Shown here: in pieces, positions 1-62,487 of the stretch | How positions within the stretch are numbered: the stretch's first letter is position 1 | Layout: each line of letters starts with the position of its first letter | Virus record (IMG/VR): IMGVR_UViG_3300045988_093152 | Location: 1-62,487 of that record | Strand: one strand, 5' to 3' | Origin: a virus | DNA length: 62,487 nucleotides | Position numbers and translations under genes: made by a program | Notes under the pieces: generated by a model | Database searches by the model: none | Told to the model about the DNA's origin: nothing | What the model saw: only the letters and a program-made list of their open reading frames with translations

Positions 1-55
1 AGCTTGCATAATGTGCTGTATTGTCTCGTTTGAAATTCCGCTCCAAGTCATAGCC
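1..55. repeat. terminal direct repeat, identical to 62433..62487 (circular-closure overlap)
   Basis: agcttgcataatgtgctg...caagtcatagcc occurs at both ends of the window. Confidence 0.9.
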
Positions 56-174
56 TGATTCATCAATTGCAATGTGTTCTTGCGCCCACTAGATTTACCG
101 CGCGCATATTCCATATTGCCCATTGTAGTCATTACAACCTGAAGTGTTCTTTCTTCCATTTCAATTTTTCTCAT
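1..174 (-). CDS. hypothetical protein, N-terminal part of a gene that wraps the circular junction (rest is 62400..62432)
   Basis: ATG at 174 preceded by AAAGGAG. The frame is open to position 1 and continues through the overlap to TAA at 62400, about 68 aa in total. Confidence 0.6.
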   Translation of the reverse strand, partial: MRKIEMEERTLQVVMTTMGNMEYARGKSSGRKNTLQLMNQAMTWSGISNETIQHIMQA

Positions 175-207
175 GGTGCAATCTCCTTTGTTGAATTAGT
201 GGAATTT

Positions 208-237
208 CTTCCATAATAGAGATTGCTTTTTTTCGCG
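208..237 (-). promoter_or_regulatory. phage-specific promoter-like P-motif, copy 13
   Basis: Minus strand CGCGAAAAAAAGCAATCTCTATTATGGAAG (spacing +1). The real SD and ATG of the downstream gene lie about 30 nt further on. Confidence 0.5.
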
Positions 238-240
238 TCA

Positions 241-582
241 TTAAAGATGCTTATAGATTTCGTACAATTCTTCTGGTCCACAGCACATCTGAAGCGCTTC
301 ATATTTTCTTTCGCCATAGTCATCTTGTATCGTTCCATCATCGCAGTCGTAATTATAATCATCTGGACCGAAGGAACGGTAAAGCTCATCATACGAATAC
401 TCTGTTCCGCATTTTGAGCAACGCCAATGCTCTCGTCCATTTTTGCCAAGTATTCGTCCACATTCGCACACGGGTCTTTTTATATGAAGTTCTACATATT
501 TATTTGCGTAACAAGATATATGCCGACCTTTACGATCTTCAGTCCACCATTCTTCAAAACCATACTCATTAACGAAATCCAT
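241..582 (-). CDS. Cys-rich zinc-finger-like hypothetical protein
   Basis: 113-aa ORF with CECG...CSKCG cysteine pairs. Confidence 0.6.
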   Translation of the reverse strand: MDFVNEYGFEEWWTEDRKGRHISCYANKYVELHIKRPVCECGRILGKNGREHWRCSKCGTEYSYDELYRSFGPDDYNYDCDDGTIQDDYGERKYEALQMCCGPEELYEIYKHL

Positions 583-674
583 ATTTTACACCTCATAACC
601 GTCAGCGATAATGCAACCATACGCTGCATCTTTATCATACACTATCCGACGAGATTTTACAAGGCAAAAATCTA

Positions 675-882
675 TGGCCCTCGCGGCCAAATCGAGCTAA
701 AAACTCGCTGTGGCCAAAAGCCCATTTTTTATCTCCTATTACTATATATAAATTTTCAATTTTTTAAGTAACTTAAAGAAAAAAGTGGGTTTTTGGCCAA
801 ATGGCACATTTTTAACGTATTTGCGTTAGTTTTTGTGGCCATTTTTATAAAAATTTTTGGCCACAAAGTGGGTTTTTGGCCA
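675..882. repeat. AT-rich non-coding region with TGGCCA iterons (origin-like)
   Basis: TGGCCA at 711, 794, 836, 858 and 877, with degenerate copies at 675 and 685. 17-bp direct repeat aagtgggtttttggcca at 783..799 and 866..882. No ORF in 583..1004. Confidence 0.5.
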
Positions 883-1004
883 CGAAATTTACACTTTTTG
901 ATGTTTTCTCGAAAAGTTCACAAAAATTACGAAAAATAAAATGGGCAGAACCGGGCATCATCGGTCAAGTATTTTCAAAAATAAAAAGGCCGTGAAATTT
1001 TATC

Positions 1005-1328
1005 TTAACCGAAAAATTTCAAAATTATGCCGGCTATAACCGGAATCGCAATCATCAGCCCAATATAAACCGGCATCATTCTCCGATTTTTCTCAGCCTC
1101 TTCTCGCTCTTGCTCCTGTTTCTTTTCGTGAAGCTCCATGCCTTTCATGGCAATATCTTTGAACGCATCCACTCTCCGAACTTTTGCTTCATCCACGAAC
1201 CGATGCGTCTCCTGATAGTCATCCAGTCGAACCTTTGTCCCGCAGAATTCACAGAACATGAAATCTCGGTTACCATCTTTCACAGTCAGATCCGCGCCGC
1301 AGCTAGGGCATTTTACCGTCCGTGCCAT
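1005..1328 (-). CDS. zinc-ribbon protein with C-terminal membrane anchor
   Basis: CPSCG...CEFCG motif, hydrophobic tail PVYIGLMIAIPVIAGIILKFF, AGGAGG SD. Confidence 0.7.
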   Translation of the reverse strand: MARTVKCPSCGADLTVKDGNRDFMFCEFCGTKVRLDDYQETHRFVDEAKVRRVDAFKDIAMKGMELHEKKQEQEREEAEKNRRMMPVYIGLMIAIPVIAGIILKFFG

Positions 1329-1432
1329 AAAAGCACCTCCTATTCATACATCAAGAATATCATGTATATGGCCTGTAGTCAATCCCATTAGGGTGGTAAT
1401 ATCCAAATAATATTATTGCTTACCAACATGGC

Positions 1433-1630
1433 TCAATCCTCAATCTCAAACACAACGTTCACAAGTGAAATAATCGTATCATACTTCCTGCCCTTGAACC
1501 GAAATCTCACGAGTTGATCCGTGAAGCCACCAATTTTCTCGACCTGACCAGATTCAGCCGCATAAGCCGCCACGATCTTTGCTCTCACATGGCCCTGCTT
1601 TGCCAGTTTATTAAATTCACCCGCAGTCAT
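1433..1630 (-). CDS. hypothetical protein
   Basis: ORF track 1433..1639. ATG at 1630 has GGAGGTGA at proper spacing. Confidence 0.55.
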   Translation of the reverse strand: MTAGEFNKLAKQGHVRAKIVAAYAAESGQVEKIGGFTDQLVRFRFKGRKYDTIISLVNVVFEIED

Positions 1631-1976
1631 TACCCGCACTCACCTCCGTCATCAAACTTCTCCCCGCCGCATACAAGAATTTCTTCAGCGACAGCACCTT
1701 AATATCGTACGTACTCTTCAAATTCTCCAGCTCAACATTAACCCCACCAGAGCGATATTCCGCCATATCCAATGCATACCGCATCCGGCGATCCGCAACA
1801 CCAGGGCTACAATTGAACTTATCTGCCAGCGATGCCTCGATATCTCTCATGGACATAAATCGGTGCGTGTTCAAGTCATCGACGACCATCTCCACAGCCT
1901 CGCCCATCAGCTCCCCACCAAAGGTCAGCATGGGAACCTTCAACTTAGCGAGAAAATCATACGTTCTTTGCTGCAT
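1617..1976 (-). CDS. hypothetical protein
   Basis: 119-aa ORF in the co-directional gene array. Confidence 0.55.
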   Translation of the reverse strand: MQQRTYDFLAKLKVPMLTFGGELMGEAVEMVVDDLNTHRFMSMRDIEASLADKFNCSPGVADRRMRYALDMAEYRSGGVNVELENLKSTYDIKVLSLKKFLYAAGRSLMTEVSAGNDCG

Positions 1977-2001
1977 TTCTTATCACCACATCCTTTCCCA
2001 C

Positions 2002-2256
2002 TCAGGTTTTCATAATAGCATTTGCTGCATGAACCAGATATGTGGTGCCGTCAATCGTGATTTGCAGCTGATCGCCTTCGTAGTCAGTCCAGTTGTCCAC
2101 TTTGCCTTGAACAATAGTTCCATCTGGCAGCTTAATCTGTGCCCAGGAGTAGGTAAATGTCGTATCAAACACCCTATAGTTTCCGCAACTGCATAGCCCG
2201 AGGCAGCCAGCGAGCATCATCATACATGCAACGACGCAAATAATACGATTTTTCAT
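2002..2256 (-). CDS. putative lipoprotein
   Basis: MKNRIICVVACMMMLAGC signal peptide with an LAGC lipobox. GAGG SD before the internal ATG at 2256. Confidence 0.6.
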   Translation of the reverse strand: MKNRIICVVACMMMLAGCLGLCSCGNYRVFDTTFTYSWAQIKLPDGTIVQGKVDNWTDYEGDQLQITIDGTTYLVHAANAIMKT

Positions 2257-2410
2257 AGTTAATCGCCTCAACCAAATATCATGTAAATCAAAAGCAAGAA
2301 CCATCCTATATATCTGATGATTCTCTGTTTTTCTTCGCCGATGTTCTCCGCAAAAGACATTCCAATTGCGATAGCTTGTAAAATAATGCTTGCGAGCAGC
2401 ACAATTCGCA

Positions 2411-3118
2411 TCACTTCACCATACTTCCTTTCCGTGTCTGGTCATCCGCAGGCCAGTACGTGTAGATGTCATCGAACACCACCGGGATCTTCTTCTGAAG
2501 CTCCATCAGCAGCGGGCACATGAGCTCCCGCATCTGAGGATGGGCCGCCACAGGAGTACGCAGCTTGAAGATGTTGCGCCACTCACGGTAGTTGGCAGTC
2601 ACCACGATTTCGGTCTTCAGGCACAGCGGAAGTACACAACGGGCCTGTTCGGGACGCATACCGTTGGCAATCATAAGCTTGTAGTCCTTTTCGGCATAAG
2701 TCATGGCTTCAAGGAACGAACTCTTGATCGTAACCTCGCTATCGTTCAGTTCACAATACTGCTCGCCACGAATATAAGAAGGCCAGATAAACGTCAACTC
2801 TCCGCCAAACTTCTCCTTCGAGTAGTTGCAGTACCGGGTGCTCTCCTGCGCAAAGCTCGCAATACGGTGCCGTATCAGTTCATTGGCCACGCCACGATCA
2901 CAGGTGAACAGCACGGACAGCTGCGAATGCTCCAGCATAGCCTCATGCCCCTGCTTCACCAGAAAGCCCACCAGTTTCTTTGCCGACTCACCATCCGGCG
3001 TGATCTTGTCCTCGCTCTTGTAGCAGACCCGGGCCACCCGCTCGATCTGCTGGAGCTCCTTAATGCCTCCCTCAGAAATATCAGTGAGGATTTCGTACTT
3101 AGGTTCAACGATTTTCAT
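2411..3118 (-). CDS. thyX: flavin-dependent thymidylate synthase ThyX
   Basis: ThyX signature RHRIASFAQESTR (RHRxxSxxxxSxR), 235 aa, AAGGAG SD. Confidence 0.9.
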   Translation of the reverse strand: MKIVEPKYEILTDISEGGIKELQQIERVARVCYKSEDKITPDGESAKKLVGFLVKQGHEAMLEHSQLSVLFTCDRGVANELIRHRIASFAQESTRYCNYSKEKFGGELTFIWPSYIRGEQYCELNDSEVTIKSSFLEAMTYAEKDYKLMIANGMRPEQARCVLPLCLKTEIVVTANYREWRNIFKLRTPVAAHPQMRELMCPLLMELQKKIPVVFDDIYTYWPADDQTRKGSMVK

Positions 3119-3329
3119 AATTAGTTCTCCTTTTCATCAATGAATCAATGATTTCAAGCTGCCGCAGGCTCTTTCCATTACCTCTTTGGGCCACCATGCT
3201 GATGTCAATATCCTCGATCGGGATAATGTATCCGAGATGAGCCAGTTGCTTATGGTCGCAAGTTTCCACCTTCGGACACTTCTGGCATTTAGGTGCAAGT
3301 ATCGTAAGTGCTCCGAAGTTGTTGTTCAT
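3105..3329 (-). CDS. hypothetical protein (CxxC...C motif)
   Basis: ATG at 3329 overlaps the upstream TGA (ATGA coupling). Contains CQKCPKVETC. Confidence 0.5.
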   Translation of the reverse strand: MNNNFGALTILAPKCQKCPKVETCDHKQLAHLGYIIPIEDIDISMVAQRGNGKSLRQLEIIDSLMKRRTNYENR

Positions 3330-3505
3330 GTTGTCCCCTCCGATATCATTTTGCACTCCCAATCCCCACAGATATCACCCGAAGCATGTTTCTTTGCAAA
3401 CGCCATGCCCTTCTTGATAGCCTCCTGCTTATTTTCTGCTTTGACCACGAAACCCTGATGCCCGCCACCATTGTCCGTGCACTCAAACCAAAATGTGTAC
3501 TTCAT
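3326..3505 (-). CDS. hypothetical protein (59 aa, below the ORF-track cutoff)
   Basis: Hand translation MKYTFWFECTDNGGGHQGFVVKAENKQEAIKKG.... ATGA overlaps at both ends. Confidence 0.45.
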   Translation of the reverse strand: MKYTFWFECTDNGGGHQGFVVKAENKQEAIKKGMAFAKKHASGDICGDWECKMISEGTT

Positions 3506-3762
3506 ATATCAGCCAGCCTTTCTCTATCAGGATCTCGCAAAATAGAATCCCAGTCTCTAATAAGTTTCCGTAAGCCATGATCATCTGCTATTGGGTTCAT
3601 CGTTTCTTCATCATATTGCACTATGACACTGCCTGTTTTATCGCATCCAAATCCGCAATTCCGACACTGAATCTTATACTTGATTTCCAGGCTTGTCCCA
3701 GTGGTCGCTGTTCCGTATACAGTTGGCCTCACTTTTGAATAGCATACCGGACAACATCTCAT
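3502..3762 (-). CDS. zinc-ribbon protein
   Basis: CPVC...CRNCG motif pairs, 86 aa. Confidence 0.55.
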   Translation of the reverse strand: MRCCPVCYSKVRPTVYGTATTGTSLEIKYKIQCRNCGFGCDKTGSVIVQYDEETMNPIADDHGLRKLIRDWDSILRDPDRERLADI

Positions 3763-4334
3763 ATAAAATCCTCCAAAATCGAGTTAAGCAGAATCTCCAG
3801 CACCCGGTTTATGCCTGCCACCACTCGATATGGCCACGGTTCTTTCGGTTCCACCCGGGCAGGGTTATCAGGCTTTCTCAGTGCACCATAAAGCCACCTG
3901 TCAAACTGCCCAAGTGAAATATCATTCTCCATGCACCACTCACGAGCATCTGCGTAGCTAATGTCACCATTCATGCAAAGCTCGACCACATCACACAGCT
4001 TAGCGTTCGGCTTGATCAGGATATCTTTTTGAAGCTCGTAATCCTCAAAATACAAGTCCTCGCGTGACCCGTCAGCCCTGTGAATAACTTGCGCAAAGGG
4101 TTTGCCATCCGCATAAAGCGTCGTAATATCCTCATCAATGTCGATTCGAGGACAGTCGTACCTCCATATGGCCTCAACAACTTCTTCATAGTCAATCATA
4201 TCGCACCTCACAGCAGAATCCGGAACAAAATGAACCAGATCACCTTCAGCGTGAACGCAATAATGATCAGCCATGCACAAATAACCAGCGTTGCCGCCAG
4301 AATATGACCCAGCATATGGCCGATCTTCTCCCAA
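3759..4334 (-). CDS. hypothetical protein (start uncertain: TTG 4334 or ATG 4274)
   Basis: 191-aa ORF. The N-terminal 20 residues are low complexity. A 45-aa hydrophobic ORF overlaps in another frame (4208..4345). Confidence 0.5.
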   Translation of the reverse strand: MGEDRPYAGSYSGGNAGYLCMADHYCVHAEGDLVHFVPDSAVRCDMIDYEEVVEAIWRYDCPRIDIDEDITTLYADGKPFAQVIHRADGSREDLYFEDYELQKDILIKPNAKLCDVVELCMNGDISYADAREWCMENDISLGQFDRWLYGALRKPDNPARVEPKEPWPYRVVAGINRVLEILLNSILEDFI

Positions 4335-4337
4335 ACA

Positions 4338-4538
4338 TCATTCATCCTTATCAACCCTTTCAAGACCTGTAAAATATCCAATGCCAATATGACCACCATC
4401 GCAATAATGAATTGGGCGGAACGCCATCAGACCGGCCAGATTGTTCTTCGCATCTTCGAGATTACAATAGGGATGCCCATCGTTAAATTCCCTCTCGCAA
4501 AATCGGCACTTGTAAGTCGGATAATAAAACGCCTTCAC
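4338..4538 (-). CDS. hypothetical Cys/His-rich protein
   Basis: GTG at 4538 overlaps the upstream TGA and follows GAGGAGG. Confidence 0.5.
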   Translation of the reverse strand: MKAFYYPTYKCRFCEREFNDGHPYCNLEDAKNNLAGLMAFRPIHYCDGGHIGIGYFTGLERVDKDE

Positions 4539-4744
4539 CCCACACACCTCCTCGCCGCATCCAGACGGCTCTCCGCAGCGTTCAGCTCGAAGATAGCAGC
4601 CGTAATAAACTCCGGGTCGCAGTTCTCAAAGTGGTTCCGGGCCACCTCAAGATCCCGCATGGCATCTTTCAGCGTGTTGACTGTCGAAACCATCGGCTCT
4701 GTCCAGAATATCTTTTTGACGAAATCAACGATTTTTCGCAGCAT
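4535..4744 (-). CDS. hypothetical protein
   Basis: Internal ATG at 4744 is preceded by GGAGGTG. Confidence 0.5.
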   Translation of the reverse strand: MLRKIVDFVKKIFWTEPMVSTVNTLKDAMRDLEVARNHFENCDPEFITAAIFELNAAESRLDAARRCVG

Positions 4745-5102
4745 TTCTACACCTCCACATCTTTGTGACCTGATGAGCTGTGAGCCAGCCCTCAACATCA
4801 TCATGGCCAAGTAGCTGTGTGCCCATCACCTCGACAAGCCCTTGCTCAAAGCCATAGGAACCCCAACCCCAAACGCCATCCCAGATACGATTTCCAGCAG
4901 CATCATATGCAACGATTTGTTCACCACCATCGTGTCGTCCGCCCGGAAGATACTCCCGATAGTCCGGTATGTCCATCTCTGGCCAACGACGTCCATAAGT
5001 ATGCGGAACCTTAGCGTGCTTCAGCAGAATATCCAGCTTCTGCATCTCGGTCATGTGATTCCAAACCCGGAGTTTCCAAGTTTTCTTAGACATATTTCTC
5101 AT
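4725..5102 (-). CDS. hypothetical protein (start uncertain; ORF is open to 5216)
   Basis: ORF track 4725..5216. ATG at 5102 follows AAAGGA. Confidence 0.45.
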   Translation of the reverse strand: MRNMSKKTWKLRVWNHMTEMQKLDILLKHAKVPHTYGRRWPEMDIPDYREYLPGGRHDGGEQIVAYDAAGNRIWDGVWGWGSYGFEQGLVEVMGTQLLGHDDVEGWLTAHQVTKMWRCRNAAKNR

Positions 5103-5257
5103 TTCTGCATTTCCTTTCGTCAGCCTCCATGGCCTTTGCGATTTTATGCTGGATATAAAGTACACAGCCATCCTGACTATCACATCCAAATGAAGCCAGC
5201 AATCCAGCAATAGCATTCAGACAGTTCAAGTCTTCTTTAGTAAATATCATTTAACCT

Positions 5258-5485
5258 TCACCGTTCCTCCTGATACTCTACGATTTTGGTCACTTCACTC
5301 TGAACCCGGTGTAAGAAACCACACGTACCCGAGTAACCGCATTCCACCAATACCTCGGCGAGATCGCCCAAAATATCCATATCGGTTCTTGTGAGATTAA
5401 CTTGAGGAACAACTTCAATGTCCTCCTCTGCGATAAATGGGGTATAGTCTCCACAATGGCAACATTTAATGTTCATGCGTTGCAT
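5258..5485 (-). CDS. hypothetical CxxC protein
   Basis: ATG at 5485 after GAAGGAG. A terminator lies upstream of it. Confidence 0.55.
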   Translation of the reverse strand: MQRMNIKCCHCGDYTPFIAEEDIEVVPQVNLTRTDMDILGDLAEVLVECGYSGTCGFLHRVQSEVTKIVEYQEER

Positions 5486-5504
5486 ATAAACATCTCCTTC
5501 AACG

Positions 5505-5540
5505 ATAAAAATAAAGAGCCGCAGATTTCTCCACGGCTCT
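5505..5540 (-). terminator. rho-independent terminator, conserved hairpin family
   Basis: Minus strand AGAGCCGTGG-AGAAAT-CTGCGGCTCT followed by a T-run. Confidence 0.7.
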
Positions 5541-5544
5541 CGCC

Positions 5545-5820
5545 TTAAAAATAGTGAACCCCACAATTGAGTCTAGTCATAGAATCATCAAATCTACGGA
5601 TAATGTCATATGCATTTTCGTGCAAAGGGCTTTCTGCCTGATATCTTCGGGCTACTTCCATCAGCTTGGCTCTAGTTACTTCATTGAAGCCACCATTTTT
5701 TTCGGCTTCCATATAAATAGCACATGCCTTGCGTCCGTACCTCATTCCCATAAGTACACCGTGCAAATATCCTTTTGCATAATAATATGCTCCGTAAATT
5801 TTCAGAAACATCTTCATCAT
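5545..5820 (-). CDS. hypothetical protein
   Basis: ATG at 5820 lies 8 nt after the GGAGG of the P-motif. Confidence 0.55.
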   Translation of the reverse strand: MMKMFLKIYGAYYYAKGYLHGVLMGMRYGRKACAIYMEAEKNGGFNEVTRAKLMEVARRYQAESPLHENAYDIIRRFDDSMTRLNCGVHYF

Positions 5821-5828
5821 GTGTTTCA

Positions 5829-5857
5829 CCTCCATAAAGGAGCCTGTTATTTTCGCG
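5829..5857 (-). promoter_or_regulatory. P-motif, copy 1
   Basis: Minus strand CGCGAAAATAACAGGCTCCTTTATGGAGG. Confidence 0.55.
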
Positions 5858-6008
5858 TCTTCTCCTCAAACTTCAGAGGCTTAACCGTACCCTCCCGCGC
5901 ACACTCCGTCATGCACTCATTGCAGGGCTCGTCCGTCTCCAGCACCTTGAAGCTCTTGCACTTCGGGCAGTAGGTCGCATAATCCACTTCGCGCATCCAG
6001 TTATTCAT
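5847..6008 (-). CDS. zinc-ribbon hypothetical protein (53 aa, below the track cutoff)
   Basis: Hand translation MNNWMREVDYATYCPKCKSF...CNEC.... ATGA overlap with the upstream gene. Its 3' end overlaps P-motif 1. Confidence 0.45.
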   Translation of the reverse strand: MNNWMREVDYATYCPKCKSFKVLETDEPCNECMTECAREGTVKPLKFEEKTRK

Positions 6009-6529
6009 ATTTTGATATCCTCCATGTCAAATGTAGTGATGTGCTCGCAGTTAGGACACTTCAGATCAACAGTTCCAGCCGAGACTCGTACATACGCCAC
6101 GTCCACATCCGGGCAAAGGTGCTGTGTCGAACTTGTCAATACATAATTACACGTTGCACACCGAAGCTGCTTTTTCTTAGGTTCTAATTTTTTGCCTTCT
6201 TGATTGCACAACCTATCGTCCAGTTCCGGGTGCGTCATCCGCTGGTTCAGAGCCCACAGCAGGTTCCAACAGGCAGCACGCAGGTGATCCTCATCGTCCA
6301 TACCAACCATGTACTTTGCCAGATGCCGAGAAGCACTGTCCAGAAGAGAATGCAGCGGGATACCCTTATCCACATTGTGCTCGCCGTACTTCAATGCGCC
6401 CTCCTCGCAGTGCTTGCTGACCTCCATAATGCCATACCAGGGCAGAAGATCCATCCGTCCCTTCCCTGCGTGCATGTCACGCTTTGCACCGGTTTCAAAT
6501 TCGGTGCGGTCTCCAGAATCTTTAATCAT
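6005..6529 (-). CDS. putative dNTP pyrophosphohydrolase (all-alpha MazG-like N-domain) with C-terminal zinc ribbon
   Basis: KDSGDRTEFETGAKRD..GKGRMDLLPW...ALKYGEHN...DSASRHL...DEDHLRAACWNL matches my recollection of the phage dATP/dGTP diphosphohydrolase N-terminal family. C-terminal CATC...CPNC. Confidence 0.6.
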   Translation of the reverse strand: MIKDSGDRTEFETGAKRDMHAGKGRMDLLPWYGIMEVSKHCEEGALKYGEHNVDKGIPLHSLLDSASRHLAKYMVGMDDEDHLRAACWNLLWALNQRMTHPELDDRLCNQEGKKLEPKKKQLRCATCNYVLTSSTQHLCPDVDVAYVRVSAGTVDLKCPNCEHITTFDMEDIKI

Positions 6530-6755
6530 TTGTTTTCTCCTCCAGTTCATTGATTCGAGTGGTTAAGACAGTTCTTGCGGATATGAGCGAAATAAAACGC
6601 AGAAATTCCTCGTCAGAAGCCATTTTCACCACTATTCCCGCGCACAAAGGATTTACTTTGCAATATCCAACAAGTTCGGAACGATACAATTCGCGCTGTG
6701 CCTTTAGCTGAGCAATATCTGTGCAGTTGCAGATGTCATGTATGTTTTCCAGCAT
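6522..6755 (-). CDS. hypothetical protein
   Basis: 77-aa ORF, GGAGG SD. Confidence 0.5.
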   Translation of the reverse strand: MLENIHDICNCTDIAQLKAQRELYRSELVGYCKVNPLCAGIVVKMASDEEFLRFISLISARTVLTTRINELEEKTND

Positions 6756-6757
6756 TT

Positions 6758-7987
6758 TCAGCCTCCATAAAATTTCCTCTCATTAAACGCTTTCTTCGAG
6801 TTCAGGGCCCTCGAAATCGCAAGATCAATACCACTCCTACTCTTCAGATGGTAGTAGTACAGATCCTTGTAAGGTGTATTCAGCCGGTCGATACGCCCCG
6901 AGGCCTGCTCCATGATCTTATAGGAGTAGTTCTGGCTGTAAAATATAATGGTGTCCGTCTTGATGCAGTTCCAGCCTTCAGCACCGGCATTGTACTGCAC
7001 CAGATACACCCACCTGTCGCCTTCAGGAAGCGGCTGATGCTTGTGCCCGTTCCATTGTGCAACTTCGGTGTCCTTGCCATAGTCCAGACCCATCAGAATA
7101 TCAAGCTCATAATCAAAATTATAGAAGATAATGACCCTAGGTCTGCCTTTACAAATATCCAGCACTTTTTCTTGTCGGCTTGCATCAGCGTTCACCAACT
7201 TCCGCAGCAGATAGCAGAACTCACTGGCGGTCTCGATTGGTTTGTTCTCCCAGAGGTTCCACCGGTTCTTGCAGATTGAAAGATACTTCGCCTTGTCGTA
7301 CTCCACGAAAATATTCTCATGGTGCGAGACCGTCGGCCGCTCGAAGTCCATGTCAACCAGAATCCGTTCCCGTAGCCGTACCAAGCGCTGGGTATTCAGA
7401 TACCGGTCAATCTTCGGGTATTTCGTGCAGAATTGGCTGTATACCGCATGCTGGTTGTTGAAGTCCGTTCTGTTTCGATAGAATCCATTGGCGATGAACA
7501 CCGGGATATAATCCGTCCAGCAGTCCCCAGGGGTGGCGCTGAGCAGAATCCACTCGTTATTTTGCGTAATTTTGTAGAAAGATTTCACCCATGCGCCTTT
7601 TCCAACGACTCGCTGCTCGTCAAATATAAAGAACGCATTCTTTACACCAACGTACTTTCCGATATTATTCCAGGAATCCACCACGACCTTGTGCTCGTAA
7701 ATATCATGCTCTGGATCTGTAGACATATAGAAATGGGCCAGTTCTTCGTCCCACTCTCCCGTATCCCGTTTCCGGGCAGTCGTGATGATGTAAAGATCCG
7801 GGGGCTCTGTCATACGAACATAATTTTCCGTGTTCACCTCCCCATCGTAAAGTTTGTAATAGAACGCCAAACTCGTTCTTGATTTTCCGCTTCCTACGCC
7901 TCCGCATAAGATGCAGCCGATTTTCATACGGTTGATCGCATCCAATTGGTAGTCGTAGAGCGTTACACCTGCCATCAGGTCGCTCAC
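6758..7987 (-). CDS. superfamily-2 helicase (DEAD/SNF2-like)
   Basis: Walker A GGVGSGKSRT, DExx FIFDEQR, SAT-like SATPGD, motif VI QASGRIDRLNT. Confidence 0.8.
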   Translation of the reverse strand: MSDLMAGVTLYDYQLDAINRMKIGCILCGGVGSGKSRTSLAFYYKLYDGEVNTENYVRMTEPPDLYIITTARKRDTGEWDEELAHFYMSTDPEHDIYEHKVVVDSWNNIGKYVGVKNAFFIFDEQRVVGKGAWVKSFYKITQNNEWILLSATPGDCWTDYIPVFIANGFYRNRTDFNNQHAVYSQFCTKYPKIDRYLNTQRLVRLRERILVDMDFERPTVSHHENIFVEYDKAKYLSICKNRWNLWENKPIETASEFCYLLRKLVNADASRQEKVLDICKGRPRVIIFYNFDYELDILMGLDYGKDTEVAQWNGHKHQPLPEGDRWVYLVQYNAGAEGWNCIKTDTIIFYSQNYSYKIMEQASGRIDRLNTPYKDLYYYHLKSRSGIDLAISRALNSKKAFNERKFYGG

Positions 7988-8181
7988 CTCATTTCCAACG
8001 TCACATAAATGTCACTTTTCTTGCAGTGATTCTCATAGGCCAGAAGCGAGATCGTCGCCTCTTCCTCATCTTCGCCCTCCCCTCTGACGGTATAAGCAAA
8101 GAGCTCTTTCCGGTGCTTTCTGAACACCTTCCAGAGCTCTTTTTTCTTAGTAAAGTCCGTGCTTTTTGCAGTAGGACGCAT
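7984..8181 (-). CDS. hypothetical protein
   Basis: 65-aa ORF, AAGGAGG SD. Confidence 0.5.
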   Translation of the reverse strand: MRPTAKSTDFTKKKELWKVFRKHRKELFAYTVRGEGEDEEEATISLLAYENHCKKSDIYVTLEMR

Positions 8182-8374
8182 ATTGCAAGCCCTCCTTATC
8201 TGCTTCGCGCATGATTTCTGACAGTGTGAGCTTTTTAGACTTTTCTTCCGTCGTTGACATGTTACGCGGTACGGTGTCTCGACATTTATCGCAGTATAAT
8301 CTTTTTGACGGAACCTGGTACATCATACCGCCGCATTTTTTGCAAGCCTTATCTACTCTGCGAAGTCCGCCCAT
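8147..8374 (-). CDS. zinc-ribbon hypothetical protein
   Basis: CKKCGG...CDKC. ATG at 8374 after GAGGAGGTGTGATATTT. Confidence 0.55.
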   Translation of the reverse strand: MGGLRRVDKACKKCGGMMYQVPSKRLYCDKCRDTVPRNMSTTEEKSKKLTLSEIMREADKEGLQYASYCKKHGLY

Positions 8375-8379
8375 AAATA

Positions 8380-8655
8380 TCACACCTCCTCAGAACGACA
8401 GAAGTCCGTGTAATAAACCAGGTCGTAATCCAGCGGATGGTTGTTCCAGTCGTAGTTCTGCTCGTAATCAGCAATCTCATCACGCTCGTCTAGTTCGCGG
8501 CAAATATCATCGTTGTGCTCATAGAACCATTCCAGCGGAAGGTCGAACTTGTCGCACAGTTCCGGAATATCAAAGGCCCAGCAGCCGTAGTTGGTGTTCT
8601 GTGTACCCTCCGAAACCATGTAATCGACGATCTCTTTTACTTTTTCTCTGCTCAT
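8380..8655 (-). CDS. hypothetical acidic protein
   Basis: 91-aa ORF, AGAAGGAG SD. Confidence 0.55.
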   Translation of the reverse strand: MSREKVKEIVDYMVSEGTQNTNYGCWAFDIPELCDKFDLPLEWFYEHNDDICRELDERDEIADYEQNYDWNNHPLDYDLVYYTDFCRSEEV

Positions 8656-8704
8656 AATCCTTACTCCTTCTGTTGTTCAAATATCAGGCTCTCTGGCCCG
8701 GTTG

Positions 8705-8752
8705 TGAGTCATGCGGGAATCGAACCCACCGTACAGCCCATGCTAATGACTC
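8705..8752 (-). ncRNA. tRNA-like minihelix (acceptor stem plus T-arm only)
   Basis: Minus strand GAGTCAT-TAGCATGGGCTGTACG-GTGGG-TTCGATT-CCCGC-ATGACTC-A. Perfect 7-bp acceptor stem and canonical T-loop, but no D-arm or anticodon arm. Confidence 0.5.
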
Positions 8753-8785
8753 AAATAAAAGAGTCCCAGATTTCTCCAGGGCTCT
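8753..8785 (-). terminator. rho-independent terminator, conserved hairpin family
   Basis: AGAGCCCTGG-AGAAAT-CTGGGACTCT plus TTTTATTT. Confidence 0.65.
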
Positions 8786-8792
8786 CATGTGC

Positions 8793-9188
8793 TTATTCTT
8801 CAGGTGTACAATAATCAACGTCAAGATGCACTTTGCCTTCGCTATCCGTGTAGGTGACGAACTTTCTCGGTTGATGGAACATCTTCTCGTACTTCTCGGC
8901 GAACTCCGGCAAAAGCTCACCGAAATCATCCTCCGTGAGGCCTACAATCAGGAATGTTCCAACGATAATATCAATGGGGATACCATAAGGGCCGTCGAGC
9001 GTCCGGTTGAGTTTCTCCATGCAATCATCATGCAGCTTTCCTTCTTCGTTGCAAATCAATGCCACCTCATCGTCCCACGGGTAAACAGCCTGAATCGGGC
9101 CTTCCACCTCTTTCTGGAGCGATTCCAGAGAGCAGTCAATGTCGATCACTTCAGGGTAATGCTTTGGGCGAACCCTCAGAACTTTCAT
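8793..9188 (-). CDS. hypothetical protein (recalls DUF3846-type proteins)
   Basis: 131-aa ORF. MKVLRVRP...VYPWDDEVALICNEEGKL pattern. Assigned from memory only. Confidence 0.5.
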   Translation of the reverse strand: MKVLRVRPKHYPEVIDIDCSLESLQKEVEGPIQAVYPWDDEVALICNEEGKLHDDCMEKLNRTLDGPYGIPIDIIVGTFLIVGLTEDDFGELLPEFAEKYEKMFHQPRKFVTYTDSEGKVHLDVDYCTPEE

Positions 9189-9320
9189 ACTGTCAACCTC
9201 CCAAATTGCACATCAAAAATATAAATCGAGCTGTTTCCTTAGAGCCGCCATTTGCGACGTGGGCACTCACCGACTGGGCATTCGACCAGGGACTGACCCC
9301 GGCACTCGAAATATCATTGA

Positions 9321-9701
9321 TTAGTAACCAAAGCAGCTATACTTACGAGCCTCTTTCGCCCGTGCTTCGACGACATCCCGAGCCACATAGTTCAGGTTGA
9401 TGGTGTAACTGGGAATGCCGTAAGTCTTTGCGGCCTGGTTCTCGATTGCACAACCACGGTACGCTTTCTCTTCATCGTAGATCCCGATAAAGTAATCGGC
9501 CTCCGACAGCATCTTAATGCTTTCGCCGAGACACCAAAGTGCCTGGTTCATGCCACTCGGAGGATCAGGAATATAGGTTTGGATCACCTCCAGCTCCTCG
9601 CCAAACACAGCCTCAGCAATATGGTGCATCTGCTCCATGGTTGCTCGGATCTGTGCTTCAGTGCGGCCTTTCATCGGTGCGCTGATAAACAGTTTCTTCA
9701 T
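9321..9701 (-). CDS. nucleoside 2-deoxyribosyltransferase-like (DUF4406-like) protein, tentative
   Basis: ATG at 9701 after GAGGTG. MKKLFISAPMKGRT...LSEADYFIGIY...RGCAIENQAAKTYGIP pattern. Confidence 0.4.
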   Translation of the reverse strand: MKKLFISAPMKGRTEAQIRATMEQMHHIAEAVFGEELEVIQTYIPDPPSGMNQALWCLGESIKMLSEADYFIGIYDEEKAYRGCAIENQAAKTYGIPSYTINLNYVARDVVEARAKEARKYSCFGY

Positions 9702-9711
9702 ATGCTTCACC

Positions 9712-10251
9712 TCAGAACGGAATTTCGGTGTGGTCGCTCGGCTCTGCCATGTCTGCTTCAGGAGCTGCAAACCGGGCATAGCGCTCTGCATACGGATCAG
9801 CATCCGCATCCTGCTCAACGTACATCACATCCGCATACAGGCTGTACTCGCCGGGTGCGTTCCTCTTCTCGACAAGGTTTGCCTGGAGACAGACGTTCTT
9901 GACCCGGATAAAGTCCAGCTGGCTGATCGTGTCCGTGTTGCAGAGCAGGCGCTTGCCGGAAGTGGTGACCCAGTAGATATGCGGGGGCCACTTGGAATCC
10001 ATGTTGATCGTCACCGGCACGAAGTAGGTCGGAACGAACGGCTCGTCGTAGGTACGCTCAGGATTCGGATTGGTCTGACGAACCTTCACGCCGAGATCCA
10101 TGAGGTGATTCACCAGCTCCATGGTCTTGATCACCACGTTGACGCGGCGCTTGTCCGAGCCAAAGCGGTCACGGCTGGGATCACCGCTGAAGTTGGTGGT
10201 AAAGATGAAACGGGTATCGTCGATATTGACTTTCTGGCGCTTGGTGTACAT
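9712..10251 (-). CDS. putative single-stranded DNA-binding protein
   Basis: Sits next to the polymerase. Acidic C-terminal tail ending DHTEIPF, as in SSB/gp2.5-type proteins. Confidence 0.5.
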   Translation of the reverse strand: MYTKRQKVNIDDTRFIFTTNFSGDPSRDRFGSDKRRVNVVIKTMELVNHLMDLGVKVRQTNPNPERTYDEPFVPTYFVPVTINMDSKWPPHIYWVTTSGKRLLCNTDTISQLDFIRVKNVCLQANLVEKRNAPGEYSLYADVMYVEQDADADPYAERYARFAAPEADMAEPSDHTEIPF

Positions 10252-10268
10252 AAATATCAGTCTCCTTT

Positions 10269-10892
10269 TTACTTGTTGATTTCGAGTTCCAGCATGGAAA
10301 GCGCGGCAGACACTCGGCCCATCTCAGACAGAAAATTCGCAGGATTGCCTTTTGCTGCCGCCTCCAAAGCTGTTTCGTAGCTCTTCTTCGCCTGAGTGAT
10401 GTACTTCTTGAGCGCATCATTCTCGACAGAAGAGTTTTCCGTATAGGGCTTACCAGGATACTTCTTCCCGCTCTTCTCAACCCAATTCTGGATCTCCTTG
10501 TAATAGCTGCCCTTGTTGCCGCCGCAACGCTTTGCGATTGCCATGGCCAGCCCCTTCTCCGGGTCGAAAACATCCTTCTCGCTGCACTTCACAACGGTCT
10601 TGGAGCCATCCGACCAGTAAACGATCGTGGCCGGAGGAGCAAAAATCACATTCTTAATAACCACTGCATTCATTGCCGTCGCCGCTTTTGCATGTGCGGT
10701 GTTCAACGTACCCGGGTAATAGGGTTTGTTAATGAAGCAATTATGTCCCTTATCCCAATAAATGTCATAAGACTTAAACTGGAACGTATGGCCTGTGTCC
10801 AGTGTAATCATCGTCTCCCCATCCACCGTTCTAACAACATCGGTAATGTTACCAATCACACGTTTGTTACTGTCACAAAGTTTGTTTGCCAT
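10269..10892 (-). CDS. hypothetical protein
   Basis: 207-aa ORF, GAGGTGATATTTTATG start context. Confidence 0.55.
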   Translation of the reverse strand: MANKLCDSNKRVIGNITDVVRTVDGETMITLDTGHTFQFKSYDIYWDKGHNCFINKPYYPGTLNTAHAKAATAMNAVVIKNVIFAPPATIVYWSDGSKTVVKCSEKDVFDPEKGLAMAIAKRCGGNKGSYYKEIQNWVEKSGKKYPGKPYTENSSVENDALKKYITQAKKSYETALEAAAKGNPANFLSEMGRVSAALSMLELEINK

Positions 10893-10898
10893 AAAATA

Positions 10899-13800
10899 TC
10901 ACCTCACGTCAAAATTTCTTGCTGCTTCTTCCTGCGCATCGCTCCATGGAAGGTCAGGCGCAGTCCATGGAGCAACGCCGTCGTCGCCAACGAACCAGTT
11001 GAAGTCGCCGTACTTGGAGATCTCCTCAACTGCCTCATCGACTTCCCGGTTGAAATATCTTTTGTCGATATCCTCCTGCATCTGGAGCTGATAGACCGCC
11101 TCGCTTTCCAGCCAACGATAATCCTTTGCTCCGGTCACAGAAGCATATTTCCGTTCACCAGTATCCGTCAAGCCCGCTTCCCGCAGCAGCATAGCGCCGC
11201 CCTTTCCCGGCATGATCGGGCAGAACTGTCCCACGCGTCCCACAAAAATATAATTGTGTTCGCCTTCAGGCAGGTCCTCGTTCTTGTCGAGATAGATAGC
11301 GCCCTTGGAAACGGTCTTTGTCTCACAGAGGTCAGTGAACTCGATCTTCTCCTTGGAGAACAGGGTCTTGAACACATACGGCACCTGGAACTGTGTGCCC
11401 GTAGCCGTCCATTCGCCGCCTTCGTCCTTGCAGTCGCCCGGGATATAACCGTAAAGCGCCTCGCACTGGTCGGCAGCCATGTATTTCGCAATATAAACGG
11501 CATTGTTCACCAGACACATCCGCTCGTAGGTTGCCTCATGCTCGAACGTGTAGCCGTACTTCTTCGCAAAATCCATGCAGTACGCAATGATTTCCGGGGT
11601 CGCATCGGGGATCTTGATCGAATCCGTTTTGATATGCGCGACCTTAAAGCCGCGCTGCTGCACTTCGTCCTGCAAAGTGCGCATAAATAAAGCCCCTCGA
11701 AGCGCCACAATGTTGTTGACGTTCTTGGGGTTGCGGAACGGGTTGTCGAAGCTTGCACTGGTCAACCCGTAAACCGAATTGATGGCGATCTTCAACGCCT
11801 GCGCCAGAGCCTTTGCCTGCTGCGGATCATCGAGGTACTTTGCCAGTTTGCCGCCAAAGAGCCCCTTTGCCTTCTCGTACTCGCCGTGCTTGACGTAGAT
11901 TCGTACATCCATCAGGTCGTTGAAATGCTTGGTGTACTCGCCAAAGTAGTTCATGGCAACAGCCGAATGCGGATGCAGCGACGCAACGTCCAGCAGGGCT
12001 ACGTTCGTGTACATTCCTGGCTCAGCGTAGACATAACCACCCATGCCCAGGTCCGTGCCCCGGAACATGTTGTGGTACTTGCCGTCCTCACCTTTGGCCC
12101 ACTCGTAACCGGGAAAGGCATTGATGATGTTGCAGTCCGTCAAAATATCAGGCTCGACTTCCACGATCGCATCGGATTTTCCCGTAGCAAGGTCTGTGTA
12201 GACCAGCCTGGGGTGCTTTTCCTTGCCGAAAATAATGCGTGTTGTCAGCGAGTTTGTCGTATCGTTCACCGTCATGCCGGCAAGGTCTGCCAGAATCTCT
12301 CGTGCCACAAAGTCTGCCTGACGCTTTTTCGAGTAGAACAGGGTCTCGGTCGCGATCACATCGTTGTCGCAATACTCGGCCACCTTGTCCCACAGGCTCT
12401 TCGGCACCGGCTGATCCCATGGAAGTCCCAGCTCCTGATGGTGGATGCCCAAATCGATTTCAAATTTCTTCAGGCTCTGCTTTTTCGACGAGAAGTCGTA
12501 AATATCAGTGTAGGACAGATTGTACGCCTCGCCAAAGAAGCCCGTGTGCTCGTTGATGATCCGGTTGGACAGCGCATAGATCTGCTCCACCGACATCCCG
12601 ATCATGCGGGCCCAGAGGATATGGTTGTCGTACTTGCGGTTGTTGAAGCCGACCAGCCGATACTTTGTCAGGCTCTCGATCTCCTCCGGCGTAGGATTCA
12701 CCATGCGGTGTACAGGCTCCTGCTTGGCAAACTTCCAGTTCACGAGCAGCAGATTCGGGAACACCTCCACGTCGAAAAATATCAATGGCGTTTCTTCCCC
12801 CACAGGGGCCTCCCGCTGAATATCATCCTTCGATTTGAAGTGCATCTTCGCCACGATCTTCAGGCAGGTGTCCGCCTGGTTCGTGCTGCTGGCGGCAAAG
12901 CCCAGGATCGCATTCCGCATGTCGTCCACGTTGTAAACGACATTGCCCTCGTAGGCTTCGTCCATAATGTGCGCAATAAAGTCAATGCTGGGCTTCGTAT
13001 AGGGGCTGATTTCCTTGGCAAGGGCTTTCTTGATGAGGATACGCAGGTGCCGCTCATCCTGGATCTGCTTTGTATCAACCATTTTCGTTTCTCCCTTCAG
13101 TGGCAGGCCGCTGCTGATGGTCGCAACCGGAATATCATTGCATTTCGACAGTTTTCTCCGCAGAGAGGACTTGCCCGTGAACACCTTGACCTCGATGTTC
13201 TCGTCGTAGATCCTGCTCAGCTTCGTTGCATCGCCGGTGTAAATATAATGCAGGTGGATTCCCGCACCAGATTTGCTCAGCTCCGCATAGGTCTGGGGCC
13301 ATTTGGAGGCAGCTTCCAGGTTGCGCTCGAAGCTCTTTTTTCCATCCGGCCCGGGAATATCAAAGTCGATGACAATGTGATTCTCCGGAACTTTCACGTA
13401 GTGCAGTCTCGAAGCATCCAGTTCGGCCAATTTTGACTTGACATTCTCCCATTTTTGCATCGGAATGCCATCGTCTGTTGCATACTGTGCAGGGCAGTCC
13501 TTGCAAATATCATTGAAGAGAGAATGCTGCTCCTTGAACTCGATCCATGACGTTTCCGGCTCGGCAGTGGGTTCTTCTGCCTTCACAGGTTCGTCAAGGA
13601 ACTCTTTGAATTTCTCCGCTTTGAAGCCGCTGTAGTAGCTCCGCACCCGCTCGCCATTCACGGTCTCCGCGCGTTCCTTGTACTCCTCGAAGTAGTTCAT
13701 CAATTCTTCCCGGAATGCACGGCGTGAGTATGGGTACGCCACCTTTGCCTCGTCATTGTAGGTGTTGTACATCGCCCAGGCCCGCTTCAGGGATACACCG

Positions 13801-14903
13801 TCCTCCTTCTTGAAAATATAAAAGGAATCCAGCATAAAGTTGTAAAAGTCGTTCGATGCACCCAGCATACGGGTCGGAATATAATCATCGTAGAGATGCT
13901 TGTTCTGCTCGTATACCTCCTTGCAGTGCCATGCGATGCCTCCCAGCTCAAAGTCCACCTTTGCTACAAGGTCACGGTACTTTTTTGCAGGGATCTTTTC
14001 GCCGGTAGGTTCCACATCGATCAGTCGTCGGATCAGGCCCGATTTTGCATCCGTGATCTTAACGGGCTTGTTGGTGCCCAGAAACATGAAGCACTTGAAC
14101 TGGCTGGAATACTGGCTGCGGAACTTCTCGTTCACCAGCATGGTCTCGTGGGATACCAGCGAGTTCAGCCGGGTGTTGTCCTCGATGCGGGAAAGGTCAC
14201 CGTCGTGCTGGATCGCGATCAGCGGGTTCGATTTGAACGCCTCCAGCGCAAACGCATTGGACGATGACCCCAGCACCTTGGAGTCGAACACCGACCAGTA
14301 CCCGTCGAAAAGCTTCTGGACGATGTTCAACACAGTCGATTTACCGCTGCCGGGTGGGCCATAGAGCACGAGGAACTTCTGGATCTTGCGGGAATCGCCG
14401 TTCACGATCGCACCAACCGCCCATTCGATCTTCTTCCGCTCCTCGGGAGAATATAAGGTAGTCATCAGCTCGTCGTAGGCGCTGATGTTCCCCTCCTCCA
14501 GAAGATATGGCAGCCGCTTCGACGCATAGCTTTCCTTCTTGACCGGGGTGTTCGCAAATATCAATGTATCGTCAAGGGTGTGGTAGTTGTCCCGCATCTG
14601 ACGCTGACAGTATTTGTGCCAGTTGTCGATCATCCCGCTTTCCGCGTCCCACATGTGCAGAACACGGTAGCTGTCATTGAAGACCTGCTTGTGTTCCTCC
14701 GCGTAAATATCCAGCGCGCGGTCAATCATCTGGAGCGCATCCTGTTCGTCCGTGCTCCAAAGCCCCCGCTCTTCCATCCAGACCGCGTAAAAATCAGAAC
14801 CCCGGATCATCAGGTCTTTCGACTTTTTGATGATGAATTTGGGATAAATTTCGATTGTCCCGCGTTTTCCCGTCCGCGTTGCAATCATCAGGAAATCAAT
14901 CAT
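10899..14903 (-). CDS. SF3 (D5/P4-like) helicase - AEP primase - family B DNA polymerase fusion protein
   Basis: Walker A GPPGSGKST and GTNKP...RRLID. AEP motifs VIDFDI and SGAGIHLHY. PolB ExoI FFDVEV, ExoII FNNRKYD, ExoIII YCDNDV, motif A DVASLHPHS, motif B KIAINSVYG, motif C IKTDS. Confidence 0.9.
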   Translation of the reverse strand: MIDFLMIATRTGKRGTIEIYPKFIIKKSKDLMIRGSDFYAVWMEERGLWSTDEQDALQMIDRALDIYAEEHKQVFNDSYRVLHMWDAESGMIDNWHKYCQRQMRDNYHTLDDTLIFANTPVKKESYASKRLPYLLEEGNISAYDELMTTLYSPEERKKIEWAVGAIVNGDSRKIQKFLVLYGPPGSGKSTVLNIVQKLFDGYWSVFDSKVLGSSSNAFALEAFKSNPLIAIQHDGDLSRIEDNTRLNSLVSHETMLVNEKFRSQYSSQFKCFMFLGTNKPVKITDAKSGLIRRLIDVEPTGEKIPAKKYRDLVAKVDFELGGIAWHCKEVYEQNKHLYDDYIPTRMLGASNDFYNFMLDSFYIFKKEDGVSLKRAWAMYNTYNDEAKVAYPYSRRAFREELMNYFEEYKERAETVNGERVRSYYSGFKAEKFKEFLDEPVKAEEPTAEPETSWIEFKEQHSLFNDICKDCPAQYATDDGIPMQKWENVKSKLAELDASRLHYVKVPENHIVIDFDIPGPDGKKSFERNLEAASKWPQTYAELSKSGAGIHLHYIYTGDATKLSRIYDENIEVKVFTGKSSLRRKLSKCNDIPVATISSGLPLKGETKMVDTKQIQDERHLRILIKKALAKEISPYTKPSIDFIAHIMDEAYEGNVVYNVDDMRNAILGFAASSTNQADTCLKIVAKMHFKSKDDIQREAPVGEETPLIFFDVEVFPNLLLVNWKFAKQEPVHRMVNPTPEEIESLTKYRLVGFNNRKYDNHILWARMIGMSVEQIYALSNRIINEHTGFFGEAYNLSYTDIYDFSSKKQSLKKFEIDLGIHHQELGLPWDQPVPKSLWDKVAEYCDNDVIATETLFYSKKRQADFVAREILADLAGMTVNDTTNSLTTRIIFGKEKHPRLVYTDLATGKSDAIVEVEPDILTDCNIINAFPGYEWAKGEDGKYHNMFRGTDLGMGGYVYAEPGMYTNVALLDVASLHPHSAVAMNYFGEYTKHFNDLMDVRIYVKHGEYEKAKGLFGGKLAKYLDDPQQAKALAQALKIAINSVYGLTSASFDNPFRNPKNVNNIVALRGALFMRTLQDEVQQRGFKVAHIKTDSIKIPDATPEIIAYCMDFAKKYGYTFEHEATYERMCLVNNAVYIAKYMAADQCEALYGYIPGDCKDEGGEWTATGTQFQVPYVFKTLFSKEKIEFTDLCETKTVSKGAIYLDKNEDLPEGEHNYIFVGRVGQFCPIMPGKGGAMLLREAGLTDTGERKYASVTGAKDYRWLESEAVYQLQMQEDIDKRYFNREVDEAVEEISKYGDFNWFVGDDGVAPWTAPDLPWSDAQEEAARNFDVR

Positions 14904-14935
14904 TTGTAACTGACTTCCTCCTTTCTCCGAGGTTT

Positions 14936-15190
14936 TTATACGTCTTTCTCTTTCTGGAGGGTCATCTGGGCCAGCGTTGCCTCTGCCTCACGGGCACGCT
15001 CATCGGCTTCCTTGCGCTGTTTTTCCGCCTCGTTCACCATCTTGCAGGAGACAAAGCCAAACCACAGCAGACCAGCGATGAGAATGTTCTTCCGGATGCA
15101 CTTGCCCTTCATGCGGCGGATGGTGTGATTGGCCACCTCCAGTGCAGCCTTGCTGTTGCTCAGGTCGATCAAAATATCAGTCAGTTCCAT
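14936..15190 (-). CDS. small membrane protein
   Basis: ATG at 15190 after CTGGAGG. Hydrophobic segment ILIAGLLWFGFVSC. Confidence 0.55.
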   Translation of the reverse strand: MELTDILIDLSNSKAALEVANHTIRRMKGKCIRKNILIAGLLWFGFVSCKMVNEAEKQRKEADERAREAEATLAQMTLQKEKDV

Positions 15191-15346
15191 TGTCAATTTT
15201 CCTCCAGTAATTCGGGTCAGCCAGGATCAGCCGACCAATGTTATTCTCGTCTCGACACGCCGTGATTCGCAGCATCACATGGGAATCGTCGAGTATCTTC
15301 TCAACGAATCCTTCCATAGGGATGCAGATTTTTGATTCATATGTCA

Positions 15347-15898
15347 TCAAAACTCATTCTCATTCAACCAGTTCATCAGCTGGTACCAAATATCAATGGT
15401 ACGCATGTCGATGGACGTACGGGTAATCGTAAAGAGACCGCCAGCACCGTTCGGCTGGTAGCCCCGATCCATAAACCGGGCCAGGATCGGTTCCGCGCGC
15501 TCTTCGCTGAAACGGGTGTCGTCCATGGCAGCCAGACCCAGGCTGACGACCATGCTCCAGAACCACTGCCCCACACGGTTGCCCATGCTGCGGTCTTCCA
15601 TGATGTGCTCCTCGATGCGGATCGCCAGCGCCACCATCATCTCCAGCATAGAGCAGGGTACGCCCTGAAATACCGCATCGATCTTCCCGTACGGAATATT
15701 ATTCTCCGATGCAAAGCGGTACCGCAGGTTGATGCCGTCCGTTGCCCGGCAGACATCCATTTCGCACGCCGGAATATAATCCCGGTTAAAAAGATACATC
15801 AGCAAGCGGTGAAAGCTGAGGTTCCGGGGTTCCCATTCGCCGCAGACGATCTTGTAGAGCCAGTCATAATACTGCTCCGTCTCCCTCATAAAGTTCAT
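15347..15898 (-). CDS. hypothetical protein
   Basis: 183-aa ORF, ATGA coupling to the upstream gene. Confidence 0.6.
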   Translation of the reverse strand: MNFMRETEQYYDWLYKIVCGEWEPRNLSFHRLLMYLFNRDYIPACEMDVCRATDGINLRYRFASENNIPYGKIDAVFQGVPCSMLEMMVALAIRIEEHIMEDRSMGNRVGQWFWSMVVSLGLAAMDDTRFSEERAEPILARFMDRGYQPNGAGGLFTITRTSIDMRTIDIWYQLMNWLNENEF

Positions 15899-16431
15899 TC
15901 ATCCTCCTCATCGTCGTGGTTGCCGGGCCAATTCTCCCGAACCCGGAGAATCTCGTAATCCTTGTGATAGTTGTGGTTGCGGACATGAACAGCGCTCGGT
16001 GCAAACTCGCCAATGCGGTCCAGCGCCTCGTTGCCGATGATCTTCGGAATATCATCTTCGTCCACGGGCTGATTCTCCGCATCGAACACCAGCGTTCCAT
16101 CCGCGTAGTAAGTCAAGAAGGAAGTCTCGTAGTCGTCCAGCTCACCAAACTGATCCGGCTCAATGACTTCGATGGCCTCATGTGCCACCACATCTTCCGG
16201 GTCAGATTCGGTACGGTACTTCCCGGCCAGCTGTTCAAAGCTCTTCTGGGTCGCCCTTTCTTCGATGGTCTTATCCATATCGGCTTCCTTCTGCCGCAGA
16301 TTCTCACGCTCGGCCTCATACCGTTTGCCGTAATAGGTCTCGTATTTCTTCTCGAAAACGGTGTGCATCACAAGGGCACCTGCCCCAAAGCCTGCTGCAA
16401 AGAGCAGAATATCACGCACGGTCTTGTTCAT
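15895..16431 (-). CDS. membrane-anchored acidic protein
   Basis: N-terminal TM segment ILLFAAGFGAGALVMHTVF, acidic C-terminus. Confidence 0.6.
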   Translation of the reverse strand: MNKTVRDILLFAAGFGAGALVMHTVFEKKYETYYGKRYEAERENLRQKEADMDKTIEERATQKSFEQLAGKYRTESDPEDVVAHEAIEVIEPDQFGELDDYETSFLTYYADGTLVFDAENQPVDEDDIPKIIGNEALDRIGEFAPSAVHVRNHNYHKDYEILRVRENWPGNHDDEEDE

Positions 16432-16582
16432 TGTCGATGTCTCCTTTGATTGTCATCATGGTAAACGCCAGCCCGCCAAAGAAAAGGGAGACACTCATCA
16501 GAATGCCTCCCACCATGTGGCGCTTGCGTTTGGTATCGGTCAGATAGTCCAGAAACAGGAAAGTGCTTTCCAAAGTTTCCAT
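16412..16582 (-). CDS. small membrane protein (56 aa, below the track cutoff)
   Basis: Hand translation METLESTFLFLDYLTDTKRKRHMVGGILMSVSLFFGGLAFTMM... Confidence 0.4.
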   Translation of the reverse strand: METLESTFLFLDYLTDTKRKRHMVGGILMSVSLFFGGLAFTMMTIKGDIDNEQDRA

Positions 16583-16591
16583 CGTTCCACC

Positions 16592-16681
16592 TCACTCAGA
16601 AAGAACCGCCAGACCAGAGACGAAGCAGACTCCGGCCATGGCAGCAAACAGGTAAGACAGTCTCTTAACGAATCTGGTCAT
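16592..16681 (-). CDS. small membrane peptide (29 aa)
   Basis: GGAGGAATACGCT-ATG; MTRFVKRLSYLFAAMAGVCFVSGLAVLSE. Confidence 0.35.
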   Translation of the reverse strand: MTRFVKRLSYLFAAMAGVCFVSGLAVLSE

Positions 16682-16706
16682 AGCGTATTCCTCCAAAATA
16701 TCAGTC

Positions 16707-17693
16707 TCAGATCTTATCGATGATGGGCCCGTCGCAGTTGAACCGCAGCATCACCGAGCGCTCCCCGCCGTTGATAAAGCTGTTCAGCGCATCGTCGCCC
16801 TTGACGTAGTTGGTCACACCGAAATCCACGTGGTTCTGTCGGGTCGTGTCGTTCGGGTCATAGATCCAGCCCACGATCTGGCCTTCCGGGGTCTTCAGGG
16901 TCACACCACCGTGGGTGCCCAGAGATGCCAGAACGTCATTCAGGAACAGGTGACCCTGGGTGCGCAGACGCTTGTTTGCCGCCTGCTCCATCAGGAACAG
17001 GTAGTTGCGGTTCAGCATATTGTCGGGCTGCCAGGTGTCCACAGTCTCGTCAAAGATGCAGGTATAGGGGCTGGTGTGCTGCATGGCGATGTCCTTGTAT
17101 TCCTTGATGGTCTCCTCCATGCCCTGCTCGTTGGTGCTCTTGCTCTCGAGCTCCACAGCCTTGATGTTGTGCTCCAGCTCCTCCTGAACACGGCTTCCAA
17201 AGCGGTCGGATACACGGCTCTTGTATTCCTCAAAGGCCTTGTCCAGAGCAATATAAGCCGCAGTCAGGCTCGCATTGCGCTTGGACATGATGTGGTGGGA
17301 ACCGAACATGCAGCCCAGAGATACCGCACCCAGGGTAACCGCAGGCGCATACACCTTTGCCAGCTTCAGGCCGGTCTGGACGTAGGTGGTCGTAATATCG
17401 CTCTTGTAATCCTTCTCGGTGTAGGTCTCGCCCTCGCTCAGCTGGATCTCACCGCTCTCGATCTGCTGCTTGGTCGTGTGGATGCTCTCCACCTGAGCAT
17501 TGTGCTCGGTCAGAATATCCTGTGCCTTGATGGTCGCCTTGCAGGCCAGCACGGTAGCAGTCACACCACCAATGGCAGCGCCAACGATCATAATGGTGGG
17601 GCTTGCCTTCTTCAGCTTGTAGCCGCACTTGGATGCAGTACGGGTCATCTTTTCCATGATTTCGGTTTTGTCGATCTTTTTCAGGAACTTCAT
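16707..17693 (-). CDS. two-TM protein, paralog A of a three-member family
   Basis: Shares its architecture with 18825..19610 and 20155..20964: N-terminal TM, KAxxIL, second TM, N..L.AAY, C-terminal GW motif. Confidence 0.7.
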   Translation of the reverse strand: MKFLKKIDKTEIMEKMTRTASKCGYKLKKASPTIMIVGAAIGGVTATVLACKATIKAQDILTEHNAQVESIHTTKQQIESGEIQLSEGETYTEKDYKSDITTTYVQTGLKLAKVYAPAVTLGAVSLGCMFGSHHIMSKRNASLTAAYIALDKAFEEYKSRVSDRFGSRVQEELEHNIKAVELESKSTNEQGMEETIKEYKDIAMQHTSPYTCIFDETVDTWQPDNMLNRNYLFLMEQAANKRLRTQGHLFLNDVLASLGTHGGVTLKTPEGQIVGWIYDPNDTTRQNHVDFGVTNYVKGDDALNSFINGGERSVMLRFNCDGPIIDKI

Positions 17694-17716
17694 AAATATC
17701 AATCCTTTCTTATTGT

Positions 17717-18334
17717 TCAGCGCAGTGGTACAGGGCGAGGCAGCATCAGGCGATATCCGCCCGGGATGCCCTTGATGAACGCCCCGTCAAGGTTGTACCA
17801 GCCGTAATTGTAATCGGTGCTCTCGTTGGAAACGCCCATCAGATCCCACAGGTCGCCCACAGAGACCTGACCATACTGGCGAATCGCATCGTACATCTGG
17901 GAAAGCGTGTCGTCTGCATCCCCGCGGAACTCAAAGTCCAGGTTCTGCAAGCTGCGTCCTGCGGCCCGGTTCGGATTCCCCTGCCGGTTGCCAGAGCCAC
18001 CCTGATAGTAGGTGTCGTAGCTGTTCCGCTGGGTGCGGGAGCCGGAGTAGTTGCTCGAAGAGCCGCGGGAACGGTCCTCACCGAACAGTGCAATGCTGAC
18101 GGCTGAGTTGAAAATGCTCCACAGACCGTTCTTCAGCATGGGCAGCAGATAGTCCACCACAATGCGGTTCTTCACGGTCTTGAGGTCCTCGGCCAGGAAC
18201 TCGTTGGCGATCTTCTGGATATTGTTCTGCTCCTTGAGGGTCACTTTTCCCTTGACGACCTTCTGGAACTTCTTCTGGGGCTCTGCGGCAGGCTGCTGTC
18301 CGATGCTGCTCTTCGGCATGTTTACTTGTGCCAT
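17717..18334 (-). CDS. hypothetical protein with a G/S/N/R-rich centre
   Basis: 205-aa ORF, AAAGGA SD. Confidence 0.6.
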   Translation of the reverse strand: MAQVNMPKSSIGQQPAAEPQKKFQKVVKGKVTLKEQNNIQKIANEFLAEDLKTVKNRIVVDYLLPMLKNGLWSIFNSAVSIALFGEDRSRGSSSNYSGSRTQRNSYDTYYQGGSGNRQGNPNRAAGRSLQNLDFEFRGDADDTLSQMYDAIRQYGQVSVGDLWDLMGVSNESTDYNYGWYNLDGAFIKGIPGGYRLMLPRPVPLR

Positions 18335-18349
18335 GTTGTTATCCTTTCA

Positions 18350-18389
18350 AAAACAAAAAAGTAAGAGCCGCAGATTTCTCCACGGCTCT
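18350..18389 (-). terminator. rho-independent terminator, conserved hairpin family
   Basis: AGAGCCGTGG-AGAAAT-CTGCGGCTCT plus a T-run. Confidence 0.7.
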
Positions 18390-18403
18390 CGCCTTACCTA
18401 ACA

Positions 18404-18736
18404 TTACTTCTCTTCAGAAGTTTCCTCAACGTCCTCGTCAGGAACGTCCACCTGTGCAGAATCGACATTCTCGATCTTCCAGGGCTTCTGCCAGACGATC
18501 TTCTTCTTGGTCTTCGGCTTCTCCTCGTCCTTGTTCTGCTTCTTGGCCTTGTGCTTCCGGTACAGTCCGTATCCCACGGCTGCAACCAGACCCACAGCAC
18601 CAACAGCGAGACCAATGCCCGAGCTGTTGCTCGAAGTTTCCTCGTTATCGATCATCTGAACATTCTCCTCCGGAACGACCTCAACAGAAGTCTCGTTCTC
18701 CATAGTAGTTTCGTTCATGTTCGTCATTTCGTCCAT
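18404..18736 (-). CDS. single-pass membrane protein with acidic ends
   Basis: ATG at 18736 after AAAGAGG. TM segment GIGLAVGAVGLVAAVGYGLY. Confidence 0.6.
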   Translation of the reverse strand: MDEMTNMNETTMENETSVEVVPEENVQMIDNEETSSNSSGIGLAVGAVGLVAAVGYGLYRKHKAKKQNKDEEKPKTKKKIVWQKPWKIENVDSAQVDVPDEDVEETSEEK

Positions 18737-18783
18737 TTTTGTTACCTCTTTCTTAAATATAAGTTTATAATGTCGGAGTATTA

Positions 18784-18812
18784 CCTCCATAAAGGAAGCT
18801 GAATTTTTCGCG
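18784..18812 (-). promoter_or_regulatory. P-motif, copy 2
   Basis: CGCGAAAAATTCAGCTTCCTTTATGGAGG. Confidence 0.55.
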
Positions 18813-18824
18813 CCTGGTCAAATA

Positions 18825-19610
18825 TCAATAGCCGCCCAGCCACTTCGGAGGCGTGTGATACTCCAGCGTCAGACAGGGCATTCCATCCTCGTCCAGCCGG
18901 GACGCATAGAAAATATCAACGTTAAGCCCCGAATCCGTGTCCCAGCCCAGCAGGTCACCGTTGACGCAGTGGTCGATGCCCAGATAGTCGAACAGATCAT
19001 TCTCGCTCACCCGGAAGTCACTGAGCAGCTGTTTGTTGACCCCATTGACGGCCTTTTCGATCATGGCCTTGGTCGTCCAGAAGTAGGTGTTGGTCAGGCT
19101 TTCCCAGCACTTCACCCGCTGGTCATAGGAAACATCGGTCGTGGCAAGGCCCTTGGCAGACTGGATGGTTGCCGGTTCGGGGCACTTGGCCATCTTTTCC
19201 AGCGCAATAGTCTCCCGGATCTCCTGTTCCTTCTCGGGGCCGATGGCCTCCAGCACCTTGTCCTGATAGGTCTTGAGCGCGCTCTCAGAAAGGGTGCACG
19301 CCGCGGCCAGTGCAGCATTCCGCCGCTCGTCCACATGGACTGCGCCAATGACACAGCCCGCAGACAGCACCATGCTCAGCGCAGTCGGCACATACACCGG
19401 GCCTGCCGTCTTGACAATGGTCTTCACGTCCAGCTTTTCCACGCCCAGCTCCTGCTTTTTCTCGTCCAGCAGGATCATAGCCTTAGGGGTCGCGGTCACA
19501 GCGAAATAGACCGCCGTAATGCTTCCCGTGATCGCCAGACCACCCAGGATCTTGGATGCGTTCTTGCCTGCGCTCCTGCGCACTGCCTTTGCAAATGTTT
19601 TCAGGTTCAT
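18825..19610 (-). CDS. two-TM protein, paralog B
   Basis: See 16707..17693. GDLLGWDTD C-terminal motif. Confidence 0.7.
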   Translation of the reverse strand: MNLKTFAKAVRRSAGKNASKILGGLAITGSITAVYFAVTATPKAMILLDEKKQELGVEKLDVKTIVKTAGPVYVPTALSMVLSAGCVIGAVHVDERRNAALAAACTLSESALKTYQDKVLEAIGPEKEQEIRETIALEKMAKCPEPATIQSAKGLATTDVSYDQRVKCWESLTNTYFWTTKAMIEKAVNGVNKQLLSDFRVSENDLFDYLGIDHCVNGDLLGWDTDSGLNVDIFYASRLDEDGMPCLTLEYHTPPKWLGGY

Positions 19611-19631
19611 GTTCGTACCTCCAAAAATTTA

Positions 19632-19666
19632 TAAAAAGAAAGAGCCTACGATTTCTCGTAAGCTCT
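19632..19666 (-). terminator. rho-independent terminator, conserved hairpin family (variant stem)
   Basis: AGAGCTTACG-AGAAAT-CGTAGGCTCT plus a T-run. Confidence 0.7.
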
Positions 19667-19672
19667 CGCCTT

Positions 19673-19897
19673 TCAGATATGTCCGTGCTGCTTCAAATTC
19701 TCGAAGCGAATTTCTGTTTCACGCTGATCATCGCGTTCCAGTTGGATCTGGTAACAGATATACTCGTACAGTCTGGTCGGCTGCTTCTTCAGATAGTGAT
19801 ACAGCCCCGTAAAGCCGTATCCTACTGAACGTGCAACTGCCTTCAGTACGCGTACCATTGCCTTGTCCATCTTTGCATAATAGTCGTGATCGTACAT
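19673..19897 (-). CDS. hypothetical protein
   Basis: ATG at 19897 in the context GGGGATTGATATTTATG. Confidence 0.5.
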   Translation of the reverse strand: MYDHDYYAKMDKAMVRVLKAVARSVGYGFTGLYHYLKKQPTRLYEYICYQIQLERDDQRETEIRFENLKQHGHI

Positions 19898-19934
19898 AAA
19901 TATCAATCCCCTTTGTTTGTCAGTTTGGATACCT

Positions 19935-19963
19935 CTTCCATAAGGGAGACTGTATTTTTCGCG
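19935..19963 (-). promoter_or_regulatory. P-motif, copy 3
   Basis: CGCGAAAAATACAGTCTCCCTTATGGAAG. Confidence 0.55.
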
Positions 19964-19964
19964 T

Positions 19965-20129
19965 TTACAGGTTCTTTTCCGCAAGCTGACGCTGAACTTC
20001 CTCCCGCACCATGTCCTGCATTTCCTCTTCGCTGCGCTGCTCCTCGATCAGGTCGTGGCCAAAGCTCAGGATTGCGCTTGCAGCCATCATTGCCACGGAT
20101 GCAACTTTCCACCAATTGATCTTCTTCAT
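19965..20129 (-). CDS. small membrane protein (54 aa, below the track cutoff)
   Basis: GGAGACTGATATTTTATG; MKKINWWKVASVAMMAASAILSFGHDLIEEQRSEEEM... Confidence 0.5.
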   Translation of the reverse strand: MKKINWWKVASVAMMAASAILSFGHDLIEEQRSEEEMQDMVREEVQRQLAEKNL

Positions 20130-20154
20130 AAAATATCAGTCTCCTTTTCAAAAT

Positions 20155-20964
20155 TCAAAACGGTTCCCGTCTGGTCGGGTCGTAATCCAGATACTCTTTG
20201 ATCGGCTCCTGGAATGCTGTCACATAGTACACTTCCAGTCCATCATCCGTTGTCTGCCGGGCATAGTTGAAGTCGATCCAGTAATATTCCCACTCGTTGC
20301 TCAGATACTCCGCGCACCAGCCCAGCATATCTCCTTCCGGTATAAAGTCCAGTCCGGGCAGGAAGGAGTAGAAGTCATTCAGCGAGACTTCTCCATTCAA
20401 CGCAAAGTTCCGGTTCACGTTGTAGAAGGCATCCATCAGCTCCGTTTCCGTTGCATGGAAATATCTTTTTGAGATAGGCTCGTAACAGAGCAGCTTTTCT
20501 TCGTCTGTGCCTGCCGGGGTGGGGGTCTCCAGAACATCCTGCGTGTCCTTGTAAATATCTTTTTCTTCTTCCACGCCGATCCGCTCTGCCACCTGCCTGC
20601 GATACTCCTGATAGGTCTTTCCCAGCGCCATATACGCCGCGGTCAGGCCTGCGATCTGCTTTTTGTTCAGCGCGTTGGAGCCCAGGATGCAGGCAATGGT
20701 ACCGCTGCCAAGAATCGCAGCCGGAACGTATGCTTTCCAGCACATCTGAACAATTTGTTTCTTTGTCGGAGGCTCTTCTGTCACTCCAAACTCGTTTTCG
20801 TTGAACTTTGTCAGCTCCTTGTCAACTTCAAGTATATGCTGCGCCTTCGTAGTCGCCCGCCCGGTCTCGATGGCCGTTGCCACCACGCCTACAGATGCCG
20901 CCACCGCCAGAATAGTCCCGCCGTGCTTGCGCAGGAATTTCGCGCATGTTTTCGTCAGTTTCAT
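20155..20964 (-). CDS. two-TM protein, paralog C
   Basis: See 16707..17693. GDMLGWCAEY motif. Confidence 0.7.
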   Translation of the reverse strand: MKLTKTCAKFLRKHGGTILAVAASVGVVATAIETGRATTKAQHILEVDKELTKFNENEFGVTEEPPTKKQIVQMCWKAYVPAAILGSGTIACILGSNALNKKQIAGLTAAYMALGKTYQEYRRQVAERIGVEEEKDIYKDTQDVLETPTPAGTDEEKLLCYEPISKRYFHATETELMDAFYNVNRNFALNGEVSLNDFYSFLPGLDFIPEGDMLGWCAEYLSNEWEYYWIDFNYARQTTDDGLEVYYVTAFQEPIKEYLDYDPTRREPF

Positions 20965-20990
20965 TGTTCAACCTCCCATCACAAAATGAT

Positions 20991-21191
20991 TTAGCCATAG
21001 AGAATCTCGTAAAGCCGATTGGATGCGCTCAGATAGTTTTCATAAATATCTGCGTCCGCACACATGCTCATGTAGTCCTCCGCGTTTTCCACCTTGGAAT
21101 AGACCTGCTCAAGGTTTTCTTTGAGCGCCTGAAGTTCGCTCTTCATTGCCGGGTCCGTGCAGCGCTGAACGATGTCATCCATTGTTTTCAT
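20991..21191 (-). CDS. hypothetical protein
   Basis: 66-aa ORF. Upstream context is TTCAAAATGGAGG-N9-ATG. Confidence 0.55.
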   Translation of the reverse strand: MKTMDDIVQRCTDPAMKSELQALKENLEQVYSKVENAEDYMSMCADADIYENYLSASNRLYEILYG

Positions 21192-21211
21192 GATGTTTAA
21201 CCTCCATTTTG

Positions 21212-21246
21212 AAAAAAGAAAGAGCCGCAGATTTCTCCACGGCTCT
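21212..21246 (-). terminator. rho-independent terminator, conserved hairpin family
   Basis: AGAGCCGTGG-AGAAAT-CTGCGGCTCT plus a T-run. Confidence 0.7.
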
Positions 21247-21267
21247 AGCTTTAATGATTAGCTCGTA

Positions 21268-21486
21268 TTAACGTTCCATAAAGTCCGTATCTACTAAATC
21301 ATATTCCACATCATGGTCGTTGGAATTGCCGATAAATATCGAAAACGCCTTATCAAGGTCGGTAAAGTCGCACACTGCAATTTCATTATTTTTGAATGCA
21401 GGTGAGCCAACCAGTGCCTCGCACATGCGATCACGAAATTTAGCCATTTCCTCAGGATTTTTGCATTTGATGTTCAAAACGATCAT
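21268..21486 (-). CDS. hypothetical protein
   Basis: ATG at 21486 after TTGGAGG. Confidence 0.55.
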   Translation of the reverse strand: MIVLNIKCKNPEEMAKFRDRMCEALVGSPAFKNNEIAVCDFTDLDKAFSIFIGNSNDHDVEYDLVDTDFMER

Positions 21487-21523
21487 AGTTTCGTACCTCC
21501 AAAATATAATTCTGAGACTGATC

Positions 21524-21552
21524 ATCTCATAAAGCACCATGAAAATTTCGCG
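21524..21552 (-). promoter_or_regulatory. P-motif, copy 11
   Basis: CGCGAAATTTTCATGGTGCTTTATGAGAT. Confidence 0.5.
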
Positions 21553-21777
21553 TCAGATCACATCAGCCTTCTTGAGAATATCCATCAGCTGCGCCTTGGT
21601 CATCTCTGCATCCACTACAAGATGGATTTTCAACTTCTGCTCTTTTTCGCTCCAGTTCGCCTGAACCTCGCCCAGCTGTACCTCTGTACCGGGTAACTGC
21701 TTTTTCAGTATCTTGTTGATGACCTGCGAGATGATGCGGCGCAGAAAACTCGACCGAATCAGCATAATGTCCTCCAT
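21553..21777 (-). CDS. hypothetical protein
   Basis: 74-aa ORF, TTGGAGG SD. Confidence 0.55.
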   Translation of the reverse strand: MEDIMLIRSSFLRRIISQVINKILKKQLPGTEVQLGEVQANWSEKEQKLKIHLVVDAEMTKAQLMDILKKADVI

Positions 21778-21806
21778 AATCGTTCAACCTCCAAAAATAA
21801 AAATGA

Positions 21807-21876
21807 AAAAGAGAATGGGCCTCGAACCCATAACCTCCACAATAAAGTGGCGCTCTACCATTTGAGCTATCTCCTC
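21807..21876 (-). tRNA. tRNA-like gene with canonical acceptor, D- and T-arms but a shortened, non-canonical anticodon arm (identity not assignable)
   Basis: GAGGAGA-TA-GCTC-AAATGGTA-GAGC-G-CCAC-TTTATT-GTGG-AGGTT-ATGGG-TTCGAGG-CCCAT-TCTCTTT. There are 20 nt where a normal tRNA has 22-23. Its 5' end lies inside P-motif 4 and a T-run follows. Confidence 0.55.
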
Positions 21877-21901
21877 CATAAGGGAACATGAATTTTTCGC
21901 G
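21873..21901 (-). promoter_or_regulatory. P-motif, copy 4 (drives the tRNA-like gene)
   Basis: CGCGAAAAATTCATGTTCCCTTATGGAGG. Confidence 0.55.
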
Positions 21902-21902
21902 T

Positions 21903-22127
21903 TTACTTGATTCTTTTGACCGTCACTGTATATTCAAGCTTCATAGGATTGCCGGAAGCATCTTTACAAGAGAAAACATTACCAGTAAAACTAAGCTGGG
22001 CAGTGGAATTTTTACACAGGATATTCATTACAGTTCTATCTTTAAGTACTGCAATTTTGAAAATATCTGCGAGTTTTTCAAAATCATTCATAATACGATT
22101 AGCCTCGAACATATTTGCATTTGACAT
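21903..22127 (-). CDS. hypothetical protein
   Basis: 74-aa ORF, GGGAGG SD. Confidence 0.55.
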   Translation of the reverse strand: MSNANMFEANRIMNDFEKLADIFKIAVLKDRTVMNILCKNSTAQLSFTGNVFSCKDASGNPMKLEYTVTVKRIK

Positions 22128-22154
22128 AGTTACTACCTCCCATATTGTGGTTTA

Positions 22155-22189
22155 CAAAAATAAAGAGCCTACGATTTCTCGTAAGCTCT
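22155..22189 (-). terminator. rho-independent terminator, conserved hairpin family (variant stem)
   Basis: AGAGCTTACG-AGAAAT-CGTAGGCTCT plus a T-run. Confidence 0.7.
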
Positions 22190-22199
22190 TCTCTTTGGC

Positions 22200-22481
22200 T
22201 TATCGCCAATCAGGATGTTTCTTCAATGTAGCTAAATATTTGCATTGTGCTTCCTTAAGATACAATTCTTTGTAATATGCTTTCCATTCCGTGTGAATAT
22301 CATCCGGAAATACAATATCGTTTTCTTCAATAACATCAAGCATAATCTCGATTTGCTTTTTCTTTTCATCTCGGATTTTTATTCCGTTATCAAACTTCTT
22401 TATTGTATCTCTTGATAGTCCAGTCATTTCAACCATATGACAAAGAAATATATTCCTTTGTTCTTTCAGCTCTTTCAGCAT
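22200..22481 (-). CDS. putative helix-turn-helix DNA-binding protein
   Basis: ATG at 22481 after GAGGTG. FLCHMVEMTGLSRDTIKKFDNG resembles an XRE-type HTH. Confidence 0.5.
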   Translation of the reverse strand: MLKELKEQRNIFLCHMVEMTGLSRDTIKKFDNGIKIRDEKKKQIEIMLDVIEENDIVFPDDIHTEWKAYYKELYLKEAQCKYLATLKKHPDWR

Positions 22482-22488
22482 ACATATC

Positions 22489-22517
22489 ACCTCATAAAGT
22501 AAGGAGAATTTTTCGCG
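22489..22517 (-). promoter_or_regulatory. P-motif, copy 5
   Basis: CGCGAAAAATTCTCCTTACTTTATGAGGT. Confidence 0.5.
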
Positions 22518-22524
22518 TTTGGGC

Positions 22525-22559
22525 AAAAAGAAAAGAGCCTACGATCTCTCGTAAGCTCT
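22525..22559 (-). terminator. rho-independent terminator, conserved hairpin family (variant)
   Basis: AGAGCTTACG-AGAGAT-CGTAGGCTCT plus a T-run. Confidence 0.7.
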
Positions 22560-22564
22560 CTTAC

Positions 22565-22804
22565 TCATTTAGTGAAAACCGTTATGATTTCTTTATCTTC
22601 GTCGAAATGCTTCATAAGTTCATTGAATTCTTTTTCGCTGCAATGCGCATCAAATATAAAACTTGTAACACCTGTGTGCTTATTTTCAAAGTAACCATAC
22701 CGCTCAATATAAGCGCCCAGTTGTTTTGCTTCTTCTTTGATTCGTTCGCCGCAGCATGCCCTGCAATGAACTCTGAAATACTTTTCAACGTTAATAAGTA
22801 CCAT
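22565..22804 (-). CDS. hypothetical CxxC protein
   Basis: 79-aa ORF. The GGAGG of P-motif 6 serves as its SD. Confidence 0.55.
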   Translation of the reverse strand: MVLINVEKYFRVHCRACCGERIKEEAKQLGAYIERYGYFENKHTGVTSFIFDAHCSEKEFNELMKHFDEDKEIITVFTK

Positions 22805-22958
22805 TCTTAATCACCTCCATAATATAAGCTGATTTTATCGCGTTTATTCTTTGTTTCTCTCTGGCTAACCAGGCAAGATAGTCATTGGTTTCGAGCTCCG
22901 CTGTATCATGTGCTTCATGTTTTTCAATTATTATAGTTCCATCATTATGCTCGTGCAT
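22791..22958 (-). CDS. hypothetical protein (55 aa, below the track cutoff)
   Basis: AAAGGAGAAATATT-ATG; MHEHNDGTIIIEKHEAHDTAELETNDYLAWLAREKQ.... Its 3' end spans P-motif 6. Confidence 0.4.
   Translation of the reverse strand: MHEHNDGTIIIEKHEAHDTAELETNDYLAWLAREKQRINAIKSAYIMEVIKNGTY
22814..22842 (-). promoter_or_regulatory. P-motif, copy 6
   Basis: CGCGATAAAATCAGCTTATATTATGGAGG. Confidence 0.5.
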
Positions 22959-22973
22959 AATATTTCTCCTTTG

Positions 22974-23336
22974 TCAGATCAAACTCCGATCAAACACGGT
23001 TTCCCAGCGTTCTTTCTTGAGGGGCTTCATGCGCAGTGCCCACATGATCTGCCGTACGGTCACAGTCGGGTACTCGCCCTTTGCGTTTTTCTTCTTGGCG
23101 TGACTATCAAAATATTGCCGGAACCCTTCATGCAAATAGATCTTGTCGGTCAGCCAGGGGTCAATGGCGCTCCAGTAAGTAGCCTTGGTTTTCTCGTTGT
23201 ACCGCTGCTGGATCACGCACAGGCCTTTCCCCTGTTCCCGGTAGAGCGTGCAGACACGGTACACCGGGTGATTGCACCGGTAAACGCTCCCGTAATAGCT
23301 CGTCCACTCTTTTGGCGGTATGTCGTGATATCTCAT
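22974..23336 (-). CDS. hypothetical protein (start uncertain; no SD before ATG 23336)
   Basis: ORF track 22974..23432. The region upstream of 23336 forms the terminator hairpin. Confidence 0.5.
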   Translation of the reverse strand: MRYHDIPPKEWTSYYGSVYRCNHPVYRVCTLYREQGKGLCVIQQRYNEKTKATYWSAIDPWLTDKIYLHEGFRQYFDSHAKKKNAKGEYPTVTVRQIMWALRMKPLKKERWETVFDRSLI

Positions 23337-23374
23337 AAAAAATAAAGAGAGCCCGCAGCTTTCGCCACGAACTC
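23337..23374 (-). terminator. rho-independent terminator (10-bp stem, CGAAAG loop variant)
   Basis: GAGTTCGTGG-CGAAAG-CTGCGGGCTC plus TCTTTATTTTTT. Confidence 0.55.
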
Positions 23375-23388
23375 CCTCGGTTCCTCCT

Positions 23389-23793
23389 TTACTTTCTATC
23401 CGTAAAGCCTCTCTTGATCTCATGGAGACCATCGTTCATTGCTCTGGAAAGCGGCGCTACACCGCCAGCCTCGCAGATCGACCAGTATACCGTCGTGCCA
23501 ATCGTTCCCAAAAACGTCAGGCAGCTGATGCCAAACTTCGCCCACTCAATGCGCCGTGCCTTCGCAGCCTTCTCCTGATCGTTGATGACCTCCTGGCCCT
23601 TCCGCCGTTCCTCATCCTCTTTCAGGTTCTGGTCGCTCTCCTGCGCCTCGCTCTTGATTTGCATCTCGTACAGCTGCAATGCCGCCTTCGCTGTCTTTTC
23701 GTAATCCTCCGTACCCGGTTCCAGATCCTTCAGCTTGGCGAGCGATTGCTTTGCCGCTTCCTTCAGCAATTCTTTGTTTTCATAGTTTTCCAT
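23389..23793 (-). CDS. coiled-coil protein with C-terminal TM segment
   Basis: ATG at 23793 within GGAGAAAATCAAAATGGAA. TM segment FGISCLTFLGTIGTTVYW. Confidence 0.55.
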   Translation of the reverse strand: MENYENKELLKEAAKQSLAKLKDLEPGTEDYEKTAKAALQLYEMQIKSEAQESDQNLKEDEERRKGQEVINDQEKAAKARRIEWAKFGISCLTFLGTIGTTVYWSICEAGGVAPLSRAMNDGLHEIKRGFTDRK

Positions 23794-23828
23794 TTTGATT
23801 TTCTCCTTTACAAAGTAATTTAGAGTTT

Positions 23829-23857
23829 CCTCCATTAAGCACCATGTTTTTCTCGCG
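23829..23857 (-). promoter_or_regulatory. P-motif, copy 7
   Basis: CGCGAGAAAAACATGGTGCTTAATGGAGG. Confidence 0.5.
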
Positions 23858-24089
23858 TCAGGTCCAGCTTGTGCACCCGCAGTATGATGTACTTGTCGCC
23901 TTCAAAATTCTTCACCTCCTCATCCAGGCTCAGGCTCAGGTAGGGCCAGTCCGGGTTATCTTCATCGCCGATCAACAGCTCGCCCACCTCGTAAATATCA
24001 CGGTAATGGAACCAGCGGTAGAGTGCCATCCCGAAAAGTAGGCCCAGAATGATAGCAGCGAATAGGACAGCGTAGTAGATGTACAGCAT
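23835..24089 (-). CDS. small membrane protein
   Basis: N-terminal TM segment YAVLFAAIILGLLFGMALY, AAGGAG SD. Confidence 0.55.
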   Translation of the reverse strand: MLYIYYAVLFAAIILGLLFGMALYRWFHYRDIYEVGELLIGDEDNPDWPYLSLSLDEEVKNFEGDKYIILRVHKLDLTREKHGA

Positions 24090-24143
24090 TTTGATTTTCT
24101 CCTTTTTAATAATGTAGTTGATAAAACGGTCTTCTGCGTGATG

Positions 24144-24177
24144 AAAAATAAAGAGCCTACGATTTCTCGTAAGCTCT
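24144..24177 (-). terminator. rho-independent terminator, conserved hairpin family (variant stem)
   Basis: AGAGCTTACG-AGAAAT-CGTAGGCTCT plus a T-run. Confidence 0.7.
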
Positions 24178-24184
24178 CTACACC

Positions 24185-24418
24185 TTAGATGTCGTTGCGA
24201 ATCAGGAATAAGTCACCACGGCTGCAAGTAGCCCGTACAATTCCATTCGCCCGAATCAACGCAATCGCATTGGCGTAAGCTCCGCGTGCTGTCTGAGCGC
24301 TCTTATACTCGCCTGTATCAATGTACATAACTTTCTGATTGCTCTCAATAAACACCCGGATCTTATCCATCGCGTTCACATAGCCTCGGTCGTAATTTAC
24401 CTTTACTCGTTTGCCCAT
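24185..24418 (-). CDS. hypothetical protein
   Basis: 77-aa ORF, AAAGGAG SD. Confidence 0.55.
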   Translation of the reverse strand: MGKRVKVNYDRGYVNAMDKIRVFIESNQKVMYIDTGEYKSAQTARGAYANAIALIRANGIVRATCSRGDLFLIRNDI

Positions 24419-24454
24419 AATTTCAATCTCCTTTATTCATATTCGGAAGACATC

Positions 24455-24483
24455 CTTCCGTAAAGCACAAAGAAAATTTCGCG
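24455..24483 (-). promoter_or_regulatory. P-motif, copy 8
   Basis: CGCGAAATTTTCTTTGTGCTTTACGGAAG. Confidence 0.45.
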
Positions 24484-24497
24484 TTGAATCGTAACAG

Positions 24498-24513
24498 TCT
24501 ATTCTAGAATAGA
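24498..24513. promoter_or_regulatory. perfect 16-bp palindrome, operator-like
   Basis: TCTATTCTAGAATAGA. A CTAGAATAGA half-site recurs at 25749..25758 over the int promoter. Confidence 0.4.
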
Positions 24514-24544
24514 AAAAGAAAAGAGCTCAAGTTTCCTTGAGCCC
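24514..24544 (-). terminator. rho-independent terminator
   Basis: GGGCTCAAG-GAAA-CTTGAGCTC plus TTTTCTTTTT. Confidence 0.65.
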
Positions 24545-24563
24545 GTTTTCCGGTCAGAATCCA

Positions 24564-24710
24564 TTAGCGGATACCACACCGAACATCGTTCAGCATGAGG
24601 AATTCTTCGCCCTCATTCCAACCCGCATACTTGTCGTTGGACGATTCGTTAAATGCGGTCATAATAGAGTTCATCATTTCCTCAAAACCTTCAACAATAT
24701 TCTTCAGCAT
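24564..24710 (-). CDS. hypothetical acidic protein (48 aa, below the track cutoff)
   Basis: TAGGAGGTATTTACT-ATG; MLKNIVEGFEEMMNSIMTAFNESSNDKYAGWNEGEEF... Confidence 0.45.
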   Translation of the reverse strand: MLKNIVEGFEEMMNSIMTAFNESSNDKYAGWNEGEEFLMLNDVRCGIR

Positions 24711-24738
24711 AGTAAATACCTCCTAAAATTTGTTATTT

Positions 24739-24768
24739 CTTTCCATAATAGAAGGTGTATTTTTTCGC
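24739..24768 (-). promoter_or_regulatory. P-motif, copy 9
   Basis: CGCGAAAAAATACACCTTCTATTATGGAAA (spacing +1). Confidence 0.5.
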
Positions 24769-24772
24769 GCCG

Positions 24773-24925
24773 GAAAATAAAAAAGAAGAATGCTTGAGTT
24801 TTCAATCCCAAGTCATTGGATGAGTACCGTTTATTTTATGGAACGTTTCATTCCGTACTCGCATCGATGCCTATTTAAGTTGTCACAACTACCAATTATT
24901 CATTGGCTGACCAACACCCTTTATT
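24773..24925 (-). ncRNA. candidate non-coding RNA (P-motif-driven unit with no credible ORF)
   Basis: About 150 nt between P-motif 10 and a T-run. Only ORFs of 20 codons or fewer, none with an SD. Several local hairpins (CCAAT/ATTGG, GTTG/CAAC, GCATCGATGC, GGAA/TTCC). Confidence 0.35.
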
Positions 24926-24954
24926 CTTCCATAAAGGACCATGTATTTTTCGCG
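24926..24954 (-). promoter_or_regulatory. P-motif, copy 10
   Basis: CGCGAAAAATACATGGTCCTTTATGGAAG. Confidence 0.55.
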
Positions 24955-25365
24955 TCATCCACGCTCAATACTCAATGTCCAGAAGAATTTGCGGTATTGC
25001 TCATAATAACTTTCTCGGCAGCAGGGGCAGCCATGAATTCGCAGCACATCATACGGAACACATTCCGTCGCTCCTTTTAATACATAGGGTGCGATTGCCG
25101 GAGAAATATCTTTCAAGCAGTGTTCTATAAGGCTAATCCGCTTGCTGAAGAATGCCCTGGCAATGGCGGTCTGTTCTGTGGGGTTCGATTCACGGCTTCC
25201 TTTGACAGTATACGTCCGAAGTTCTTCTGGTTTTGCTTTCCAGGCATCCAGCATGACCAAGGCATCTTTCCATTCAGGATACTGCAAGCAGAAATGTTTA
25301 AGCTCATAGTATCGGTGCTTTGAAATATAATACGGATTCTTTTCAGATAGTTCAACGTGTGCCAT
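24955..25365 (-). CDS. putative ArpU/RinA/sigma-region-4-like transcription regulator
   Basis: ATG at 25365 after GGAGGGG. YYELKHFCLQYPEWK...PTEQTAIARAF...CCRESYYEQYRKFFWTLS resembles small phage late-activator/sigma-like proteins (from memory). Confidence 0.45.
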   Translation of the reverse strand: MAHVELSEKNPYYISKHRYYELKHFCLQYPEWKDALVMLDAWKAKPEELRTYTVKGSRESNPTEQTAIARAFFSKRISLIEHCLKDISPAIAPYVLKGATECVPYDVLRIHGCPCCRESYYEQYRKFFWTLSIERG

Positions 25366-25609
25366 CTTTACCCCTCCACAAAAATCCAGTTTGCTCATAG
25401 AGCGCTTTCGGTGAGATGTAAAAATTGATACGTCCGAACTTGGAGTTCATTTCTTTCAAATCTGTGATTTTCTTACCGTCTCTGGTAGCTGTTCCGATAG
25501 GCAGCCATCCAGAAATAATCCCCGCTCGCACCCACGATGGGTCACGTCCGTATACTTTTGCGGCAACTCGTACAGGTACTGATCCTGTTGGAAAAATAAG
25601 GTCATTCAT
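25352..25609 (-). CDS. small DNA-binding protein (excisionase/MerR-like HTH), tentative
   Basis: 85-aa ORF, TAGGAGG SD, divergent from int. Confidence 0.45.
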   Translation of the reverse strand: MNDLIFPTGSVPVRVAAKVYGRDPSWVRAGIISGWLPIGTATRDGKKITDLKEMNSKFGRINFYISPKALYEQTGFLWRGKDGTR

Positions 25610-25721
25610 AGAGCTTTCCTCCTAAAAATCTCTAAGGACATCTTACTACGTCCTCTATGCGCATTTTAGGGAAGAAAGCGGGGCAGTGCGTGATGCTTTT
25701 TATTTTTTCAATGATGAACCA

Positions 25722-25750
25722 TTGACAATCATCGTAGTATCGTTTAAGCT
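25722..25750 (+). promoter_or_regulatory. sigma70-type promoter candidate for int
   Basis: TTGACA, 17 nt, TAAGCT, about 35 nt upstream of the int start. Confidence 0.4.
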
Positions 25751-25786
25751 AGAATAGAATTCAGAGCCAAAAAGGAGGTATTTTTA

Positions 25787-27007
25787 GTGCTTATAACCTG
25801 TCCAGAGTGTGAATTGCAAATTTCTGATAAGGCACTTGTATGCCCTCATTGCGGTTTTCCACTCAAGAAGAATGCTCAAGTGTATCCTAGAAAAGCAAAT
25901 AAACGTCGTAGGCTGCCAAATGGATTCGGACAGATTTCAGAAATCAAGGGGCGCAATCTACGAAAGCCGTTCAGAGTTTTAGTAACCGTAGACAAAGGAT
26001 TAGATGGGAAACCAATCTGTAAGCCGCTTCAGCCACAGTCTTATTTTGAAACCTACAATGATGCATATTTAGCATTAGTTGAATACAACAAGAATCCATA
26101 TTCCATCGAGAAAAATATTACCATGGATGAATTGTATCAGGCATGGCTGAAGGAATACAGGACGCATGTTGGAGAGAAGATGATAGAAAAGACTGAGTGT
26201 TGCTGGCGGTATGTTCGCAAAATTCACAATATGAAATTACAGCAAGTTCGTATTCCACAACTCAAGCTCGCACTCGACGAGGCAACAACCTATAAAAGTG
26301 GCAACGAAGTAGAACTTCCTCGTTCAGCTAAAGGCAGAATCAAAAGCCTGTTCAATCTCATGTTTGACTATGCAGTAGAGAACGAGCTTGTTCCGCAAAA
26401 TTATGCAAGGTCTTTTGCTCTTTCCAGATCAGATCAAGAAGAAACAGCTAGAGTGGACAAAAGTCACATCCTATATTCAGACGAAGAGGTTGAACTGATT
26501 TGGGGCGCTCTCCCGGTCTATCCATATCTTGATATTACTTTAATTCAATTTTATTCTGGTTGGCGGCCCAATGAACTTTTGAGCATGAAACTAGAAGATG
26601 TTGATTTAGAGAACAAAACATTTCATGGGGGCTCCAAAACTGTCGCAGGTAAAAATCGTATTGTGCCAATTCATTCCAAAATATTCCATTTTGTCGAACA
26701 GCACTATAATGAAGCTGTTGCCGCAGGGAGCGAATATGTATTTCAATCAGATACCCAACCTGGTAAGGCATATACATACGATCGGTATTATGTTCGACTT
26801 ATAGAAGCACGCGATGCCTTGGGGCTAGATAAAAGTCATCGCCCCCATGATGGTCGTGTTCAGTTCGCAACCATGGCAAAGAAAGCTAAAATGGATCAAT
26901 ATGCACTAAAGAAAATTCTCGGTCACTATATCGACGACGTGACCGAGAAGTATTATATAAAACCTGGGATGGACTGGCTCCGAAACGAAATCGAAAAGAT
27001 CAAATGA
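25787..27007 (+). CDS. int: tyrosine recombinase (integrase) with N-terminal zinc ribbon
   Basis: GTG start after AAAGGAGG. CPEC...CPHCG. Catalytic-region motifs SGWRPNELLSM, HRPHDGRVQF, LGHYIDDVTEKYY. Confidence 0.9.
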   Translation: MLITCPECELQISDKALVCPHCGFPLKKNAQVYPRKANKRRRLPNGFGQISEIKGRNLRKPFRVLVTVDKGLDGKPICKPLQPQSYFETYNDAYLALVEYNKNPYSIEKNITMDELYQAWLKEYRTHVGEKMIEKTECCWRYVRKIHNMKLQQVRIPQLKLALDEATTYKSGNEVELPRSAKGRIKSLFNLMFDYAVENELVPQNYARSFALSRSDQEETARVDKSHILYSDEEVELIWGALPVYPYLDITLIQFYSGWRPNELLSMKLEDVDLENKTFHGGSKTVAGKNRIVPIHSKIFHFVEQHYNEAVAAGSEYVFQSDTQPGKAYTYDRYYVRLIEARDALGLDKSHRPHDGRVQFATMAKKAKMDQYALKKILGHYIDDVTEKYYIKPGMDWLRNEIEKIK

Positions 27008-27440
27008 TGTACTCCTCAAAAAATTAGTATAGGATTATTGTGTAGGCAGATATAGGAATATCGTATATGAATAATGTAGGAGTAATGTGCGAGTTGTGTG
27101 CGTCAAGCCACTACTTTCGGCATTCAATCACGTTCAAATACATCATGGATTCGCATTTTATTCGATGCTTCGTATTACTTCAGCTCCTCCAGAAGACTTT
27201 TACCCCAACACACCAACGTCATTTTTCTCTCAAAATATAGGACTAATCAAAGAATAATCCTCGTTCAATCAAATCCAATCACATTTTTAACGGTCTCTGA
27301 ATTCAAAAAATAAAAGTCCCTGAATATTCCGCGGCTCGACTCGCAGATACTCAGGGGCTTTTTTCTTTCGTGAAAGTCTTTCAAATATCAGTCTCGTATC
27401 GTGAGCTCTATTTCACATCCGTACATCAATTGGCCGCATC
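27008..27440. other. non-coding region adjacent to int: probable attP with arm-type repeats
   Basis: ATATAGGA-type repeats near 27028, 27050 and 27236, plus TGTAGG repeats. No ORF with an SD. Confidence 0.4.
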
Positions 27441-27812
27441 TCAAACAGCCCGGTCTGAAACGTCGCTCAAAATATCATAGCCCAATATCTGGGAGCCCTT
27501 TCTAAATATCATATTACCATAGTCCGCGATCCAATTGCAAGCCCATTCTTCAGCATCGACCCAGTAGGCCGATTTCACCATGCGGTGCAGCTCTGGCAGC
27601 AGACCGTAACTGACTAAGGTAACATGGCCCAGCTCATGGATCAGCACCCTTCGCAGCTTTTCCCCGCTCAGTCCTCGTGCCACAAACACATGTTGCAGCT
27701 TCGGGTCTGTCACGGCAATGGTCCTGCGTCCGGTGCGATCCACAAGGTATGGGCTGTCCGGGTCTACAAAACGGATGCGCCAAAGCCACCCGTTTACCGT
27801 AAACCGTTCCAT
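27441..27812 (-). CDS. ImmA/IrrE-like zinc metallopeptidase
   Basis: HExxH motif in LIHELGHVTL, 123 aa. Confidence 0.6.
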   Translation of the reverse strand: MERFTVNGWLWRIRFVDPDSPYLVDRTGRRTIAVTDPKLQHVFVARGLSGEKLRRVLIHELGHVTLVSYGLLPELHRMVKSAYWVDAEEWACNWIADYGNMIFRKGSQILGYDILSDVSDRAV

Positions 27813-27818
27813 TTTGAA

Positions 27819-28394
27819 TTATGCGGGCATGTCCGCCACGAGCTTGGTGAAGTCAGCCTTGATCTTCTTGCGCAGGTCAGGGTCAGCATCCCCGTAAATG
27901 GTTCGGATGGTGCTCATCGCGCTCGTCAGGTGCTCGCTTGCCCGGCGCTCCATCTCCGCCTTGTCCATGGCCGTGTGGCTCTCGGTGTAGTGCTTGCGGG
28001 CTTCCAGGTACTCGCCATAAGGCTTGCCGTACTGTCTGCCCTCATGCTCAAACTCCCCACGCCGACGCAGAGGGAACTCCCCGTGGTCGTCACGCATCTC
28101 CCTCTCGAACTCGTCCGGGTCGCGCAGCCACTTCTCCATGTAGCGGTGCTGTTTCGTCGAGGGCGTGTACCCCATCCGATAGTCTTCCGCTTCGCCCATG
28201 ACCTTACTGACCTTCTCGTAGTAGCAGGCTTCGTACAGGTTCCGCTTCGTTTCGGCAAGGTCCTTGATCATGTCAGTCACTTCCCCTGCCTCGTGGGTGT
28301 TCACGCTCTCGATGCCCTTCGCCAGCTCTCCCTTGAAGGCATCCACCAGAGTTTCCATCATCGAGCAAACACTCTCCATGCAACGATTCTCCAT
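27819..28394 (-). CDS. hypothetical acidic protein
   Basis: 191-aa ORF, AAGGAGG SD. Confidence 0.6.
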   Translation of the reverse strand: MENRCMESVCSMMETLVDAFKGELAKGIESVNTHEAGEVTDMIKDLAETKRNLYEACYYEKVSKVMGEAEDYRMGYTPSTKQHRYMEKWLRDPDEFEREMRDDHGEFPLRRRGEFEHEGRQYGKPYGEYLEARKHYTESHTAMDKAEMERRASEHLTSAMSTIRTIYGDADPDLRKKIKADFTKLVADMPA

Positions 28395-28406
28395 GTTGAT
28401 TCCTCC

Positions 28407-28811
28407 TTACGAAAGCTTCCGCACGATGAGATTCGCACCGGGCGAAACAGTCAGAGCGGCTGTTCCGGTGTTCACGATGCGGATCACGTCATACATGCCG
28501 CAGCCAGTTCCCAGCAGCATGGTTTTCGCCACGTTGAAGGCATCCCCGGCAGCGGTGCTGGTCACGATCATGTTGGAGCCGGGGAGCACTGCATTCCCTG
28601 CGGAAATGCTAAGCTGGACCGTACCGGCAGCCACACCTGCGATGTTGCCCGAGAACGCCACTTCGTAAATGCCGGGCAGTCTGAGCTTTACATCACTCAT
28701 GCCCGCACGGTGACATTCGGCGGTGCAACGGGTCTTGAGGTTCGTCACGTCAAACAGAATCGCCTGACCGACTTCCAGGGTCTGAGCAGCAGAATTGGAT
28801 ATCTCGATCAT
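28407..28811 (-). CDS. hypothetical beta-rich protein (composition recalls BclA C-terminal / C1q-like domains)
   Basis: ATG at 28811 after GAAGGAGG. G/A/T/V/N-rich, 134 aa. The family assignment is not secure. Confidence 0.5.
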   Translation of the reverse strand: MIEISNSAAQTLEVGQAILFDVTNLKTRCTAECHRAGMSDVKLRLPGIYEVAFSGNIAGVAAGTVQLSISAGNAVLPGSNMIVTSTAAGDAFNVAKTMLLGTGCGMYDVIRIVNTGTAALTVSPGANLIVRKLS

Positions 28812-28835
28812 CTGCAAATCCTCCTTCAAATATCA

Positions 28836-28870
28836 ATAAGAAAGGAGCGCCAGTCTCCCAGCGCCCCTCC
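28836..28870 (-). terminator. rho-independent terminator
   Basis: GGAG(GG)GCGC-loop-GCGCTCC plus TTTCTTATT. Confidence 0.5.
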
Positions 28871-28885
28871 ATTTTGAAATTTCGC

Positions 28886-29731
28886 TTAGGCGGCCATGTT
28901 GCAGCACCCGGTCAGACCAGCGATCTGGCAGCCCAGAGTACCGGTACCGGCGTAGGGGTTCTGCACGATGTAGGCAGGGCCGGGAGCCGGACGCAGCTGG
29001 TTCACCAGATAGTTGTTCTGAGCCTGCTGGCTTGCAGCGAGGGTCATCTGGCTCACCTGAGTGCGCAGCTGTGCGATGGTCTCATCCTTGTCGGCCATGC
29101 GGTTTGCAACGATCTCGTCATGCAGCTGGCGATAATTTGCATTGTCGTTCTGCATGATCTGCTGTGTCTGGTTGGCGATGGCGGTCGTGATGGCGCAGGT
29201 GTTGGTGGCCAGGTCGTACTGGATCTGTGCCTGCCCCTGACGGTTCTCACAGCAACAGTTTGCCAGCTGGGTCTGGAGGGCGTTGGTGTTCTGCATGTTG
29301 GCGACCGTGTCGGCGTTGATTGCCTGCTGGATGCCGAAGTTGCCCTGCATCATGGCAGTGTTCACGCCATTAAAGCCCTGAAGCATCGCGGTGTTGGTGT
29401 TGTTGAAGCCGTTCAGCAGGCTGGTGTTCATGGCGTAGAAACCGTTGCACAGACCGTTCTCCAGGCCATTCAGCTTGTTGATGACACTCTGATTATCGAA
29501 TCCACGCTGGATATCCGCCTGAGTAGCGGCACTTGCCAGAGCGCTGCGGGTTGCAGAACCATTCCCGCGGTTACCAAAACCGTTGCCGTCCCAGTTGCCA
29601 AATCCGCCCCACAGAGCGAACAGGATCACAATGATCCACCATGCACCGCAGCCGTCGCCGTTCCGGTTGCCGGTCACAGCAGCGATGTCAGCCAGACTCG
29701 GGATCATGCCCATCATACCATTGTTAAACAT
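28886..29731 (-). CDS. N/Q-rich, Cys-containing membrane-anchored protein of unknown function
   Basis: TM segment WWIIVILFALWGGF, repeated NGF/NT motifs, CCC and C-terminal GCC. AAAGGAGG SD. Confidence 0.65.
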   Translation of the reverse strand: MFNNGMMGMIPSLADIAAVTGNRNGDGCGAWWIIVILFALWGGFGNWDGNGFGNRGNGSATRSALASAATQADIQRGFDNQSVINKLNGLENGLCNGFYAMNTSLLNGFNNTNTAMLQGFNGVNTAMMQGNFGIQQAINADTVANMQNTNALQTQLANCCCENRQGQAQIQYDLATNTCAITTAIANQTQQIMQNDNANYRQLHDEIVANRMADKDETIAQLRTQVSQMTLAASQQAQNNYLVNQLRPAPGPAYIVQNPYAGTGTLGCQIAGLTGCCNMAA

Positions 29732-29864
29732 ATCATTTCCTCCTTTGGAAATTTCAGTGAGTGGAAAATACGGATATGTTCACTGAGCCTTCTTTCAGGC
29801 CGCGCGTATCCTGAGCAAAAGCTCAATTCACATCACTTGGGATATGTTTAACGTCCGTTTGCTT

Positions 29865-30086
29865 TTAACGACCTCTGAAGAACCGCATTGCCTGTGCGTA
29901 GGCCTCCTCGGGTGTGATCCCGTAGCTCTCGCACAAGTTCCGGGCGATCTGCTCACCCGTCGCGTCGTCTCCATTTTGAATTGCCGACAGCGCGTTGTGT
30001 GCCATCGGGTTGTTTCGCAGCTGTGGGTTTCCCGCCAGTAGACGGTTCACAAAGTTCATTCTCGGGTTATTCGGCGTTTGGTTCAT
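29865..30086 (-). CDS. hypothetical protein
   Basis: 73-aa ORF overlapping the end of the upstream gene. Confidence 0.5.
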   Translation of the reverse strand: MNQTPNNPRMNFVNRLLAGNPQLRNNPMAHNALSAIQNGDDATGEQIARNLCESYGITPEEAYAQAMRFFRGR

Positions 30087-30534
30087 GGTTCAGTCCCTCT
30101 TTTCCGTGTTTATAAGGTTCTTTGCGGTAAGGTCTTGACTTTTTCTGTACCAAACGCTTGATCTCGTCCAGCTTGTCCCGGATCTCTGCCAGCTCACCAT
30201 TTTCAGGCGGGTTCTCAGCGGTCTGGGCCATGGGAACGAAGGTCATGGTTTCGATTTTCCCGACATTCGATAGATACTTCACATACACACAGCTCATGTC
30301 ATCTTTCGGGAAGATGGCCACCGTGCCGTTGTTGGGCACTTCATTGGGGCGTACTTCCTGGATGTCATGGATCATTCGTCCAGGGATGGCCTGTACGAAC
30401 TGCTGCGGATATCCATTTTGAATTCCCACCCCCTGCATCTGTTGCAGGTTCTGATTGTTTTGCCATCCTCCCAGAGCAGCTGCCTGTTGAGGAGTAAGGC
30501 TCTGCGGAGGATATGCACCATAATACTGGTTCAT
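30067..30534 (-). CDS. Q/N-rich hypothetical protein
   Basis: 155-aa ORF, AAAGGAGG SD. Confidence 0.6.
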   Translation of the reverse strand: MNQYYGAYPPQSLTPQQAAALGGWQNNQNLQQMQGVGIQNGYPQQFVQAIPGRMIHDIQEVRPNEVPNNGTVAIFPKDDMSCVYVKYLSNVGKIETMTFVPMAQTAENPPENGELAEIRDKLDEIKRLVQKKSRPYRKEPYKHGKEGLNHEPNAE

Positions 30535-30561
30535 AAAGATCCTCCTTTGCAGGTTTAATAA

Positions 30562-30819
30562 TTACTGATTGTTCTTGGCCCTCAGCTCCGCATAGAGCTT
30601 GTCCGCCTCGATGGCCTCCTTGGTGAAGGAGTTGTTCTTCCACCAGTTGATAATGGCCACCACTACGGTGATGAGGGTGCTTACCACCTGCTGGAGCTGC
30701 TCGTTGTCAATGGGCAGCGGGCTTTTACCAAAGGCGGTCAGCAGACTGTTCAGCAGCGCCACAAGCAGGCAGATGGTTCTCGCCCACGTTGCGGCGGTCA
30801 CGGTCGTGTTCTGTTCCAT
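30562..30819 (-). CDS. holin (phiLC3 / LL-H-like family)
   Basis: TICLLVALLNSLLTAFGKSPLPI...INWWKNNSFTKEA signature. ATG at 30819 after GGAG. Confidence 0.75.
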   Translation of the reverse strand: MEQNTTVTAATWARTICLLVALLNSLLTAFGKSPLPIDNEQLQQVVSTLITVVVAIINWWKNNSFTKEAIEADKLYAELRAKNNQ

Positions 30820-30833
30820 TTTGAAATCTCCTC

Positions 30834-31163
30834 TCACGTCATGGCGTGTTCTTCCCGGACAGGCAGGCCTTCCACTCGCTCATACAGGTTCGTGCCGGTG
30901 CCGTTTCCATGCAGTTCGTGGTATGCCTCATAGACAACGCCGACGTTCGTCAGCCCTTCCACGTCCACATACCCCTGATGAAGATAATACCGGCAGCTCT
31001 GATACAATCGATCATGGAGCATCGCTTTCACGCCTTTTTTCAGCGCTTTCTGCTCCTGAATGGTCGCCCAGAGCGTCTTGCCCATCCAGCCCATGATGCC
31101 TGCCACCAGGATCGACACGATCTCGTTCAGATGTGTCAAGATAAAGCTCTCCGTGGGCTTCAC
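30834..31163 (-). CDS. lysis-cassette membrane protein (start uncertain: GTG overlapping the lysin stop)
   Basis: TM segment IVSILVAGIMGWMG. Sits between lysin and holin. The ORF is open to 31331. Confidence 0.45.
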   Translation of the reverse strand: MKPTESFILTHLNEIVSILVAGIMGWMGKTLWATIQEQKALKKGVKAMLHDRLYQSCRYYLHQGYVDVEGLTNVGVVYEAYHELHGNGTGTNLYERVEGLPVREEHAMT

Positions 31164-31786
31164 GCTCCTTTCACACAGGTAAGGCCGGCTTTCGCAATGA
31201 TGCCCGGGTAATCCTTGTAGACATGGTTCATGTCCACCACGCCGCTCACGCCAGCCACATTGCCCTTGGAGCTGTACTGCCACATGCCGTGCTTTCGGGT
31301 CGGACGCTTGTTTCGGTAGTCCGCCAGCCACAGGTCAAACTCGTTCAACTGCCACATATTCAGGTTGTAGTCGGCAAAGTTCGAGTAAGTGTACAGGATC
31401 GCGTACAGCCCCCACTTTTCGATCTCCCTGAGCTCCATTTTGACAAGTTTCGTCAACTCGGCTGCGGGCAGACCTTTCAGACGGGGGTCCTCCACGTCCA
31501 TAGCAATGGGCAGTTCAAAGCTCTTTCCTTCCAGGCAGGTCTTGAGCAGGTTCAGCTCCTTCTTTGCCATGCCTTCCGTTACCGCAACGGTGTAAGCATA
31601 TACGCCAACCGGCAAACCTACAGATTTGGCCCCGGCATAGTTCGCTTCAAAGCACGGATCGACGTAGAGCTGCCCGCTCTTGGTGGAAACTGCACGGATC
31701 ATCACGCCACCTACTTTTCCGCTGGCCTTGACTTTTTTCCAGTCAATGGTTCCCTGCCAGCGGGAAACGTCTATGACATCAAGCAT
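31160..31786 (-). CDS. GH25 muramidase endolysin
   Basis: DVSRWQGTIDWKKVKASG..VMIRA and catalytic-type DVE in PIAMDVEDP. Confidence 0.85.
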   Translation of the reverse strand: MLDVIDVSRWQGTIDWKKVKASGKVGGVMIRAVSTKSGQLYVDPCFEANYAGAKSVGLPVGVYAYTVAVTEGMAKKELNLLKTCLEGKSFELPIAMDVEDPRLKGLPAAELTKLVKMELREIEKWGLYAILYTYSNFADYNLNMWQLNEFDLWLADYRNKRPTRKHGMWQYSSKGNVAGVSGVVDMNHVYKDYPGIIAKAGLTCVKGA

Positions 31787-31943
31787 TGCCCTGCTCCTTC
31801 AGTTTCTCTGCCAGCTGGGTGCACAGCTTCTCGTATTCTTCTTCGGTCAGGCGGTCGTTGGCAAAGAAGATATCCAGCTTCTTTTGCATCCGGTTGGTCT
31901 TGCCGCGTTCGATCAGGCGTGCACAAGTGTTGTAAAGTTCCAT
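31779..31943 (-). CDS. small XkdX-like protein, tentative
   Basis: ATG at 31943 within GGAATCAAAATGGAA, 54 aa, downstream of the fibre genes. Confidence 0.4.
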   Translation of the reverse strand: MELYNTCARLIERGKTNRMQKKLDIFFANDRLTEEEYEKLCTQLAEKLKEQGNA

Positions 31944-32060
31944 TTTGATTCCTTTCTGCTCACGTTCTGCATGAGCCATCTTAATGTAAAAAAATCGCTC
32001 ATCAGCATTCCTTTTCAGTGGGCCAATAAGCGAAACGATACAAATGGTCTGACCCGCCTC

Positions 32061-32441
32061 TTATGTCTCCGGCGTAACCCCCAGCTCCAGCAGGGTCAAC
32101 CTGTACTCCTGATCCACCATCAGGCTGTCGGTGTCATTCTGGGCACTTTGCAGGGCGGTCAGTGTTTCGGGCAGGGTGTCCACGGCTTTCTGCTTTGCCG
32201 CTGCCTTTTGCTGGGCCGCTTCCTGTGCAGCCAGCTCTTCGGCGGTCGGTGGCTGGGGTACTTCCCCGTATTCGTACACCTCGTACTCCGCCCCGCATAG
32301 CCGGATGCCCCAGTAAGCTTCCCCGGGCTGTGCGTTTTGGTTGTGTGCGTTCACCGCAGCCTCGATCTCGCTGTAATCTGCCGGGGTGCCGTCAGTCTCG
32401 GTCGGTACCTTGTACCCGGGACGGATCGTTGCTTCTTCCAT
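32061..32441 (-). CDS. hypothetical protein of the tail-fibre region
   Basis: 126-aa ORF, AAAGGAGAG SD. Confidence 0.55.
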   Translation of the reverse strand: MEEATIRPGYKVPTETDGTPADYSEIEAAVNAHNQNAQPGEAYWGIRLCGAEYEVYEYGEVPQPPTAEELAAQEAAQQKAAAKQKAVDTLPETLTALQSAQNDTDSLMVDQEYRLTLLELGVTPET

Positions 32442-32464
32442 TTTGAACTCTCCTTTCCGGGTGC

Positions 32465-33289
32465 TCAGTCAATATAGTTCTGAGGGACAAATAAAAATGT
32501 AGACGTTCTCACCAGCGTATTCAGCGGCAGCACGATGCAGGGGCGCAGACCGTACGAGTCCTCTCTGTGGCCGCCTACACTGGAAAAACTACCATCCTTA
32601 TAGAACGTGTACATATAGTTGCCGTTGTAGCTTCGCTTGGAGCGTGTCCAGTATATAGTGTCTGCTTTTCGCTTGTCGGTGGCAGCAGTCGTGTAGTCGA
32701 AGTAATCCAGTTTTGCACCTTCTTGTGCCATCAGGCCATCTATGCCCTGCCAGGTGTAAACGCCCATCTCGACCGCGGAAAGCAGAAAGCACTTTCTCGA
32801 AAGGCCGTTCGAGCCGGAGGAAACATTGGCCGAACTGTAATCCGCCTGTTTCACGTAGGGCAGATGCACGGTCATCAGGCGGTTTGCTACACTGGGTGTG
32901 ATATTTCCGCCCGGGTAGTTGACACACCAGTTGTCCAGCGCATACTTTTCGTAACCGTAGATGTAGTTACTGCTATCGATCGCTGTTGAGCCTGCAATGT
33001 TCGACCTCCAGAGCCATGCTCCGTTTGCCGTGCTGTCGTATAACCCGCCGCCCGGAACGCCCTTATGGATCAGCTTATACCAGTAGGTATTGTTGCCGCT
33101 CGGGTCTGCAATGCCAAATAGTGTCCCCAATGCAAAGGAGCTGATGGGATTGCCGCCGTCATAGAACTTCTTGGCTACGCCATCCACGCCGATATAGCCC
33201 TTGTGCACTGTCCTTGCGGCACCGTCCACGCCGGTGTAGATTTTGGAGACCGACTTGGCACTTCCGTCAATTCCGGTATAAATTGCCAT
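32465..33289 (-). CDS. tail fibre / receptor-binding-region protein
   Basis: N-terminal repeats YTGIDGSAK/YTGVDGAAR/YIGVDGVAK. C-terminal YWTRS...YGLRPCIVL motif, typical of the surface-binding domains I recall as DUF6273-like. Confidence 0.55.
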   Translation of the reverse strand: MAIYTGIDGSAKSVSKIYTGVDGAARTVHKGYIGVDGVAKKFYDGGNPISSFALGTLFGIADPSGNNTYWYKLIHKGVPGGGLYDSTANGAWLWRSNIAGSTAIDSSNYIYGYEKYALDNWCVNYPGGNITPSVANRLMTVHLPYVKQADYSSANVSSGSNGLSRKCFLLSAVEMGVYTWQGIDGLMAQEGAKLDYFDYTTAATDKRKADTIYWTRSKRSYNGNYMYTFYKDGSFSSVGGHREDSYGLRPCIVLPLNTLVRTSTFLFVPQNYID

Positions 33290-33301
33290 GTTCCCACCTC
33301 C

Positions 33302-34537
33302 TTATGCGTACACCAGCAGGATAGAGCCGGTTGCAAGGCTGCTTCCCGCACCGGGGTCACTGGTTTGGGAGGTGATGGGGGTCACACTCAGCCAACTCTG
33401 CAAAACAGCCTTGCTGACATCCTTGATCTTCGTACCGTTGTCCGTATAACCGGCAATGTGCGTCAGGTTCGACGTGTTAAGGCCGTCACCCGCATAACCG
33501 ATTTTAATGACATGGCCCGAGTTGTTATAGTCAGTGACCCCACCATCCAGCGAACCAATGAATTTGTTGGCCCTGACATTTGCAAAAGCGCCGCTTCCTC
33601 GACCGTCATTAAACTGATACTCATCAATGGTGTTGCCTCGGTATCCCCAGTAGACAGTGTTGCCTTCTGGGGTGCCAACAAAATTCACTTCATTATTTTG
33701 CTCGAACGCCAATTTTGAGTGGTTATGCTCACTCGGTGGAAACGTACTCGGCTTATCCGTCACGGAATTCCAGTCGGTCTTGATGCTCTTGAGCTTGTCG
33801 CCCACGATCTTTGCGTCCGCGGGTGCGCCGTCAATGGTCAGGGTCTTGTCGGTGCTCACCACCTTCTTGGCCGCTTCCACCAGTTTGCGGGTTTCGTTTT
33901 CACTGGCCTTGGCGTTTCCTTCGCTGGTCTTTGCATTCCCCTCGCTGGCCGCGGCCTTCCCTGCGCTTGCTTCGGCTTCCTTGGCCTTGGCGGTGCAGGT
34001 GGCCACGCTGGTCCCCATGCTGTCGGCGCTGGCTTTCGCGTTGGTCTCGCTGGTCTTCGCGTTGGCGGCGCTGGTGGCAGCTTTCGTTTCGCTGCTCTTG
34101 GCGTTGGTCTCACTGGTCTTCGCGTTGGTCTCTGAGGTCTTGGCCGCATTCTCGCTTGCCTTGGCGTTGGTCTCCGAGGTCTTGGCCGCATTCTCACTTG
34201 CCTTAGCATTGGTCTCCGAGGTCTTGGCATTGGTCTCGCTGGTCTTTGCGGCGTTCTCGCTGGTCTTGGCCGCACTGGCCGAACCTGCCGCCGCAGAAGC
34301 AGAGGATGCCGCCGCATTCTCGCTGGCCTTGGCGTTGGTCTCGCTCACCTTGGCAGCATCCTGGCTTGCCTTTGCCGCATCCCGTGCCGCTTCGGCCTGA
34401 CGGAGCAGCTCTTTGATGTTGGTGATGCTCTGGTTCACAAAGTCCCGGGTCCACTCCATCGAGCTGGCGATGTATTCACGGACTTCCCGGCCATAGATCG
34501 CCTTTCGGATGCCCGTAATGATCGCATCAAAATCCAT
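33302..34537 (-). CDS. tail fibre protein with long heptad-repeat stalk
   Basis: ATG at 34537 after GGAGGAGG. MDFDAIITGIRKAIYGREVR N-terminus, then about 170 aa of (A/T)SE(T/N)NAK heptads. Confidence 0.7.
   Translation of the reverse strand: MDFDAIITGIRKAIYGREVREYIASSMEWTRDFVNQSITNIKELLRQAEAARDAAKASQDAAKVSETNAKASENAAASSASAAAGSASAAKTSENAAKTSETNAKTSETNAKASENAAKTSETNAKASENAAKTSETNAKTSETNAKSSETKAATSAANAKTSETNAKASADSMGTSVATCTAKAKEAEASAGKAAASEGNAKTSEGNAKASENETRKLVEAAKKVVSTDKTLTIDGAPADAKIVGDKLKSIKTDWNSVTDKPSTFPPSEHNHSKLAFEQNNEVNFVGTPEGNTVYWGYRGNTIDEYQFNDGRGSGAFANVRANKFIGSLDGGVTDYNNSGHVIKIGYAGDGLNTSNLTHIAGYTDNGTKIKDVSKAVLQSWLSVTPITSQTSDPGAGSSLATGSILLVYA
33881..34396 (-). repeat. 21-bp-periodic tandem repeats encoding TSETNAK/ASENAAK heptads
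   Basis: Visible 21/42-nt periodicity (gcgttggtctc.ctggtcttcg...). Confidence 0.8.
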
Positions 34538-34568
34538 TGATATTCTCAACCTCCTCCATTTTGAGCCC

Positions 34569-35909
34569 TTACGAACTGCTCAGGTTGCCCAGCAGCTGGT
34601 TCAGGAAACTGATGATCGCCTGTGCGATCGTCCATACGCTGTCCATGGCCTGCTTCTGCACCTGCTGTTTGGTCAGCTTCTCGGGGGTCAGACCAAAGGT
34701 GAACTGCTTCTTGTTGGGCGCATCCAGCGGCAGCCTCAGCTTGGTGCACACCAGCCACTTGTCGATCTCGTGGGGGCTGGAGATGATGTGGGTCTTGATC
34801 AGAAATCCCAGTCGGTCATTGCTTTCCCCGCTGTCCACCCGGTCGTAAGCGGTCAGGGTCATCACAGGCTCGATGTTCTGCTTGTACCCCTTCAGCTCGG
34901 TCTGTGCTTCATTGCGCAGGTTGTCGTTGTTCGTGTTGCCGTCGATCTGGATGCACTTCTCAATGATGCCGTACTTTGCTTCTGCCGCCTCGTCCCGCAC
35001 CGTTTCCGAGATCGCGCTCACGGTGGTCGTCTTGAAGATCCACCATCCGCTGGTGGTCGTCTGGGTGCCGTATGCGGTCACACGGGTCACCACGTCGCTG
35101 GACATCTGCTCCACATAGCTGAAATCCAGCAGGTTCACGCCATATTCAATGGTCTGCGTCGTGGTGGCATCCGTATCCACAAGGTAATCGATGTATACCC
35201 GCCATACCGCAGTGCCGTTGTCTGCCCGCACGATCCGTGTCCGCAGGTATCCGTCGTATTCTTCCAGCAAAAAGGTGTTCAGCAGGCTCCACTGGCTCTC
35301 GAACAGGGTTCCCTTGCTGGAGGTGTCGATGGTGCGCCCGGGCTGGATGTTCACCTTCCCGATGCCAAAGGTCCCGTAAGGCCCCTGATAGTAGTCCTTC
35401 AACGCCTGCGTTGCAAGGTAGAAGATGCTGTTGGAGGGCACGCTCGACCACTGCTCCAGCGGGTTGTCGGTGGTCAGGTAGTAGGTTCCGCCGTTCACCT
35501 TCGGTACAAATCGCTGGAGATATCCCAGCACGCCCTCGGCATACAGCTTGTAGCTCAGGTCAAACAGCTTTTCCGTCTCGGTCACATAACCCAGCCAGAT
35601 CGGTTTGCCGTCCTCTTCCACCACCAGCCACGTTTTCTCGTACTTCAGGGTGGTGTACACAGGGTTCTTGTAACTGCCGAATGCCGTGTTGATCTGGTAC
35701 GGAATGGTCGCCTCAAAGCTGCCGAACTCGTTTTTGGCCAGGTTCAGCACCGGGTCTTCGAGGAATCGGTTGGAAACGCTTCCCTCTATCGTGTCGCCCT
35801 GGGAATCAAAGATGCACTCCCGGGTGTCCCACTGAAACCCCAGAGCACTCGTGCCGTTAAAGGTCTCCGTCTTCTTTGAGATGGTTCCCGCATAAACTTG
35901 ATATCCGAT
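34569..35909 (-). CDS. tail-associated lysin / Tal (prophage endopeptidase-tail type), probable non-canonical ATC start
   Basis: LNLAKNEFGSFEATIPYQ...IWLGYVTETEK pattern. The frame is open, and looks like real protein, for 53 codons upstream of the first canonical start (GTG 35750). AGGAGG lies 8 nt before ATC 35909. Confidence 0.6.
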   Translation of the reverse strand: MGYQVYAGTISKKTETFNGTSALGFQWDTRECIFDSQGDTIEGSVSNRFLEDPVLNLAKNEFGSFEATIPYQINTAFGSYKNPVYTTLKYEKTWLVVEEDGKPIWLGYVTETEKLFDLSYKLYAEGVLGYLQRFVPKVNGGTYYLTTDNPLEQWSSVPSNSIFYLATQALKDYYQGPYGTFGIGKVNIQPGRTIDTSSKGTLFESQWSLLNTFLLEEYDGYLRTRIVRADNGTAVWRVYIDYLVDTDATTTQTIEYGVNLLDFSYVEQMSSDVVTRVTAYGTQTTTSGWWIFKTTTVSAISETVRDEAAEAKYGIIEKCIQIDGNTNNDNLRNEAQTELKGYKQNIEPVMTLTAYDRVDSGESNDRLGFLIKTHIISSPHEIDKWLVCTKLRLPLDAPNKKQFTFGLTPEKLTKQQVQKQAMDSVWTIAQAIISFLNQLLGNLSSS

Positions 35910-35965
35910 GGCTCCTCCCTCCTTTCTGCATCCATTTTGAAATTTCGTAAAGCTGACGGAGAGGT

Positions 35966-36811
35966 TTATAGATACGCTGGCTGGTAATACAGGTTGAGCG
36001 TTCCCTCACCCGCCATCAGGCCAGTCACCCGCACTTCGTACACGTCATATCGCAGATCGTTGTCGATCAGGCCGATGTCCACCTTTCCCATGCTCTCGCT
36101 CAGTTGGGCCGGGATGGGCGAAACTGACACCGCCGGAAGTCCCAGCTCTTTTGCTTTTTCGTAGGGGTAGGTCTGGCTCTTTGCCAGTGTAACCCCCACA
36201 TAACCGCTACCGGTCCATTTTGCTTGCAGCAGGCTCGGTTTTTCGCTGGGCGGCATCCGGAAGGTCTTGCTCTGGAGTGCCTTGATGGGGATGTCCTTGC
36301 AGTAGGGCACGGCCAGATCGGTCTCAAACCCAAAGGTATCCCACACCCAGTCCTCCTGAATGTTGTCGTACAGGAACTTGAACGGGTAAAGGCTGTAAGC
36401 AAAGGGCACGACGCTGCGTCCGTTCTTCTGCTTGATGCCTCCGTTCACCCAGACACGCCCCAGATAAAAGAACGCCGGGTCATCCTCCAGCCGCACCCTG
36501 GTCTGTGCCGGGATCGAGTTGCTCTTCGCCAGCGCTCTGGAAAGATACTCCAGCGCTCCGGTTCCAACAGGGGTCGAAAGGTTCTGGCCCCGCCACTCGT
36601 CCGTGTCCAGATAAAACTCCCAGCTTCCCTCCCGGGCCTTGAATACCGGGTAACCCGTCAGGCTCTTGGAAAGGTAGGTGGTTCCGTCTCGTCCGGGTAC
36701 GTTCACAGAGAGGACTTTTTCCACCGGGGGAGCCACCACAGGCCGGGAGACCGGGATCATCTTCCAGTCATCCCAGGTGTTCTTGTCACCAATGGTGATG
36801 GAATGGTACAT
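35966..36811 (-). CDS. distal tail protein (Dit)
   Basis: MYHSITIGDKNTWDDWKMIP...GSWEFYLD pattern, positioned after the tape measure. Confidence 0.7.
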   Translation of the reverse strand: MYHSITIGDKNTWDDWKMIPVSRPVVAPPVEKVLSVNVPGRDGTTYLSKSLTGYPVFKAREGSWEFYLDTDEWRGQNLSTPVGTGALEYLSRALAKSNSIPAQTRVRLEDDPAFFYLGRVWVNGGIKQKNGRSVVPFAYSLYPFKFLYDNIQEDWVWDTFGFETDLAVPYCKDIPIKALQSKTFRMPPSEKPSLLQAKWTGSGYVGVTLAKSQTYPYEKAKELGLPAVSVSPIPAQLSESMGKVDIGLIDNDLRYDVYEVRVTGLMAGEGTLNLYYQPAYL

Positions 36812-36820
36812 GGCTCCTCC

Positions 36821-37441
36821 TTAACTCAGCATGTCGGCAGGCGGCTGGAAGTCATAGGAGATGGTCAGCGTCACCCGTCCGTCGTTGCCGTTCTTGACGT
36901 TGCTGATCCAGCAGCGCCCTTTGTAGCTTCTCGTCTGCGCGGTGGAGAGCACGGTTCCCCCCAGCTCCATCCGCACCTCGCATTCTCTTCCCTGAATGAT
37001 CCGCATCAGCCGGAAATAGGTGCTTGTCCAGTCACCTTCCCGGCTCGACCAGTCGGGGTAAAGCTGAATGCTCTGTTCGGTCTTGTCGGGGATGCCGCAT
37101 CGCTCCCGCACATCGTCCATGGCGTGCCGTCCGTAGTCATCCCAGCTGGAATGTGGTACGCCGTCCGCCACGTAATAAAAGTCCCAGCTCCCGGTCGAGT
37201 TCTGGAACACCCTCTTTCCCAGCGGAGCCTTTTCCGGCATGCCGTGGTAGGAAGGAAAATCCATCGTCTCGTATTTTTCCTCAAAGGCATTGACGTGCAG
37301 GGGGTTCAGGGGGACCAGGTTGAAGTCTCTCGTGCTGTATTCCCGGGAAGCCCCTGCATTGTCATATACCTTAAAAATAAGCCCCGCAAATGTGGGAATC
37401 TTTGAGGAAAGCGCCGGGTCAGTTGCGCTCCGTCCCATCAT
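36821..37441 (-). CDS. tail component (second Dit-like protein)
   Basis: 206-aa ORF between TMP and Dit. GSWDFYYV resembles GSWEFYLD of the neighbouring gene. Confidence 0.5.
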   Translation of the reverse strand: MMGRSATDPALSSKIPTFAGLIFKVYDNAGASREYSTRDFNLVPLNPLHVNAFEEKYETMDFPSYHGMPEKAPLGKRVFQNSTGSWDFYYVADGVPHSSWDDYGRHAMDDVRERCGIPDKTEQSIQLYPDWSSREGDWTSTYFRLMRIIQGRECEVRMELGGTVLSTAQTRSYKGRCWISNVKNGNDGRVTLTISYDFQPPADMLS

Positions 37442-40400
37442 CGGTTGTTCCTCCGGTTGATCTTCCCCAGTCCCTCGTCCACGTCGTTGATGATCTCGCC
37501 AACCAGTTTCCGGCCGTTCATCTGGACCTTCATGTTGGCCACGGCACGGGCAATGCTGTCGATGTGCTCGCCCAGTGCCTCCACGCTCGAAACAATGTCG
37601 GCGTTGGGGTTTGCCTTCTGGTCAGCCTTGTTGTCCTCTTCCTGCTGAGCCTTGGTCACCTCGGCTCTGCGCACCACGTTGGCGGCAAGGCCTGCGGTGC
37701 GCTCTGCATTCAGGGCGACCGTGCCGTTCTGGAACAGGGTGTCGTTCAGCCAGTCCACTCCATTTTGAACGTCGCTCATGTCCACTACGGGCTGGATGCT
37801 GGGCTCATACTCGAAGTCGTCGCTGGCAATGTCGCCCACTCGCTGAGCCAGATCCATCATGGTGGAAAGGGCAGTGTTGCTCACGTCCTGTACGCCCTGC
37901 ACCACGGAGTCGGTCTCGTCGGTGATGCCCTGCGCCAAACCAAGGCTCAGGTATTCGCCAATGCCCGCCATCACGCGGCTGGGGGAATGGATGCCAAAGA
38001 AGTCGCAGAATCCGTCCACGATACTGCTGCCGAAGTCGCAGATGGCGTTCCACACCGTACCCGCCGTGCCTGTAATGCCCTGCCACAGGCCGGAGATCAG
38101 ATTCCCGCCAACCTCCACCAAGCCCTTGAAGCCGTTGCTGATCCAGTCCCACAGGTGCGAGAAGGCATTTCCCAGCCAGTCAAAGAACCCGCTGAAGAAA
38201 TCACCCACCTTGTCCCAGTTGGCGATCAGCAGTCCGCCGCCCACAACGGCCGCACCAATGAGCCAGCCTTCGGGGCCAATGGAGCCCAGCACACTCATCA
38301 GAGTGCCGCCCAGTTCTCCCAGACCGCCCAGTAAGCCGCCGGAGCCGGTGATCATCTCACCGATGCTGCCAAGGCCGCCCAGTGCTTCTCCCAGCAGCCC
38401 CGTGCCGCCCGTGGCAGAGCCCAGCAGGCCGCTCATGTTGCCCAGGATGCTGCCAAGGTTCTTGGTCGCGCCGGTCACCTTGACCACCTGTCCCATCACC
38501 TTCAGGGTGCCGCCGCCCTGTGCCAGTTTGTTGAAGGTCAGCATGGTCTTTCCCAGATTCATCATGGTCTGTCCGAACTCGCTGCCCATAAAGTCCAGCA
38601 CGGTGGTAATGCCGCCGGTCACTGCCCCGCCCCAGTCACCGCTCACAAGGGCGGTAATGGTGCCAATAAGGTCGGTGATCACGTTGGTCACGCCGTCCTG
38701 GGTGGCCACACCAAAGGCTCTGCTGAGCTTCGCGGCCATTTCCGGGGCGCTCTTCTGCACCTGTGCCCAGACGCTGTTGAAGCCCTCCTGAATTGGCCGC
38801 CAGTTCTTCGAGATGGAGTAGCCCAGCTGCATCATCATCCGCTTGCCGGAGTCGTCCAGCTCAAAGGCATCCGCCAGATTTTCCGCAAAGCCCACAAAGT
38901 TGTACTGTTCGCTTTGCAGGTCTGCCAGTGCATCCAGTGCGGTCTCGCTGTTCTTGCCAAACTTCTTCACAGCCTCGTCGTACTTCAGCTGCTTGTTCGT
39001 TACCTTCTTCAGGCTGTAGCTCATGCTGTCCAGTGCCGTGCCCACGCCGATGATGGCGGTCATGGTGCCCTGAGTAGCTGCCTTCCGTGCCTGGGCGCTG
39101 TCGGCTCCGTATTGTTCCACCGCAGCCTTGTAAGCGTCCTCCCGGCCCGCAAGGTCCCCGTCGCCGTAGAGCTTGGCCAACATGTTCTGCCGGTTGGTCA
39201 CCAGCTTCTCCTGCTTTTCCAGGTAGGAGACCTTGCTGTCGTAGGCATCCAGCTGGGCCTGATTCAGCTCGTTGATGAGCTTCTGTTGTTCGGTCTGTGC
39301 CTCCAGATACTGCTGGTAGGCCGCCTGGGTCTTCTGGCTTGCCTCACCGAACTCGTTTTTGATGGCGATATAGTCCTTCTCGGCGGCCAGCAGGATCTCC
39401 GCCTGGTTCTTGATCTTCCGGTTGATGTAGTCGATCTTCTTGTTGGACTTCTCGGTCACCTCGGCGCTGTCCTCATACAGGGCGCTCCACAGTTCGTATT
39501 CGTCCTCCGCGGTCTTGGCATCGGTCTCGTACCGCTCCTGAATGACCTTCAGGATGCTGTCCTGCTTGCTCCTCTGAAGCTCCGCAAGGGTCTTCTGTTC
39601 GCTCAGCAGGGTGCCGTATGCGTCCTTGGTCTTGCTGTTGTTCGCGCCCACCTTGGCCAGCAGGGTGTCGTACTGCTCTTTCGCAATGGCCACCCGTTTG
39701 GTCTGGAGCTCGATCTCCCTTGTCAGACTCTCGGTCTTTTTGGTGATGAGCTCTTCCACCGTGGCCGTGTCACCGCCCGTCACTTCCCACAGCGCGTATT
39801 CGCCGGTGGCGTTGGACATCTCGGTCTTGTTGGCCTTCAGCTTGTCGGAGAATGCACTTGCCAGCGTGTCTGCCAGTGACTTGCCGGATTTGGAAGCTTT
39901 GGATTTCGTGGAACTGGTCGGGGTGACTGCGTCGGCCACAGCGTCCTGTGCTTTCTGCCACCAGTTACCGAGGATGCCATACGGATCGTTCAGTGCCGTC
40001 TGGGCATCCGCGTTTCCCTGCTTGGCATTTGCAATTTCGGATTTTGTTGCGTTCCGGCTGCTGCCCGCTTTCTTCAGGCCGGTTTTGCCGGGGATGACAA
40101 TTGCATCATCCATTGCATCGCTGAACTCATCCATCGCGGTAGACAATCCATTTTGATAAATTAGATTGCCAGGGTGCAGGGTGCTCAGCTTGAACGCATT
40201 GTAGAGCTCAGGCATCTTCTTCTGGATCGCAAGGGTCGTCTCGTCGATAGCCTGGAGGAAGCCGTCCTTCATCACCAACGCGCCAGAATAGCTTGCCTGC
40301 CGGAGTTCTTCCTGTTTTTGCTTGTCACCGATACCCAATAGTGCGCCCTCGAGAATGTTCTCGCTGTCGCTTGCTGCCAGGTCACTGGGCGAATGGATGC

Positions 40401-43400
40401 CCCAGAATGTCGTAAATACGCTTCGGATGGAAGAAGCCACGTTCAGCATGTTCGCCTTGGCCTGTGCCAGTGCACTCGGGTCGGCAATGCCTTCCGCCAG
40501 TCCCACGGTCACATACCGGCCAAGTTCTGCCATCACCCGGGAGGGAGAATGAGAATCGAAAGTCGTTTTGCTGGTCTCAATGACCGCGTTCGCAACTTCT
40601 TCTGAAGCATCTGCGGCTTCCTTCTTACCGTCAAGCTGGCCTTCTTTCATGCCCTCGCTTGCATTTTTACCGATGCCTGCAAATGCCTGATAAATGCCCG
40701 CCATCATGGAATCGCCGTTTTTCAGCTCATCCAGAATATCCGCAAAAGGCAGCACGAATGTCTGGGCCGAAACGCCCTTATCCTGCCCGCCCCAGTTTTT
40801 CGGGTCGAGCGGGTTGTGGCTCCCTGCCCAGGTCGTGAATTTCGTCCAGAGGTCGTTCAGTGCTGGCTCGATTTTCTCCCAGATATACTCTGTCAGGCTC
40901 ACCACCGTATCGATCACAGTTGTGCCCAAAACATACAGCGCCTGTCCGATCGAGGGGGCCGCCAGAATGATTGCGTCGCAGATAGCCTTGATGATTTTGG
41001 CGATTGAAGTCACCAGACTGCTTGCCACCTCGGCCAGACCCTGGAAAACACCGGCGATAAATTCGACCAGCGTCCATGCCAGTGCCTTGATGCCGTTCAA
41101 AAATACCTGGAAATTCAGGCCGTTCAGCAAACTTAGGCTGGATGCCAGATTCTGTACAAAGTTTGCGGCAGAGCTCAATGCCAACAGTGCACCAAGGCTC
41201 AGGGCCAGTGCACTTAGCGAGAGGCTTAATGCCACAATGACCGGCGTTACAGGCGAAAGTATGACTGCCGCGCCACCCAGCACCACAAAAGCACCCACAA
41301 TGGTCAGCAGTCCTTTACCAATTGCTTCCCAGCTCAGATTTCCAAGCCCCTGGAATGCCGGAACCAGAAGATTCACTGCCGCAGCCATCATGGTCAGGCT
41401 GATTGCACTGCCAATCCCCCCTTTCAGGAGGTTCATAGCAGCAACAAAAATAACCAATGCGCCACCGATCGATGTCAGGCCACGAACGACTGCTTCGTTA
41501 TCCATCTCACCGAACTTCGCAACTGCATCCTGAAGGATCTCCATGGATGCTGCCATCAGAACAAAGCCGGTTCCCTTTCCGATGCCGAATTTTACACCGT
41601 TCATGGTTTTAGCAGCGACAACAAGTCCAGCACAAAGGGCCCCTACACCTACAAGCCCTCTTGTAAGTGCACTTGAATTAAGCCCACTCAATGCTTTCAC
41701 ACTGGAAGCAAGGATTCGGATGCTCACCGCAAAGGCCATCATCCCGGCAGTGCCTTTCGTAAAGCGCCCGCCATCCTTCGAGAGAACTGCCGCAACTGCG
41801 GCCAACTCGAGCATAACACCACCAAGGGCGACCACACTTCCTAGCAGCTTATCAGAGTCAATGGTCGAAATGACTTTCAACGCACCCGAAAGGACCAGAA
41901 CGGCTGCCGAAACTGCCACCATTCCACCGGCGAGAACACTCAGCTTCAGGCTCTGCACGTTCTTCGTCAGCTGGGTCATCACTGCCATCACACCCAGCAG
42001 TTCACCGAACGTAACAGTCAGTGCACCGATCGCAGCACCAAGTCGATCTGCTTTCACCATGGAGAGCACAGCCAGTGAACCGGCCATCAATGCCACAGCC
42101 TTTGCGATCGTCATCAGGGTGTCTGCCTTCTTGGCTGATTTCCACGCATCGATTGCTTCGCCCAGAGATTCGATGCAGTCTTTGATACCGCCGACCACGT
42201 CCTTTGCACTGGAACCGATGGACTTGATGCTTTCAAAGAATCCCTTGATGGAGACCAACATACTGGCTCCCATGCCACCCAGAATAAACTGATTCAGTTT
42301 CTCTGGGTCGAATTCATCGAATGCTTCTTTCGCATCCTGCGCAAGCTGTGCAAAGATCTTGTCCGCAACAGAGCCAAAAGAATAAAGCACCGGAGCAGCC
42401 GCATCCACAAAATTGGTCACCCAAGTACCAATGGTACCCAGCGGGTGAAGCCCTTTCGTGATCTCCGAAGCAAATTCACCGGCAGCCGATGCCGCATCCA
42501 GCAGAATATCGGCCAAAGGCTTTGTCAGGTTCAGAACCCGTGCCACACCAGAGATGATGCCTTCCAGAATATCTTTCCCGACCCGCAAAACAGAGAATAC
42601 GCCCTCTGCGGTTGTCTTGATCTTCTTGGCCGTATCATCACTGATGATAAGCTTCTTTGTGATGCTATCTAGCCATTGTGCAAAGCTCTTGATCTCCTCG
42701 CCTGTCTTTGGCGGGAAAATATCTTGAAATGCCTCATGGATGGGCTTCACTATGGCACTCACTGCATCCATCAGGTTCCACAGGCTCTGCATCAGATGCT
42801 CTCGTCCAGAGAGTTCCCGGATCTGTTTCGAGTATCCTTCCAGATCAAGCGTTCCATTTTGAACCTTTTGATTCAGTTCTTCAAATGCGCTCGCCTGTTT
42901 CTCAATTTCTTCCCGCTCAAGCCCTCGCGCCTTCAATTCGGCATCGCTCAGGGTCAGCATCTTCTCTGCACTTGCCCGTGCTTCATCCAGGCCTTTTTTC
43001 AAAAGATCTGCACTGATGCCTCCCTGTTTGATGGCTTCGCCAAAACTACCTGCATCGGAGATCTGCTTTTCAGTGATCGCACCGGAAGCCAGTGCCACCT
43101 GCTCCATGGTATACGCATACACGTCTGCCTGATTGCCCAGCTCATTTTCAAGCAGTTTATTCCATCCGCTGTTCAGTCCGTCCTTCAGCCGTTCGTTCAG
43201 CGCTTCGATGGGCGGCACAAAGATGTCGTACAGCCGGTTCGCCAGCTCCGTCCATGTGTCGGCGGCCTCTTCCTTGTTGCCAAAGATCGTCTCAAACACG
43301 CCCATCCATTTTGAACTGGCAGCGTCTTTCGTTGAGTCGATGGCCTGTGCGAAGCTGGTGGCCTGCTGGGCGGCGAGAGCGGCGCGTTCTGCCAGCTCTC

Positions 43401-44307
43401 CGTACTGCCCTTTCAGCTGTTCCAGCGCCTCCGAGCTGGTCATGCCCGGGTTCTTCTGGGTCAGCTCATAGGCCGCCTCCATCATGGAAGCATACTTTGC
43501 GAAGGTCTTTTCCATGACCTCAGTGTTGGCCCACTTCTTCTGCAGGCTCGACTCAAAGCTGGCGATGGTCACTTCGCCTTCTTTGATGACACCCAGCTCC
43601 ACTGCTGTGTCAATGAGCTCCTGCTTCAGGGCCTTGGTGGCCGTACCCATCAGGTTCAGGCTCTTCCAGTCCTGAAGCTGCAAATGTCCGGCGCTGTAGC
43701 TCTGGGTCAGGTTCCGGATGGTGCTCTGGAACGCAAAGCCAGTTTTGCCCGCGTCTGCGGTGGCGTTGGCAATGCCCATGATCATGGGGATCATCTTGTC
43801 GATGTTGCCGCCCGCAGCCGTCATCTGGGAAAGGGCACTGGTCATCTCGCTGAAGCTGTAGCTGGTCTCGTCCGAGTACCACATCAGCTTGTTCAGGTAA
43901 CCGTTCACCTGATCGATGCTCTTGCCCGTGGCGTTCATGATGGTCTGAACGTTGGAGGTCTTTTCGGTGTACTTGTCCCAGCCGCTCATCACCTGATCGA
44001 CGGAAAGGCTCTTCACCAGCTTTTCGCCCGCGTCCACGAATTTGTTGGTAATGTTCACCAGCGCCGTGGTTGCTACGATGTTCAGGCTTGAGAATTTGTT
44101 CTCCAGCGTGTCCAGACTGCGCTGCATCGTGGTAAAGTCCATGTCCTCGGCAGCGGCATCCAGCTTCTCAAAGCCCTTTTCCGCTCCCTTGAACTGGAGT
44201 TTTTCCATCAACCTATCGATGGACGAGATGGTCTTTTTTGTATTCTTCTCAAAGTTTTCGTTGTCGAACCGCATTTCAACAACACGGCTGTCCACTTCCC
44301 TGCTCAT
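37438..44307 (-). CDS. tail tape measure protein (2289 aa)
   Basis: Very long, Ala/Gly/Leu-rich with TM-like central segments. Three HSPS(R/D)xMA...G...GI repeats. ATG at 44307 overlaps the upstream TGA. Confidence 0.9.
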   Translation of the reverse strand: MSREVDSRVVEMRFDNENFEKNTKKTISSIDRLMEKLQFKGAEKGFEKLDAAAEDMDFTTMQRSLDTLENKFSSLNIVATTALVNITNKFVDAGEKLVKSLSVDQVMSGWDKYTEKTSNVQTIMNATGKSIDQVNGYLNKLMWYSDETSYSFSEMTSALSQMTAAGGNIDKMIPMIMGIANATADAGKTGFAFQSTIRNLTQSYSAGHLQLQDWKSLNLMGTATKALKQELIDTAVELGVIKEGEVTIASFESSLQKKWANTEVMEKTFAKYASMMEAAYELTQKNPGMTSSEALEQLKGQYGELAERAALAAQQATSFAQAIDSTKDAASSKWMGVFETIFGNKEEAADTWTELANRLYDIFVPPIEALNERLKDGLNSGWNKLLENELGNQADVYAYTMEQVALASGAITEKQISDAGSFGEAIKQGGISADLLKKGLDEARASAEKMLTLSDAELKARGLEREEIEKQASAFEELNQKVQNGTLDLEGYSKQIRELSGREHLMQSLWNLMDAVSAIVKPIHEAFQDIFPPKTGEEIKSFAQWLDSITKKLIISDDTAKKIKTTAEGVFSVLRVGKDILEGIISGVARVLNLTKPLADILLDAASAAGEFASEITKGLHPLGTIGTWVTNFVDAAAPVLYSFGSVADKIFAQLAQDAKEAFDEFDPEKLNQFILGGMGASMLVSIKGFFESIKSIGSSAKDVVGGIKDCIESLGEAIDAWKSAKKADTLMTIAKAVALMAGSLAVLSMVKADRLGAAIGALTVTFGELLGVMAVMTQLTKNVQSLKLSVLAGGMVAVSAAVLVLSGALKVISTIDSDKLLGSVVALGGVMLELAAVAAVLSKDGGRFTKGTAGMMAFAVSIRILASSVKALSGLNSSALTRGLVGVGALCAGLVVAAKTMNGVKFGIGKGTGFVLMAASMEILQDAVAKFGEMDNEAVVRGLTSIGGALVIFVAAMNLLKGGIGSAISLTMMAAAVNLLVPAFQGLGNLSWEAIGKGLLTIVGAFVVLGGAAVILSPVTPVIVALSLSLSALALSLGALLALSSAANFVQNLASSLSLLNGLNFQVFLNGIKALAWTLVEFIAGVFQGLAEVASSLVTSIAKIIKAICDAIILAAPSIGQALYVLGTTVIDTVVSLTEYIWEKIEPALNDLWTKFTTWAGSHNPLDPKNWGGQDKGVSAQTFVLPFADILDELKNGDSMMAGIYQAFAGIGKNASEGMKEGQLDGKKEAADASEEVANAVIETSKTTFDSHSPSRVMAELGRYVTVGLAEGIADPSALAQAKANMLNVASSIRSVFTTFWGIHSPSDLAASDSENILEGALLGIGDKQKQEELRQASYSGALVMKDGFLQAIDETTLAIQKKMPELYNAFKLSTLHPGNLIYQNGLSTAMDEFSDAMDDAIVIPGKTGLKKAGSSRNATKSEIANAKQGNADAQTALNDPYGILGNWWQKAQDAVADAVTPTSSTKSKASKSGKSLADTLASAFSDKLKANKTEMSNATGEYALWEVTGGDTATVEELITKKTESLTREIELQTKRVAIAKEQYDTLLAKVGANNSKTKDAYGTLLSEQKTLAELQRSKQDSILKVIQERYETDAKTAEDEYELWSALYEDSAEVTEKSNKKIDYINRKIKNQAEILLAAEKDYIAIKNEFGEASQKTQAAYQQYLEAQTEQQKLINELNQAQLDAYDSKVSYLEKQEKLVTNRQNMLAKLYGDGDLAGREDAYKAAVEQYGADSAQARKAATQGTMTAIIGVGTALDSMSYSLKKVTNKQLKYDEAVKKFGKNSETALDALADLQSEQYNFVGFAENLADAFELDDSGKRMMMQLGYSISKNWRPIQEGFNSVWAQVQKSAPEMAAKLSRAFGVATQDGVTNVITDLIGTITALVSGDWGGAVTGGITTVLDFMGSEFGQTMMNLGKTMLTFNKLAQGGGTLKVMGQVVKVTGATKNLGSILGNMSGLLGSATGGTGLLGEALGGLGSIGEMITGSGGLLGGLGELGGTLMSVLGSIGPEGWLIGAAVVGGGLLIANWDKVGDFFSGFFDWLGNAFSHLWDWISNGFKGLVEVGGNLISGLWQGITGTAGTVWNAICDFGSSIVDGFCDFFGIHSPSRVMAGIGEYLSLGLAQGITDETDSVVQGVQDVSNTALSTMMDLAQRVGDIASDDFEYEPSIQPVVDMSDVQNGVDWLNDTLFQNGTVALNAERTAGLAANVVRRAEVTKAQQEEDNKADQKANPNADIVSSVEALGEHIDSIARAVANMKVQMNGRKLVGEIINDVDEGLGKINRRNNR

Positions 44308-44690
44308 TCTGTCCTCACCTCGCCCCATGCTCTGGCCGCGATCCGCTCAAAGACCGGCCGCATTGCCGGGTTAATGTAATCCACACCCTCTACATACCCT
44401 CCGTTTCGTGTTCCGTGGCCATATTGCAGGATCACCGCAATGGGCACGCCGTCCACGATGTTGGAGTTTTTCCATGTAATAACGATGCTTTCCCTGCCCT
44501 TTGTCACCTCGTAGCTCCAGCTGGCCGCGGTCTTTCCCGTGTCCTTGGGGGTCGCTTTCGCAAGGGCATCCACCCCTTCCTGGCCGTACAGGTTCAGTAC
44601 GTCGTCCAGGTCGAGGTCGGAACATCGCTTCAAAAATTTCCGGGTCTTTTTCCAGTCGCCTTTCTGGCGAAAGATGATGACTTTCGACAT
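44304..44690 (-). CDS. HK97 gp10-like head-tail/tail component
   Basis: AKATPKDTGKTAASWSYEV resembles the P.DTG.L..S motif of that family. Confidence 0.45.
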   Translation of the reverse strand: MSKVIIFRQKGDWKKTRKFLKRCSDLDLDDVLNLYGQEGVDALAKATPKDTGKTAASWSYEVTKGRESIVITWKNSNIVDGVPIAVILQYGHGTRNGGYVEGVDYINPAMRPVFERIAARAWGEVRTE

Positions 44691-44692
44691 GC

Positions 44693-45292
44693 TTATCCTC
44701 TTGTTTTCAGCTTGGCCTTTCTCTGCTCATTCAGCATTCTCTGCTGGGCCATCCGTTTGCCCTTGCTCATCTTCTTCGTCGGTGCCTGGCTCTCCTGGCA
44801 GACCCGGATCATGGTAAGGAGCCGGTTCAGATGCCACTTTTCGCACTCCTTCGGGATGCCGTATGTGAACATCTGGCAATAAAGAATCTCGGCCGTTGTC
44901 TCCGTTCCATTTCTCCTGGGCGGGCGTTTCGGTCGAGGTTTCGTTTTATTTTTTATTTCGTTCGGTCTTGGCTCCCCGGCAAACCATGTTGCGGTCATCG
45001 GGGCTTCCATATATGTGTTAATGGCTTTATACTGTTCTTTCGTCAGTCTGGCGTATACTTCAGGGTCTACCCCTTTCGTGATCGTCATGCAGCGGATGTA
45101 GTCCAGCCACTGCTCCACGGTCAGCTTGTCCAGATTGCTCAGGAACGGTATATTCCAGTTGCTTTCCCAATGAGCCAGGGAGAGCAGTGAGTGCTCCAGT
45201 TTCAGCGTTACCGGTTCCGAATAGACAAATTCCTCTGTCTTTGCGTTCCAGCTCTGCTTTGCCGGAATGTTTAACGTCAGCACCCGCTCCAC
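44693..45292 (-). CDS. tail-assembly-associated protein (position of gpT/Gp15-like genes); start GTG 45292 or 45283
   Basis: 199-aa ORF between chaperone and TMP, basic C-terminus. Confidence 0.45.
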   Translation of the reverse strand: MERVLTLNIPAKQSWNAKTEEFVYSEPVTLKLEHSLLSLAHWESNWNIPFLSNLDKLTVEQWLDYIRCMTITKGVDPEVYARLTKEQYKAINTYMEAPMTATWFAGEPRPNEIKNKTKPRPKRPPRRNGTETTAEILYCQMFTYGIPKECEKWHLNRLLTMIRVCQESQAPTKKMSKGKRMAQQRMLNEQRKAKLKTRG

Positions 45293-45371
45293 CTCCCTGG
45301 GGTGTTTTCATTGAGGCGCTCTTTTCAGAGTGCTCTCCATTTTGAATGTTCGGTCAGTTGTGAGGGCAGGC

Positions 45372-45821
45372 TTACTGCTCGTCGGTGCCCTTCTTCGGGC
45401 CTTCCAGCACCATCAGGCCGGGCTGGGCGTTCACAGGGGCGGCCTTCTTGGTCTCCTCCTTCATGTCCTCCGGCAGGATGCCCTCAAAGAATGCGGCCGC
45501 TGCCTCTCCGTTGGAGGCCAGCTTGTAGTACAGGTCGCTGTAGGCCTGGGTAGACATAAAGTCCGCCAGCACCGCATCGTTCTTGATGAACTTCCGGCCA
45601 TCCGGGCTCAGCACACCGTAGCTCTTGCAGATGATCTGCTTGAAGAGCTTTGCAAGCTCCAGCTGGCTCTGGGCGGCAGTGATACGGTTGATCATCTGCA
45701 CAAGGCCGCCCTCGGTGGTCAGCTCCATCTCCATGATCTCGGCACGGGTCAGATTGAAGTAGTAATCTTCCGTCCGCTCAGTACCGCCAAAGTCCACGGT
45801 GGTCATCGTCTTTTTCAGCAT
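45372..45821 (-). CDS. tail assembly chaperone
   Basis: Position after the major tail protein. FNLTRAEIMEMEL...FIKNDAVLADFMST pattern. Confidence 0.55.
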   Translation of the reverse strand: MLKKTMTTVDFGGTERTEDYYFNLTRAEIMEMELTTEGGLVQMINRITAAQSQLELAKLFKQIICKSYGVLSPDGRKFIKNDAVLADFMSTQAYSDLYYKLASNGEAAAAFFEGILPEDMKEETKKAAPVNAQPGLMVLEGPKKGTDEQ

Positions 45822-45984
45822 TTTTCTTCTCCTTTATGGTGTTCATTGATTCTTGGCCCCTACCAGGGGTCTGCTCACAAAACTTGCCCGTACTGCCAAG
45901 GGCTCCCCTACTAGGGGAGCTGTCAGCGAAGCTGACTGAGAGGTTTAATCCGTTCTCCTTGGCGAGACCGAAGCGGTGAGAGGT
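45822..45984 (-). promoter_or_regulatory. structured intergenic region (four GC hairpins) after the major tail gene
   Basis: CCGCTTCGG, GTCAGCTTCGCTGAC, CTCCCCTAGTAGGGGAG and GACCCCTGGTAGGGGCC on the minus strand. Confidence 0.4.
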
Positions 45985-46650
45985 TTACACCTGGCCCTCG
46001 CTGTCGGTGATCAGCTTGATCAGATCATCCGGGGTGGGCAGGGTCGCCTCAACAGTCTCGGTGCCCCAGAGCTTGTCCTGAATGGCCTTCACGGTGGCAG
46101 GCTTCAGCTTGGAGCAGTCGATCTCCATGTGGCTGGTGGGGCGGTGGCCGGTCACGTTCACGGGGGAGGTGGTGCACTCCCAGCTGAAGGTGATGGCATC
46201 GGGGTTGTCGTTGATGGTGGCGTAGCTCTTCTCGCTGGGAGAAGCGGTGCTGTTCCACGCAATGTGGATCTTCTGGCCCACCTCGTCGTCAACGTCGTTG
46301 CCCACGGTGGTCACCCAGCTGAAACCAAAGCCCTGACGCTTCTGCTGGCCGATGGAAACACCCGTTGCAACCTGTGCGGAACCGTCGCAGGGCTCCCACT
46401 CGGTGGGGTAGGTGTAGGCTTCGATGGTGTAGCCGTACTCCTCGGCAGAGCGCAGAGAAGCATACTTGATGTCGTCAGCGTAGAGCTTGGTCTCCTCAGC
46501 GCCGGAGGGGCTCTCGGTCACGGCGGTCAGGCCATTCCAGGCCACGCCCTTGTCGTAAGCGCCGGTGTTGTTCATGGGGTACAGGACACCCATCTTGGTG
46601 CCCATCTCGTAAAACTTTTCGCCAACGGCATCCCAAATCAGTCTTGCCAT
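45985..46650 (-). CDS. major tail protein
   Basis: ATG at 46650 after AGAAGGAGG, 221 aa. Position and composition are typical of siphovirus tube proteins. Confidence 0.65.
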   Translation of the reverse strand: MARLIWDAVGEKFYEMGTKMGVLYPMNNTGAYDKGVAWNGLTAVTESPSGAEETKLYADDIKYASLRSAEEYGYTIEAYTYPTEWEPCDGSAQVATGVSIGQQKRQGFGFSWVTTVGNDVDDEVGQKIHIAWNSTASPSEKSYATINDNPDAITFSWECTTSPVNVTGHRPTSHMEIDCSKLKPATVKAIQDKLWGTETVEATLPTPDDLIKLITDSEGQV

Positions 46651-46664
46651 AAACTTCCTCCTTC

Positions 46665-46982
46665 TTAAGTGTAGATCGTAAATACGGTGTGGTATAATCC
46701 ATCCGAAACAAAAGAGCGGTCGTAGGTGCATTTCGGCAACACACTTACGGCCGCTTTGATTTTGCTGTCCGGATCTCTGTCCATCACGGTCACCGTGTAG
46801 AACGGATGCTGAATGTAGACCCGGTCATTCGCATGGTTGTTCCGGATTCTGCTTTCGCTGTACACGATGCAGGGATATTGGAGCTGGAATCCAGCTTTCG
46901 GCTGAAAATAGAGGTGGATCGACGCGGTATTCTCTTTCAGCACTTCGCGTAAGAGTGCGTCAACCTTCAGTCGTGCATCCAT
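46665..46982 (-). CDS. tail terminator / head-tail joining protein, tentative
   Basis: 105-aa ORF directly upstream of the major tail gene. Confidence 0.45.
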   Translation of the reverse strand: MDARLKVDALLREVLKENTASIHLYFQPKAGFQLQYPCIVYSESRIRNNHANDRVYIQHPFYTVTVMDRDPDSKIKAAVSVLPKCTYDRSFVSDGLYHTVFTIYT

Positions 46983-47289
46983 TCCAGAGCCCTCCCAGGG
47001 TCAGGATCAGGCGCGGGTATTGTACCTTCACGCTGGATACCTGCCATTTCTGTCCCATGAACGTCGCATACCGGAGCTTGTAGAGATGATCTCGTGCAAA
47101 CGGGTCGGCTACAATGCTCAGTTGGTTTCCCACCGTGATGTCAGGGTTCACCTTGTCCCCCAGCTGCATCTGCCGTCCAAATTCCAGTACATCGCCAAAA
47201 TATTGGCGTTCGGTCATCTTTTCGGTAAATACACTGGGGGCAGTCTCTTCTACCTCATCGGCAAAGCCAAGCTTTCCGCTGTATTTCAT
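46960..47289 (-). CDS. head-tail adaptor / head closure protein, tentative
   Basis: 109-aa ORF. YKLRYATFMGQKWQVSSV...LTLGG resembles the SPP1 gp16-type pattern. Confidence 0.45.
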   Translation of the reverse strand: MKYSGKLGFADEVEETAPSVFTEKMTERQYFGDVLEFGRQMQLGDKVNPDITVGNQLSIVADPFARDHLYKLRYATFMGQKWQVSSVKVQYPRLILTLGGLWNGCTTEG

Positions 47290-47340
47290 CTCTTCTCACT
47301 CCATTTTGATTAGTTATAACTAACTAAAAGGGCTGAAAAC

Positions 47341-47604
47341 TCAGTCCTCAGCCTTTGCCGTCCAGGTTGCCGCAGCGCTGCCGTCGTAGGTGATAAAGCC
47401 AGTGGCGGTCATTGCCACAGCCTGGAGCACGTTGGTGCCGTCGTCAATCATCAGGCGGCCCAGCTTGAATGCCTTCTCGGCATCTGCCTTCTTCACCTCG
47501 GTGGTGTGGGCGGCATCCTCGTACAGCTTGTTGTCGGAATGGCCATAGGCAATGTAGTTTGCCACATGCAGGTCATAGCCGGTCTCGTAATAGGGTTTCA
47601 GCAT
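47341..47604 (-). CDS. hypothetical head-associated protein
   Basis: ATG at 47604 after AAAGGAGAG, immediately after the capsid gene. Confidence 0.5.
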   Translation of the reverse strand: MLKPYYETGYDLHVANYIAYGHSDNKLYEDAAHTTEVKKADAEKAFKLGRLMIDDGTNVLQAVAMTATGFITYDGSAAATWTAKAED

Positions 47605-47630
47605 AGGTTTCTCTCCTTTCCCACAACGGG

Positions 47631-49415
47631 TTAAGTGGCCCACTCAACGGCCATTGCGCTGAACGGGGTGGTCAGAGCGCCGGAGCAGCGGGTCTCGATC
47701 AGGTACTTCTGCGCGTTGAAGTCGATGTCGAAGTCATCGAACATGGAAACAGCGCCGCCCTTGTCAGCACCCACAGTGTAATCGGCCAGGTTGACAACGA
47801 TAGCGACCAGGTCGCCGCCCTTGGCACCCTTGCGGCCCTCCATCTCGGGCACAGTCACGATCTTTGCAACACGCAGCTTGCGGGCCAGAGCAGCCTCGTC
47901 GGCATACAGCGGGTGGCCGATGCCGTCCTCCAGCAGGAGCATCTCGGTCAGAGCGTCCTCGGTGGTGAACAGGGTCGGAGTGCCGGAGCCGCGGTAGTCC
48001 TTGCGGGCACGGATGATCTGCTTGATCAGGGCCTTGTACTTGTCCTCCACGGTGGTCAGGCCGGTGGTCTTGCACTGAACCTTGATGGTAAACAGGTCTG
48101 CATCATTGAAGACGGGGCGGATGCAGTTCTCATCGATCTTGTCCTCAGAGGCTGCCAGACGGCCATCACCCAGCAGGTATGCCAGAGCCAGCTCACGGTT
48201 CAGCTTCAGGCGCATCTCCTGCTTCAGCCATGCCACAACGTCAAAGCTGGTAATGTCGATCACATCGTCGCGATCCAGCTTCTGCTTCTTGTAGACGGTG
48301 GTGGGGCTGGTGGAGCGGCGCAGCAGGCCAAAGACCTCTTCCTTCTTGAAGTTGCCCTTGATGTAACCCTTGGCGCGAGCATCCTCCTCGGTCAGGTCAG
48401 CAAACATGCTCTTGAAGCGGCTGAACGGGATGTGGTGGACAGCGCCCATGACCACGCTCACCCAGTCGTCGGGCTTGTCGATGATGCGGGGCGTGGTGTC
48501 CAGCAGGTGATCCTCAGGGAACAGCCAGTCGATGTTGTCGATGCTGTGGGCCAGCTCGTCACTGTCCATGCCGGCATCCTCAAAGGCAGCCTTCATGGTG
48601 CCGTGGCTCTTGGCGGTCTTGACCACCTGGTTGATGTCCTCAATGCTGTGCTTCAGCACGGTCTGGTTGGTGTCCTTGTCAAATGCATTGTGCTTCACGG
48701 TATCGTCCTCCTCACCGTCATCGTTGTTGCCGCCTTCCTTCTCTTCCAGGGCCAGGCCCACCAGAGCGTGGCAGCACTCTTTCTGCTCGTCGGTCATGCT
48801 GTTGTAGACCTGTTCGAGCGTCTTGCCTTCGTTCTTTTCGTCCGCCATTTTGGCTTCCTCCTGTGTTGCTTTATCGTCGGTCACGGCATCGCCGCTGTCC
48901 GCACTGTGTGTAAGGTCTTCCAGCGGGTTGCCCTCGGGGTCCATGCCGTGGGTCAGGCTCAGGCCGTCCTCGTTATAGATAAAGGCCTCGCCGCCCTCGT
49001 AGTCCTCTTCGGCACTGTGCTTCACCACCTCGTCGATCAGGGCACCCGGGTTGCATCCGGCCAGCACCAGGCTCACTTCCCGGATAAAGCCGTGCTTCAC
49101 GGTGCTGCCCACCTTCTTCAGGCCGTTGGCAAAAATGGAAAAGGCGCTCAGGTCGCCGCTCTCCACGCACTGTCTTGCGGTCTTGCCGGTGTCGGTGTCG
49201 TTGAATTTGGCATAGCAGTACACGCCGCCGGGCCGGTTCTCCAGCAGGCAGTGGCCGATCACATTGTCCACGTTGGCGTGGTCGTGGTTGTACACCATGG
49301 GCACAACCTTGCCGCTGCACTCCTTAAAGGCATCCTGCGCGATCACCAGCCCGTCATAGCACCGGACGTTCGCTTTCGTCGCCCAGCCGCTGCAATCGTA
49401 GTCAAAATTAACCAT
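47631..49415 (-). CDS. prohead protease (HK97 S78-type) fused to major capsid protein
   Basis: N-terminal VPMVYNHDHANVDNVIGH...SAFSIFANG...REVSLVLAGCNPGA is protease-like. The C-terminal ~400 aa are HK97-fold-capsid-like. ATG at 49415. Confidence 0.75.
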   Translation of the reverse strand: MVNFDYDCSGWATKANVRCYDGLVIAQDAFKECSGKVVPMVYNHDHANVDNVIGHCLLENRPGGVYCYAKFNDTDTGKTARQCVESGDLSAFSIFANGLKKVGSTVKHGFIREVSLVLAGCNPGALIDEVVKHSAEEDYEGGEAFIYNEDGLSLTHGMDPEGNPLEDLTHSADSGDAVTDDKATQEEAKMADEKNEGKTLEQVYNSMTDEQKECCHALVGLALEEKEGGNNDDGEEDDTVKHNAFDKDTNQTVLKHSIEDINQVVKTAKSHGTMKAAFEDAGMDSDELAHSIDNIDWLFPEDHLLDTTPRIIDKPDDWVSVVMGAVHHIPFSRFKSMFADLTEEDARAKGYIKGNFKKEEVFGLLRRSTSPTTVYKKQKLDRDDVIDITSFDVVAWLKQEMRLKLNRELALAYLLGDGRLAASEDKIDENCIRPVFNDADLFTIKVQCKTTGLTTVEDKYKALIKQIIRARKDYRGSGTPTLFTTEDALTEMLLLEDGIGHPLYADEAALARKLRVAKIVTVPEMEGRKGAKGGDLVAIVVNLADYTVGADKGGAVSMFDDFDIDFNAQKYLIETRCSGALTTPFSAMAVEWAT

Positions 49416-50670
49416 TTTGATTTGCAATACTCCTCTCTACGGCATCCCGCCCTGCCGTGATTGTTTTGTTCTGCGCCGCAATTTCCTCACTGCTCTGGCT
49501 GATGTTTGCATTCCGCAGTTCATCTGCCTTGGGGTCCTTGCTGGGTTTCATGCCAATGGCCTGCCGGAACTCGTTGGAGGTCATGATCTCATTGCGGGTA
49601 AACTTGTCGGCCATTTCGGCAACGGCGGAAACAGGGGTCAGCTTGAACGGGTCACGGAAGTACATCACGGATTCCCGGTTCGCCCGGTCGTCCTCGGTCA
49701 GGAACTTCCGCCGGATCTCGTCCACGGCAGCCGCCACAATGGGTTCGATGGTACGGTTCTCGTAGTTGGTCATCACAGCATCGGAAGCAGTACCGTTCAT
49801 GATCTCCGGGGTGATACCCAACTGGCTGTATGCCATGTTGGTCAGGTATTCCACGGTCTTCAAAAGGTTGTTTTCGAGGCTGCGGTTCAGCTGCGTGATA
49901 TGCTCCGTGCCATCGGTGTAGGCAATGCCGTATTTGGAACCGGCGAGCTGCTGTTCGATCTGTGCCCGCCGTTCTTCGGCCTGTTTCTTCCGGGTCTCGC
50001 CCTTCACAACGTAGGGCAGCTGGATGATCAGGTCGAGCTTGCCGCTGCCCACCTGCTCGTCGATCACGTCCATCAGGTTCAGTTTCCGGATCAGGCGCTG
50101 CACCGTGCCGTTGGGCTCGTTCATCACGGCATAGAACGGGTTCTCCACCAGGGCCACCTGTGTCTTCGGCAGGGTGATTTCCTCTTTCCGTCCGGTCCGG
50201 TCGTTGTACACTTCCAGCCGCACGTCGTCCGGGTACCATTCCAGCACCTTTCCCACCCGCATGGATTCGATCCGGGTCTTACCGGTCTTTCCGTCGTAGT
50301 CCACGTCAATCGGCACCAGTGCAATGCATCCCTCATCCAGCATGGAAAGGAACATGTCATATCGCAGTGCCCGGCCCGTCTGGTCCTTGTTGCCGGAAAG
50401 ATTCAGGCAAGAATTAAGGCCCGAATCAACGGTTTCGTCGTAGCGTCCGTTTTCATCGAGCCTTACATGATTGATGGTGATCGCCGCAGCATCCATTGCA
50501 ATGCGGGTGTTGATGGCCGTCATAATCGTCCGGTCATTGGTTCGGTTCAGCCGTACCCGGTCGGGCCGGTTGCTGTAACCTCCCCCAATATAAATTTTTC
50601 CGGGAGGGTCCCGGTTCAAAAACGCATTCCAGGCGTGTCTCAGTCTGGAGCCAAAGGTTTGTGATGCCAT
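49408..50670 (-). CDS. portal protein
   Basis: 420-aa ORF between the terminase region and protease-capsid, GGAGGAAATCAAAATG start. Confidence 0.65.
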   Translation of the reverse strand: MASQTFGSRLRHAWNAFLNRDPPGKIYIGGGYSNRPDRVRLNRTNDRTIMTAINTRIAMDAAAITINHVRLDENGRYDETVDSGLNSCLNLSGNKDQTGRALRYDMFLSMLDEGCIALVPIDVDYDGKTGKTRIESMRVGKVLEWYPDDVRLEVYNDRTGRKEEITLPKTQVALVENPFYAVMNEPNGTVQRLIRKLNLMDVIDEQVGSGKLDLIIQLPYVVKGETRKKQAEERRAQIEQQLAGSKYGIAYTDGTEHITQLNRSLENNLLKTVEYLTNMAYSQLGITPEIMNGTASDAVMTNYENRTIEPIVAAAVDEIRRKFLTEDDRANRESVMYFRDPFKLTPVSAVAEMADKFTRNEIMTSNEFRQAIGMKPSKDPKADELRNANISQSSEEIAAQNKTITAGRDAVERSIANQNG

Positions 50671-50686
50671 TTTGATTTCCTCCAGA

Positions 50687-51238
50687 TCAGGACTTCTTTA
50701 CAGCCGAAGCCATTGCGGCCGTTACAACGGCTTTTTTCAAAGCATCGCTCCCAGTCGCATTTACGGCAGCCGCAGCGATATCGCCATAGTGATTCAGCAC
50801 GGCGTCCACTGCCACCTTGCCAGCCACGCCCCCGATTGCACCGGCTGCGCCACCAACGATTTTGTTGCCGGCAGTTTTCAGCAGATCAGTCACATAAGCC
50901 TTACCAGGTGACGTGCTCTTCTTCAGTTCCAGATACTGCTTTTCTTTCTGCATCCGGGCGATTCGCTGATTCAGCTCTTCATCTGTCATCTTTTTGGGAT
51001 TATTAAAGTGAGCCTTTCCTTGAGGTGTCCATCCATCCTTGTCCATCGGGCGAGCCGTACCCTTCAAAAACCGTTTGGCAACATTTCCGGCTTTCTTGAC
51101 ACCGTTTTTGTAGTCATCCGCGGAGTACCGTTTTCTGCCAGCAGATGTCAAAGTACCATCCTGGTTCTGGTACCGCCGCACACCCCACTTCATGCCTTTG
51201 ATACCCCAATGGCACAGTTCATCGTTATAAACGGTCAC
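50687..51238 (-). CDS. leader-motif protein with glycine/alanine-rich hydrophobic C-terminus
   Basis: GTG start after AAAGGAGG. N-terminus CHWGIKGMKWGVRRYQNQDGTLTSAGRKRY. C-terminus GGAAGAIGGVAGKVAVDAV... Confidence 0.65.
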   Translation of the reverse strand: MTVYNDELCHWGIKGMKWGVRRYQNQDGTLTSAGRKRYSADDYKNGVKKAGNVAKRFLKGTARPMDKDGWTPQGKAHFNNPKKMTDEELNQRIARMQKEKQYLELKKSTSPGKAYVTDLLKTAGNKIVGGAAGAIGGVAGKVAVDAVLNHYGDIAAAAVNATGSDALKKAVVTAAMASAVKKS

Positions 51239-51303
51239 ACTTTACCTCCTTTGCAAATAAAAAACGCACCAGCAATTAAGCTGATGCGTTCAGATGTACC
51301 GTA

Positions 51304-51507
51304 TTACGGAATGATGTCTAAAATAGATTCGCACATCGTTCCTATCTCATTCGGAAAATAATTGTCATCCAACCCCCGATATTCCAGTTCATCGCCGACT
51401 CGTTCTTCGATTTTGGCCCACTCATCGGAAAAATCATCGATTTTGGTATAATCGTAATCAAGCCCCAGACTTTTCAAAAAATCGATCTGTTTCTCGGTAA
51501 GCATCAT
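51304..51507 (-). CDS. putative immunity protein for the upstream toxin
   Basis: 67-aa acidic ORF starting 4 nt after the toxin stop, GAGGTG SD. Confidence 0.5.
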   Translation of the reverse strand: MMLTEKQIDFLKSLGLDYDYTKIDDFSDEWAKIEERVGDELEYRGLDDNYFPNEIGTMCESILDIIP

Positions 51508-51510
51508 GGA

Positions 51511-51948
51511 TCACCTCTTAGTGTATTTTCGGATTGCATTATGCCCTGTTTTCCAGACAGTCGTGACACAGCCATTTTCGGGGTTCACGTTTACCGTAGC
51601 GTGCTGACCAATAAATCGTTGACTCGGCTGTCCCTTCTCATTATACCGCACCTTTATTGTATCAGAGTTTAGCGGCTTTTGCAACGCATCCAGCAATCCT
51701 TCCAGAGTCACCTGTCTGGTAGGGTCTTGGGTACGGTCCAGTGCATGAATTGATAGGCCTTTCACAAGGACACCATTTGAAGCATAAAACGGTTTTCTGA
51801 ATTTCCGAGCAGCTCTCGCTTCGATTGAATATCGGTCATGTGCGAGTTGCTCTTTTGTCCGCCGGACTCCCCATTTCATACCTTTAATGCCATAGTGATA
51901 AAGCTCATCTGGATTTCTCCATCTCCAGATGTTGGTATATTCGTGCAT
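51511..51948 (-). CDS. leader-motif protein with C-terminal RNase-toxin-like (DUF4258/BECR-like) domain
   Basis: N-terminus YHYGIKGMKWGVRR. C-terminus SIHALDRTQDPTRQVTLEGLLDAL...QRFIGQHATVNVNPENGCVTTVWKT resembles the H..R...R.I...V.V.....V.TV pattern of that toxin fold. Confidence 0.55.
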   Translation of the reverse strand: MHEYTNIWRWRNPDELYHYGIKGMKWGVRRTKEQLAHDRYSIEARAARKFRKPFYASNGVLVKGLSIHALDRTQDPTRQVTLEGLLDALQKPLNSDTIKVRYNEKGQPSQRFIGQHATVNVNPENGCVTTVWKTGHNAIRKYTKR

Positions 51949-52015
51949 GGTCAACCTTTCTTGATAATCCTTATATTTTATGATAAACTAAAGCTAAAAA
52001 ATGGGAGGCACTCTT

Positions 52016-52654
52016 ATGAAATTTCCACAAATATCACAAGAACAGGCTGCTTCTATTCTGGATGCCTGCTATGAAAAAGCACTTCATGGTGCCCCAGGGG
52101 CAAAAAGTTGTTCGCAGCTGGCAGAAGAATATCTCGAGAAATATCCAAACCCGATTACAGCAATAGATGAATTTGTGAAATGGCAGATTGGCAAATGCAC
52201 TACTTCCGGTTTTCTCACGAGCCTTGGTGGGATCATAACCTTACCCGTTACGCTTCCAGCCAATCTTGTAACTGTCTGGTATGTTCAATTACGGATGATT
52301 GGAACAATTGCAACCATTTCTGGTTGTGATCCATCAGATGATGACGTACAGGCACTCTCGTATATTTGCCTTGCTGGTGGCTCCGTATCTAAAATATGTA
52401 GAGAGGCAGGTGTTCAGTTCACCAATAAACTTACTGCATCTATGCTAAAAAGAATACCCGGAGCCGTCTTTACAAAAATCAACCAAAAAGTTGGTTTTCG
52501 ATTTGTTACAAAGGCCGGTTCAAAAGGGATTGTCAACATGGCAAAGCTCATACCTCTTGCAGGAGGTATCGTCGGCGGCGGAATTGATTATGTTGGCACC
52601 AAAGTAATGGCTGATCGGGCAATCAAGACATTCCTCTGGAAGAATTACGATTGA
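52016..52654 (+). CDS. EcsC-family protein (moron on the opposite strand)
   Basis: GGGAGG SD. SILDACYEKAL...FVKWQIGKCTTSGFLTSLGG...LVTVWYVQLRMIGTIA pattern recalled as EcsC. Confidence 0.55.
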   Translation: MKFPQISQEQAASILDACYEKALHGAPGAKSCSQLAEEYLEKYPNPITAIDEFVKWQIGKCTTSGFLTSLGGIITLPVTLPANLVTVWYVQLRMIGTIATISGCDPSDDDVQALSYICLAGGSVSKICREAGVQFTNKLTASMLKRIPGAVFTKINQKVGFRFVTKAGSKGIVNMAKLIPLAGGIVGGGIDYVGTKVMADRAIKTFLWKNYD

Positions 52655-52655
52655 T

Positions 52656-54401
52656 TCACTCAAACGCATCCCGGTTCTGTTTCCACGCCACGTAAGCGTC
52701 CATCATGGCAGCCACTGCATCGATCTTCTGATCCTGCCGCTGTTTGTAGAGCTTCCGGTTGCCATTGGTGTCCACCAGTGTAATGCAGTTGCCCATGGCA
52801 AATTGCATCAGCTGTTCGTCAAACAGCAGCTTCCGCTGTTCGCTCAGCTTTTTCAGCTCACCCAGCGGCACGCTTTCGGTCTTTGCACCCTGGATCACTT
52901 TCACAACGCCAAAGGTACTGTTTTCATCGCCCCAGCGCTTCACGAACTCCTGTGCGTTGTAGGGATCGTAGCCAAACGCCCGTACGTCGTACTCGTTCTC
53001 CATGATAAAGTTGTCCAGATCATCGTACACCTGCATCATGTCCAGGACCGTGCCGTCAAACACGAACAGGGTCCCTTCCCGCATAAACTCCTCATACTGC
53101 TGCCGTCTCGAAGCCGGAAGCTGGCTGAGGGTGTAGGATGTGATGTAGTCCCGCGTCTTGACCCCAAAATATCCATTGGACAGCGGAAACAGGAAGGTAA
53201 AGGCACAGAAGTCGTCGCCCATGGAAAGGTCCGCGCCCATGGCACAGGGCATCTGCCAGAAGCTTCTCTTCCTGTGGCATAGGGTCTCCTCGTAGGGGAA
53301 GAAATAGGTGTAGCCCTCCATAGGCAGATTGAAGCGCTTGGCCAGAATATCGTTTCGGGCGCTGGGGGATTTCTCCGCACGCTCCACGTCCAACTGGTAG
53401 GTCTCGTAGCTCACGGTCTTGCCCAGGTTCGGGTTGGCCTTCAGCCACATCTCCGGCTGGCCCACTTCCTCAATGGAGTCCAGCTTGTAGTACCAGATGG
53501 ACACATGGGGGTTGACGTACTCCCCTTTCAGGATGCTCATCAACTCCATTTTGATGTCGTCGCCGCAGCCGTTGCGCACCGTGCCCTCGGAGGAAGCCGC
53601 CACGATGAGATAATTCTCGTTCTTGGCTGCGCCCTGTTCAATGGCACCAATGGGGTCTTCCCGGATGTCGCAGGAGAGCCACTCGTCTACGGTCGCCACA
53701 GTGTCGCGCCGTCCTTGCAGCTTCTCAATGGTCATCGGGCGCACTTCCAGCAGGCTGTTGGTCAAAAAGTTCTCGATGCCCTTCTTGGTGGAAGCCATCT
53801 TCACCCGGTCTGCCTTGGAGCCGGTGGTGTTTTGCAGGCTGCCCTCTGTCATAAACTGGAACACCGGCCCCTTTGCCCGCGCCAATGCGGTGCGGAAGGG
53901 TGCCAGCACCTCCTCGGCCTGTTTCATGGTCGGGGCAGTGGTCAGCTGTTGGGTCGTGGTGGTGTACGCCGTCAGGAAGTAGGCCTGCAAAAACTCAAGG
54001 TACATGGTCTTCGCAGCCGATCGGGTAATGATGAGGTACTGCTTTGTCACCAGCCGCTTTTTCAGCCGCCGGGTCTCGTAGTGTCCACCGCCTCCGTGCT
54101 CATTCGGCACAAAGACGCTCCGCTCCACAAAGTAGTACCACCCGAAGATCTCTTCTGCCCATAGCTTAAAACTATCCAGCATCTTCACGTCGGTGCCGTC
54201 CGTCAGGGTCAGCTCGTCCTCGCAGAACGAAATAAAGCCGTTCACCGCTTTGTCGTCATAGTAGATGCCGGGGTTGGCGATCAGGTCGTCGATCCGCTCC
54301 ATCTCCATGGCGATTTCCCGGCAGACCGGTATTTCACCACGCATCACGGCCTCTCTGAAACGGCCGTAATAGATCGGCGTGGCCGTGTTCGAGAGTGCCA
54401 T
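52656..54401 (-). CDS. terL: terminase large subunit
   Basis: 581 aa. ATPase region ITRSAAKT, nuclease region GADLSMGDDFCAF and DAVAAMMDAY. AGGAGAATTGAAAATG start. Confidence 0.85.
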   Translation of the reverse strand: MALSNTATPIYYGRFREAVMRGEIPVCREIAMEMERIDDLIANPGIYYDDKAVNGFISFCEDELTLTDGTDVKMLDSFKLWAEEIFGWYYFVERSVFVPNEHGGGGHYETRRLKKRLVTKQYLIITRSAAKTMYLEFLQAYFLTAYTTTTQQLTTAPTMKQAEEVLAPFRTALARAKGPVFQFMTEGSLQNTTGSKADRVKMASTKKGIENFLTNSLLEVRPMTIEKLQGRRDTVATVDEWLSCDIREDPIGAIEQGAAKNENYLIVAASSEGTVRNGCGDDIKMELMSILKGEYVNPHVSIWYYKLDSIEEVGQPEMWLKANPNLGKTVSYETYQLDVERAEKSPSARNDILAKRFNLPMEGYTYFFPYEETLCHRKRSFWQMPCAMGADLSMGDDFCAFTFLFPLSNGYFGVKTRDYITSYTLSQLPASRRQQYEEFMREGTLFVFDGTVLDMMQVYDDLDNFIMENEYDVRAFGYDPYNAQEFVKRWGDENSTFGVVKVIQGAKTESVPLGELKKLSEQRKLLFDEQLMQFAMGNCITLVDTNGNRKLYKQRQDQKIDAVAAMMDAYVAWKQNRDAFE

Positions 54402-54434
54402 TTTCAATTCTCCTATTATAATAAGGTGGGAACC

Positions 54435-54707
54435 TTACGTTTTATCCTGAATCACTGTCCAGTATCTCGGCCAAGTGGTCATTTCCAAATATTCGAGCAG
54501 CCATTTAGGATCGCTCAAATCTCGTTCGATTCCATCCTCACGATGCACCACCAAATGCCCGTCGGCATTGATATACCAGTAATCTTTGTAGTCATGCCTA
54601 CCAGTTTCATCAACATAGTAGCAGTACATACAAATTTTCTTACCCGAAACCAATTGGCGATATGCTTCGGGCCATTCCATCAGGATGTTGCCTTCATGTT
54701 TCACCAT
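54435..54707 (-). CDS. hypothetical protein
   Basis: ORF track 54435..54746. An internal ATG at 54707 avoids the overlap. Confidence 0.45.
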   Translation of the reverse strand: MVKHEGNILMEWPEAYRQLVSGKKICMYCYYVDETGRHDYKDYWYINADGHLVVHREDGIERDLSDPKWLLEYLEMTTWPRYWTVIQDKT

Positions 54708-54711
54708 GTTG

Positions 54712-55062
54712 TCACGCTTCTTTCTCAAAATTATCGTGCTCCACATTCAGCCGCCATTCCATTTCCGCCACGGTGTTCTTCAGTGCTTCCATGGTAGTGC
54801 TGCTCTGTGGCGGGTCAAAGCCCAGCAGCCGTACCTTCACGGCCACGTAAGCCTTCACCGCTTCCACCTTCACCGGGTCGGCAACGAACTCCGTCCATTC
54901 GTTTTCTTTCCCGGAAATGGCATACCCTTCGCCGGGCCCCACGCCCATCTGCACCAGTGCAAACAGCGCCATGTTGATGTACATGATGATGTCCGCATCA
55001 AAGTCGGTGCACTCCTCGGCAATGCCCAGCAGCTTCTTCACGCTCATCAGGATCGAATTCAT
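54712..55062 (-). CDS. gp6-like head-tail connector protein, tentative
   Basis: VKKLLGIAEECTDFDADIIMYINMALFAL pattern typical of that family. Confidence 0.5.
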   Translation of the reverse strand: MNSILMSVKKLLGIAEECTDFDADIIMYINMALFALVQMGVGPGEGYAISGKENEWTEFVADPVKVEAVKAYVAVKVRLLGFDPPQSSTTMEALKNTVAEMEWRLNVEHDNFEKEA

Positions 55063-55655
55063 TTTGATTCCTCCTCGGCATCGCTGTCGCCACCCATAAT
55101 GTAGCTCATCATGGCGTAGTACCAGTCCTTCTGAGCCCTCGCCAGCAGTTCCAGTTCGGCCAAATGGTGGGACGCACCGTCCTTACCCATGGCCGCTTCT
55201 TTCTGTGCACTCTCCTCGACCAGCTTGGCCAGCCTCCCCGCATCTATCGCCACTTGACCAGGTTTCAGCAAAACGAGATCCCCCTCAGCACTCGGAGCAG
55301 CGTTTTGTGCGGTCACAGCATGATTCTCATCCCTCCGCGGGACAATCTTCATCCCATCAAGCGTAATATCCCCGGCCCGTGTTGCCCGCACCTGCTGCCC
55401 ATCCACATTCGTGGCCAAAGCATCGTCAAAGTCAAAGCCCTTGTTCCGCGGAGCAGCCGTATAGCCCTGCTGGAGCCCGGCTTCTGCAATGCCCACGTTC
55501 GCCCAGAGCAGTGCTTCGTCCAGCTTCGTCAGTGCCAGGCTCCTCGAATGACTCGGTGCAAGGTTCTGAATCATTGTTTCCGCTTCTTCCAGCTTCCGCC
55601 GCAGCCCCATGGCGTAGTCCTGCTCTCGCCGGTTAAATGCTTTTTTCTGGTACAT
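55059..55655 (-). CDS. hypothetical protein
   Basis: ORF track 55059..55670. ATG at 55655 lies 8 nt after GGAGG. Confidence 0.55.
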   Translation of the reverse strand: MYQKKAFNRREQDYAMGLRRKLEEAETMIQNLAPSHSRSLALTKLDEALLWANVGIAEAGLQQGYTAAPRNKGFDFDDALATNVDGQQVRATRAGDITLDGMKIVPRRDENHAVTAQNAAPSAEGDLVLLKPGQVAIDAGRLAKLVEESAQKEAAMGKDGASHHLAELELLARAQKDWYYAMMSYIMGGDSDAEEESK

Positions 55656-55756
55656 ACTCATTTCCTCCACTGGATATCAGACTTTCTTCTTTACATACAA
55701 CATACGGATTGATATACTTATCTCAAACGGTATTTCTTATACTTCGGAGGCAATAT

Positions 55757-56101
55757 ATGCAGTCTTACACCTGTCCAAACTGCGGCGCTCCTGTAAAAAT
55801 GGATGACCACGGTGCATTTCTCGAGTGTCCTTATTGCGGATCACAGTTCAAGCCCGATGATTCTTTATCTGATGAGCCAAGCAGTCGTCAAACGGATTCG
55901 GACGATGATAACGAAGAACTTCGCACCTATGCAGAAATAGTAAATCACCATATTCCAGAATTTTCGGTCACCGAATTTATCGATAGAGCCAAGCATATTC
56001 TCGAAAGAACTCTTGATTTTCTCGGTGATCACGGAATGTACATCCAAGTCGGTGTCGTTTTGCTTTTTGTCGCCTTAGCCATTGTCAGTTTCTTCTCGTA
56101 A
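55757..56101 (+). CDS. zinc-ribbon protein with C-terminal TM anchor (moron on the opposite strand)
   Basis: CGGAGG SD. CPNCG...CPYCG. TM segment VGVVLLFVALAIVSFF. Confidence 0.6.
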   Translation: MQSYTCPNCGAPVKMDDHGAFLECPYCGSQFKPDDSLSDEPSSRQTDSDDDNEELRTYAEIVNHHIPEFSVTEFIDRAKHILERTLDFLGDHGMYIQVGVVLLFVALAIVSFFS

Positions 56102-56102
56102 C

Positions 56103-56246
56103 TTATTCATGTTTTATCCATGGGCAGGTGTCGCCCGGTCTTCTTTCTCCGTCCGGCAGCTTCGGGCCCTTCCCCGTTCCGTAATGGATCACCTTGTGCG
56201 TTGCCGCCGAAACACAAATGGCGTTCTCCGGGTCAAGCAGCTTTTC
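56103..56246 (-). pseudogene. start-less remnant of an HNH endonuclease 3' end
   Basis: Encodes EKLLDPENAICVSAATHKVIHYGTG..PDGER.PGDTCPW, near-identical to the C-terminus of 56833..57291. No start codon; follows the GNAT stop directly in frame. Confidence 0.7.
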
Positions 56247-56282
56247 ACACTTGTCAGGATGTTTTCCATCTTGATTTTTTCC

Positions 56283-56831
56283 TTATTTATACTGATACTT
56301 AACCCATGGATCATCAGGGAGTACCGACGATTCGTCCAACTTAAATCCGGATTTCTCGGCGATTTTTATAGATCCAGCATTATCTTTTCTGGCCCACCAG
56401 ACAATTTGGTCGTATTCGTCTTTATGTGCGTCCAGCCATTTCATGCCTTTTTCGGCTACTTTTGAGCAATAGCCCTTGTTCCGATACTTACTTCCAGCTC
56501 TTGTTCCAATGGAGACCGCCACTCCTTTTTCATCACCAATGATGTCAAAAAAAGAAATAGGCACATCCCCTGATTTTTCAACAAAACGTTTTACGTATGC
56601 ATACCCATCCTCGGCTCTTTCCTGATAAACATCCCCATCAAGGTTGAGGAGTTCTCTGTCTTTTCGAGACATTGTTTTTACAATTTCGTTTACAGCATCC
56701 ATGTTTTTGTTTACATCCATGGCACGCTTCCGCGCTTTCCCCTCACTCGTCAATGTTCCATCCGGGTTCTGGAACCGGCGCACGCCCCACTTTTGGCCCT
56801 TGATGCCATGGTGATAAATATAATCGCTCAT
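56283..56831 (-). CDS. leader-motif protein with C-terminal GNAT acetyltransferase domain
   Basis: N-terminus YHHGIKGQKWGVRRFQNPDGTLTSEGKARKR. C-terminus YRNKGYCSKVAEKGMKWL...VWWARKDNAGSIKIAEKSGFK is GNAT-like. Confidence 0.6.
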   Translation of the reverse strand: MSDYIYHHGIKGQKWGVRRFQNPDGTLTSEGKARKRAMDVNKNMDAVNEIVKTMSRKDRELLNLDGDVYQERAEDGYAYVKRFVEKSGDVPISFFDIIGDEKGVAVSIGTRAGSKYRNKGYCSKVAEKGMKWLDAHKDEYDQIVWWARKDNAGSIKIAEKSGFKLDESSVLPDDPWVKYQYK

Positions 56832-56832
56832 T

Positions 56833-57291
56833 TTATTTCCTCCATGGGCAGGTGTCGCCCGGCTTCCGTTCACCATCCGGCATATTTTTATTTTGACCGG
56901 TGCCATAATGGATCACCTTGTGCGTTGCCGCCGAAACACAAATGGCGTTCTCCGGATCAAGCAGTTTTTCGCTGTGCTGGAGAACGTCATTTTTTGTTAT
57001 GGGGTTTATGTGGTGGATGGAGATCTTCGGTCGGATCGGCCTTCCGTCCCGCAGCACCCAGTCTGTGATCGGATGGTCTTTGCACCCCAGGTCGCATCCC
57101 ATGTCCCGGGCGATGATTCTGTCCCTGAACTGCCGCCACTCTCTCGATTGGTAGAAGTCCTGGTTCAGCCATCGGTCAAACCCGAAGGTGTCCTTCCCCA
57201 CCTCACCGTGCAGCTGTAAATATTCCAGCCGCTCTTCATAGGTCGGCAGGGTGCATAGTTCTGTGTAGCTTTTCATAAGCGCTTTCATCAC
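56833..57291 (-). CDS. HNH endonuclease (packaging-associated)
   Basis: ISIHHINPITKNDV...NAICVSAATHKVIH, located in the terminase region. Confidence 0.8.
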   Translation of the reverse strand: MMKALMKSYTELCTLPTYEERLEYLQLHGEVGKDTFGFDRWLNQDFYQSREWRQFRDRIIARDMGCDLGCKDHPITDWVLRDGRPIRPKISIHHINPITKNDVLQHSEKLLDPENAICVSAATHKVIHYGTGQNKNMPDGERKPGDTCPWRK

Positions 57292-57388
57292 TTTTATTAT
57301 TTACGGTAACCGCCAAACCATCCTTCAACGGCTCGCCTGACTGATACATAAGGTAACGCCATAATTGCTCGAGTTCATCTCGTGTCAT
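57236..57388 (-). CDS. hypothetical protein (50 aa)
   Basis: ATG at 57388 after GAGGTG. Confidence 0.4.
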   Translation of the reverse strand: MTRDELEQLWRYLMYQSGEPLKDGLAVTVNNKSDESAYEKLHRTMHPADL

Positions 57389-57398
57389 GTTCAACACC

Positions 57399-57584
57399 TC
57401 AAAAGACCCAGCCATCTGCCACAAATGCACCGAACAGCATAACACCTACTGTTCCGGAGATTGCACACATGAGAATCGTGTCGAATTTCCGGTTCACGCC
57501 GGTGTATTCAAGCGACAGGAAAACTTCCACCAGAAGAACCGGAATCATAGCAAACACCAGAATACGAAATACCTCAGCACTCAT
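57399..57584 (-). CDS. small two-TM membrane protein
   Basis: Hydrophobic 61-aa ORF. Confidence 0.45.
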   Translation of the reverse strand: MSAEVFRILVFAMIPVLLVEVFLSLEYTGVNRKFDTILMCAISGTVGVMLFGAFVADGWVF

Positions 57585-57918
57585 ACTCGTCATCCTCTCC
57601 CAGGCCGTTGTATTTCTTCATAGCAGCAATGGCCTTCTCGTACAGTTCCTCGGAGTGCTTTGCATTCTGGAGTGTCTCGGTCTTTGCCCGCAGCAGCTTG
57701 TTTTCCTCTTCCAGCTTTGTTTTCTCCAACTCGTTCTTAGAGGTCGCCAGCTTCAGAAAATGGGTCGTCTCAGCGCTGGATGCCGTACCTTCCAGCAGTC
57801 GTTTCTCAACCAGCTTCATCGCCAGGTTGATCATATAGTTTTCTTGTGCTTCCGGGGTTCTTGCAGGCCGCGAAGTTGCAGCCGACATTTCGCCCGGGGC
57901 AGACTTCTTAGGTTTCAT
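57574..57918 (-). CDS. putative terminase small subunit
   Basis: First gene after a 410-nt non-coding region. LLEGTASSAETTHFLKL followed by a coiled coil recalls TerS proteins of Firmicutes phages. Confidence 0.4.
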   Translation of the reverse strand: MKPKKSAPGEMSAATSRPARTPEAQENYMINLAMKLVEKRLLEGTASSAETTHFLKLATSKNELEKTKLEEENKLLRAKTETLQNAKHSEELYEKAIAAMKKYNGLGEDDEYEC

Positions 57919-58331
57919 TGCAATAACCTCGTTTCACATTCTTATTTTGCTTTTGCAAGGGTTCATGGGAGTCGCAGTAGTACCAGTTAAGCCTGTCTCA
58001 TTTGAAAGGAGAAGAAAAAGCAGATCATGCCCAATGGAGGTTGAACATCACGAAAGCCCTGAACCCAAACATATAGGAGGATACTACTCCCATGAGCCCT
58101 TGCAAAAACCGCCGAAGTCCCGGTCTACACCCCAGAACCTCGGCAATTTCCCATATGACTGTAAATCTTAACACCTGCTGTGGATACAGGCATCGAGAGT
58201 TTACACAAATATAATCGGCAGCTTTCACTGTCGGAGCCTTAAAGCCCAAATATCAATTTTCCCTCCGGGGAAATATCACAGACCGGCGCGATTTGAGAGG
58301 GGGTGCCGATTTTGAGACCCCTCCCTATGGT
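57919..58331. other. long non-coding region upstream of the packaging genes (candidate cos/pac or late control region)
   Basis: No SD-preceded ORF. G/C-rich hairpin GAGGGG...CCCCTC near 58290..58325. Confidence 0.3.
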
Positions 58332-58601
58332 TTACGCAGTTTGGCCTAGCGTATCTTCGTCAGATACATTGATTTTGAGCTTTTTGTAAATGTTTATTGG
58401 ATCAGCAGCAACAATCTTGTCGATTGCTTTCTCAATTTCATAGGCATTTTCGTTGTCCGTGAACTGAGAGGAGGTCTCGGCGATCCTCATAAGCAAACCA
58501 GAAGAGTTGTAGCCATGATCAACGTCATATTGGTACCACTTTTCAAACTCCTCATACGGACTGTACGGGTTGTCAAAGGTGGTAAGAAAGCATCGAACCA
58601 T
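58332..58601 (-). CDS. hypothetical protein
   Basis: 89-aa ORF, AAAGAGG SD. Confidence 0.55.
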   Translation of the reverse strand: MVRCFLTTFDNPYSPYEEFEKWYQYDVDHGYNSSGLLMRIAETSSQFTDNENAYEIEKAIDKIVAADPINIYKKLKINVSDEDTLGQTA

Positions 58602-58629
58602 AATTCAAAGCCTCTTTCTTGATGGATTG

Positions 58630-61401
58630 TTACTTATTGAGTGCACTATAAACAGTAGATTCAGGAATGCCACAAGCCTTTGCGATTTCGGCATAAGAAT
58701 AACCGCTTCGCAGCATTGCACTTGCTTTGGATATCTTTGCAGAAGTCATAACAGTTGCATTCTTTGGCATTGCACGCTTCACAATTTCATCAGAATCAGA
58801 CGAATTAAGGAATTTCGTCAGCATGTTGTCTGAAATTGCACCAGCTTGAACAGCTTCCCATTCCTTATCCGTGAAGGTGACCTTGGATCTGCGTCCGCTT
58901 GCACCAACTGAATCACGAGCACGCTGCATTTCGACAGAAGAGATTTTCTTAATCTCTTTTTTATCTTCTGTAATGTTGGGGTTCAAACCTTGCTCTTGAA
59001 TCTTTGCCTTAATATTAGCATTAGCAATTAGCATCGCCTTGCGTTCTTTGGGTTTATTGGCGATCATATTTGCATACTTAGCTTTCAGCGAAGCTACTTC
59101 AGGGGCATACTTTTTAGCAGCTTCAGCACTGTATTCGAGTCCTTTCATATTAACAGCTTCTTTTCGAGCTTGAGCGGCCATGGCCTTCAGCTTATTAGAG
59201 AAGTCCGCATATAGGTTCTCTTGAACAGTGCCAGAAGACAGAGTTCGAGCATCTTTCGTTTCGGAAATCAGGCTGACAGTATCCTCCGCTAGACGCTTCT
59301 TGCCGCTTTTGGGGTCAGTGAATGTCCGTCCGCTCTCCTTGTAAATATACTCACCGGTCTCCTTGTCTATGCGGACACTGCCACGACGCTCCGGCACTCG
59401 TACTGTCTGCTTACGCCGGGACAGCAGCGTGGATGCACCACCATACTTAGTGTTTCCTTCTTCGTCAACACGAATCTGCCACTTCTGCTTCAGCTCGGGG
59501 ATGCCATTCTCGCGCTCAGAACGCTTATAGTCCAGCTTATGCTTTTCTGCATCGATAACGACCATAGAGTGCTTAACCGCACGTGCAAGCTCGTCCTCAT
59601 CGGCACCTCGCAATGTCATATCAGTGATGAGGTTGGAGATCACGCCCATTTCGCGCTGCTTCTCCTCTTTCTTCATCAGCCTGACATTGTTCGGATTGCC
59701 TTCAGGAACTGCATAAGCAGTCTTAGGATCGAATTCTTCGAGTGCTTTCAATGCACGGGTGGACTTGATGTTGACCTTGTCGGTAACAGGAATCGCCATA
59801 ACCGTGTCGCCATCGAAGTCTGCGCCCGAAAGCCGCTCTGCAACCTTTGCATTGATGCCGATTGCATCCTGAATTGCACCGAGATTCCGCTTGCCGCTGA
59901 CGTTCTTGTTGTTGACGGTCACGATAGGAATCTCGAAGGTGCCTGCATGAGGATAGCGAATCAGTGCAAGTCTGGTGCCATTCTCATAAGTAGGACAATA
60001 AGCCTCTGTCTCCTTGATCTTATTGATCGGCAGGATAACCTTCGTGGACTGGCCCGGGAATGCAGATGCCTTCAGGGTCATGGACGTTCCTTCAACCGTA
60101 TCAGCAAAATCGTTGAGCAGCTTCTTTTTGACCGTAGGACTATCGTACCGCATGATCTCATCATATTGGGCTTTGTAATCCGCAACAGTAAGGTTAAGCT
60201 GGTTCTCGATCAGCTTTTTAGGCTGCTTGGAAAGGAACTGAGAAGAGACGTTCCGAGACATCGTATCCCAGTCGCCTTCCTCCTTCAGCTTATTGATCGG
60301 CGAGAGGTGCTCTTTGCCATCGTCACCGATGTACATGCTCTGGCCGTTAGCCTTGATAGCTGCGCCAAACGGGTTGTCAGGATCAGCTTTTGCTTCCTTA
60401 AGGACCTTCATCTTGGGCGTGCCGGAAGGCTTGTTGGTGTTAAACATAACGTCCACACCATCCGGCAGGTCATCAGAATAGACTGCCATACCTTTCAGAT
60501 AATGGTCTCCGTCAACGAGGATACGAACCTGCGCATAATGGCTCTTGCCCAGATCGAGGTCAGGAACACCACGGCGAATCTCCATAACGCCGTCTTTATC
60601 CAGGCCGCCTTCGTCGCCATAGCGAATCGCAACACGATTGGAATCCAGACTTGCAGGACGCTGAAGCTTCGTAAAGGTCTCGCCGCCGTCATCAGAATGG
60701 TAATCGCCCAGAGAATCGATCTGATCCTGATGCTGGTAAGCATACTTCTGGTCAAACTCAGGCTTCGCAAGAACTGTAATGTTCGTTTGCTGGCGAGGAT
60801 TGGTAGGCTGCTTGATGCCCACACCGTAGCGCTTATAGCCATATTCGGCCTCTAACTTGTATGCGGCCTCATCCAACTCCGTTTGAGTTATTCCTAAAAC
60901 AGAATTTGCTCCTTCAGAAATGTCAATTATACCTTTTTTATCGACTTCAGCCTTCAATGTATTTGCGATATTTACAGCACGTTGTTCTTTTTTACTAATG
61001 TTGCCATTATATTTAGAGCGAACACTAGATTCGCTCATCCCTAGTTTATCACCAATTTCTTTCCATCCAAGACCATCTTCTTTTAGAGCACGAATCTTGT
61101 CGTACTCCAATGCTTGGCGTTCATGTGTAGCCGTCCGCTGAGCTACTCTAAACTCTGTAAGCCCCATTTTATATTCATCGGGAAGAGAATTATTGATAGT
61201 TTCCAGAATATCTTTTTCAGAGAGGCCTTTCTTTTTTAATTCTTTCACCCGGGACAAAAAATCACCAGAATGCTGATACGGATTATCACCAGAGCCCCAG
61301 GGATAACGCCCGGAATGGCGTTTCGTACCGTAATGCTCCAGAATATTACTTTCAGAGGTAATGCCAAAATAAGAACGAAGGTCTTTTTCAATCGGGTTCA
61401 T
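58630..61401 (-). CDS. YonO / QDE-1-like two-barrel (double-psi beta-barrel) RNA polymerase homolog with terminal HTH-like regions
   Basis: HYLKGMAVY...VMFNTNK. LALIRYPHAGTFEI, then about 39 aa, then LSGADFDGDTVMAIPV (compare beta-prime NADFDGDQMAVH). HSMVVIDAEKHKLDY. C-terminal GYSYAEIAKACGIPESTVYSAL. Confidence 0.65.
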   Translation of the reverse strand: MNPIEKDLRSYFGITSESNILEHYGTKRHSGRYPWGSGDNPYQHSGDFLSRVKELKKKGLSEKDILETINNSLPDEYKMGLTEFRVAQRTATHERQALEYDKIRALKEDGLGWKEIGDKLGMSESSVRSKYNGNISKKEQRAVNIANTLKAEVDKKGIIDISEGANSVLGITQTELDEAAYKLEAEYGYKRYGVGIKQPTNPRQQTNITVLAKPEFDQKYAYQHQDQIDSLGDYHSDDGGETFTKLQRPASLDSNRVAIRYGDEGGLDKDGVMEIRRGVPDLDLGKSHYAQVRILVDGDHYLKGMAVYSDDLPDGVDVMFNTNKPSGTPKMKVLKEAKADPDNPFGAAIKANGQSMYIGDDGKEHLSPINKLKEEGDWDTMSRNVSSQFLSKQPKKLIENQLNLTVADYKAQYDEIMRYDSPTVKKKLLNDFADTVEGTSMTLKASAFPGQSTKVILPINKIKETEAYCPTYENGTRLALIRYPHAGTFEIPIVTVNNKNVSGKRNLGAIQDAIGINAKVAERLSGADFDGDTVMAIPVTDKVNIKSTRALKALEEFDPKTAYAVPEGNPNNVRLMKKEEKQREMGVISNLITDMTLRGADEDELARAVKHSMVVIDAEKHKLDYKRSERENGIPELKQKWQIRVDEEGNTKYGGASTLLSRRKQTVRVPERRGSVRIDKETGEYIYKESGRTFTDPKSGKKRLAEDTVSLISETKDARTLSSGTVQENLYADFSNKLKAMAAQARKEAVNMKGLEYSAEAAKKYAPEVASLKAKYANMIANKPKERKAMLIANANIKAKIQEQGLNPNITEDKKEIKKISSVEMQRARDSVGASGRRSKVTFTDKEWEAVQAGAISDNMLTKFLNSSDSDEIVKRAMPKNATVMTSAKISKASAMLRSGYSYAEIAKACGIPESTVYSALNK

Positions 61402-61958
61402 GCTGCCACTCCTAACAAAATATCAGTGATAATCGGATCAAACTCTTTGATTTTAGCAATGATCGGATTGATTTCATCTTCAGTAGGATTCTCGATCCAG
61501 ATTTCATCGTTCTGGTAGATACGGGTTTCTATCCGAATATCTTTCGGGTCGTATCCGTACTCCAGACAGAAAAGAGCGGCATAAATATAGAGCTGCTCCA
61601 TGTGTGCAGGAACAGCTCCAGTTTTGAGATCGTGAATGCGAAGGAAACCGTCGTTGAATGTAATTGCATCTGCGGTTCCGAAGCAGTTGTCGCTATAATA
61701 GAGGACTTGTTCAGTATCCATGCGGAAGCCAATGGCATCATTCACATAGGTATTTAATGTCTTTTTGCTCTTTGGCAACTTTTGCTTAAGAGCAATGCAC
61801 TCAGCTGCAAACGCGTGCAGGCGGGTTCCTCGTTCTTTCGCCTGATAATTAAGAACGGCATTGGTCAGCCTATCTGCATCATAGTTTAACCAATGATAGT
61901 TACTTGCTCCGAGGAGGGCATGTTTCCCCGTGAGCCTCGAATGATCTCGCCAGTTCAT
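61398..61958 (-). CDS. PD-(D/E)XK nuclease (Cas4/RecB/YqaJ-like exonuclease)
   Basis: GTADAITFNDGFLRIHDLKTG (D...D/ExK core). ATG at 61958 after AAGGAGG. Confidence 0.55.
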   Translation of the reverse strand: MNWRDHSRLTGKHALLGASNYHWLNYDADRLTNAVLNYQAKERGTRLHAFAAECIALKQKLPKSKKTLNTYVNDAIGFRMDTEQVLYYSDNCFGTADAITFNDGFLRIHDLKTGAVPAHMEQLYIYAALFCLEYGYDPKDIRIETRIYQNDEIWIENPTEDEINPIIAKIKEFDPIITDILLGVAA

Positions 61959-62220
61959 TAAGAACTTCCTCCTTGTTTTCAGGATAGATAAAGGAAGCAA
62001 AACTCATCTCGTCCATTTGCCGAACATAATAGTCCTGATTTGGACGATGAGATGCAGTCGCTGACTTCTTGCCTTCCAGTGCGCCCCAGGTTTTACCATA
62101 AAGAACTAAGAGATCGGGAATACCCTGAATCTCCGTAGGATCTAAATGGACAACCTTACAGCCTGGAAAGCGTTCTTTCAGTTCCTTTACCAATCCTGTC
62201 TTGAATTTATTTTCGAGCAT
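61900..62220 (-). CDS. VRR-NUC / PD-(D/E)XK-type nuclease
   Basis: ATG at 62220 after TTGGAGG. GIPDLLVLYGKTWGALEGK (PD...ExK). Confidence 0.55.
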   Translation of the reverse strand: MLENKFKTGLVKELKERFPGCKVVHLDPTEIQGIPDLLVLYGKTWGALEGKKSATASHRPNQDYYVRQMDEMSFASFIYPENKEEVLNELARSFEAHGETCPPRSK

Positions 62221-62273
62221 GATACAACCTCCAAAAATAAGAGGAATAGCACGTCTTGAGACACATTCTATTC

Positions 62274-62302
62274 CTCCCATAAAAGGGGATGTTTTTCTCG
62301 CG
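62274..62302 (-). promoter_or_regulatory. P-motif, copy 12 (heads the nuclease / RNA-polymerase-like operon)
   Basis: CGCGAGAAAAACATCCCCTTTTATGGGAG. The real SD and ATG lie about 45 nt downstream. Confidence 0.55.
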
Positions 62303-62361
62303 TGAGTTTTTAGGAAATAATGTGAATTTTTAGGAATTTTTGAGAAAACAGAGCAAAAGAA

Positions 62362-62395
62362 AAAGCCCCTGCGTTTTTCGCGCAAGGGCTTTTAA
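62362..62395 (-). terminator. rho-independent terminator
   Basis: AAAAGCCCTTGCG-CGAAAAA-CGCAGGGGCTTTTT. Confidence 0.7.
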
Positions 62396-62399
62396 AAAT

Positions 62400-62487
62400 T
62401 TACAACTTATCCACTTTTTCAAGCTGTCGATAAGCTTGCATAATGTGCTGTATTGTCTCGTTTGAAATTCCGCTCCAAGTCATAGCC
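62400..62487 (-). CDS. C-terminal part of the junction-spanning gene (see 1..174)
   Basis: Same frame through the 55-bp overlap, TAA at 62400..62402. Confidence 0.6.
   Translation of the reverse strand, partial: AMTWSGISNETIQHIMQAYRQLEKVDKL

Follow-up and report, generated by a model that had tools for sequence, protein, structure and literature searches.

Three genes in the head module of a temperate siphophage, a prophage of gut origin, begin with a common leader, H-x-G-I-K-G-x-K-W-G-V-R-R, that is attached to a different tail in each case, and we judge the chances to be somewhat better than even that this leader, which belongs to the family DUF7211, is the constant N-terminal module of a polymorphic family of small proteins and loads its cargo for delivery by the capsid. 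The DNA analysed (the window) is the whole 62.5-kb contig of a phage in the lineage of Lactococcus phage 1706, Rhodococcus phage ReqiPepy6 and Faecalibacterium phage FP_oengus.

A six-frame scan of the whole window finds exactly three exact matches to the motif, each of them on the minus strand, at 51173-51211, 51859-51897 and 56775-56813; the next-best matches, with four mismatches, fall outside genic frames. The motif fixes 11 residues, and over some 125,000 six-frame positions the expectation of even one chance match is negligible (estimated at about 1e-9). Scan and open reading frame (ORF) translations agree on what the earlier note had reported, that the motif lies near the N-terminus of three genes. 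The three 39-nt segments are identical at 28-30 of 39 positions in pairwise comparison, and any two of them differ by five to seven synonymous and one or two non-synonymous codon changes; since these differences are mostly synonymous, conservation is at the protein level, as had been claimed. The three proteins cannot be aligned past the leader, and their tails (Gly/Ala-rich and hydrophobic in p183, toxin-like in p147, and a GNAT acetyltransferase in p182) are indeed unrelated, save for an extension, Y/F-Q-N-x-D-G-T-L-T-S-x-G-x-x-R, that is common to p183 and p182 and that comparison of the three proteins finds absent from p147.

The earlier note did not recognise the motif as a named family, but it is one: Pfam DUF7211 (PF23847), a 25-position profile with a gathering score of 27 bits that is already named and uncharacterised, being labelled 'Family of unknown function', and for which we found no paper in the literature mentioning the family. 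Two of the three window proteins, p183 and p147, pass the gathering cutoff. The family is very common: 35,216 representative proteins match it with E<=1e-3, and 19,628 do so with E<=1e-10. In three locus samples the first motif copy is N-terminal in 139 of 145, 211 of 219 and 219 of 224 ORFs, but many DUF7211 proteins contain two to five copies, so that the leader stands as an N-terminal module on unrelated tails while its confinement to the N-terminus does not. The 255 unique tails fall into 81 clusters, about 40% of them (101/255) with a hydrophobic segment, and the C-terminal domains identified behind the motif include Ntox50 (E 1.3e-19), Tox-PL1/Gln_amidase and GNAT. Tandem arrays reach eight genes per phage, as they might if the shared N-terminus had no signal function and were a remnant of duplication in a fast-evolving family of paralogues. 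We regard this as highly improbable, however, given that codon differences within the motif are mostly synonymous, that the core is nearly invariant between phages of Actinobacteria and Firmicutes while the tails have unrelated folds (GNAT, Ntox50, papain-like), and that the toxin exchange described below starts precisely after the leader.

The core DUF7211 protein of the phage lineage is p183 (50687..51238, minus strand), which is encoded immediately upstream of the portal gene. Its start is a GTG at 51238, preceded by the ribosome-binding site (RBS) AAGGAGG, and it consists of the leader, a conserved helix (MTDEELNQRIARMQKEKQY) and a Gly/Ala-rich, hydrophobic, glycine-zipper-like tail. The leader occupies residues 1-38 (51125..51238, minus strand), where the core H-W-G-I-K-G-M-K-W-G-V-R-R is followed by the extension Y-Q-N-Q-D-G-T-L-T-S-A-G-R-K-R-Y, and scores 78.9 bits with a custom HMM of 286 motif instances; the protein matches DUF7211 at 49.1 bits (cutoff 27) and phrog_32444 at E 1e-30. 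Tails of this type form the largest tail cluster (99 of the 255 unique tails). The Gly/Ala richness is read from the sequence, the maximum 19-residue Kyte-Doolittle hydropathy of the tail is 1.39, and the AF2 model of the protein has a mean pLDDT of 53 and no globular fold. In p182 (56283..56831, minus strand), which starts at an ATG at 56831 with the RBS GGAGG, one base after the stop codon of the neighbouring HNH gene (56833-57291), a GNAT acetyltransferase domain (about 56340-56621) comes after the leader and exceeds the cutoffs of both Pfam profiles concerned, Acetyltransf_3 (33.7 bits, cutoff 25.4, E 7e-8) and Acetyltransf_1 (22.7 bits, cutoff 20.7). This leader scores 75.7 bits with the custom HMM, and p182 scores 26.3 bits (E 4.8e-6) against DUF7211, slightly below the cutoff of 27; GNAT tails recur behind DUF7211 leaders in other loci.

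The third protein, p147 (51511..51948, minus strand), combines a DUF7211 leader (46.1 bits) with a C-terminal toxin-like alpha/beta domain; it is 145 aa long from the RBS-supported ATG at 51948, or 147 aa from a TTG two codons upstream at 51954. The domain (about residues 55-147 in the TTG numbering; 51514..51792, minus strand) has no sequence match in Pfam or PDB. In Flavonifractor phage Chenonceau the MuF protein, which has PF04233, ends in a homologous toxin domain that shares 47% identity with it; the motifs S-x-H-A-L-D-R and P-S-Q-R are invariant. AF2 models it with a pLDDT of about 80-90, compared with about 35 for the leader, and Foldseek matches to the model, led by CdiA-CT 5i4q (E 0.096, probability 0.84) and including 8ey4, colicin E5 3ao9 and RelE 1wmi, are all below significance. 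Taking BECR to mean an alpha+beta fold with catalytic His, Ser/Thr and Arg/Lys (the clade of colicin E5/D, CdiA-CT, RelE and Ntox50), the modelled domain may be related to BECR RNase toxins, a weak fold assignment. Directly downstream lies a 67-aa ORF with a good RBS (51304..51507, minus strand), a candidate immunity protein that is 39% identical (E 2e-14) to a 69-aa ORF placed after the homologous MuF toxin; prophage relatives of p147 likewise have a 66-aa ORF next downstream.

Comparison with a sibling phage, L022, shows how this cassette varies. The large terminase (TerL) of L022 is identical to that of the window at 582 of 583 residues and leader residues 7-31 are identical, but similarity to p147 stops after QL[A/G]H, beyond which L022 has an Ntox50 domain, and an unrelated 59-aa ORF downstream of it takes the place of the 67-aa ORF. 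Toxin and following ORF have been exchanged together between close relatives, and one and the same leader precedes the p147-type domain, Ntox50, Tox-PL1/Gln_amidase and GNAT, in keeping with the general definition of polymorphic toxin systems (Zhang 2012, PMC3482391; Jamet 2017, PMC5576092). This swap, and the presence of the same pair on a MuF protein, therefore indicate that the leader-toxin gene and its small partner behave as a polymorphic toxin cassette, toxicity and immunity being predicted. The proposal that the leader defines a polymorphic set is thereby strengthened, with real toxin domains and immunity-like partners exchanged behind an identical leader, and the comparison made in the earlier note with MuF toxins proves apt, because the p147 domain has its homologue at the C-terminus of a MuF protein, and the small ORF behind p147 has one in the ORF that comes after the MuF gene.

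The likeness to MuF toxins (PMC5576092, PMC3482391) extends to their position in the head modules of temperate Firmicutes siphophages, to the arrangement of a constant N-terminal part, a variable C-terminal toxin and a small immunity-like ORF downstream, and to the repertoire of toxins, since the p147-type domain occurs on both and Ntox50 and Tox-PL1 are also found on MuF toxins (PMC3482391). The MuF domain itself, as defined by PF04233, PF06152 or the MuF3/4 profiles, has no match in p183, p147 or p182. Its constant part is folded and exceeds 100 residues, whereas DUF7211 has 25-40 residues and no predicted fold; DUF7211 has several carriers per genome, multi-copy forms resembling polyproteins, and tails that are mostly non-enzymatic and in many cases hydrophobic; and its genes are found upstream of the portal and around TerL, while those of MuF follow the portal.

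Coordinates and profile matches agree that the three leader genes are interleaved with HNH, terminase and portal genes. TerL (52656..54407, minus strand; TerL_nuclease, E 7e-36) has DUF7211 genes on both sides, the portal gene (49408..50670, minus strand; Phage_portal, E 2.7e-15) forms the downstream boundary of the DUF7211 gene island, the capsid gene is likewise adjacent, and an integrase is encoded at 25787-27007. Gene order in the lineage is polymerase, small ORFs, DUF7211 gene(s), TerL, DUF7211 gene(s), portal and protease-capsid fusion. Among about 240 related loci, which belong to this lineage and in which several DUF7211 genes per phage are frequent, the three samples have 92, 88 and 70 DUF7211 genes between TerL and portal, 17, 82 and 101 just upstream of TerL, and 0, 0 and 1 downstream of the portal. 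The head-module location noted for three genes thus holds for hundreds: of 588 DUF7211 ORFs, 529 are in loci where TerL or portal could be recognised, and 528 of these are beside TerL and upstream of the portal, with one downstream, although the near-exclusive association with this lineage may be overstated because all three samples were drawn by ranking loci on their similarity to queries that carry the leader, and the contigs were mainly of gut and rumen origin. All the genes that separate TerL from the portal gene in ReqiPepy6 (gp015-gp021) begin with the motif. As a hint of encapsidation, gp019 of that phage and ORF7 of phage 1706, a protein with two diverged copies, are labelled 'structural protein' in depositor or PHROG annotations.

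These positions bear on whether the proteins enter virions at all. The leader could instead direct them to the host membrane, to secretion or to lysis, or the toxin-immunity pairs could be addiction or exclusion modules of the lysogen; the hydrophobic segments seen in about 40% of tails (101/255) would suit the former, and in some prophages of the same lineage, recognised by a 1335-aa primase-polymerase, p147 relatives and the small ORF do lie in the early region near the integrase rather than in the head module. We nonetheless think such a role unlikely. The leader is unlike a Sec or Tat signal because no hydrophobic h-region can be read in the sequence after RR, soluble GNAT and RNase-like tails bear the same leader, 528 of 529 ORFs are beside TerL upstream of the portal, and the same toxin cassette is found on a MuF head protein in another phage.

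Our preferred reading is that the leader is most likely a cargo-loading tag, because it is borne by unrelated domains, including a swappable toxin-like domain with its putative antidote gene, near the packaging genes; the steps of docking, encapsidation, cleavage and ejection, and the roles of the cargo, we infer. The leader, a short basic peptide with no predicted fold, would dock inside the assembling procapsid, with either the portal or the protease-capsid fusion (at its scaffold or its inner face) as partner, and its low AF2 confidence in two proteins (pLDDT about 35-50) matches the expectation for a docking peptide. Cargo behind it would be carried into the capsid and subsequently expelled into the cell being infected: in p183 a coiled-coil and glycine-zipper protein that is likely to act on membranes, in p147 an RNase-like toxin that the 67-aa ORF would neutralise, and in p182 a GNAT acetyltransferase. 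Since proteins bound to DNA cannot pass the portal during packaging in tailed phages, it is rather improbable that the leader is a nucleic-acid-binding peptide that tethers its cargo to phage DNA or the packaging motor instead of a capsid protein, and the invariance of H, W and the spaced G residues points to binding in a specific pocket of a protein more than to electrostatic contact with DNA. The motif is nevertheless rich in K/R and G with no predicted fold, its genes flank the terminase, and gp7 of SPP1, a MuF protein, has both the portal and DNA as binding partners (PMC5576092).

The tagging of cargo by a short peptide has precedents, each with limits as an analogue. In phage T4 the internal proteins IPI-III, unrelated to one another, have a common short N-terminal capsid-targeting sequence, are loaded into the prohead and injected, and lose that sequence to the prohead protease gp21. 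The analogy lies in the short N-terminal peptide on unrelated proteins and the link to a prohead protease, but the sequences are unrelated and the T4 signal, once used, is removed by cleavage at L/I-x-E, whereas the cuts predicted for DUF7211 precede the leader, which would stay on the mature module. The cargo-loading peptides of encapsulins, short, disordered and sometimes repeated, anchor cargo of many kinds on the inside of a shell that has the HK97 fold; this too is offered as an analogy, and these peptides have another motif, are usually C-terminal and are not viral.

The candidate protease is an S78 prohead protease joined through a scaffold-like linker to an HK97-type major capsid protein (47631..49427, minus strand), assigned from a Phage_capsid match in the window and a Peptidase_S78 match in a cluster relative. 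The linker contains the sites VVKH|S, LTH|G, LTH|S, VKH|N, LKH|S and LAH|S; in such linkers 93% of His precede S/G/A/N/T/D, P2 is L/I/M/V in 87%, and three diverged phages all keep the His at the same positions. A similar signature, H[SDTGAN], is found 4-30 residues upstream of 76% of 178 internal motif copies, compared with 10% of control windows, and P2 at these sites is aliphatic (L/I/V/M/A) in 86%; the N-terminal lead lengths of DUF7211 proteins match the distances from His to motif. Because the protease-capsid linker is full of the same His signature, multi-copy DUF7211 proteins may be substrates of the prohead protease, cut at hydrophobic-x-His|Ser/Gly sites. By cutting at hydrophobic-x-His|Ser/Gly/Ala the protease would free the capsid protein of the scaffold linker and divide multi-copy proteins into pieces, each headed by a leader, and a QLAH|D site just past the leader of p147 could release the toxin. 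Cleavage behind His is not known to us for any S78 protease, and the His|Ser sites could instead belong to a longer conserved element at the N-terminus. Cleavage after RR, suggested in the earlier note, finds no support, since the enriched sites are upstream of the motif and the capsid linker has no G-V-R-R-like sites. That the leader is mainly a recognition tag for the prohead protease, cut after RR and with no docking role, is therefore very unlikely, even though its genes are beside the protease-capsid fusion and protease-type sites accompany the motif in multi-copy proteins: the residues after RR are either variable or the conserved Y-Q-N-x-D-G extension, and immediate removal of the leader would not account for its strong conservation.

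A wider scheme, in which DUF7211 is a portable loading peptide for HK97-type heads and so the viral equivalent of the encapsulin cargo peptides, S78 cuts after His on both the linker and the cargo polyproteins, and a polymerase is also delivered by the virion, we put forward as tentative and would not expect to hold in full; were it true, it would amount to a widespread, programmable protein-injection system in phages of gut Clostridia and Actinobacteria. The Dar antirestriction proteins of phage P1 and the virion RNA polymerases of N4 and crAss-like phages are effector enzymes packaged in the capsid and injected with the DNA, but they have neither a shared leader motif nor polymorphic toxin behaviour. 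The polymerase in question (58630-61401) is a YonO-like RNA polymerase, with a match to phrog_4291, and if its N-terminal peptide is related to the leader it would therefore be virion-delivered too. This peptide, L-E-H-Y-G-T-K-R-H-S-G-R-Y-P-W-G-S-G-D-N-P-Y-Q-H (61267..61347, minus strand), is possibly a diverged relative of the leader. The string reported earlier is present, and its relation to the motif is weak by profile alignment (hhalign against DUF7211, P 3.5e-4, probability 37%); the string is conserved at the extreme N-terminus across the polymerase family.

The window contains exactly three exact copies of the peptide H-x-G-I-K-G-x-K-W-G-V-R-R, all on the minus strand (ORF listing and six-frame pattern scan), and the scan places each close to the N-terminus of an ORF, as the earlier note had claimed: p183 (50687-51238), p147 (51511-51954) and p182 (56283-56831). 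All three starts are consistent with ribosome-binding sites, which for p147 agrees with the ATG at 51948, the start that the earlier note gave, being the likely one; p182 starts a single base past the HNH stop codon. In pairwise comparison the motif DNA is identical at 28-30 of 39 positions, with 5-7 synonymous and 1-2 non-synonymous codon differences, which upholds the view that it varies at many synonymous positions. The proteins were also said to diverge completely after this leader, and indeed their tails do not align; an extension, Y/F-Q-N-x-D-G-T-L-T-S-x-G-x-x-R, is common to p183 and p182 and missing from p147.

The earlier note did not recognise the leader as a named family; it is in fact Pfam DUF7211 (PF23847, 25 positions), though this is uncharacterised. 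With a cutoff of 27, p183 and p147 score 49.1 and 46.1 bits, and p182 falls just under it at 26.3 bits. The leaders match 12-13 different PHROG families, one labelled 'virion structural protein'; an NCBIfam search of the three proteins and of the 67-aa small ORF following p147 gave no matches, and literature searches for DUF7211, PF23847 and the string KWGVRR found no mention. With a profile of the three leaders, 35,216 representative proteins match at E<=1e-3, of which 19,628 reach E<=1e-10; the best-scoring ones carry 2-5 copies of a ~32-residue unit (…L-x-H-H-G-I-K-G-Q-K-W-G-V-R-R-Y-Q-N-x-D-G-S-L-T-x-x-G-K-x-R-Y). These multi-copy proteins are unlikely to be gene-calling artefacts, since our own ORF calls recover them as uninterrupted frames in the standard code, on viral and genome contigs alike; one multi-copy example is a 975-aa ORF in L089. 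A copy stands at the protein start in 126 of the 150 top-scoring matches, and among the ORFs that we called on fetched loci, 139/145 in viral sample 1, 211/219 in viral sample 2 and 219/224 on bacterial genome contigs have their first copy at the N-terminus. A tblastn search of cultured phages with a 34-aa consensus leader returned only 8 records, and is too insensitive for mapping distribution; a viral-locus search with a single multi-copy protein as query found none, while an alignment of such proteins did yield loci.

AF2 models place the p147 leader at ~35 pLDDT, the first 20 residues of p183 at 40-51 and the Q-N-x-D-G extension at ~70, and give p183 no fold; on these models the leader is a peptide that is not predicted to fold. 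The possibility that it is a Tat, Sec or WXG-type secretion signal was rejected from the sequence, in which no hydrophobic stretch comes after RR and the motif reads W-G instead of W-x-G.

The window phage belongs to the supercluster of 1706, ReqiPepy6, FP_oengus and actinophages (Koert et al., bioRxiv 10.1101/842583), and the region is ~80% identical to Faecalibacterium phage FP_oengus. Besides the head genes (TerL, portal and an S78 protease-HK97 capsid fusion) and a 923-aa YonO-like RNA polymerase (phrog_4291), it encodes an integrase (25787-27007), a 1334-aa primase-polymerase, a helicase, a tape-measure protein and tail fibres. Leader genes are located around the terminase gene in this one large phage lineage, in the conserved order polymerase, small ORFs, DUF7211 gene(s), TerL, DUF7211 gene(s), portal and protease-capsid fusion, the identities of neighbouring gene clusters having been checked by Pfam. 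In viral sample 1, 92 DUF7211 genes lie in the TerL-portal interval, 17 upstream of TerL and 0 downstream of the portal; the corresponding figures are 88, 82 and 0 in viral sample 2, where 66 of 78 loci hold 2-7 such genes, and 70, 101 and 1 on genome contigs. In ReqiPepy6 all TerL-to-portal genes (gp015-gp021) open with D-x-F-L-A-H-Y-G-V-K-G-M-K-W-G-V, and an internal copy is present in gp013; ORF7 of phage 1706, labelled 'structural protein' in its record, adjoins TerL upstream and has two diverged copies. Hosts of prophage copies are mainly Lachnospiraceae, Oscillospiraceae, Faecalibacterium and Christensenellaceae, with some Coriobacteriia. One positional exception is that p147 relatives (62% identical), with their 66-aa ORF, adjoin the integrase in the early region of same-lineage prophages. 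Searches for virion proteome data on related phages yielded nothing useful.

In same-lineage prophages with P0169 (L005-L008) the DUF7211 toxin gene (~8001-8426) and the 66-aa ORF occupy the early region, close to the integrase, and not the head module. The early region of the window carries two paralogous phrog_2152 proteins (16707-17702 and 20155-20964, minus strand), and three DUF6353 genes, adjoining the DUF7211 toxin cassette, are found in the matching region of related prophages.

When stripped of leaders, 255 unique tails fall into 81 clusters. The largest (99 tails) is the p183 type, in which a conserved helix, [S/T]-D-x-E-L-x2-R-I-x-R-L-x2-E-x2-Y, is followed by a hydrophobic Gly/Ala segment; a regular expression finds the helix in 56 of the 255, and ~40% of tails have a hydrophobic stretch. 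Most tails have no match in a Pfam search, and some match GNAT, Gln_amidase (Tox-PL1) or Ntox50 (E 1.3e-19); Ntox50 and Tox-PL1 are among the toxin domains listed for MuF toxins (PMC3482391). The same leader is joined to GNAT, Gln_amidase, Ntox50 and p147-type tails, and the earlier proposal that it defines a polymorphic set is borne out: a constant leader occurs here on a polymorphic protein set, part of it predicted to be toxic. An enzyme may also precede the leader, as gp013 of ReqiPepy6 (L002 1448-3043) appears to exemplify; its N-terminal domain has two H-x-T motifs (HMTL, HVTM) and, read from sequence, resembles a 2H-phosphoesterase or RNA-ligase-like domain, and is followed by the internal DUF7211 copy, the p183-type helix and a hydrophobic tail. 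In Gordonia phage Fazel, a tblastn match coincides with a gene annotated 'RNA ligase'.

The comparison with MuF toxins holds for p147. In the MuF (PF04233) head-morphogenesis protein of Flavonifractor phage Chenonceau, the last 85 residues share 47% identity with p147 residues 60-144, and the 67-aa ORF behind p147 shares 39% identity (E 2e-14) with the 69-aa ORF behind the Chenonceau MuF gene. The p147 domain also resembles the 3' end region of minor-capsid (MuF-type) genes in many Streptococcus prophages, in several records extending into the next annotated ORF. AF2 gives p147 a confident alpha/beta domain, whose best fold matches, all weak, are the BECR RNase toxins CdiA-CT, colicin E5 and RelE; a PDB sequence search with a p147 profile gave no match. 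The deciding comparison comes from the sibling phage L022, whose TerL is identical to that of the window at 582/583 residues. Over its residues 7-31 the protein in the same slot is identical to p147 (IWRWRNPDELYHYGIKGMKWGVRRT); similarity stops after Q-L-[A/G]-H, the remainder being Ntox50 followed by a 59-aa ORF unrelated to the 67-aa ORF. We interpret p147 and the 67-aa ORF as a candidate toxin-immunity cassette, and the difference between these phages as an exchange of toxin and putative immunity genes behind a constant N-terminus, which is the defining trait of polymorphic toxins.

The TerL-p147 interval also contains, on the opposite strand, an EcsC-family-like gene (52001-52654, plus strand; Pfam E 9e-8), which is absent in L022, where the DUF7211 toxin gene directly follows TerL. 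In many relatives an opposite-strand gene of some kind occupies this position, and the EcsC-like gene looks like an inserted accessory gene.

Cleavage after RR, as previously suggested, is unsupported; the candidate sites are instead histidines 4-30 residues upstream of internal motif copies, where His followed by S/D/T/G/A/N occurs at 76% of 178 copies, compared with 10% of control windows taken from those proteins. The sites follow a consensus, [L/I/V/A/M]-[K/R]-H↓S-[D/A]-[I/L]. N-terminal copies start where the residue after His would be (e.g., M-SGGAYIEGNTLILGDSSYLEHHG versus KH-SSIGGNMNYIYGNTLVLGDSSYLEHHG), and their lead lengths agree with the His-to-motif distances. A series of the same sites occupies the S78-to-capsid linker of the fusion protein (47631-49427, minus strand; ~residues 130-300): in the window VVKH↓S, LTH↓G, LTH↓S, VKH↓N, LKH↓S and LAH↓S, with LAH↓S just before the capsid N-arm. 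The linker histidines are invariant in three phages 49-81% identical overall, while the rest of the linker varies, and the pattern recurs phage by phage; in 18 parsed linkers S/G/A/N/T/D follows 93% of His, and P2 is L/I/M/V in 87%. With His at P1, they are candidate cleavage sites for the S78 protease, and we infer a single specificity acting on both the linker and the multi-copy proteins, which would place the latter inside the prohead. In the model that we propose, the leader would act as a capsid-loading peptide, the prohead protease would cut after His, and leader-bearing proteins would be delivered into the infected cell.

In p147 the constant/variable boundary falls at the Q-L-A-H directly after the leader (51838-51849, minus strand), exactly after a hydrophobic-x-His that fits the candidate consensus; this His is replaced by Arg in two distant relatives. 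A cut here could release the toxin from its leader.

A related string had also been noted at the N-terminus of the YonO-like polymerase (58630-61401, minus strand). It is present (61267-61347) and conserved at the extreme N-terminus of the family, as L-x-H-Y-G-x-[K/P]-R-x-S-G-R-Y-P-W-G-S-G-x-N-P-x-Q, but membership of DUF7211 is not established, the profile-profile comparison giving P 3.5e-4 and a probability of 37%. Given this weak and only suggestive resemblance, the polymerase too might be packaged.

DUF7211 is a hallmark family of a phage lineage that extends from gut Clostridia to soil Actinobacteria. If our model is true, it provides a testable function for an uncharacterised family of over 35,000 representative proteins and defines, next to MuF, a second polymorphic toxin family tied to the phage head, whose toxins could influence gut bacterial competition; the short peptide could perhaps serve to load phage capsids with chosen proteins. 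The His↓Ser/Gly prediction is a concrete, testable specificity for the fused S78 prohead protease.

Three other genes of the window deserve mention. A 203-aa protein in the head module (55059-55670, minus strand) only just matches the Acb2/Tad1 hairpin domain (27.4 bits, cutoff 27; E 4e-6) and could be an anti-defence sponge-like protein. On the opposite strand, a 154-aa ORF (55637-56101, plus strand) combines a zinc-ribbon C-P-x-C … C-P-x-C, with weak matches only to zinc-ribbon families, and a C-terminal hydrophobic segment. Finally, a Hoc-like head-decoration match (phrog_10993, E 1e-15) lies among the tail-fibre genes (32465-33289, minus strand).

Follow-up and report, generated by a model that had tools for sequence, protein, structure and literature searches.

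The genes for a 145-aa protein and a 67-aa acidic protein that lie between the terminase and portal genes of this phage are best explained as a polymorphic-toxin-type accessory cassette in the head/packaging region of a temperate phage. The explanation combines an RNase toxin, a coupled immunity protein, and leader-mediated delivery in the virion, and we put the probability of the whole at about 0.7. That the pair consists of a toxin and its immunity protein is well supported and, in our judgment, highly probable.

In the mechanism proposed here, the C-terminal domain of the larger protein, a divergent DUF4258 domain, most likely cleaves RNA (tRNA, rRNA or mRNA), with H68 and R78 in its active site. 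The acidic three-helix immunity protein most likely binds the basic toxin domain and blocks it, and its translation would be coupled to that of the toxin. A promoter of its own, inside the toxin ORF, is probable, and would let a lysogen make the immunity protein without the toxin. The N-terminal DUF7211 leader most likely carries the toxin into the virion, from which the toxin would enter the next cell together with the DNA, and the immunity protein would protect the producer and lysogens.

The locus and its expression signals

The window, by which we mean the whole stretch of 62,487 nucleotides that was analyzed, is on the evidence of its sequence from a temperate siphophage resembling Faecalibacterium phage FP_oengus, since it encodes a tyrosine integrase (25787-27007) and its TerL and portal genes share 82% nucleotide identity with those of FP_oengus. 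An earlier note, made from the letters of this DNA, had described two ORFs between terminase and portal, the smaller one very acidic and starting 4 nt downstream of the larger, and had attributed to the larger protein a shared leader. All of this is borne out. Both ORFs are present on the minus strand with TerL and portal on either side, the peptide strings quoted for them are found in the sequence, and the ATG of the small ORF is the fourth nucleotide past the toxin stop. Table 1 lists the genes in minus-strand order, from Phage_connect_2 to a protease-major-capsid fusion. The gap between TerL and portal holds, besides the pair, an EcsC-like gene on the opposite strand and a second DUF7211 gene.

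Table 1. Features of the region around the gene pair, in minus-strand order
Feature	Coordinates	Strand	Basis or remark
Phage_connect_2	54712-55062	-	first in the order, before TerL
103-aa ORF		-	between Phage_connect_2 and TerL
TerL (large terminase)	52656..54407	-	Pfam TerL_nuclease 7e-36; PHROG 9
EcsC-like gene	52001-52654	opposite to pair	between TerL and toxin; defense candidate PDC-S29
Toxin gene	51511..51948	-	145 aa; DUF7211 leader, helical linker, DUF4258-like C-terminal domain
DUF7211 leader motif, residues 14-32, ...ELYHYGIKGMKWGVRR...	51853..51909	-	Pfam PF23847, 46.1 bits (cutoff 27)
Putative RNase toxin domain, residues ~53-145, divergent DUF4258/BECR	51514..51792	-	profile search, Pfam of relatives, hhalign, AF2
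Candidate internal sigma-70-type promoter, in toxin ORF	51656..51684	-	consensus scan; TTGCAA-17-TGaTACAAT
Shine-Dalgarno AGGTGATC of immunity gene	51509..51516	-	read from sequence; overlaps toxin TGA stop
Immunity gene	51304..51507	-	67 aa (66 aa from second ATG, 51504); homologs, adjacency, dN/dS, AF2
Intrinsic terminator	51262..51291	-	12-bp stem and T-run, 13 nt past immunity stop
Second DUF7211 gene	50687..51238	-	183 aa; Pfam DUF7211, 49.1 bits
Portal protein	49408..50670	-	Pfam Phage_portal; PHROG 12
Protease-major-capsid fusion	47631-49427	-	after portal

The toxin ORF opens with an ATG at 51948 and ends with a TGA at 51511-51513. A TTG at 51954 would give a protein of 147 aa, but the ATG is preferred because of its spacing from a GAAAGG Shine-Dalgarno sequence. 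The toxin and immunity ORFs share a frame and are separated only by TGA-TCC, that is, the stop and one codon. In most homologs of the small ORF the second methionine is the start, which corresponds to 66 aa here. The last codons of the toxin, together with its stop, spell an extended Shine-Dalgarno sequence 1 nt ahead of the immunity ATG, and diverged homologs likewise keep a Shine-Dalgarno sequence that overlaps the 3' end of the toxin gene; translational coupling of the two genes is therefore implied.

The candidate promoter found by consensus scan lies about 150 nt before the immunity gene begins. A TTGnnA-17-TGnTAnnAT pattern occurs at the same alignment position in 12 of 13 unique homologous regions, and one of them (L006) has a perfect TTGACA-17-TGaTAAAAT there. 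Shuffles of synonymous codons reach the observed score with p of 0.01-0.11 for each sequence, and by consensus scan matches to the promoter pattern are not by themselves above chance for the region (5 found, 3.7 expected). Taken together, the sequences suggest a conserved internal promoter able to express the immunity gene without the toxin. The terminator that follows the immunity gene closes the unit.

The pair is a mobile accessory unit, since it is missing from FP_oengus and lies elsewhere in other genomes. The equivalent region of FP_oengus contains TerL, the opposite-strand gene gp68, the DUF7211 gene gp69, and portal. In five related loci (L001-L005) the pair, at 62-67% identity, lies near integrase and DUF6353 genes and away from any TerL. 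PADLOC gave no convincing match among the cargo genes that related loci carry on the opposite strand.

The putative toxin domain and its partner

The earlier note had assigned the C-terminal domain to the DUF4258/BECR-fold toxins. Profile-level homology supports this assignment, while the window protein itself falls below Pfam detection: it gives no match to DUF4258 (PF14076, gathering score 25 bits) even at E<=1. Outside the leader, the toxin has no direct sequence match in Pfam, NCBIfam, PADLOC or the PDB; neither the protein nor its profile had a useful match among PDB sequences, where the single hit has an E of 1.5. NCBIfam and PADLOC likewise returned no match for the toxin, the immunity protein or the 183-aa protein. 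The close homologs of the toxin form 30 clusters, of which 27 carry DUF7211, the remaining three being short partial proteins.

More distant relatives were sought with a profile of the C-terminal ~100 residues of the toxin family, searched against 1.84 billion representative proteins. It recovered 857 proteins at E<=1e-3 and 346 at E<=1e-10. Among the best 150 of the 857, proteins of 57-512 aa, the domain is C-terminal in nearly all. When 133 of the relatives were scanned with Pfam, 77 matched PF14076 at E<=0.01, and the N-terminal partners included Phage_Mu_F (37 proteins), Phage_min_cap2 (27), DUF7211 (15), VG15 (5) and RHS (1). The RHS protein (P0165) is an RHS-DUF4258 fusion that scores above the Pfam cutoff on PF14076 (37.4 bits against 25). 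The window-family profile matches it at E 1.2e-14, and its alignment to the window family shows 44% identity (hhalign 99.1%, E 6e-19). These matches of the relatives to PF14076, together with the alignment to the RHS fusion, identify the C-terminal domain of the toxin as a divergent DUF4258.

Conserved residues agree with this identification, and fold matches point weakly the same way. The domain opens with H68-A69-L70-D71-R72...R78, which fits the His-Ala...Arg motif of DUF4258. The motif had been given earlier as H..R...R; the histidine and arginines are indeed there, but the spacing was quoted loosely, the actual arrangement being H68-x3-R72-x5-R78. Each of five residues (H68, R78, S109, T118 and N122) recurs in 90% or more of the 133 relatives. 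The toxin has a pI of 10.1, and the dN/dS of its domain is 0.18-0.20. AF2 models the domain (about residues 51-145) with pLDDT 80-94 in the order beta-alpha-alpha-beta-beta-beta-beta-alpha, which we take to be the RelE order. The best Foldseek matches in the PDB are 5i4q (CdiA-CT NC101), 3ao9 (colicin E5) and 1wmi (RelE), all weak (E 0.04-0.3, TM about 0.3); in a viral library Foldseek matched phage proteins, one of them named as a DUF4258 protein.

DUF4258 has been placed in the RelE/ParE (BECR) superfamily, with its activity tabulated as unknown (PMC11980606); no activity or target is known to have been demonstrated for any member. It may be the same as Ntox49, a predicted BECR toxin with conserved H and K/R that is found on MuF and RHS carriers (Zhang 2012, PMC3482391). 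From membership in the family, RNase activity of the window domain is somewhat favored.

The small protein has 18 Asp or Glu among its 67 residues, a pI of 4.05 and a charge of -12.5. AF2 gives it a three-helix fold (pLDDT 95, pTM 0.81) that has no match in the PDB, the best hit having an E of 2, and its sequence matches no DNA-binding (HTH) domain and nothing in Pfam. Its homologs form 24 clusters, and their dN/dS of 0.12-0.18 indicates purifying selection.

The pairing is constant. A homolog of the immunity protein follows the toxin in all 33 loci, the window included, at distances of -51 to +106 nt, and none of the 33 has a solitary immunity homolog. In two loci (L024 and L027) the toxin is disrupted and the immunity gene intact. 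The divergence of the two proteins is correlated (r = 0.88, uncorrected for phylogeny). The key observation is that the partner also travels with the domain onto other carriers. The ORFs that follow two MuF-toxin fusions encode homologs of the immunity protein, of 59 aa in L094 (hhalign 98.3%, E 1.5e-14) and of 66 aa in L101 (hhalign 98.7%, E 4.7e-16), and the C-terminal half of the ORF product after the RHS-toxin fusion matches it as well (hhalign 92.7%, E 4e-7). The arrangement of a cognate immunity gene, suggested earlier from adjacency, is thus sustained by pairing in every locus, by homologs behind the MuF and RHS copies, and by broken toxins beside intact partners. Movement of a cassette among unrelated N-terminal carriers is the defining behavior of polymorphic toxin systems (Zhang 2012, PMC3482391; Jamet 2017, PMC5576092).

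The DUF7211 leader and its possible role in packaging

The leader (HYGIKGMKWGVRR / HWGIKGMKWGVRR) has two copies in the window, one in the toxin and one in the 183-aa neighbor, and both score well above the Pfam cutoff for DUF7211, whose consensus is ELYHYG[IV]KGMKWGVRR. The resemblance is at the protein level only, as no nucleotide-level repeat was found between the two window leaders. Residues 1-30 of the toxin are modeled with pLDDT below 50 and are predicted to be disordered. The leader is basic and aromatic and has no hydrophobic core, and it was rejected as a secretion signal. A literature search found no description of DUF7211 or of the GMKWG motif.

The 183-aa protein consists of the leader, a 'MTDEEL..RMQKEKQY' motif and a Gly/Ala-rich hydrophobic tail. 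Its gene is a conserved core paralog directly upstream of portal, equivalent to gp69 of FP_oengus, and it belongs to the largest cluster of C-terminal regions (57 of 147). A scan of IMG/VR with a leader profile gave, in the best 80 loci, 151 unique DUF7211 ORFs, commonly in tandem groups of 2-4; these loci are the best matches to the query and are therefore biased toward its relatives. In the same loci, 139 of 162 DUF7211 ORFs flank a TerL homologous to that of the window: 55 lie just upstream of TerL, 65 between TerL and portal, and 19 downstream of TerL with the portal gene outside the locus. The C-terminal regions behind the leader fall into about 50 BLAST clusters. Pfam identified Gln_amidase/Tox-PL1 in two of 49 cluster representatives and Ntox50 (E 1e-19), GNAT, DUF6883 and 2H phosphoesterase in one each. 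Tox-PL1 and Ntox50 are known as MuF-associated toxin domains (Zhang 2012, PMC3482391). A search of a 5.8-billion-protein set with the leader profile was uninformative on C-terminal diversity, the best 120 matches all being proteins of 37-81 aa.

The leader motif is also found in 76 isolated phages, mostly phages of Streptomyces, Gordonia, Rhodococcus and Arthrobacter, a lineage whose head module also occurs in Lactococcus phage 1706 and FP_oengus (bioRxiv 10.1101/842583). ORF7 of phage 1706, directly upstream of TerL, contains two DUF7211 matches, and ReqiPoco6 gp020 has one at residues 2-25; the database records annotate both as structural proteins.

Virion packaging is the best available explanation of the leader, one to which we give even odds at most; the earlier note had proposed a packaged toxin, and this is the least secure part of its reading. 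The same cassette is carried by MuF and minor capsid protein 2, which are capsid-internal and portal-associated, and by analogy the leader is most likely a virion-loading element. The case is built on these MuF and minor capsid protein 2 slots, on the toxin repertoires common to the two kinds of carrier (Ntox50, Tox-PL1/Gln_amidase and DUF4258 occur on both DUF7211 and MuF proteins), on the synteny of the head module, and on the structural annotations in the records. A phmmer search with 45 MuF or Min_cap2 N-terminal regions found no MuF homolog in the window.

A point against packaging is that an RNase injected into a new host would endanger phage gene expression there as well.

A broader reading, which we advance tentatively, is that DUF7211, a leader of ~25 residues for virion targeting or ejection, takes the place of MuF in carrying an undescribed family of polymorphic effectors. 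A large siphophage lineage spanning Firmicutes and Actinobacteria, and including Lactococcus phage 1706, the Oengus-like phages and the Streptomyces/Gordonia/Arthrobacter phage supercluster, would load interchangeable enzymes into its capsids. The cargo would comprise DUF4258 and Ntox50 RNases, a Tox-PL1 deamidase, GNAT and 2H phosphoesterase proteins, encoded in hyperplastic arrays that flank TerL, and the window pair would be a toxin/immunity member of the family.

Alternative explanations and known systems

A more conventional explanation would make the pair an ordinary type II toxin-antitoxin (TA) module or an abortive-infection moron that stabilizes the prophage or excludes other phages, with the toxin acting unpackaged in the producing cell and the leader serving as a sensor or regulatory tail. 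DUF4258 is indeed classed among type II TA toxins (PMC11980606), the unit is equipped with a terminator and possibly a promoter of its own, the pair in L001-L005 lies outside the head module, and the presence of PDC-S29 in the same TerL-portal gap marks that gap as a moron hotspot. However, DUF4258 TA modules run from antitoxin to toxin (PMC11980606), whereas here the toxin comes first, and its partner has no DNA-binding domain match. In the great majority of its relatives the domain is fused C-terminally to MuF, minor capsid protein 2 or RHS, and many non-TA enzymes, as well as the product of a conserved head-module gene, bear the leader too. On balance a TA module or moron of this kind is unlikely. 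Less probable still is that the domain is a non-toxic module of a head-assembly protein, binding nucleic acid or protein, and that the 67-aa protein is a chaperone or partner in its assembly. The core of the TerL-portal module includes DUF7211 genes, two proteins of that family have structural annotations, and the listing of DUF4258 activity as unknown (PMC11980606) would accommodate such a role. But the pair is dispensable, as its absence from FP_oengus indicates, and moves between genomic contexts, and the domain and its partner occur also on RHS, a classical toxin carrier. Broken toxin genes beside intact partners are the asymmetry expected of a toxin and its immunity protein, and five polar positions are conserved in 90% or more of 133 diverse relatives.

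The chance that the ORFs are fortuitous frames or mis-called genes is negligible. Nothing more than their small size would suggest it, and the conservation data reject it: each ORF recurs in dozens of contigs and has a dN/dS well under 1, which is more than chance would give. Both also have confident fold predictions and a ribosome-binding site. The preferred reading of the pair as a toxin/immunity cassette has close precedents. Polymorphic toxins encoded in phage head modules, with immunity genes downstream, are already known (PMC3482391, PMC5576092, PMC11699363), as is the toxin domain family. Like the MuF toxins, the window pair lies in the head/packaging module of a temperate phage, has a C-terminal toxin domain, and has a small immunity ORF within a few nucleotides; the same toxin-plus-immunity cassette occurs on MuF carriers, and the DUF7211 family shares Ntox50 and Tox-PL1 with them. 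The differences lie in the carrier. Pfam finds DUF7211 in the window toxin and no N-terminal MuF domain, and a disordered motif of ~25 residues takes the place of a folded domain of ~110 residues or longer. The window gene lies between TerL and portal, whereas the MuF type follows portal, and several leader-bearing paralogs are present per phage instead of the usual single muf gene (Jamet et al., PMC5576092). DUF4258 is not listed in the supplements of that study (Jamet 2017). What is new, then, is a carrier that is short, multi-copy and uncharacterized in place of MuF, and the proteins that bear it look like a separate family of polymorphic effectors.

Comparison with DUF4258 proteins leads to a similar mixture. 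The window domain resembles PF14076 in the HA..R motif at its start, in its alpha/beta topology and in profile-level homology; it differs in a sequence below Pfam detection, in a 2-residue insertion within the H...R motif, and in being fused to a leader instead of standing alone, with a partner that is downstream, acidic and without an HTH. In DUF4258 type II TA systems a DNA-binding antitoxin is encoded upstream of a stand-alone toxin (PMC11980606), while the window toxin comes first and carries the leader.

Phage-borne polymorphic toxins are known only on MuF, and only two of them, Apk2 and Bxa, have been characterized (PMC11699363). The present locus puts the same toxin/immunity cassette on a much smaller carrier that is multi-copy and widespread in phages of gut Firmicutes and soil Actinobacteria. 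If the leader directs proteins into capsids, phage effectors would have a second way of being delivered, the variable gene arrays near terminase in this lineage would be accounted for, and the leader would serve as a minimal peptide tag with which cargo could be loaded into phage particles. The two genes are, besides, a tractable system for finding the target of a DUF4258 toxin.

The capsid-targeting sequence of phage T4 is a short N-terminal peptide present on the internal proteins and on Alt, which are unrelated proteins, some of them enzymes, and vary in number. DUF7211 is likewise a short N-terminal peptide common to unrelated proteins, among them enzymes, whose number varies. The likeness is one of analogy only, for DUF7211 has no sequence similarity to the T4 element, and cleavage by the prohead protease and packaging belong to the T4 side of the comparison. 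Some DUF7211 paralogs contain TM-like segments, which could fit ejection proteins or, against packaging, a role at the membrane.

The junction of the predicted toxin and immunity genes

On the minus strand, the toxin stop codon (TGA, 51511-51513) and a single Ser codon (51508-51510) are all that separate the 145-aa predicted RNase toxin from its putative 67-aa immunity protein, and the two share a frame. Readthrough of the stop codon would yield a toxin–immunity fusion. Because the gap differs in other loci, the in-frame junction may be incidental. Two relatives retain an intact immunity gene beside a damaged toxin gene, and a group of five carries the whole unit elsewhere (see the table). In this group a tyrosine integrase lies a few kb away and three DUF6353 genes adjoin the unit; a DUF6353 gene is also present in the window (16707-17702).

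DUF7211 proteins in head modules and in fusions

DUF7211, the short leader motif of the toxin, recurs in the 183-aa neighbor of the portal gene, which has an 'MTDEEL..RMQKEKQY' motif and a hydrophobic tail rich in Gly and Ala. In related phages (loci L006-L093), one to four DUF7211 genes lie between TerL and portal, and one to three just upstream of TerL, in the slot expected for the small terminase.

The motif also occurs in isolated phages and in composite proteins. ReqiPoco6 gp015 joins a 2H phosphoesterase/LigT domain to DUF7211, and the Gordonia phage genes that resemble it are annotated as 'RNA ligase'. The metagenomic protein P0055 (206 aa) combines a fragment of the Phage_connect_2 head–tail connector, DUF7211, and the toxin domain in one open reading frame, which may be a real fusion or else an artefact of gene calling or assembly.

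Neighboring genes and cargo

The EcsC-family protein encoded between toxin and TerL matches the PADLOC phage-defence candidate PDC-S29 (E 1.4e-73). Related phages carry differing opposite-strand cargo at the same spot, such as the 350-aa gp68 of FP_oengus. This position appears to be a hotspot for moron or defence genes.

In the protease–capsid fusion, an acidic linker connects an N-terminus resembling a prohead protease to a major capsid domain of the HK97 type; the 1706/Oengus/actinophage head module typically has such a fusion. The Acb2/Tad1 hairpin domain, a domain of anti-CBASS and anti-Thoeris sponges, is matched by the 203-aa protein with a borderline score of 27.4 bits (cutoff 27, E 4e-6), and this protein has no match in PADLOC.

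Features of the window and of related loci
Feature	Location	Strand	Remarks
Second DUF7211 protein, 183 aa	window 50687-51238	-	conserved core paralogue adjoining portal
EcsC-family protein, 217 aa	window 52001-52654	+	between toxin and TerL, on opposite strand
Protease–major capsid fusion, 598 aa	window 47631-49427	-	PHROG 3270, E 1.7e-212
203-aa protein	window 55059-55670	-	borderline Pfam match, Acb2/Tad1 hairpin domain
923-aa protein	window 58630-61401	-	sigma-70 region-4/HTH matches close to both ends
Lactococcus phage 1706 orf7	L099 2501-3889		two internal DUF7211 motifs; annotated as structural protein
ReqiPoco6 gp015	L098 230-1846		
ReqiPoco6 gp020	L098 4983-5966		
Toxin gene frameshifted or truncated, immunity gene intact	L024 3980-4620		IMG/VR relative
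Toxin gene frameshifted or truncated, immunity gene intact	L027 1533-2222		IMG/VR relative
Leader–toxin–immunity unit outside head module	L001-L005, ~5100-6632		62-67% identity to window unit

Follow-up and report, generated by a model that had tools for sequence, protein, structure and literature searches.

A Faecalibacterium phage gene for a predicted single-chain two-barrel RNA polymerase, and a promoter-like element that may go with it

Single-chain RNA polymerases (RNAPs) built on two double-psi beta-barrels have been described in phages and in eukaryotes. YonO of phage SPbeta is an active DNA-dependent RNAP that uses a single late promoter beside its gene; it is not known to occur in virions (Forrest et al., 2017, PMC5467207). 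The Thermus phage proteins P23-45 gp64 and P74-26 gp62 (PDB 8F72, 8F5M) are single-chain two-barrel RNAPs as well, and are not virion proteins. The virion RNAP of P23-45, the TMP-fused gp96, uses a motif present in 14 copies, and relatives without the enzyme lack the motif. Two further phage enzymes, crAss gp66 and N4 vRNAP, are packaged in virions and transcribe early genes; N4 vRNAP is a T7-like right-hand polymerase. Ruprich-Robert and Thuriaux (2010, PMC2919709) listed phage "1706" among the YonO-like families, and Koert et al. (2021, bioRxiv 10.1101/842583) described the RdRP/YonO-like motifs and both helix-turn-helix (HTH) domains bioinformatically, with an HHpred probability of 95.7% for Pfam RdRP. 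The RNAP identity of the protein discussed here is therefore not new, as the prediction has already been published for a close relative; a literature search for experimental work on this RNAP family, PHROG 4291, found none. What is added is an oriented promoter-like element of ~30 nt, a candidate promoter for the phage RNAP.

The stretch of DNA analyzed (hereafter the window) comprises 62,487 nt of a viral record. Its bases 1–55 are identical to bases 62433–62487, so the window is a circular assembly with an arbitrary cut point. At 62.4 kb, the phage is slightly larger than its relative, Faecalibacterium phage FP_oengus, with which it shares ~83% identity across no more than about half of the early region. 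It is temperate, with an integrase at 25787–27007 and prophage copies in Faecalibacterium chromosomes. An open reading frame of 923 amino acids with an ATG start occupies 58630..61401 on the minus strand, exactly as given in the preliminary description, and almost certainly encodes the phage's own one-protein two-barrel RNAP. The same description placed the gene at the head of a long leftward transcription stream; this proved to be an artefact of the linearised circular contig, and nuclease genes on the same strand lie directly upstream. Its statement that no such enzyme had been characterised in this genome context did not hold either: the YonO gene is found directly upstream of the SPbeta late operon (terminase, portal), and the FP_oengus ortholog is already annotated as "putative RNA polymerase" in the same context.

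The protein matched phrog_4291 over nearly its entire length (residues 15–922 versus profile positions 6–906 of 909; E=0, 1200 bits). At least 80% of the 923-aa query was covered in 249 phage records, and 691 clusters at 50% identity were obtained with E<=1e-30, all of ~900–1000 aa with the core at ~230–750. The FP_oengus protein (AUV56548.1) is 86% identical to the window protein, and ORF75 of Lactococcus phage 1706 and the actinophage orthologs are 37–45% identical over the full length. Apart from the RNAP, no transcription-type protein is conserved in the FP_oengus/1706 phage group. For the phage 1706 ortholog, the deposited label is "structural protein" (EU081845), in a record in which most ORFs are "unknown"; this label is second-hand. 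The gathering threshold of Pfam RdRP (PF05183) was not reached by the window protein (14.0 bits versus a cutoff of 23.8, E 0.02, residues 519–623 only), and a similarly weak match at the DFDGD region was found for 43 of the 50 family members (best E 0.0012). The profile of the window family aligned to YonO with an hhalign probability of 2.7%, which places it outside the YonO family proper; with a six-member YonO-family profile the probability was 17% (E 0.0014) over 81 columns only, and the window RNAP family was not among the 40 records matched by YonO in tblastn.

Four motifs had been quoted as signatures of a single-chain two-barrel RNAP. All are real and in the right order, and they are invariant across 50 diverse homologs, 47 of which are <80% identical to each other and which are ~45% identical to the window protein; hence they are not chance strings. 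In the translation, DHYLKGMAVY is followed by 11 residues (SDDLPDGVDVM, including the start of the next block) and VMFNTNK, then by LALIRYPHAGTFEI at residues 478–491, LSGADFDGDTVMAIPV at residues 524–539, and HSMVVIDAEKHKLDY at residues 611–625. The invariant positions are K303 and G304; N321, T322, N323, and K324; R482, P484, H485, and G487; S525–D532 (SGADFDGD); and H611, S612, D617, K620, and H621.

The first, beta-like barrel was assigned to residues 257–373 (60283..60633, minus strand) from the beta-strand pattern of the AlphaFold2 model and from invariant columns, namely D270-G271, R293, K303-G304, and NTNK321–324. By eye, these blocks line up with D249-G250, R266, K271-G272, and TKSQFK of YonO. 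According to the list of eight superfamily invariants taken from PMC2919709, the beta-like barrel contains one acidic and two basic residues (D709, R738, and K743 in QDE-1), for which the invariant D270, R293, and K303 (plus K324) are candidate equivalents, aligned by eye only. The second, beta-prime-like barrel (residues 452–538, 59788..60048, minus strand) is indicated by invariance in the 50 sequences, by hhalign, and by the weak Pfam RdRP match. It contains R482-x-P484-H485 and the metal loop D528-F-D530-G-D532 (nt 59806–59820), which is invariant in 50/50 sequences. In the hhalign alignment of residues 458–540 with YonO 469–546, RxPH and DxDGD are in register and the loop is paired with DNDGD of YonO. 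The invariant R482 and P484 lie 46 residues ahead of D528, and the superfamily invariant R-x-P lies ~45 residues before DxDxD (Rpb1 R446/P448, QDE-1 R962/P964; PMC2919709). A helical region follows (residues 578–641, 59479..59670, minus strand; modeled helices at 578–597 and 602–621), whose invariant columns include the motifs MGxISNLITDMT and HSMVVIDAEKHKL; these match IGEYSNNIT and IDFAK of the YonO family with identical spacing. The catalytic core spans residues ~250–640, with the beta-like barrel first and the beta-prime-like barrel second, an order shared with QDE-1 and YonO.

The AlphaFold2 model of the full protein had a pLDDT of 76.8 (75.3 for a second model), with beta-rich modules at residues 257–373 and 452–538. 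In a Foldseek search of the full model against the PDB, QDE-1 and RDR2 were matched with E 4e-7 to 2e-4 and probability 1.0, followed by beta-prime/Rpb1 subunits. The core-only model added P74-26 gp62 (E 4.5e-7) and P23-45 gp64 (E 2.8e-6), both with probability 1.0, as well as AR9 nvRNAP (E 1.8e-3), and, weakly, crAss gp66 (E 0.12). Every match with E<=1e-3 was a two-barrel RNAP; a primase or structural-protein fold over the DFDGD region, looked for in the same PDB search, was not found. As modeled, the two-barrel core makes the protein a member of the RNAP superfamily with two double-psi beta-barrels, and the initial reading as a single-chain enzyme of this type is supported by the AlphaFold2/Foldseek matches, PHROG 4291, and the weak Pfam RdRP matches. 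Against the core claim, the links to YonO (hhalign) and to Pfam RdRP are sub-threshold, and TM-scores to solved structures are modest (0.3–0.4).

QDE-1 and RDR2 being the best structural matches, the protein might be an RNA-dependent RNA polymerase that copies RNA templates, for instance for dsRNA or regulatory antisense RNA, as the weak Pfam match and the database names (PHROG, RefSeq) would have it. We consider this very unlikely. The name is inherited from PF05183 and not from experiment; YonO shares the motif set and is DNA-dependent, and so are gp64 and gp62; and QDE-1 itself also takes DNA templates (PMC9508822). Moreover, the two fused DNA-binding HTHs, the dsDNA genome of the phage, and the promoter-like elements point to DNA templates, and no RNA-silencing partner genes were found near the RNAP gene. 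We infer that the protein is catalytically active and reads DNA. A replication enzyme, that is, a two-barrel primase or DNA polymerase with PolD-like chemistry working with the neighboring helicase and nuclease genes, is even less probable. PolD shows that the two-barrel fold can make DNA, and the gene closes a replication/recombination module beside helicase, HNH, VRR-NUC, and Cas4-like genes; however, the phage already encodes a 1334-aa primase-polymerase (phrog_4210, primase-type matches), PolD was absent among the Foldseek matches, and the closest solved relatives are all RNA polymerases.

The HTH-like segments noticed earlier at both ends of the protein are backed by Pfam. The C-terminal HTH (sigma-70 region-4.2-like; residues 887–922, 58636..58743, minus strand) matched Sigma70_r4_2 (PF08281) at residues 900–921 (E 3.5e-10, 39.8 bits versus a cutoff of 25.7) and HTH_23 (E 1.7e-9). 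The N-terminal HTH (sigma-70 region-4-like; residues 108–129, 61015..61080, minus strand) matched Sigma70_r4 (PF04545) marginally (E 4.1e-5, 23.5 bits versus a cutoff of 24.1), together with HTH_AsnC-type and GerE models, and a weak lambda-cI-like match covers residues 101–155. The HTH domains are present in 48–50 of the 50 family members. As only these domains exceed curated Pfam/NCBIfam thresholds, and as most records are named "helix-turn-helix DNA-binding domain protein" (SEA-PHAGES/NCBI), a mainly DNA-binding regulator with a catalytically dead or structural barrel core was weighed. It is most improbable: a dead enzyme would not keep SGADFDGD, RxPH, KG, NTNK, and GxxSN/IDxxK invariant across ~55% sequence divergence and two host phyla, and the polymerase core takes up ~500 of the 923 residues. 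Ahead of the N-terminal HTH lies the peptide HYGxxRxSGRYPWGSG (residues 23–38, 61288..61335, minus strand), in which H23, G25, and S30–G38 are invariant in the 50 sequences. It is predicted to be disordered (residues 7–44, pLDDT <50), showed a weak, sub-threshold similarity to DUF7211 in two of six orthologs, and is a candidate interaction or targeting motif.

All genes around the RNAP gene described here are on the minus strand. The unit that precedes the nuclease-RNAP operon ends in a strong intrinsic terminator (62361..62393, minus strand; 13-bp stem plus T-run), located just upstream of that operon. The first gene of the operon encodes a VRR-NUC-like endonuclease (61900..62220; phrog_93, E 3e-13 over residues 52–151 of the long ORF; probable start ATG at 62220), and a VRR-Nuc is found at the same position in RosaAsantewaa and KeaneyLin. 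The next encodes a Cas4/RecB-like PD-(D/E)XK exonuclease (61398..62000; phrog_3953, E 1e-75; Pfam DUF2800, PDDEXK_1), which adjoins the RNAP gene in relatives too; its stop codon and the RNAP start codon overlap (ATGA), which puts both genes in the same operon. Immediately downstream of the RNAP gene is a conserved 89-aa partner gene (58332..58601; phrog_4303, E 1e-31), and a small gene occupies this place in every relative, namely in P078, ReqiPepy6, Secretariat, RosaAsantewaa, D_HF4_2, 1706, and KeaneyLin. The four genes would be co-transcribed, forming the final operon ahead of the packaging and structural genes. A highly conserved non-coding block directly behind the phrog_4303 stop (58239..58331, minus strand) is ~97% identical to FP_oengus versus ~83% genome-wide and is structured (z = -3.2); no Rfam family was matched. 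The physical genome end of relatives falls at this block, which lies at the junction of the RNAP genes with the late genes and may be a cos region, a late promoter, or an ncRNA. A second conserved block (58089..58145, minus strand) lies in the same gap.

Sigma-70 consensus promoters were found at chance level only. A PWM scan revealed a ~30-nt element, ACGCGAAAAAT-N9-CTTTATG followed by GGAGG, of which the window has 13 copies; all lie in the early/middle region and follow its coding strand (13 forward, 0 reverse, and 0 in the late region). CGCGAAAAA occurs eight times versus 0.89 expected. The copy upstream of the VRR-NUC/Cas4/RNAP operon, ACGCGAGAAAAACATCCCCTTTTATG followed by GGAGG, is located at 62274..62303 (minus strand; score 41.1), with a start site predicted at G 62277. 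Equivalent copies precede the nuclease-RNAP block in FP_oengus (L001 27684), D_HF4_2 (L015 32631), and KeaneyLin (L020 41902–41920). At another copy (21873..21902, minus strand), the hexamer CTTATG (21882–21877) directly adjoins the 5' end of a tRNA-like gene whose anticodon loop has 6 nt (21807..21876, minus strand; Rfam RF00005, 48.6 bits; odd anticodon in ARAGORN). In the window and FP_oengus alike, the first base of this gene is the G next to the hexamer, and a start directly after the AT-rich hexamer is a poor fit to a sigma-70 -10 reading. Nine further copies form a cluster at 18784..24955 (minus strand); every one of them lies between genes, in coding-strand orientation (first C of CGCG at 24954, 24769, 24483, 23857, 22842, 22517, 21552, 19963, and 18812), and the remaining ones are at 5829..5858 (CGCG at 5857; score 48.7) and 209..238 (CGCG at 237; score 26.0), both on the minus strand. 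Analogous elements with the layout CGC[AG]-N5-6-(T)ACA-N5-hexamer-GAGA were present in every RNAP-encoding lineage tested (Firmicutes, Actinobacteria), with forward/reverse counts of 10/0 in FP_oengus, 6/0 in Streptomyces phage RosaAsantewaa, 8/0 in Lactococcus phage 1706, 9/0 in Gordonia phage Secretariat, and 4/0 in Arthrobacter phage KeaneyLin; they are also present in Caudovirus D_HF4_2.

The explanation we favor, and hold to be fairly probable, is a single-chain two-barrel RNAP of the 1706/FP_oengus family with its own HTHs and its own promoter. The enzyme would need no host sigma factor to find promoters on double-stranded phage DNA, and would start at the G after the AT-rich hexamer; that ACGCGAAAAAT-N9-CTTTATG is its cognate promoter has a little less than an even chance. 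Against this assignment, the hexamer of the actinophage relatives is a perfect TATAAT, usable by host SigA as a -10-only promoter; the classical hairpin-plus-U terminators at the ends of early units are of a kind that suits host RNAP; and AAAAAT within box 1 of the window element could act as a weak -10, in which case the tRNA leader would be trimmed by RNase P.

An alternative is modeled on YonO, the only characterized phage homolog at this gene position, which acts as a late transcriptase from one promoter beside its gene. Host RNAP with SigA would read the early elements as -10-type promoters and so make the phage RNAP, which would then start at a single, different promoter in the gap 58332–57918 and processively transcribe the ~29-kb packaging, structural, and lysis operon. 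The perfect TATAAT hexamers and the classical terminators fit such a scheme, as do the position of the RNAP gene as the last before the late genes in all relatives, the two gap blocks that are more conserved than coding DNA, and the few terminators in the late region. We nevertheless regard it as the less likely of the two. No promoter-like motif common to the lineages was identified in the gap, whose conservation the physical genome end, located there in cos relatives, could by itself explain. A SigA -10 has -11A and -7T, both missing from the (T/C)TTATG hexamer of the window and FP_oengus; if transcription began 7 nt downstream, the tRNA-like gene would be cut short and the GGAGG ribosome site lost; the spacing of box 1 and hexamer (14 nt from TTCGCA) is unfit for a -35/-10 pair; and host recognition does not explain why box 1 and ACA are conserved in two phyla.

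With the self-sufficient RNAP as the preferred reading, the last copy (62303–62274) would drive the nuclease-RNAP operon. No strong terminator follows this copy, so that on the circularized genome transcription may also continue across the cos junction and enter the ~29-kb late operon. Since the operon of the RNAP itself carries the element, a first source of enzyme is needed: to fire the early promoters, the RNAP would have to arrive in the virion, or some slight host transcription would have to prime it. This need, and the fact that induction of this temperate phage cannot depend on a virion-borne enzyme, count against the promoter assignment. The element, the tRNA junction, and the 1706 "structural protein" label together suggest a self-sufficient, possibly virion-delivered RNAP with its own promoter. 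The full combination, namely such an RNAP and a bipartite promoter conserved together across Firmicutes and Actinobacteria phages, packaging in some members, and late transcription by read-through, is tentative and rather doubtful. If true, temperate and lytic siphoviruses of Gram-positive bacteria would carry a self-sufficient transcription machine; a ~30-bp bipartite promoter, CGC[AG]-N5-6-(T)ACA-N5-AT-rich hexamer and then G(+1)AGA, would go with the enzyme; in some members at least, the RNAP would be packaged and injected so as to turn on the early genes; and late transcription would come from the last promoter copy by read-through over the joined cos site.

Among known systems, the PHROG 4291 orthologs share the HTH-core-HTH architecture and the gene order (VRR-NUC, Cas4-like exonuclease, RNAP, small conserved gene, cos, late genes) with the window, with no essential difference. 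YonO is likewise a single chain (~100 kDa) with the beta-like barrel before the beta-prime-like one, has seven motif blocks collinear with those of the window protein at near-identical spacing from RxPH onward, and is encoded just upstream of a late operon with terminase and portal. However, there is no family-level sequence relationship, as only barrel 2 aligns; YonO has a C-terminal Cys4 zinc-ribbon-like tail without HTH, whereas both ends of the window protein carry sigma-r4-like HTHs, and the invariant N-terminal peptide is a feature of the window protein and not of YonO. QDE-1 of Neurospora and plant RDR2 (PDB 2J7N, 7Y7Q-T, 7W82, 7EU1), the best structural matches with E about 1e-7, share the barrel order and the DxDGD loop, but at 10–14% identity and TM 0.3–0.4; these eukaryotic proteins are RNA-silencing enzymes without HTH that act as dimers or Pol IV partners. 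The crAss phi14:2 gp66, with 2180 aa, has the two-barrel fold and is weakly similar to the window protein, as are crAss matches in BFVD; gp66 and N4 vRNAP are possible functional analogs if the 1706 label reflects real packaging. The Thermus phage proteins gp62 and gp64 gave the highest target-normalized TM to the core of the window protein (0.33), but are of ~590 aa, have no fused HTH and no detectable sequence similarity, and belong to phages with a different host, genome organization, and promoter motifs. Thermus phage RNAPs use phage-specific, multi-copy promoter motifs that track the presence of the enzyme.

The preliminary description had assigned a single-chain two-barrel RNA polymerase to a 923-amino-acid ORF at 58630..61401 (-), and a single ATG-initiated ORF was found at exactly these coordinates. 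All four sequence blocks quoted for it occur in the encoded protein in the claimed order. They are invariant in an alignment with seven full-length homologs (37–86% identity) from phages of Faecalibacterium, Lactococcus, Rhodococcus, Gordonia, and Streptomyces and from two human-associated uncultured phages. The same blocks stayed invariant in an alignment of 50 sequences, 47 of which are less than 80% identical to each other. Specifically, the conserved residues are K303-G304, N321-T322-N323-K324, R482, P484, H485 and G487, S525-G-A-D-F-D-G-D532, and H611-S612...D617, K620 and H621. The HTH-like segments suggested for both ends were identified by Pfam as sigma-70 region-4-type HTH domains, namely Sigma70_r4 at residues 108–129 (E 4e-5) and Sigma70_r4_2 at residues 900–921 (E 3.5e-10, above the curated cutoff). 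Furthermore, the family carries an invariant N-terminal peptide predicted to be disordered, HYGxxRxSGRYPWGSG, for which comparison with DUF7211 gave sub-threshold half-motif matches in two of six orthologs.

Searches of the PDB with the protein sequence and with an eight-sequence profile retrieved HTH proteins only and no polymerases, so the link to a fold required structure prediction. The Pfam RdRP match was sub-threshold (14 bits vs. 23.8), and it was reproduced in 43 of 50 family members. For the full-length AlphaFold2 model (pLDDT 76.8), the eleven best PDB matches were QDE-1 and plant RDR2 (E 4e-7 to 2e-4, probability 1.0), followed by beta-prime/Rpb1 subunits of multisubunit RNAPs. A model restricted to the core (residues 240–725) matched the crystal structures of two Thermus phage single-chain RNAPs, P74-26 gp62 (E 4.5e-7) and P23-45 gp64 (E 2.8e-6), as well as the AR9 non-virion RNAP, Pol III and Pol IV, and, weakly, crAss phi14:2 gp66. 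The structure comparison thus returned the two-barrel fold and no unrelated family over the DFDGD loop; among the matches of either model, no primase, structural-protein or other fold competed. Readings of the protein as a primase, a PolD-like enzyme, a pure regulator or an RdRP were rejected. Predicted fold, motifs and family therefore support a two-barrel polymerase with putative catalytic activity.

The protein matched phrog_4291 over its full length (E=0, 1200 bits), a family labelled "RNA-dependent RNA polymerase". By tblastn, relatives were found in 250 phage records. The closest was Faecalibacterium phage FP_oengus (86% identity), where the gene is annotated "putative RNA polymerase"; approximately 245 actinobacteriophages and 13 Lactococcus phages followed at 36–45% identity, usually with the label "helix-turn-helix DNA-binding domain protein". 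NCBIfam has no model matching the core. In large protein collections, more than 8000 clusters at 90% identity were recovered, mainly from Faecalibacterium prophages on contigs of up to 3 Mb, and human gut data contain thousands of such prophage copies. Near-identical Faecalibacterium copies filled two of three large homolog searches, and the diversity came from a profile built without Faecalibacterium sequences. The catalytic core alone matched at least 691 clusters at 50% identity (E<=1e-30), all of them approximately 900–1000 amino acids long with the core at an equal relative position.

The polymerase reading is right, yet it had already been annotated and published for a close ortholog. 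Ruprich-Robert and Thuriaux (2010; PMC2919709) listed the protein of Lactococcus phage 1706 as one of five YonO-like families, which have eight invariant active-site residues in common. The FP_oengus ortholog itself was studied by Koert et al. (bioRxiv 10.1101/842583), who described an HHpred match to Pfam RdRP, HTH motifs at both termini and the DxDGD loop. They also reported a conserved block of helicase, HNH, RecB exonuclease, the RNAP ortholog and a small conserved protein, and regarded the ortholog as a signature gene of an Actinobacteria–Firmicutes phage group. Our literature search found no experimental study of the family. Family members usually carry the label "HTH DNA-binding protein" or "RNA-dependent RNA polymerase", and both names are likely misleading. 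The best-supported reading is a DNA-dependent, self-targeting transcriptase, with activity, template and promoter specificity all putative.

The position of the gene had been described as the head of a leftward transcription stream, which proved to be an artefact of a circular assembly. Bases 1–55 are identical to 62433–62487; given this exact 55-bp terminal overlap, the window is a contig that was assembled as a circle of 62,432 bp. Immediately ahead of the RNAP gene, the same strand encodes a Cas4-like exonuclease and a VRR-NUC-like nuclease, and the stop codon of the exonuclease gene overlaps the RNAP start codon. The window is an FP_oengus-like temperate siphovirus genome, permuted and reversed relative to the published record; an integrase gene identifies the phage as temperate. 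The novelty claimed for the genome context did not hold either, as in SPbeta the yonO gene likewise immediately precedes the late operon, which includes terminase and portal genes and is transcribed by YonO (PMC5467207).

Several features outside the operon were recorded. A nucleotide sponge against CBASS or Thoeris may be encoded by a 203-amino-acid ORF (55059-55670 (-)) with an Acb2/Tad1 hairpin domain (Pfam PF24729, 27.4 bits), which belongs to the cargo region ahead of the terminase gene. In a 207-amino-acid protein (56283-56906 (-)), a GNAT acetyltransferase domain follows an N-terminal DUF7211 motif (YHHGIKGQKWGVRRF) that bears a faint resemblance to the invariant peptide near the RNAP N-terminus. 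Its gene looks like a cassette inserted between HNH and terminase: it is flanked by direct repeats of ~135 bp (56112-56246 and 56836-56970, 83–93% identical), in which the HNH 3' end is duplicated. In the tail region, a 415-amino-acid ORF (33302-34549 (-)) includes a 21-nt periodic repeat array (33891-34375) that is translated into heptad-like repeats and probably forms a fibre or collagen-like segment.

Among the new observations is a promoter-like element of ~30 nt. In the window it reads ACGCGAAAAAT-N9-CTTTATG-GAGG and occurs in 13 copies, all intergenic and on the coding strand; none was found on the opposite strand or in the late region. Several copies directly follow members of a hairpin terminator family, and one (62303-62274) is preceded by a strong terminator (62393-62361) and followed by the VRR-NUC/Cas4/RNAP operon. 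At the start of the early region, all other RNAP-encoding lineages examined carry an analogous element in several copies and one orientation, with the common layout CGC(A/G), 5–6 nt, (T)ACA, ~5 nt, AT-rich hexamer, GAGA. Forward and reverse copies numbered 10/0 in FP_oengus, 6/0 in Streptomyces phage RosaAsantewaa, 8/0 in Lactococcus phage 1706, 9/0 in Gordonia phage Secretariat, and 4/0 in Arthrobacter phage KeaneyLin; as each pattern was built from the observed sites, chance expectations speak to specificity and strand bias, not to independent discovery. For Caudovirus D_HF4_2, repeat families instead of a pattern count gave ~9 copies, all forward. The nuclease–RNAP block is preceded by the last copy in four of these genomes (the window, FP_oengus, D_HF4_2 and KeaneyLin). 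A literature search on the element sequences returned nothing relevant, and matches to the sigma-70 consensus promoter were no more frequent than by chance in any of the four regions scanned.

Because its architecture is kept despite ~45% protein identity and hosts in two phyla, the element implies recognition by a conserved phage-encoded factor, as judged from sequence comparison. Among the conserved proteins of the phage group, only the RNAP, which has two HTH modules, is of a transcription type (10.1101/842583), and the element would be the candidate cognate promoter of this enzyme. A direct precedent for such an enzyme-linked, multi-copy element is the P23-45 virion RNAP, whose 14-copy motif is missing from relatives without the enzyme.

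In the window and FP_oengus, a tRNA-like gene begins at the G directly after the hexamer, while in several other copies the GGAGG after the hexamer is a ribosome-binding site. Transcription must hence start at or before this G. Single-chain phage RNAPs use promoters whose AT-rich block borders directly on +1, and the predicted start fits that arrangement and not a sigma-70 -10 hexamer. The tRNA-like gene (21807-21876 (-) in the window and 2935-3006 in FP_oengus; Rfam 48.6 bits) is kept in both phages and sits exactly at the predicted +1. Its anticodon loop has six nucleotides (UUUAUU in the window, UUGAUU in FP_oengus), ARAGORN assigns no anticodon, and its product may act as an unusual decoder or as a structural RNA that resembles a tRNA. 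An element also precedes each of two early paralogs (18825-19610 and 20155-20964 (-), 261 and 269 amino acids) of the family phrog_2152, which lie ~0.5 kb apart (19611-20154 between them).

The main alternative is a YonO-style scheme, in which the host RNAP makes the phage RNAP and the late operon of ~29 kb is then transcribed by the phage enzyme, starting at a promoter within the strongly conserved gap behind the RNAP operon. We regard this scheme as fully viable, though less likely than the element being the cognate promoter. In its favor, the actinophage hexamer is a perfect TATAAT, usable by host SigA. The early units close with classical intrinsic terminators, as the scheme would have it. 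A related family of these (5514-5541, 8765-8780, 18363-18390, 19640-19667, 21221-21246, 22162-22191, 22531-22562 and 24148-24181, all (-)) has a conserved GAGAAAUC loop region with compensatory stem variants (GAGCCGUGG...CUGCGGCUC and GAGCUUACG...CGUAGGCUC) and splits the early region into many single-gene units; in D_HF4_2 an analogous hairpin family (CCTATACACC...GGTGTATAGG) stands ahead of the elements. Only three strong terminators were found in the ~30-kb late region vs. ten in the 20-kb early region. This would agree with a processive polymerase dedicated to the late genes, and equally with transcripts from the last element copy continuing through the joined cos site. The gap that separates the first late gene from the RNAP operon (58089-58331 (-)) also favors the YonO-style scheme, with two non-coding blocks ~97% and ~90% identical to FP_oengus, both more conserved than coding DNA and separated by an 87-nt insertion relative to that phage. 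The gap is structured (z = -3.2), matched no known RNA in Rfam, and is probably a cos region, a late promoter or an ncRNA. If the element is instead the cognate promoter of the RNAP, the late operon could be reached by read-through from its last copy across the joined cos site.

A role of the polymerase in early genes would require a virion-associated enzyme. In the original GenBank record of phage 1706 (EU081845), the ortholog orf75 is called "structural protein" while most ORFs are "unknown", and on this second-hand label the RNAP may be virion-associated. The same label was given to orf62 and orf71, which like orf75 lie outside the morphogenesis module, and RefSeq renamed orf75 "RNA-dependent RNA polymerase", removing the hint. 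As the phage is temperate, prophage induction cannot rest on a virion-borne enzyme. In phage 1706, lysin genes are inserted between the exonuclease and RNAP genes, and the 449-bp gap just upstream of orf75 contains a perfect 36-nt direct repeat, CTATCACGAAAAAACTTCGGGAAAACTTCGGGATTG, in two copies (43637-43672 and 43776-43811) 139 nt apart.

New to this analysis are the promoter-like element shared across phyla, its placement with respect to the tRNA-like gene and the hint of virion association; with them, the mechanism can be tested directly. The ancestor of all cellular RNA polymerases is believed to have resembled the single-chain two-barrel enzymes. To our knowledge, few of these have been studied: YonO, QDE-1, crAss gp66, and Thermus phage gp64/gp96. 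Promoter recognition by YonO is still an open question (PMC5467207). With one protein and one 30-bp element, the RNAP and its candidate promoter make up a compact system in which promoter location and opening by a minimal two-barrel enzyme could be studied, and which may also serve as an orthogonal expression tool in Gram-positive bacteria.

For comparison with YonO, its sequence was taken from the SPbeta record and a six-member family alignment was built. By eye, seven invariant blocks are collinear between the YonO family and the window family (eight pairs as tabulated): DG and DG, VR...KG and VR...KG, IFTKSQFK and MFNTNK, YQMLQ and SQFLS, RSPH and RYPH, FDNDGD and ADFDGD, IGEYSNNIT and MGVISNLIT, and IDFAK and IDAEK. 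From RxPH on, the spacing is near-identical. Profile–profile comparison with hhalign recovered the second barrel alone at marginal significance (81 columns, E 0.0014, probability 17%), and no match was obtained with YonO as a single sequence. Membership in the YonO family was therefore rejected; on sequence grounds, the protein represents a separate family inside the "YonO-like" assemblage. Whereas YonO ends in a Cys-rich, zinc-ribbon-like C-terminal tail and is devoid of HTH motifs, the window family has HTH modules at both ends and the invariant disordered N-terminal peptide, and it is unique in fusing a minimal catalytic core with sigma-like DNA-binding modules.
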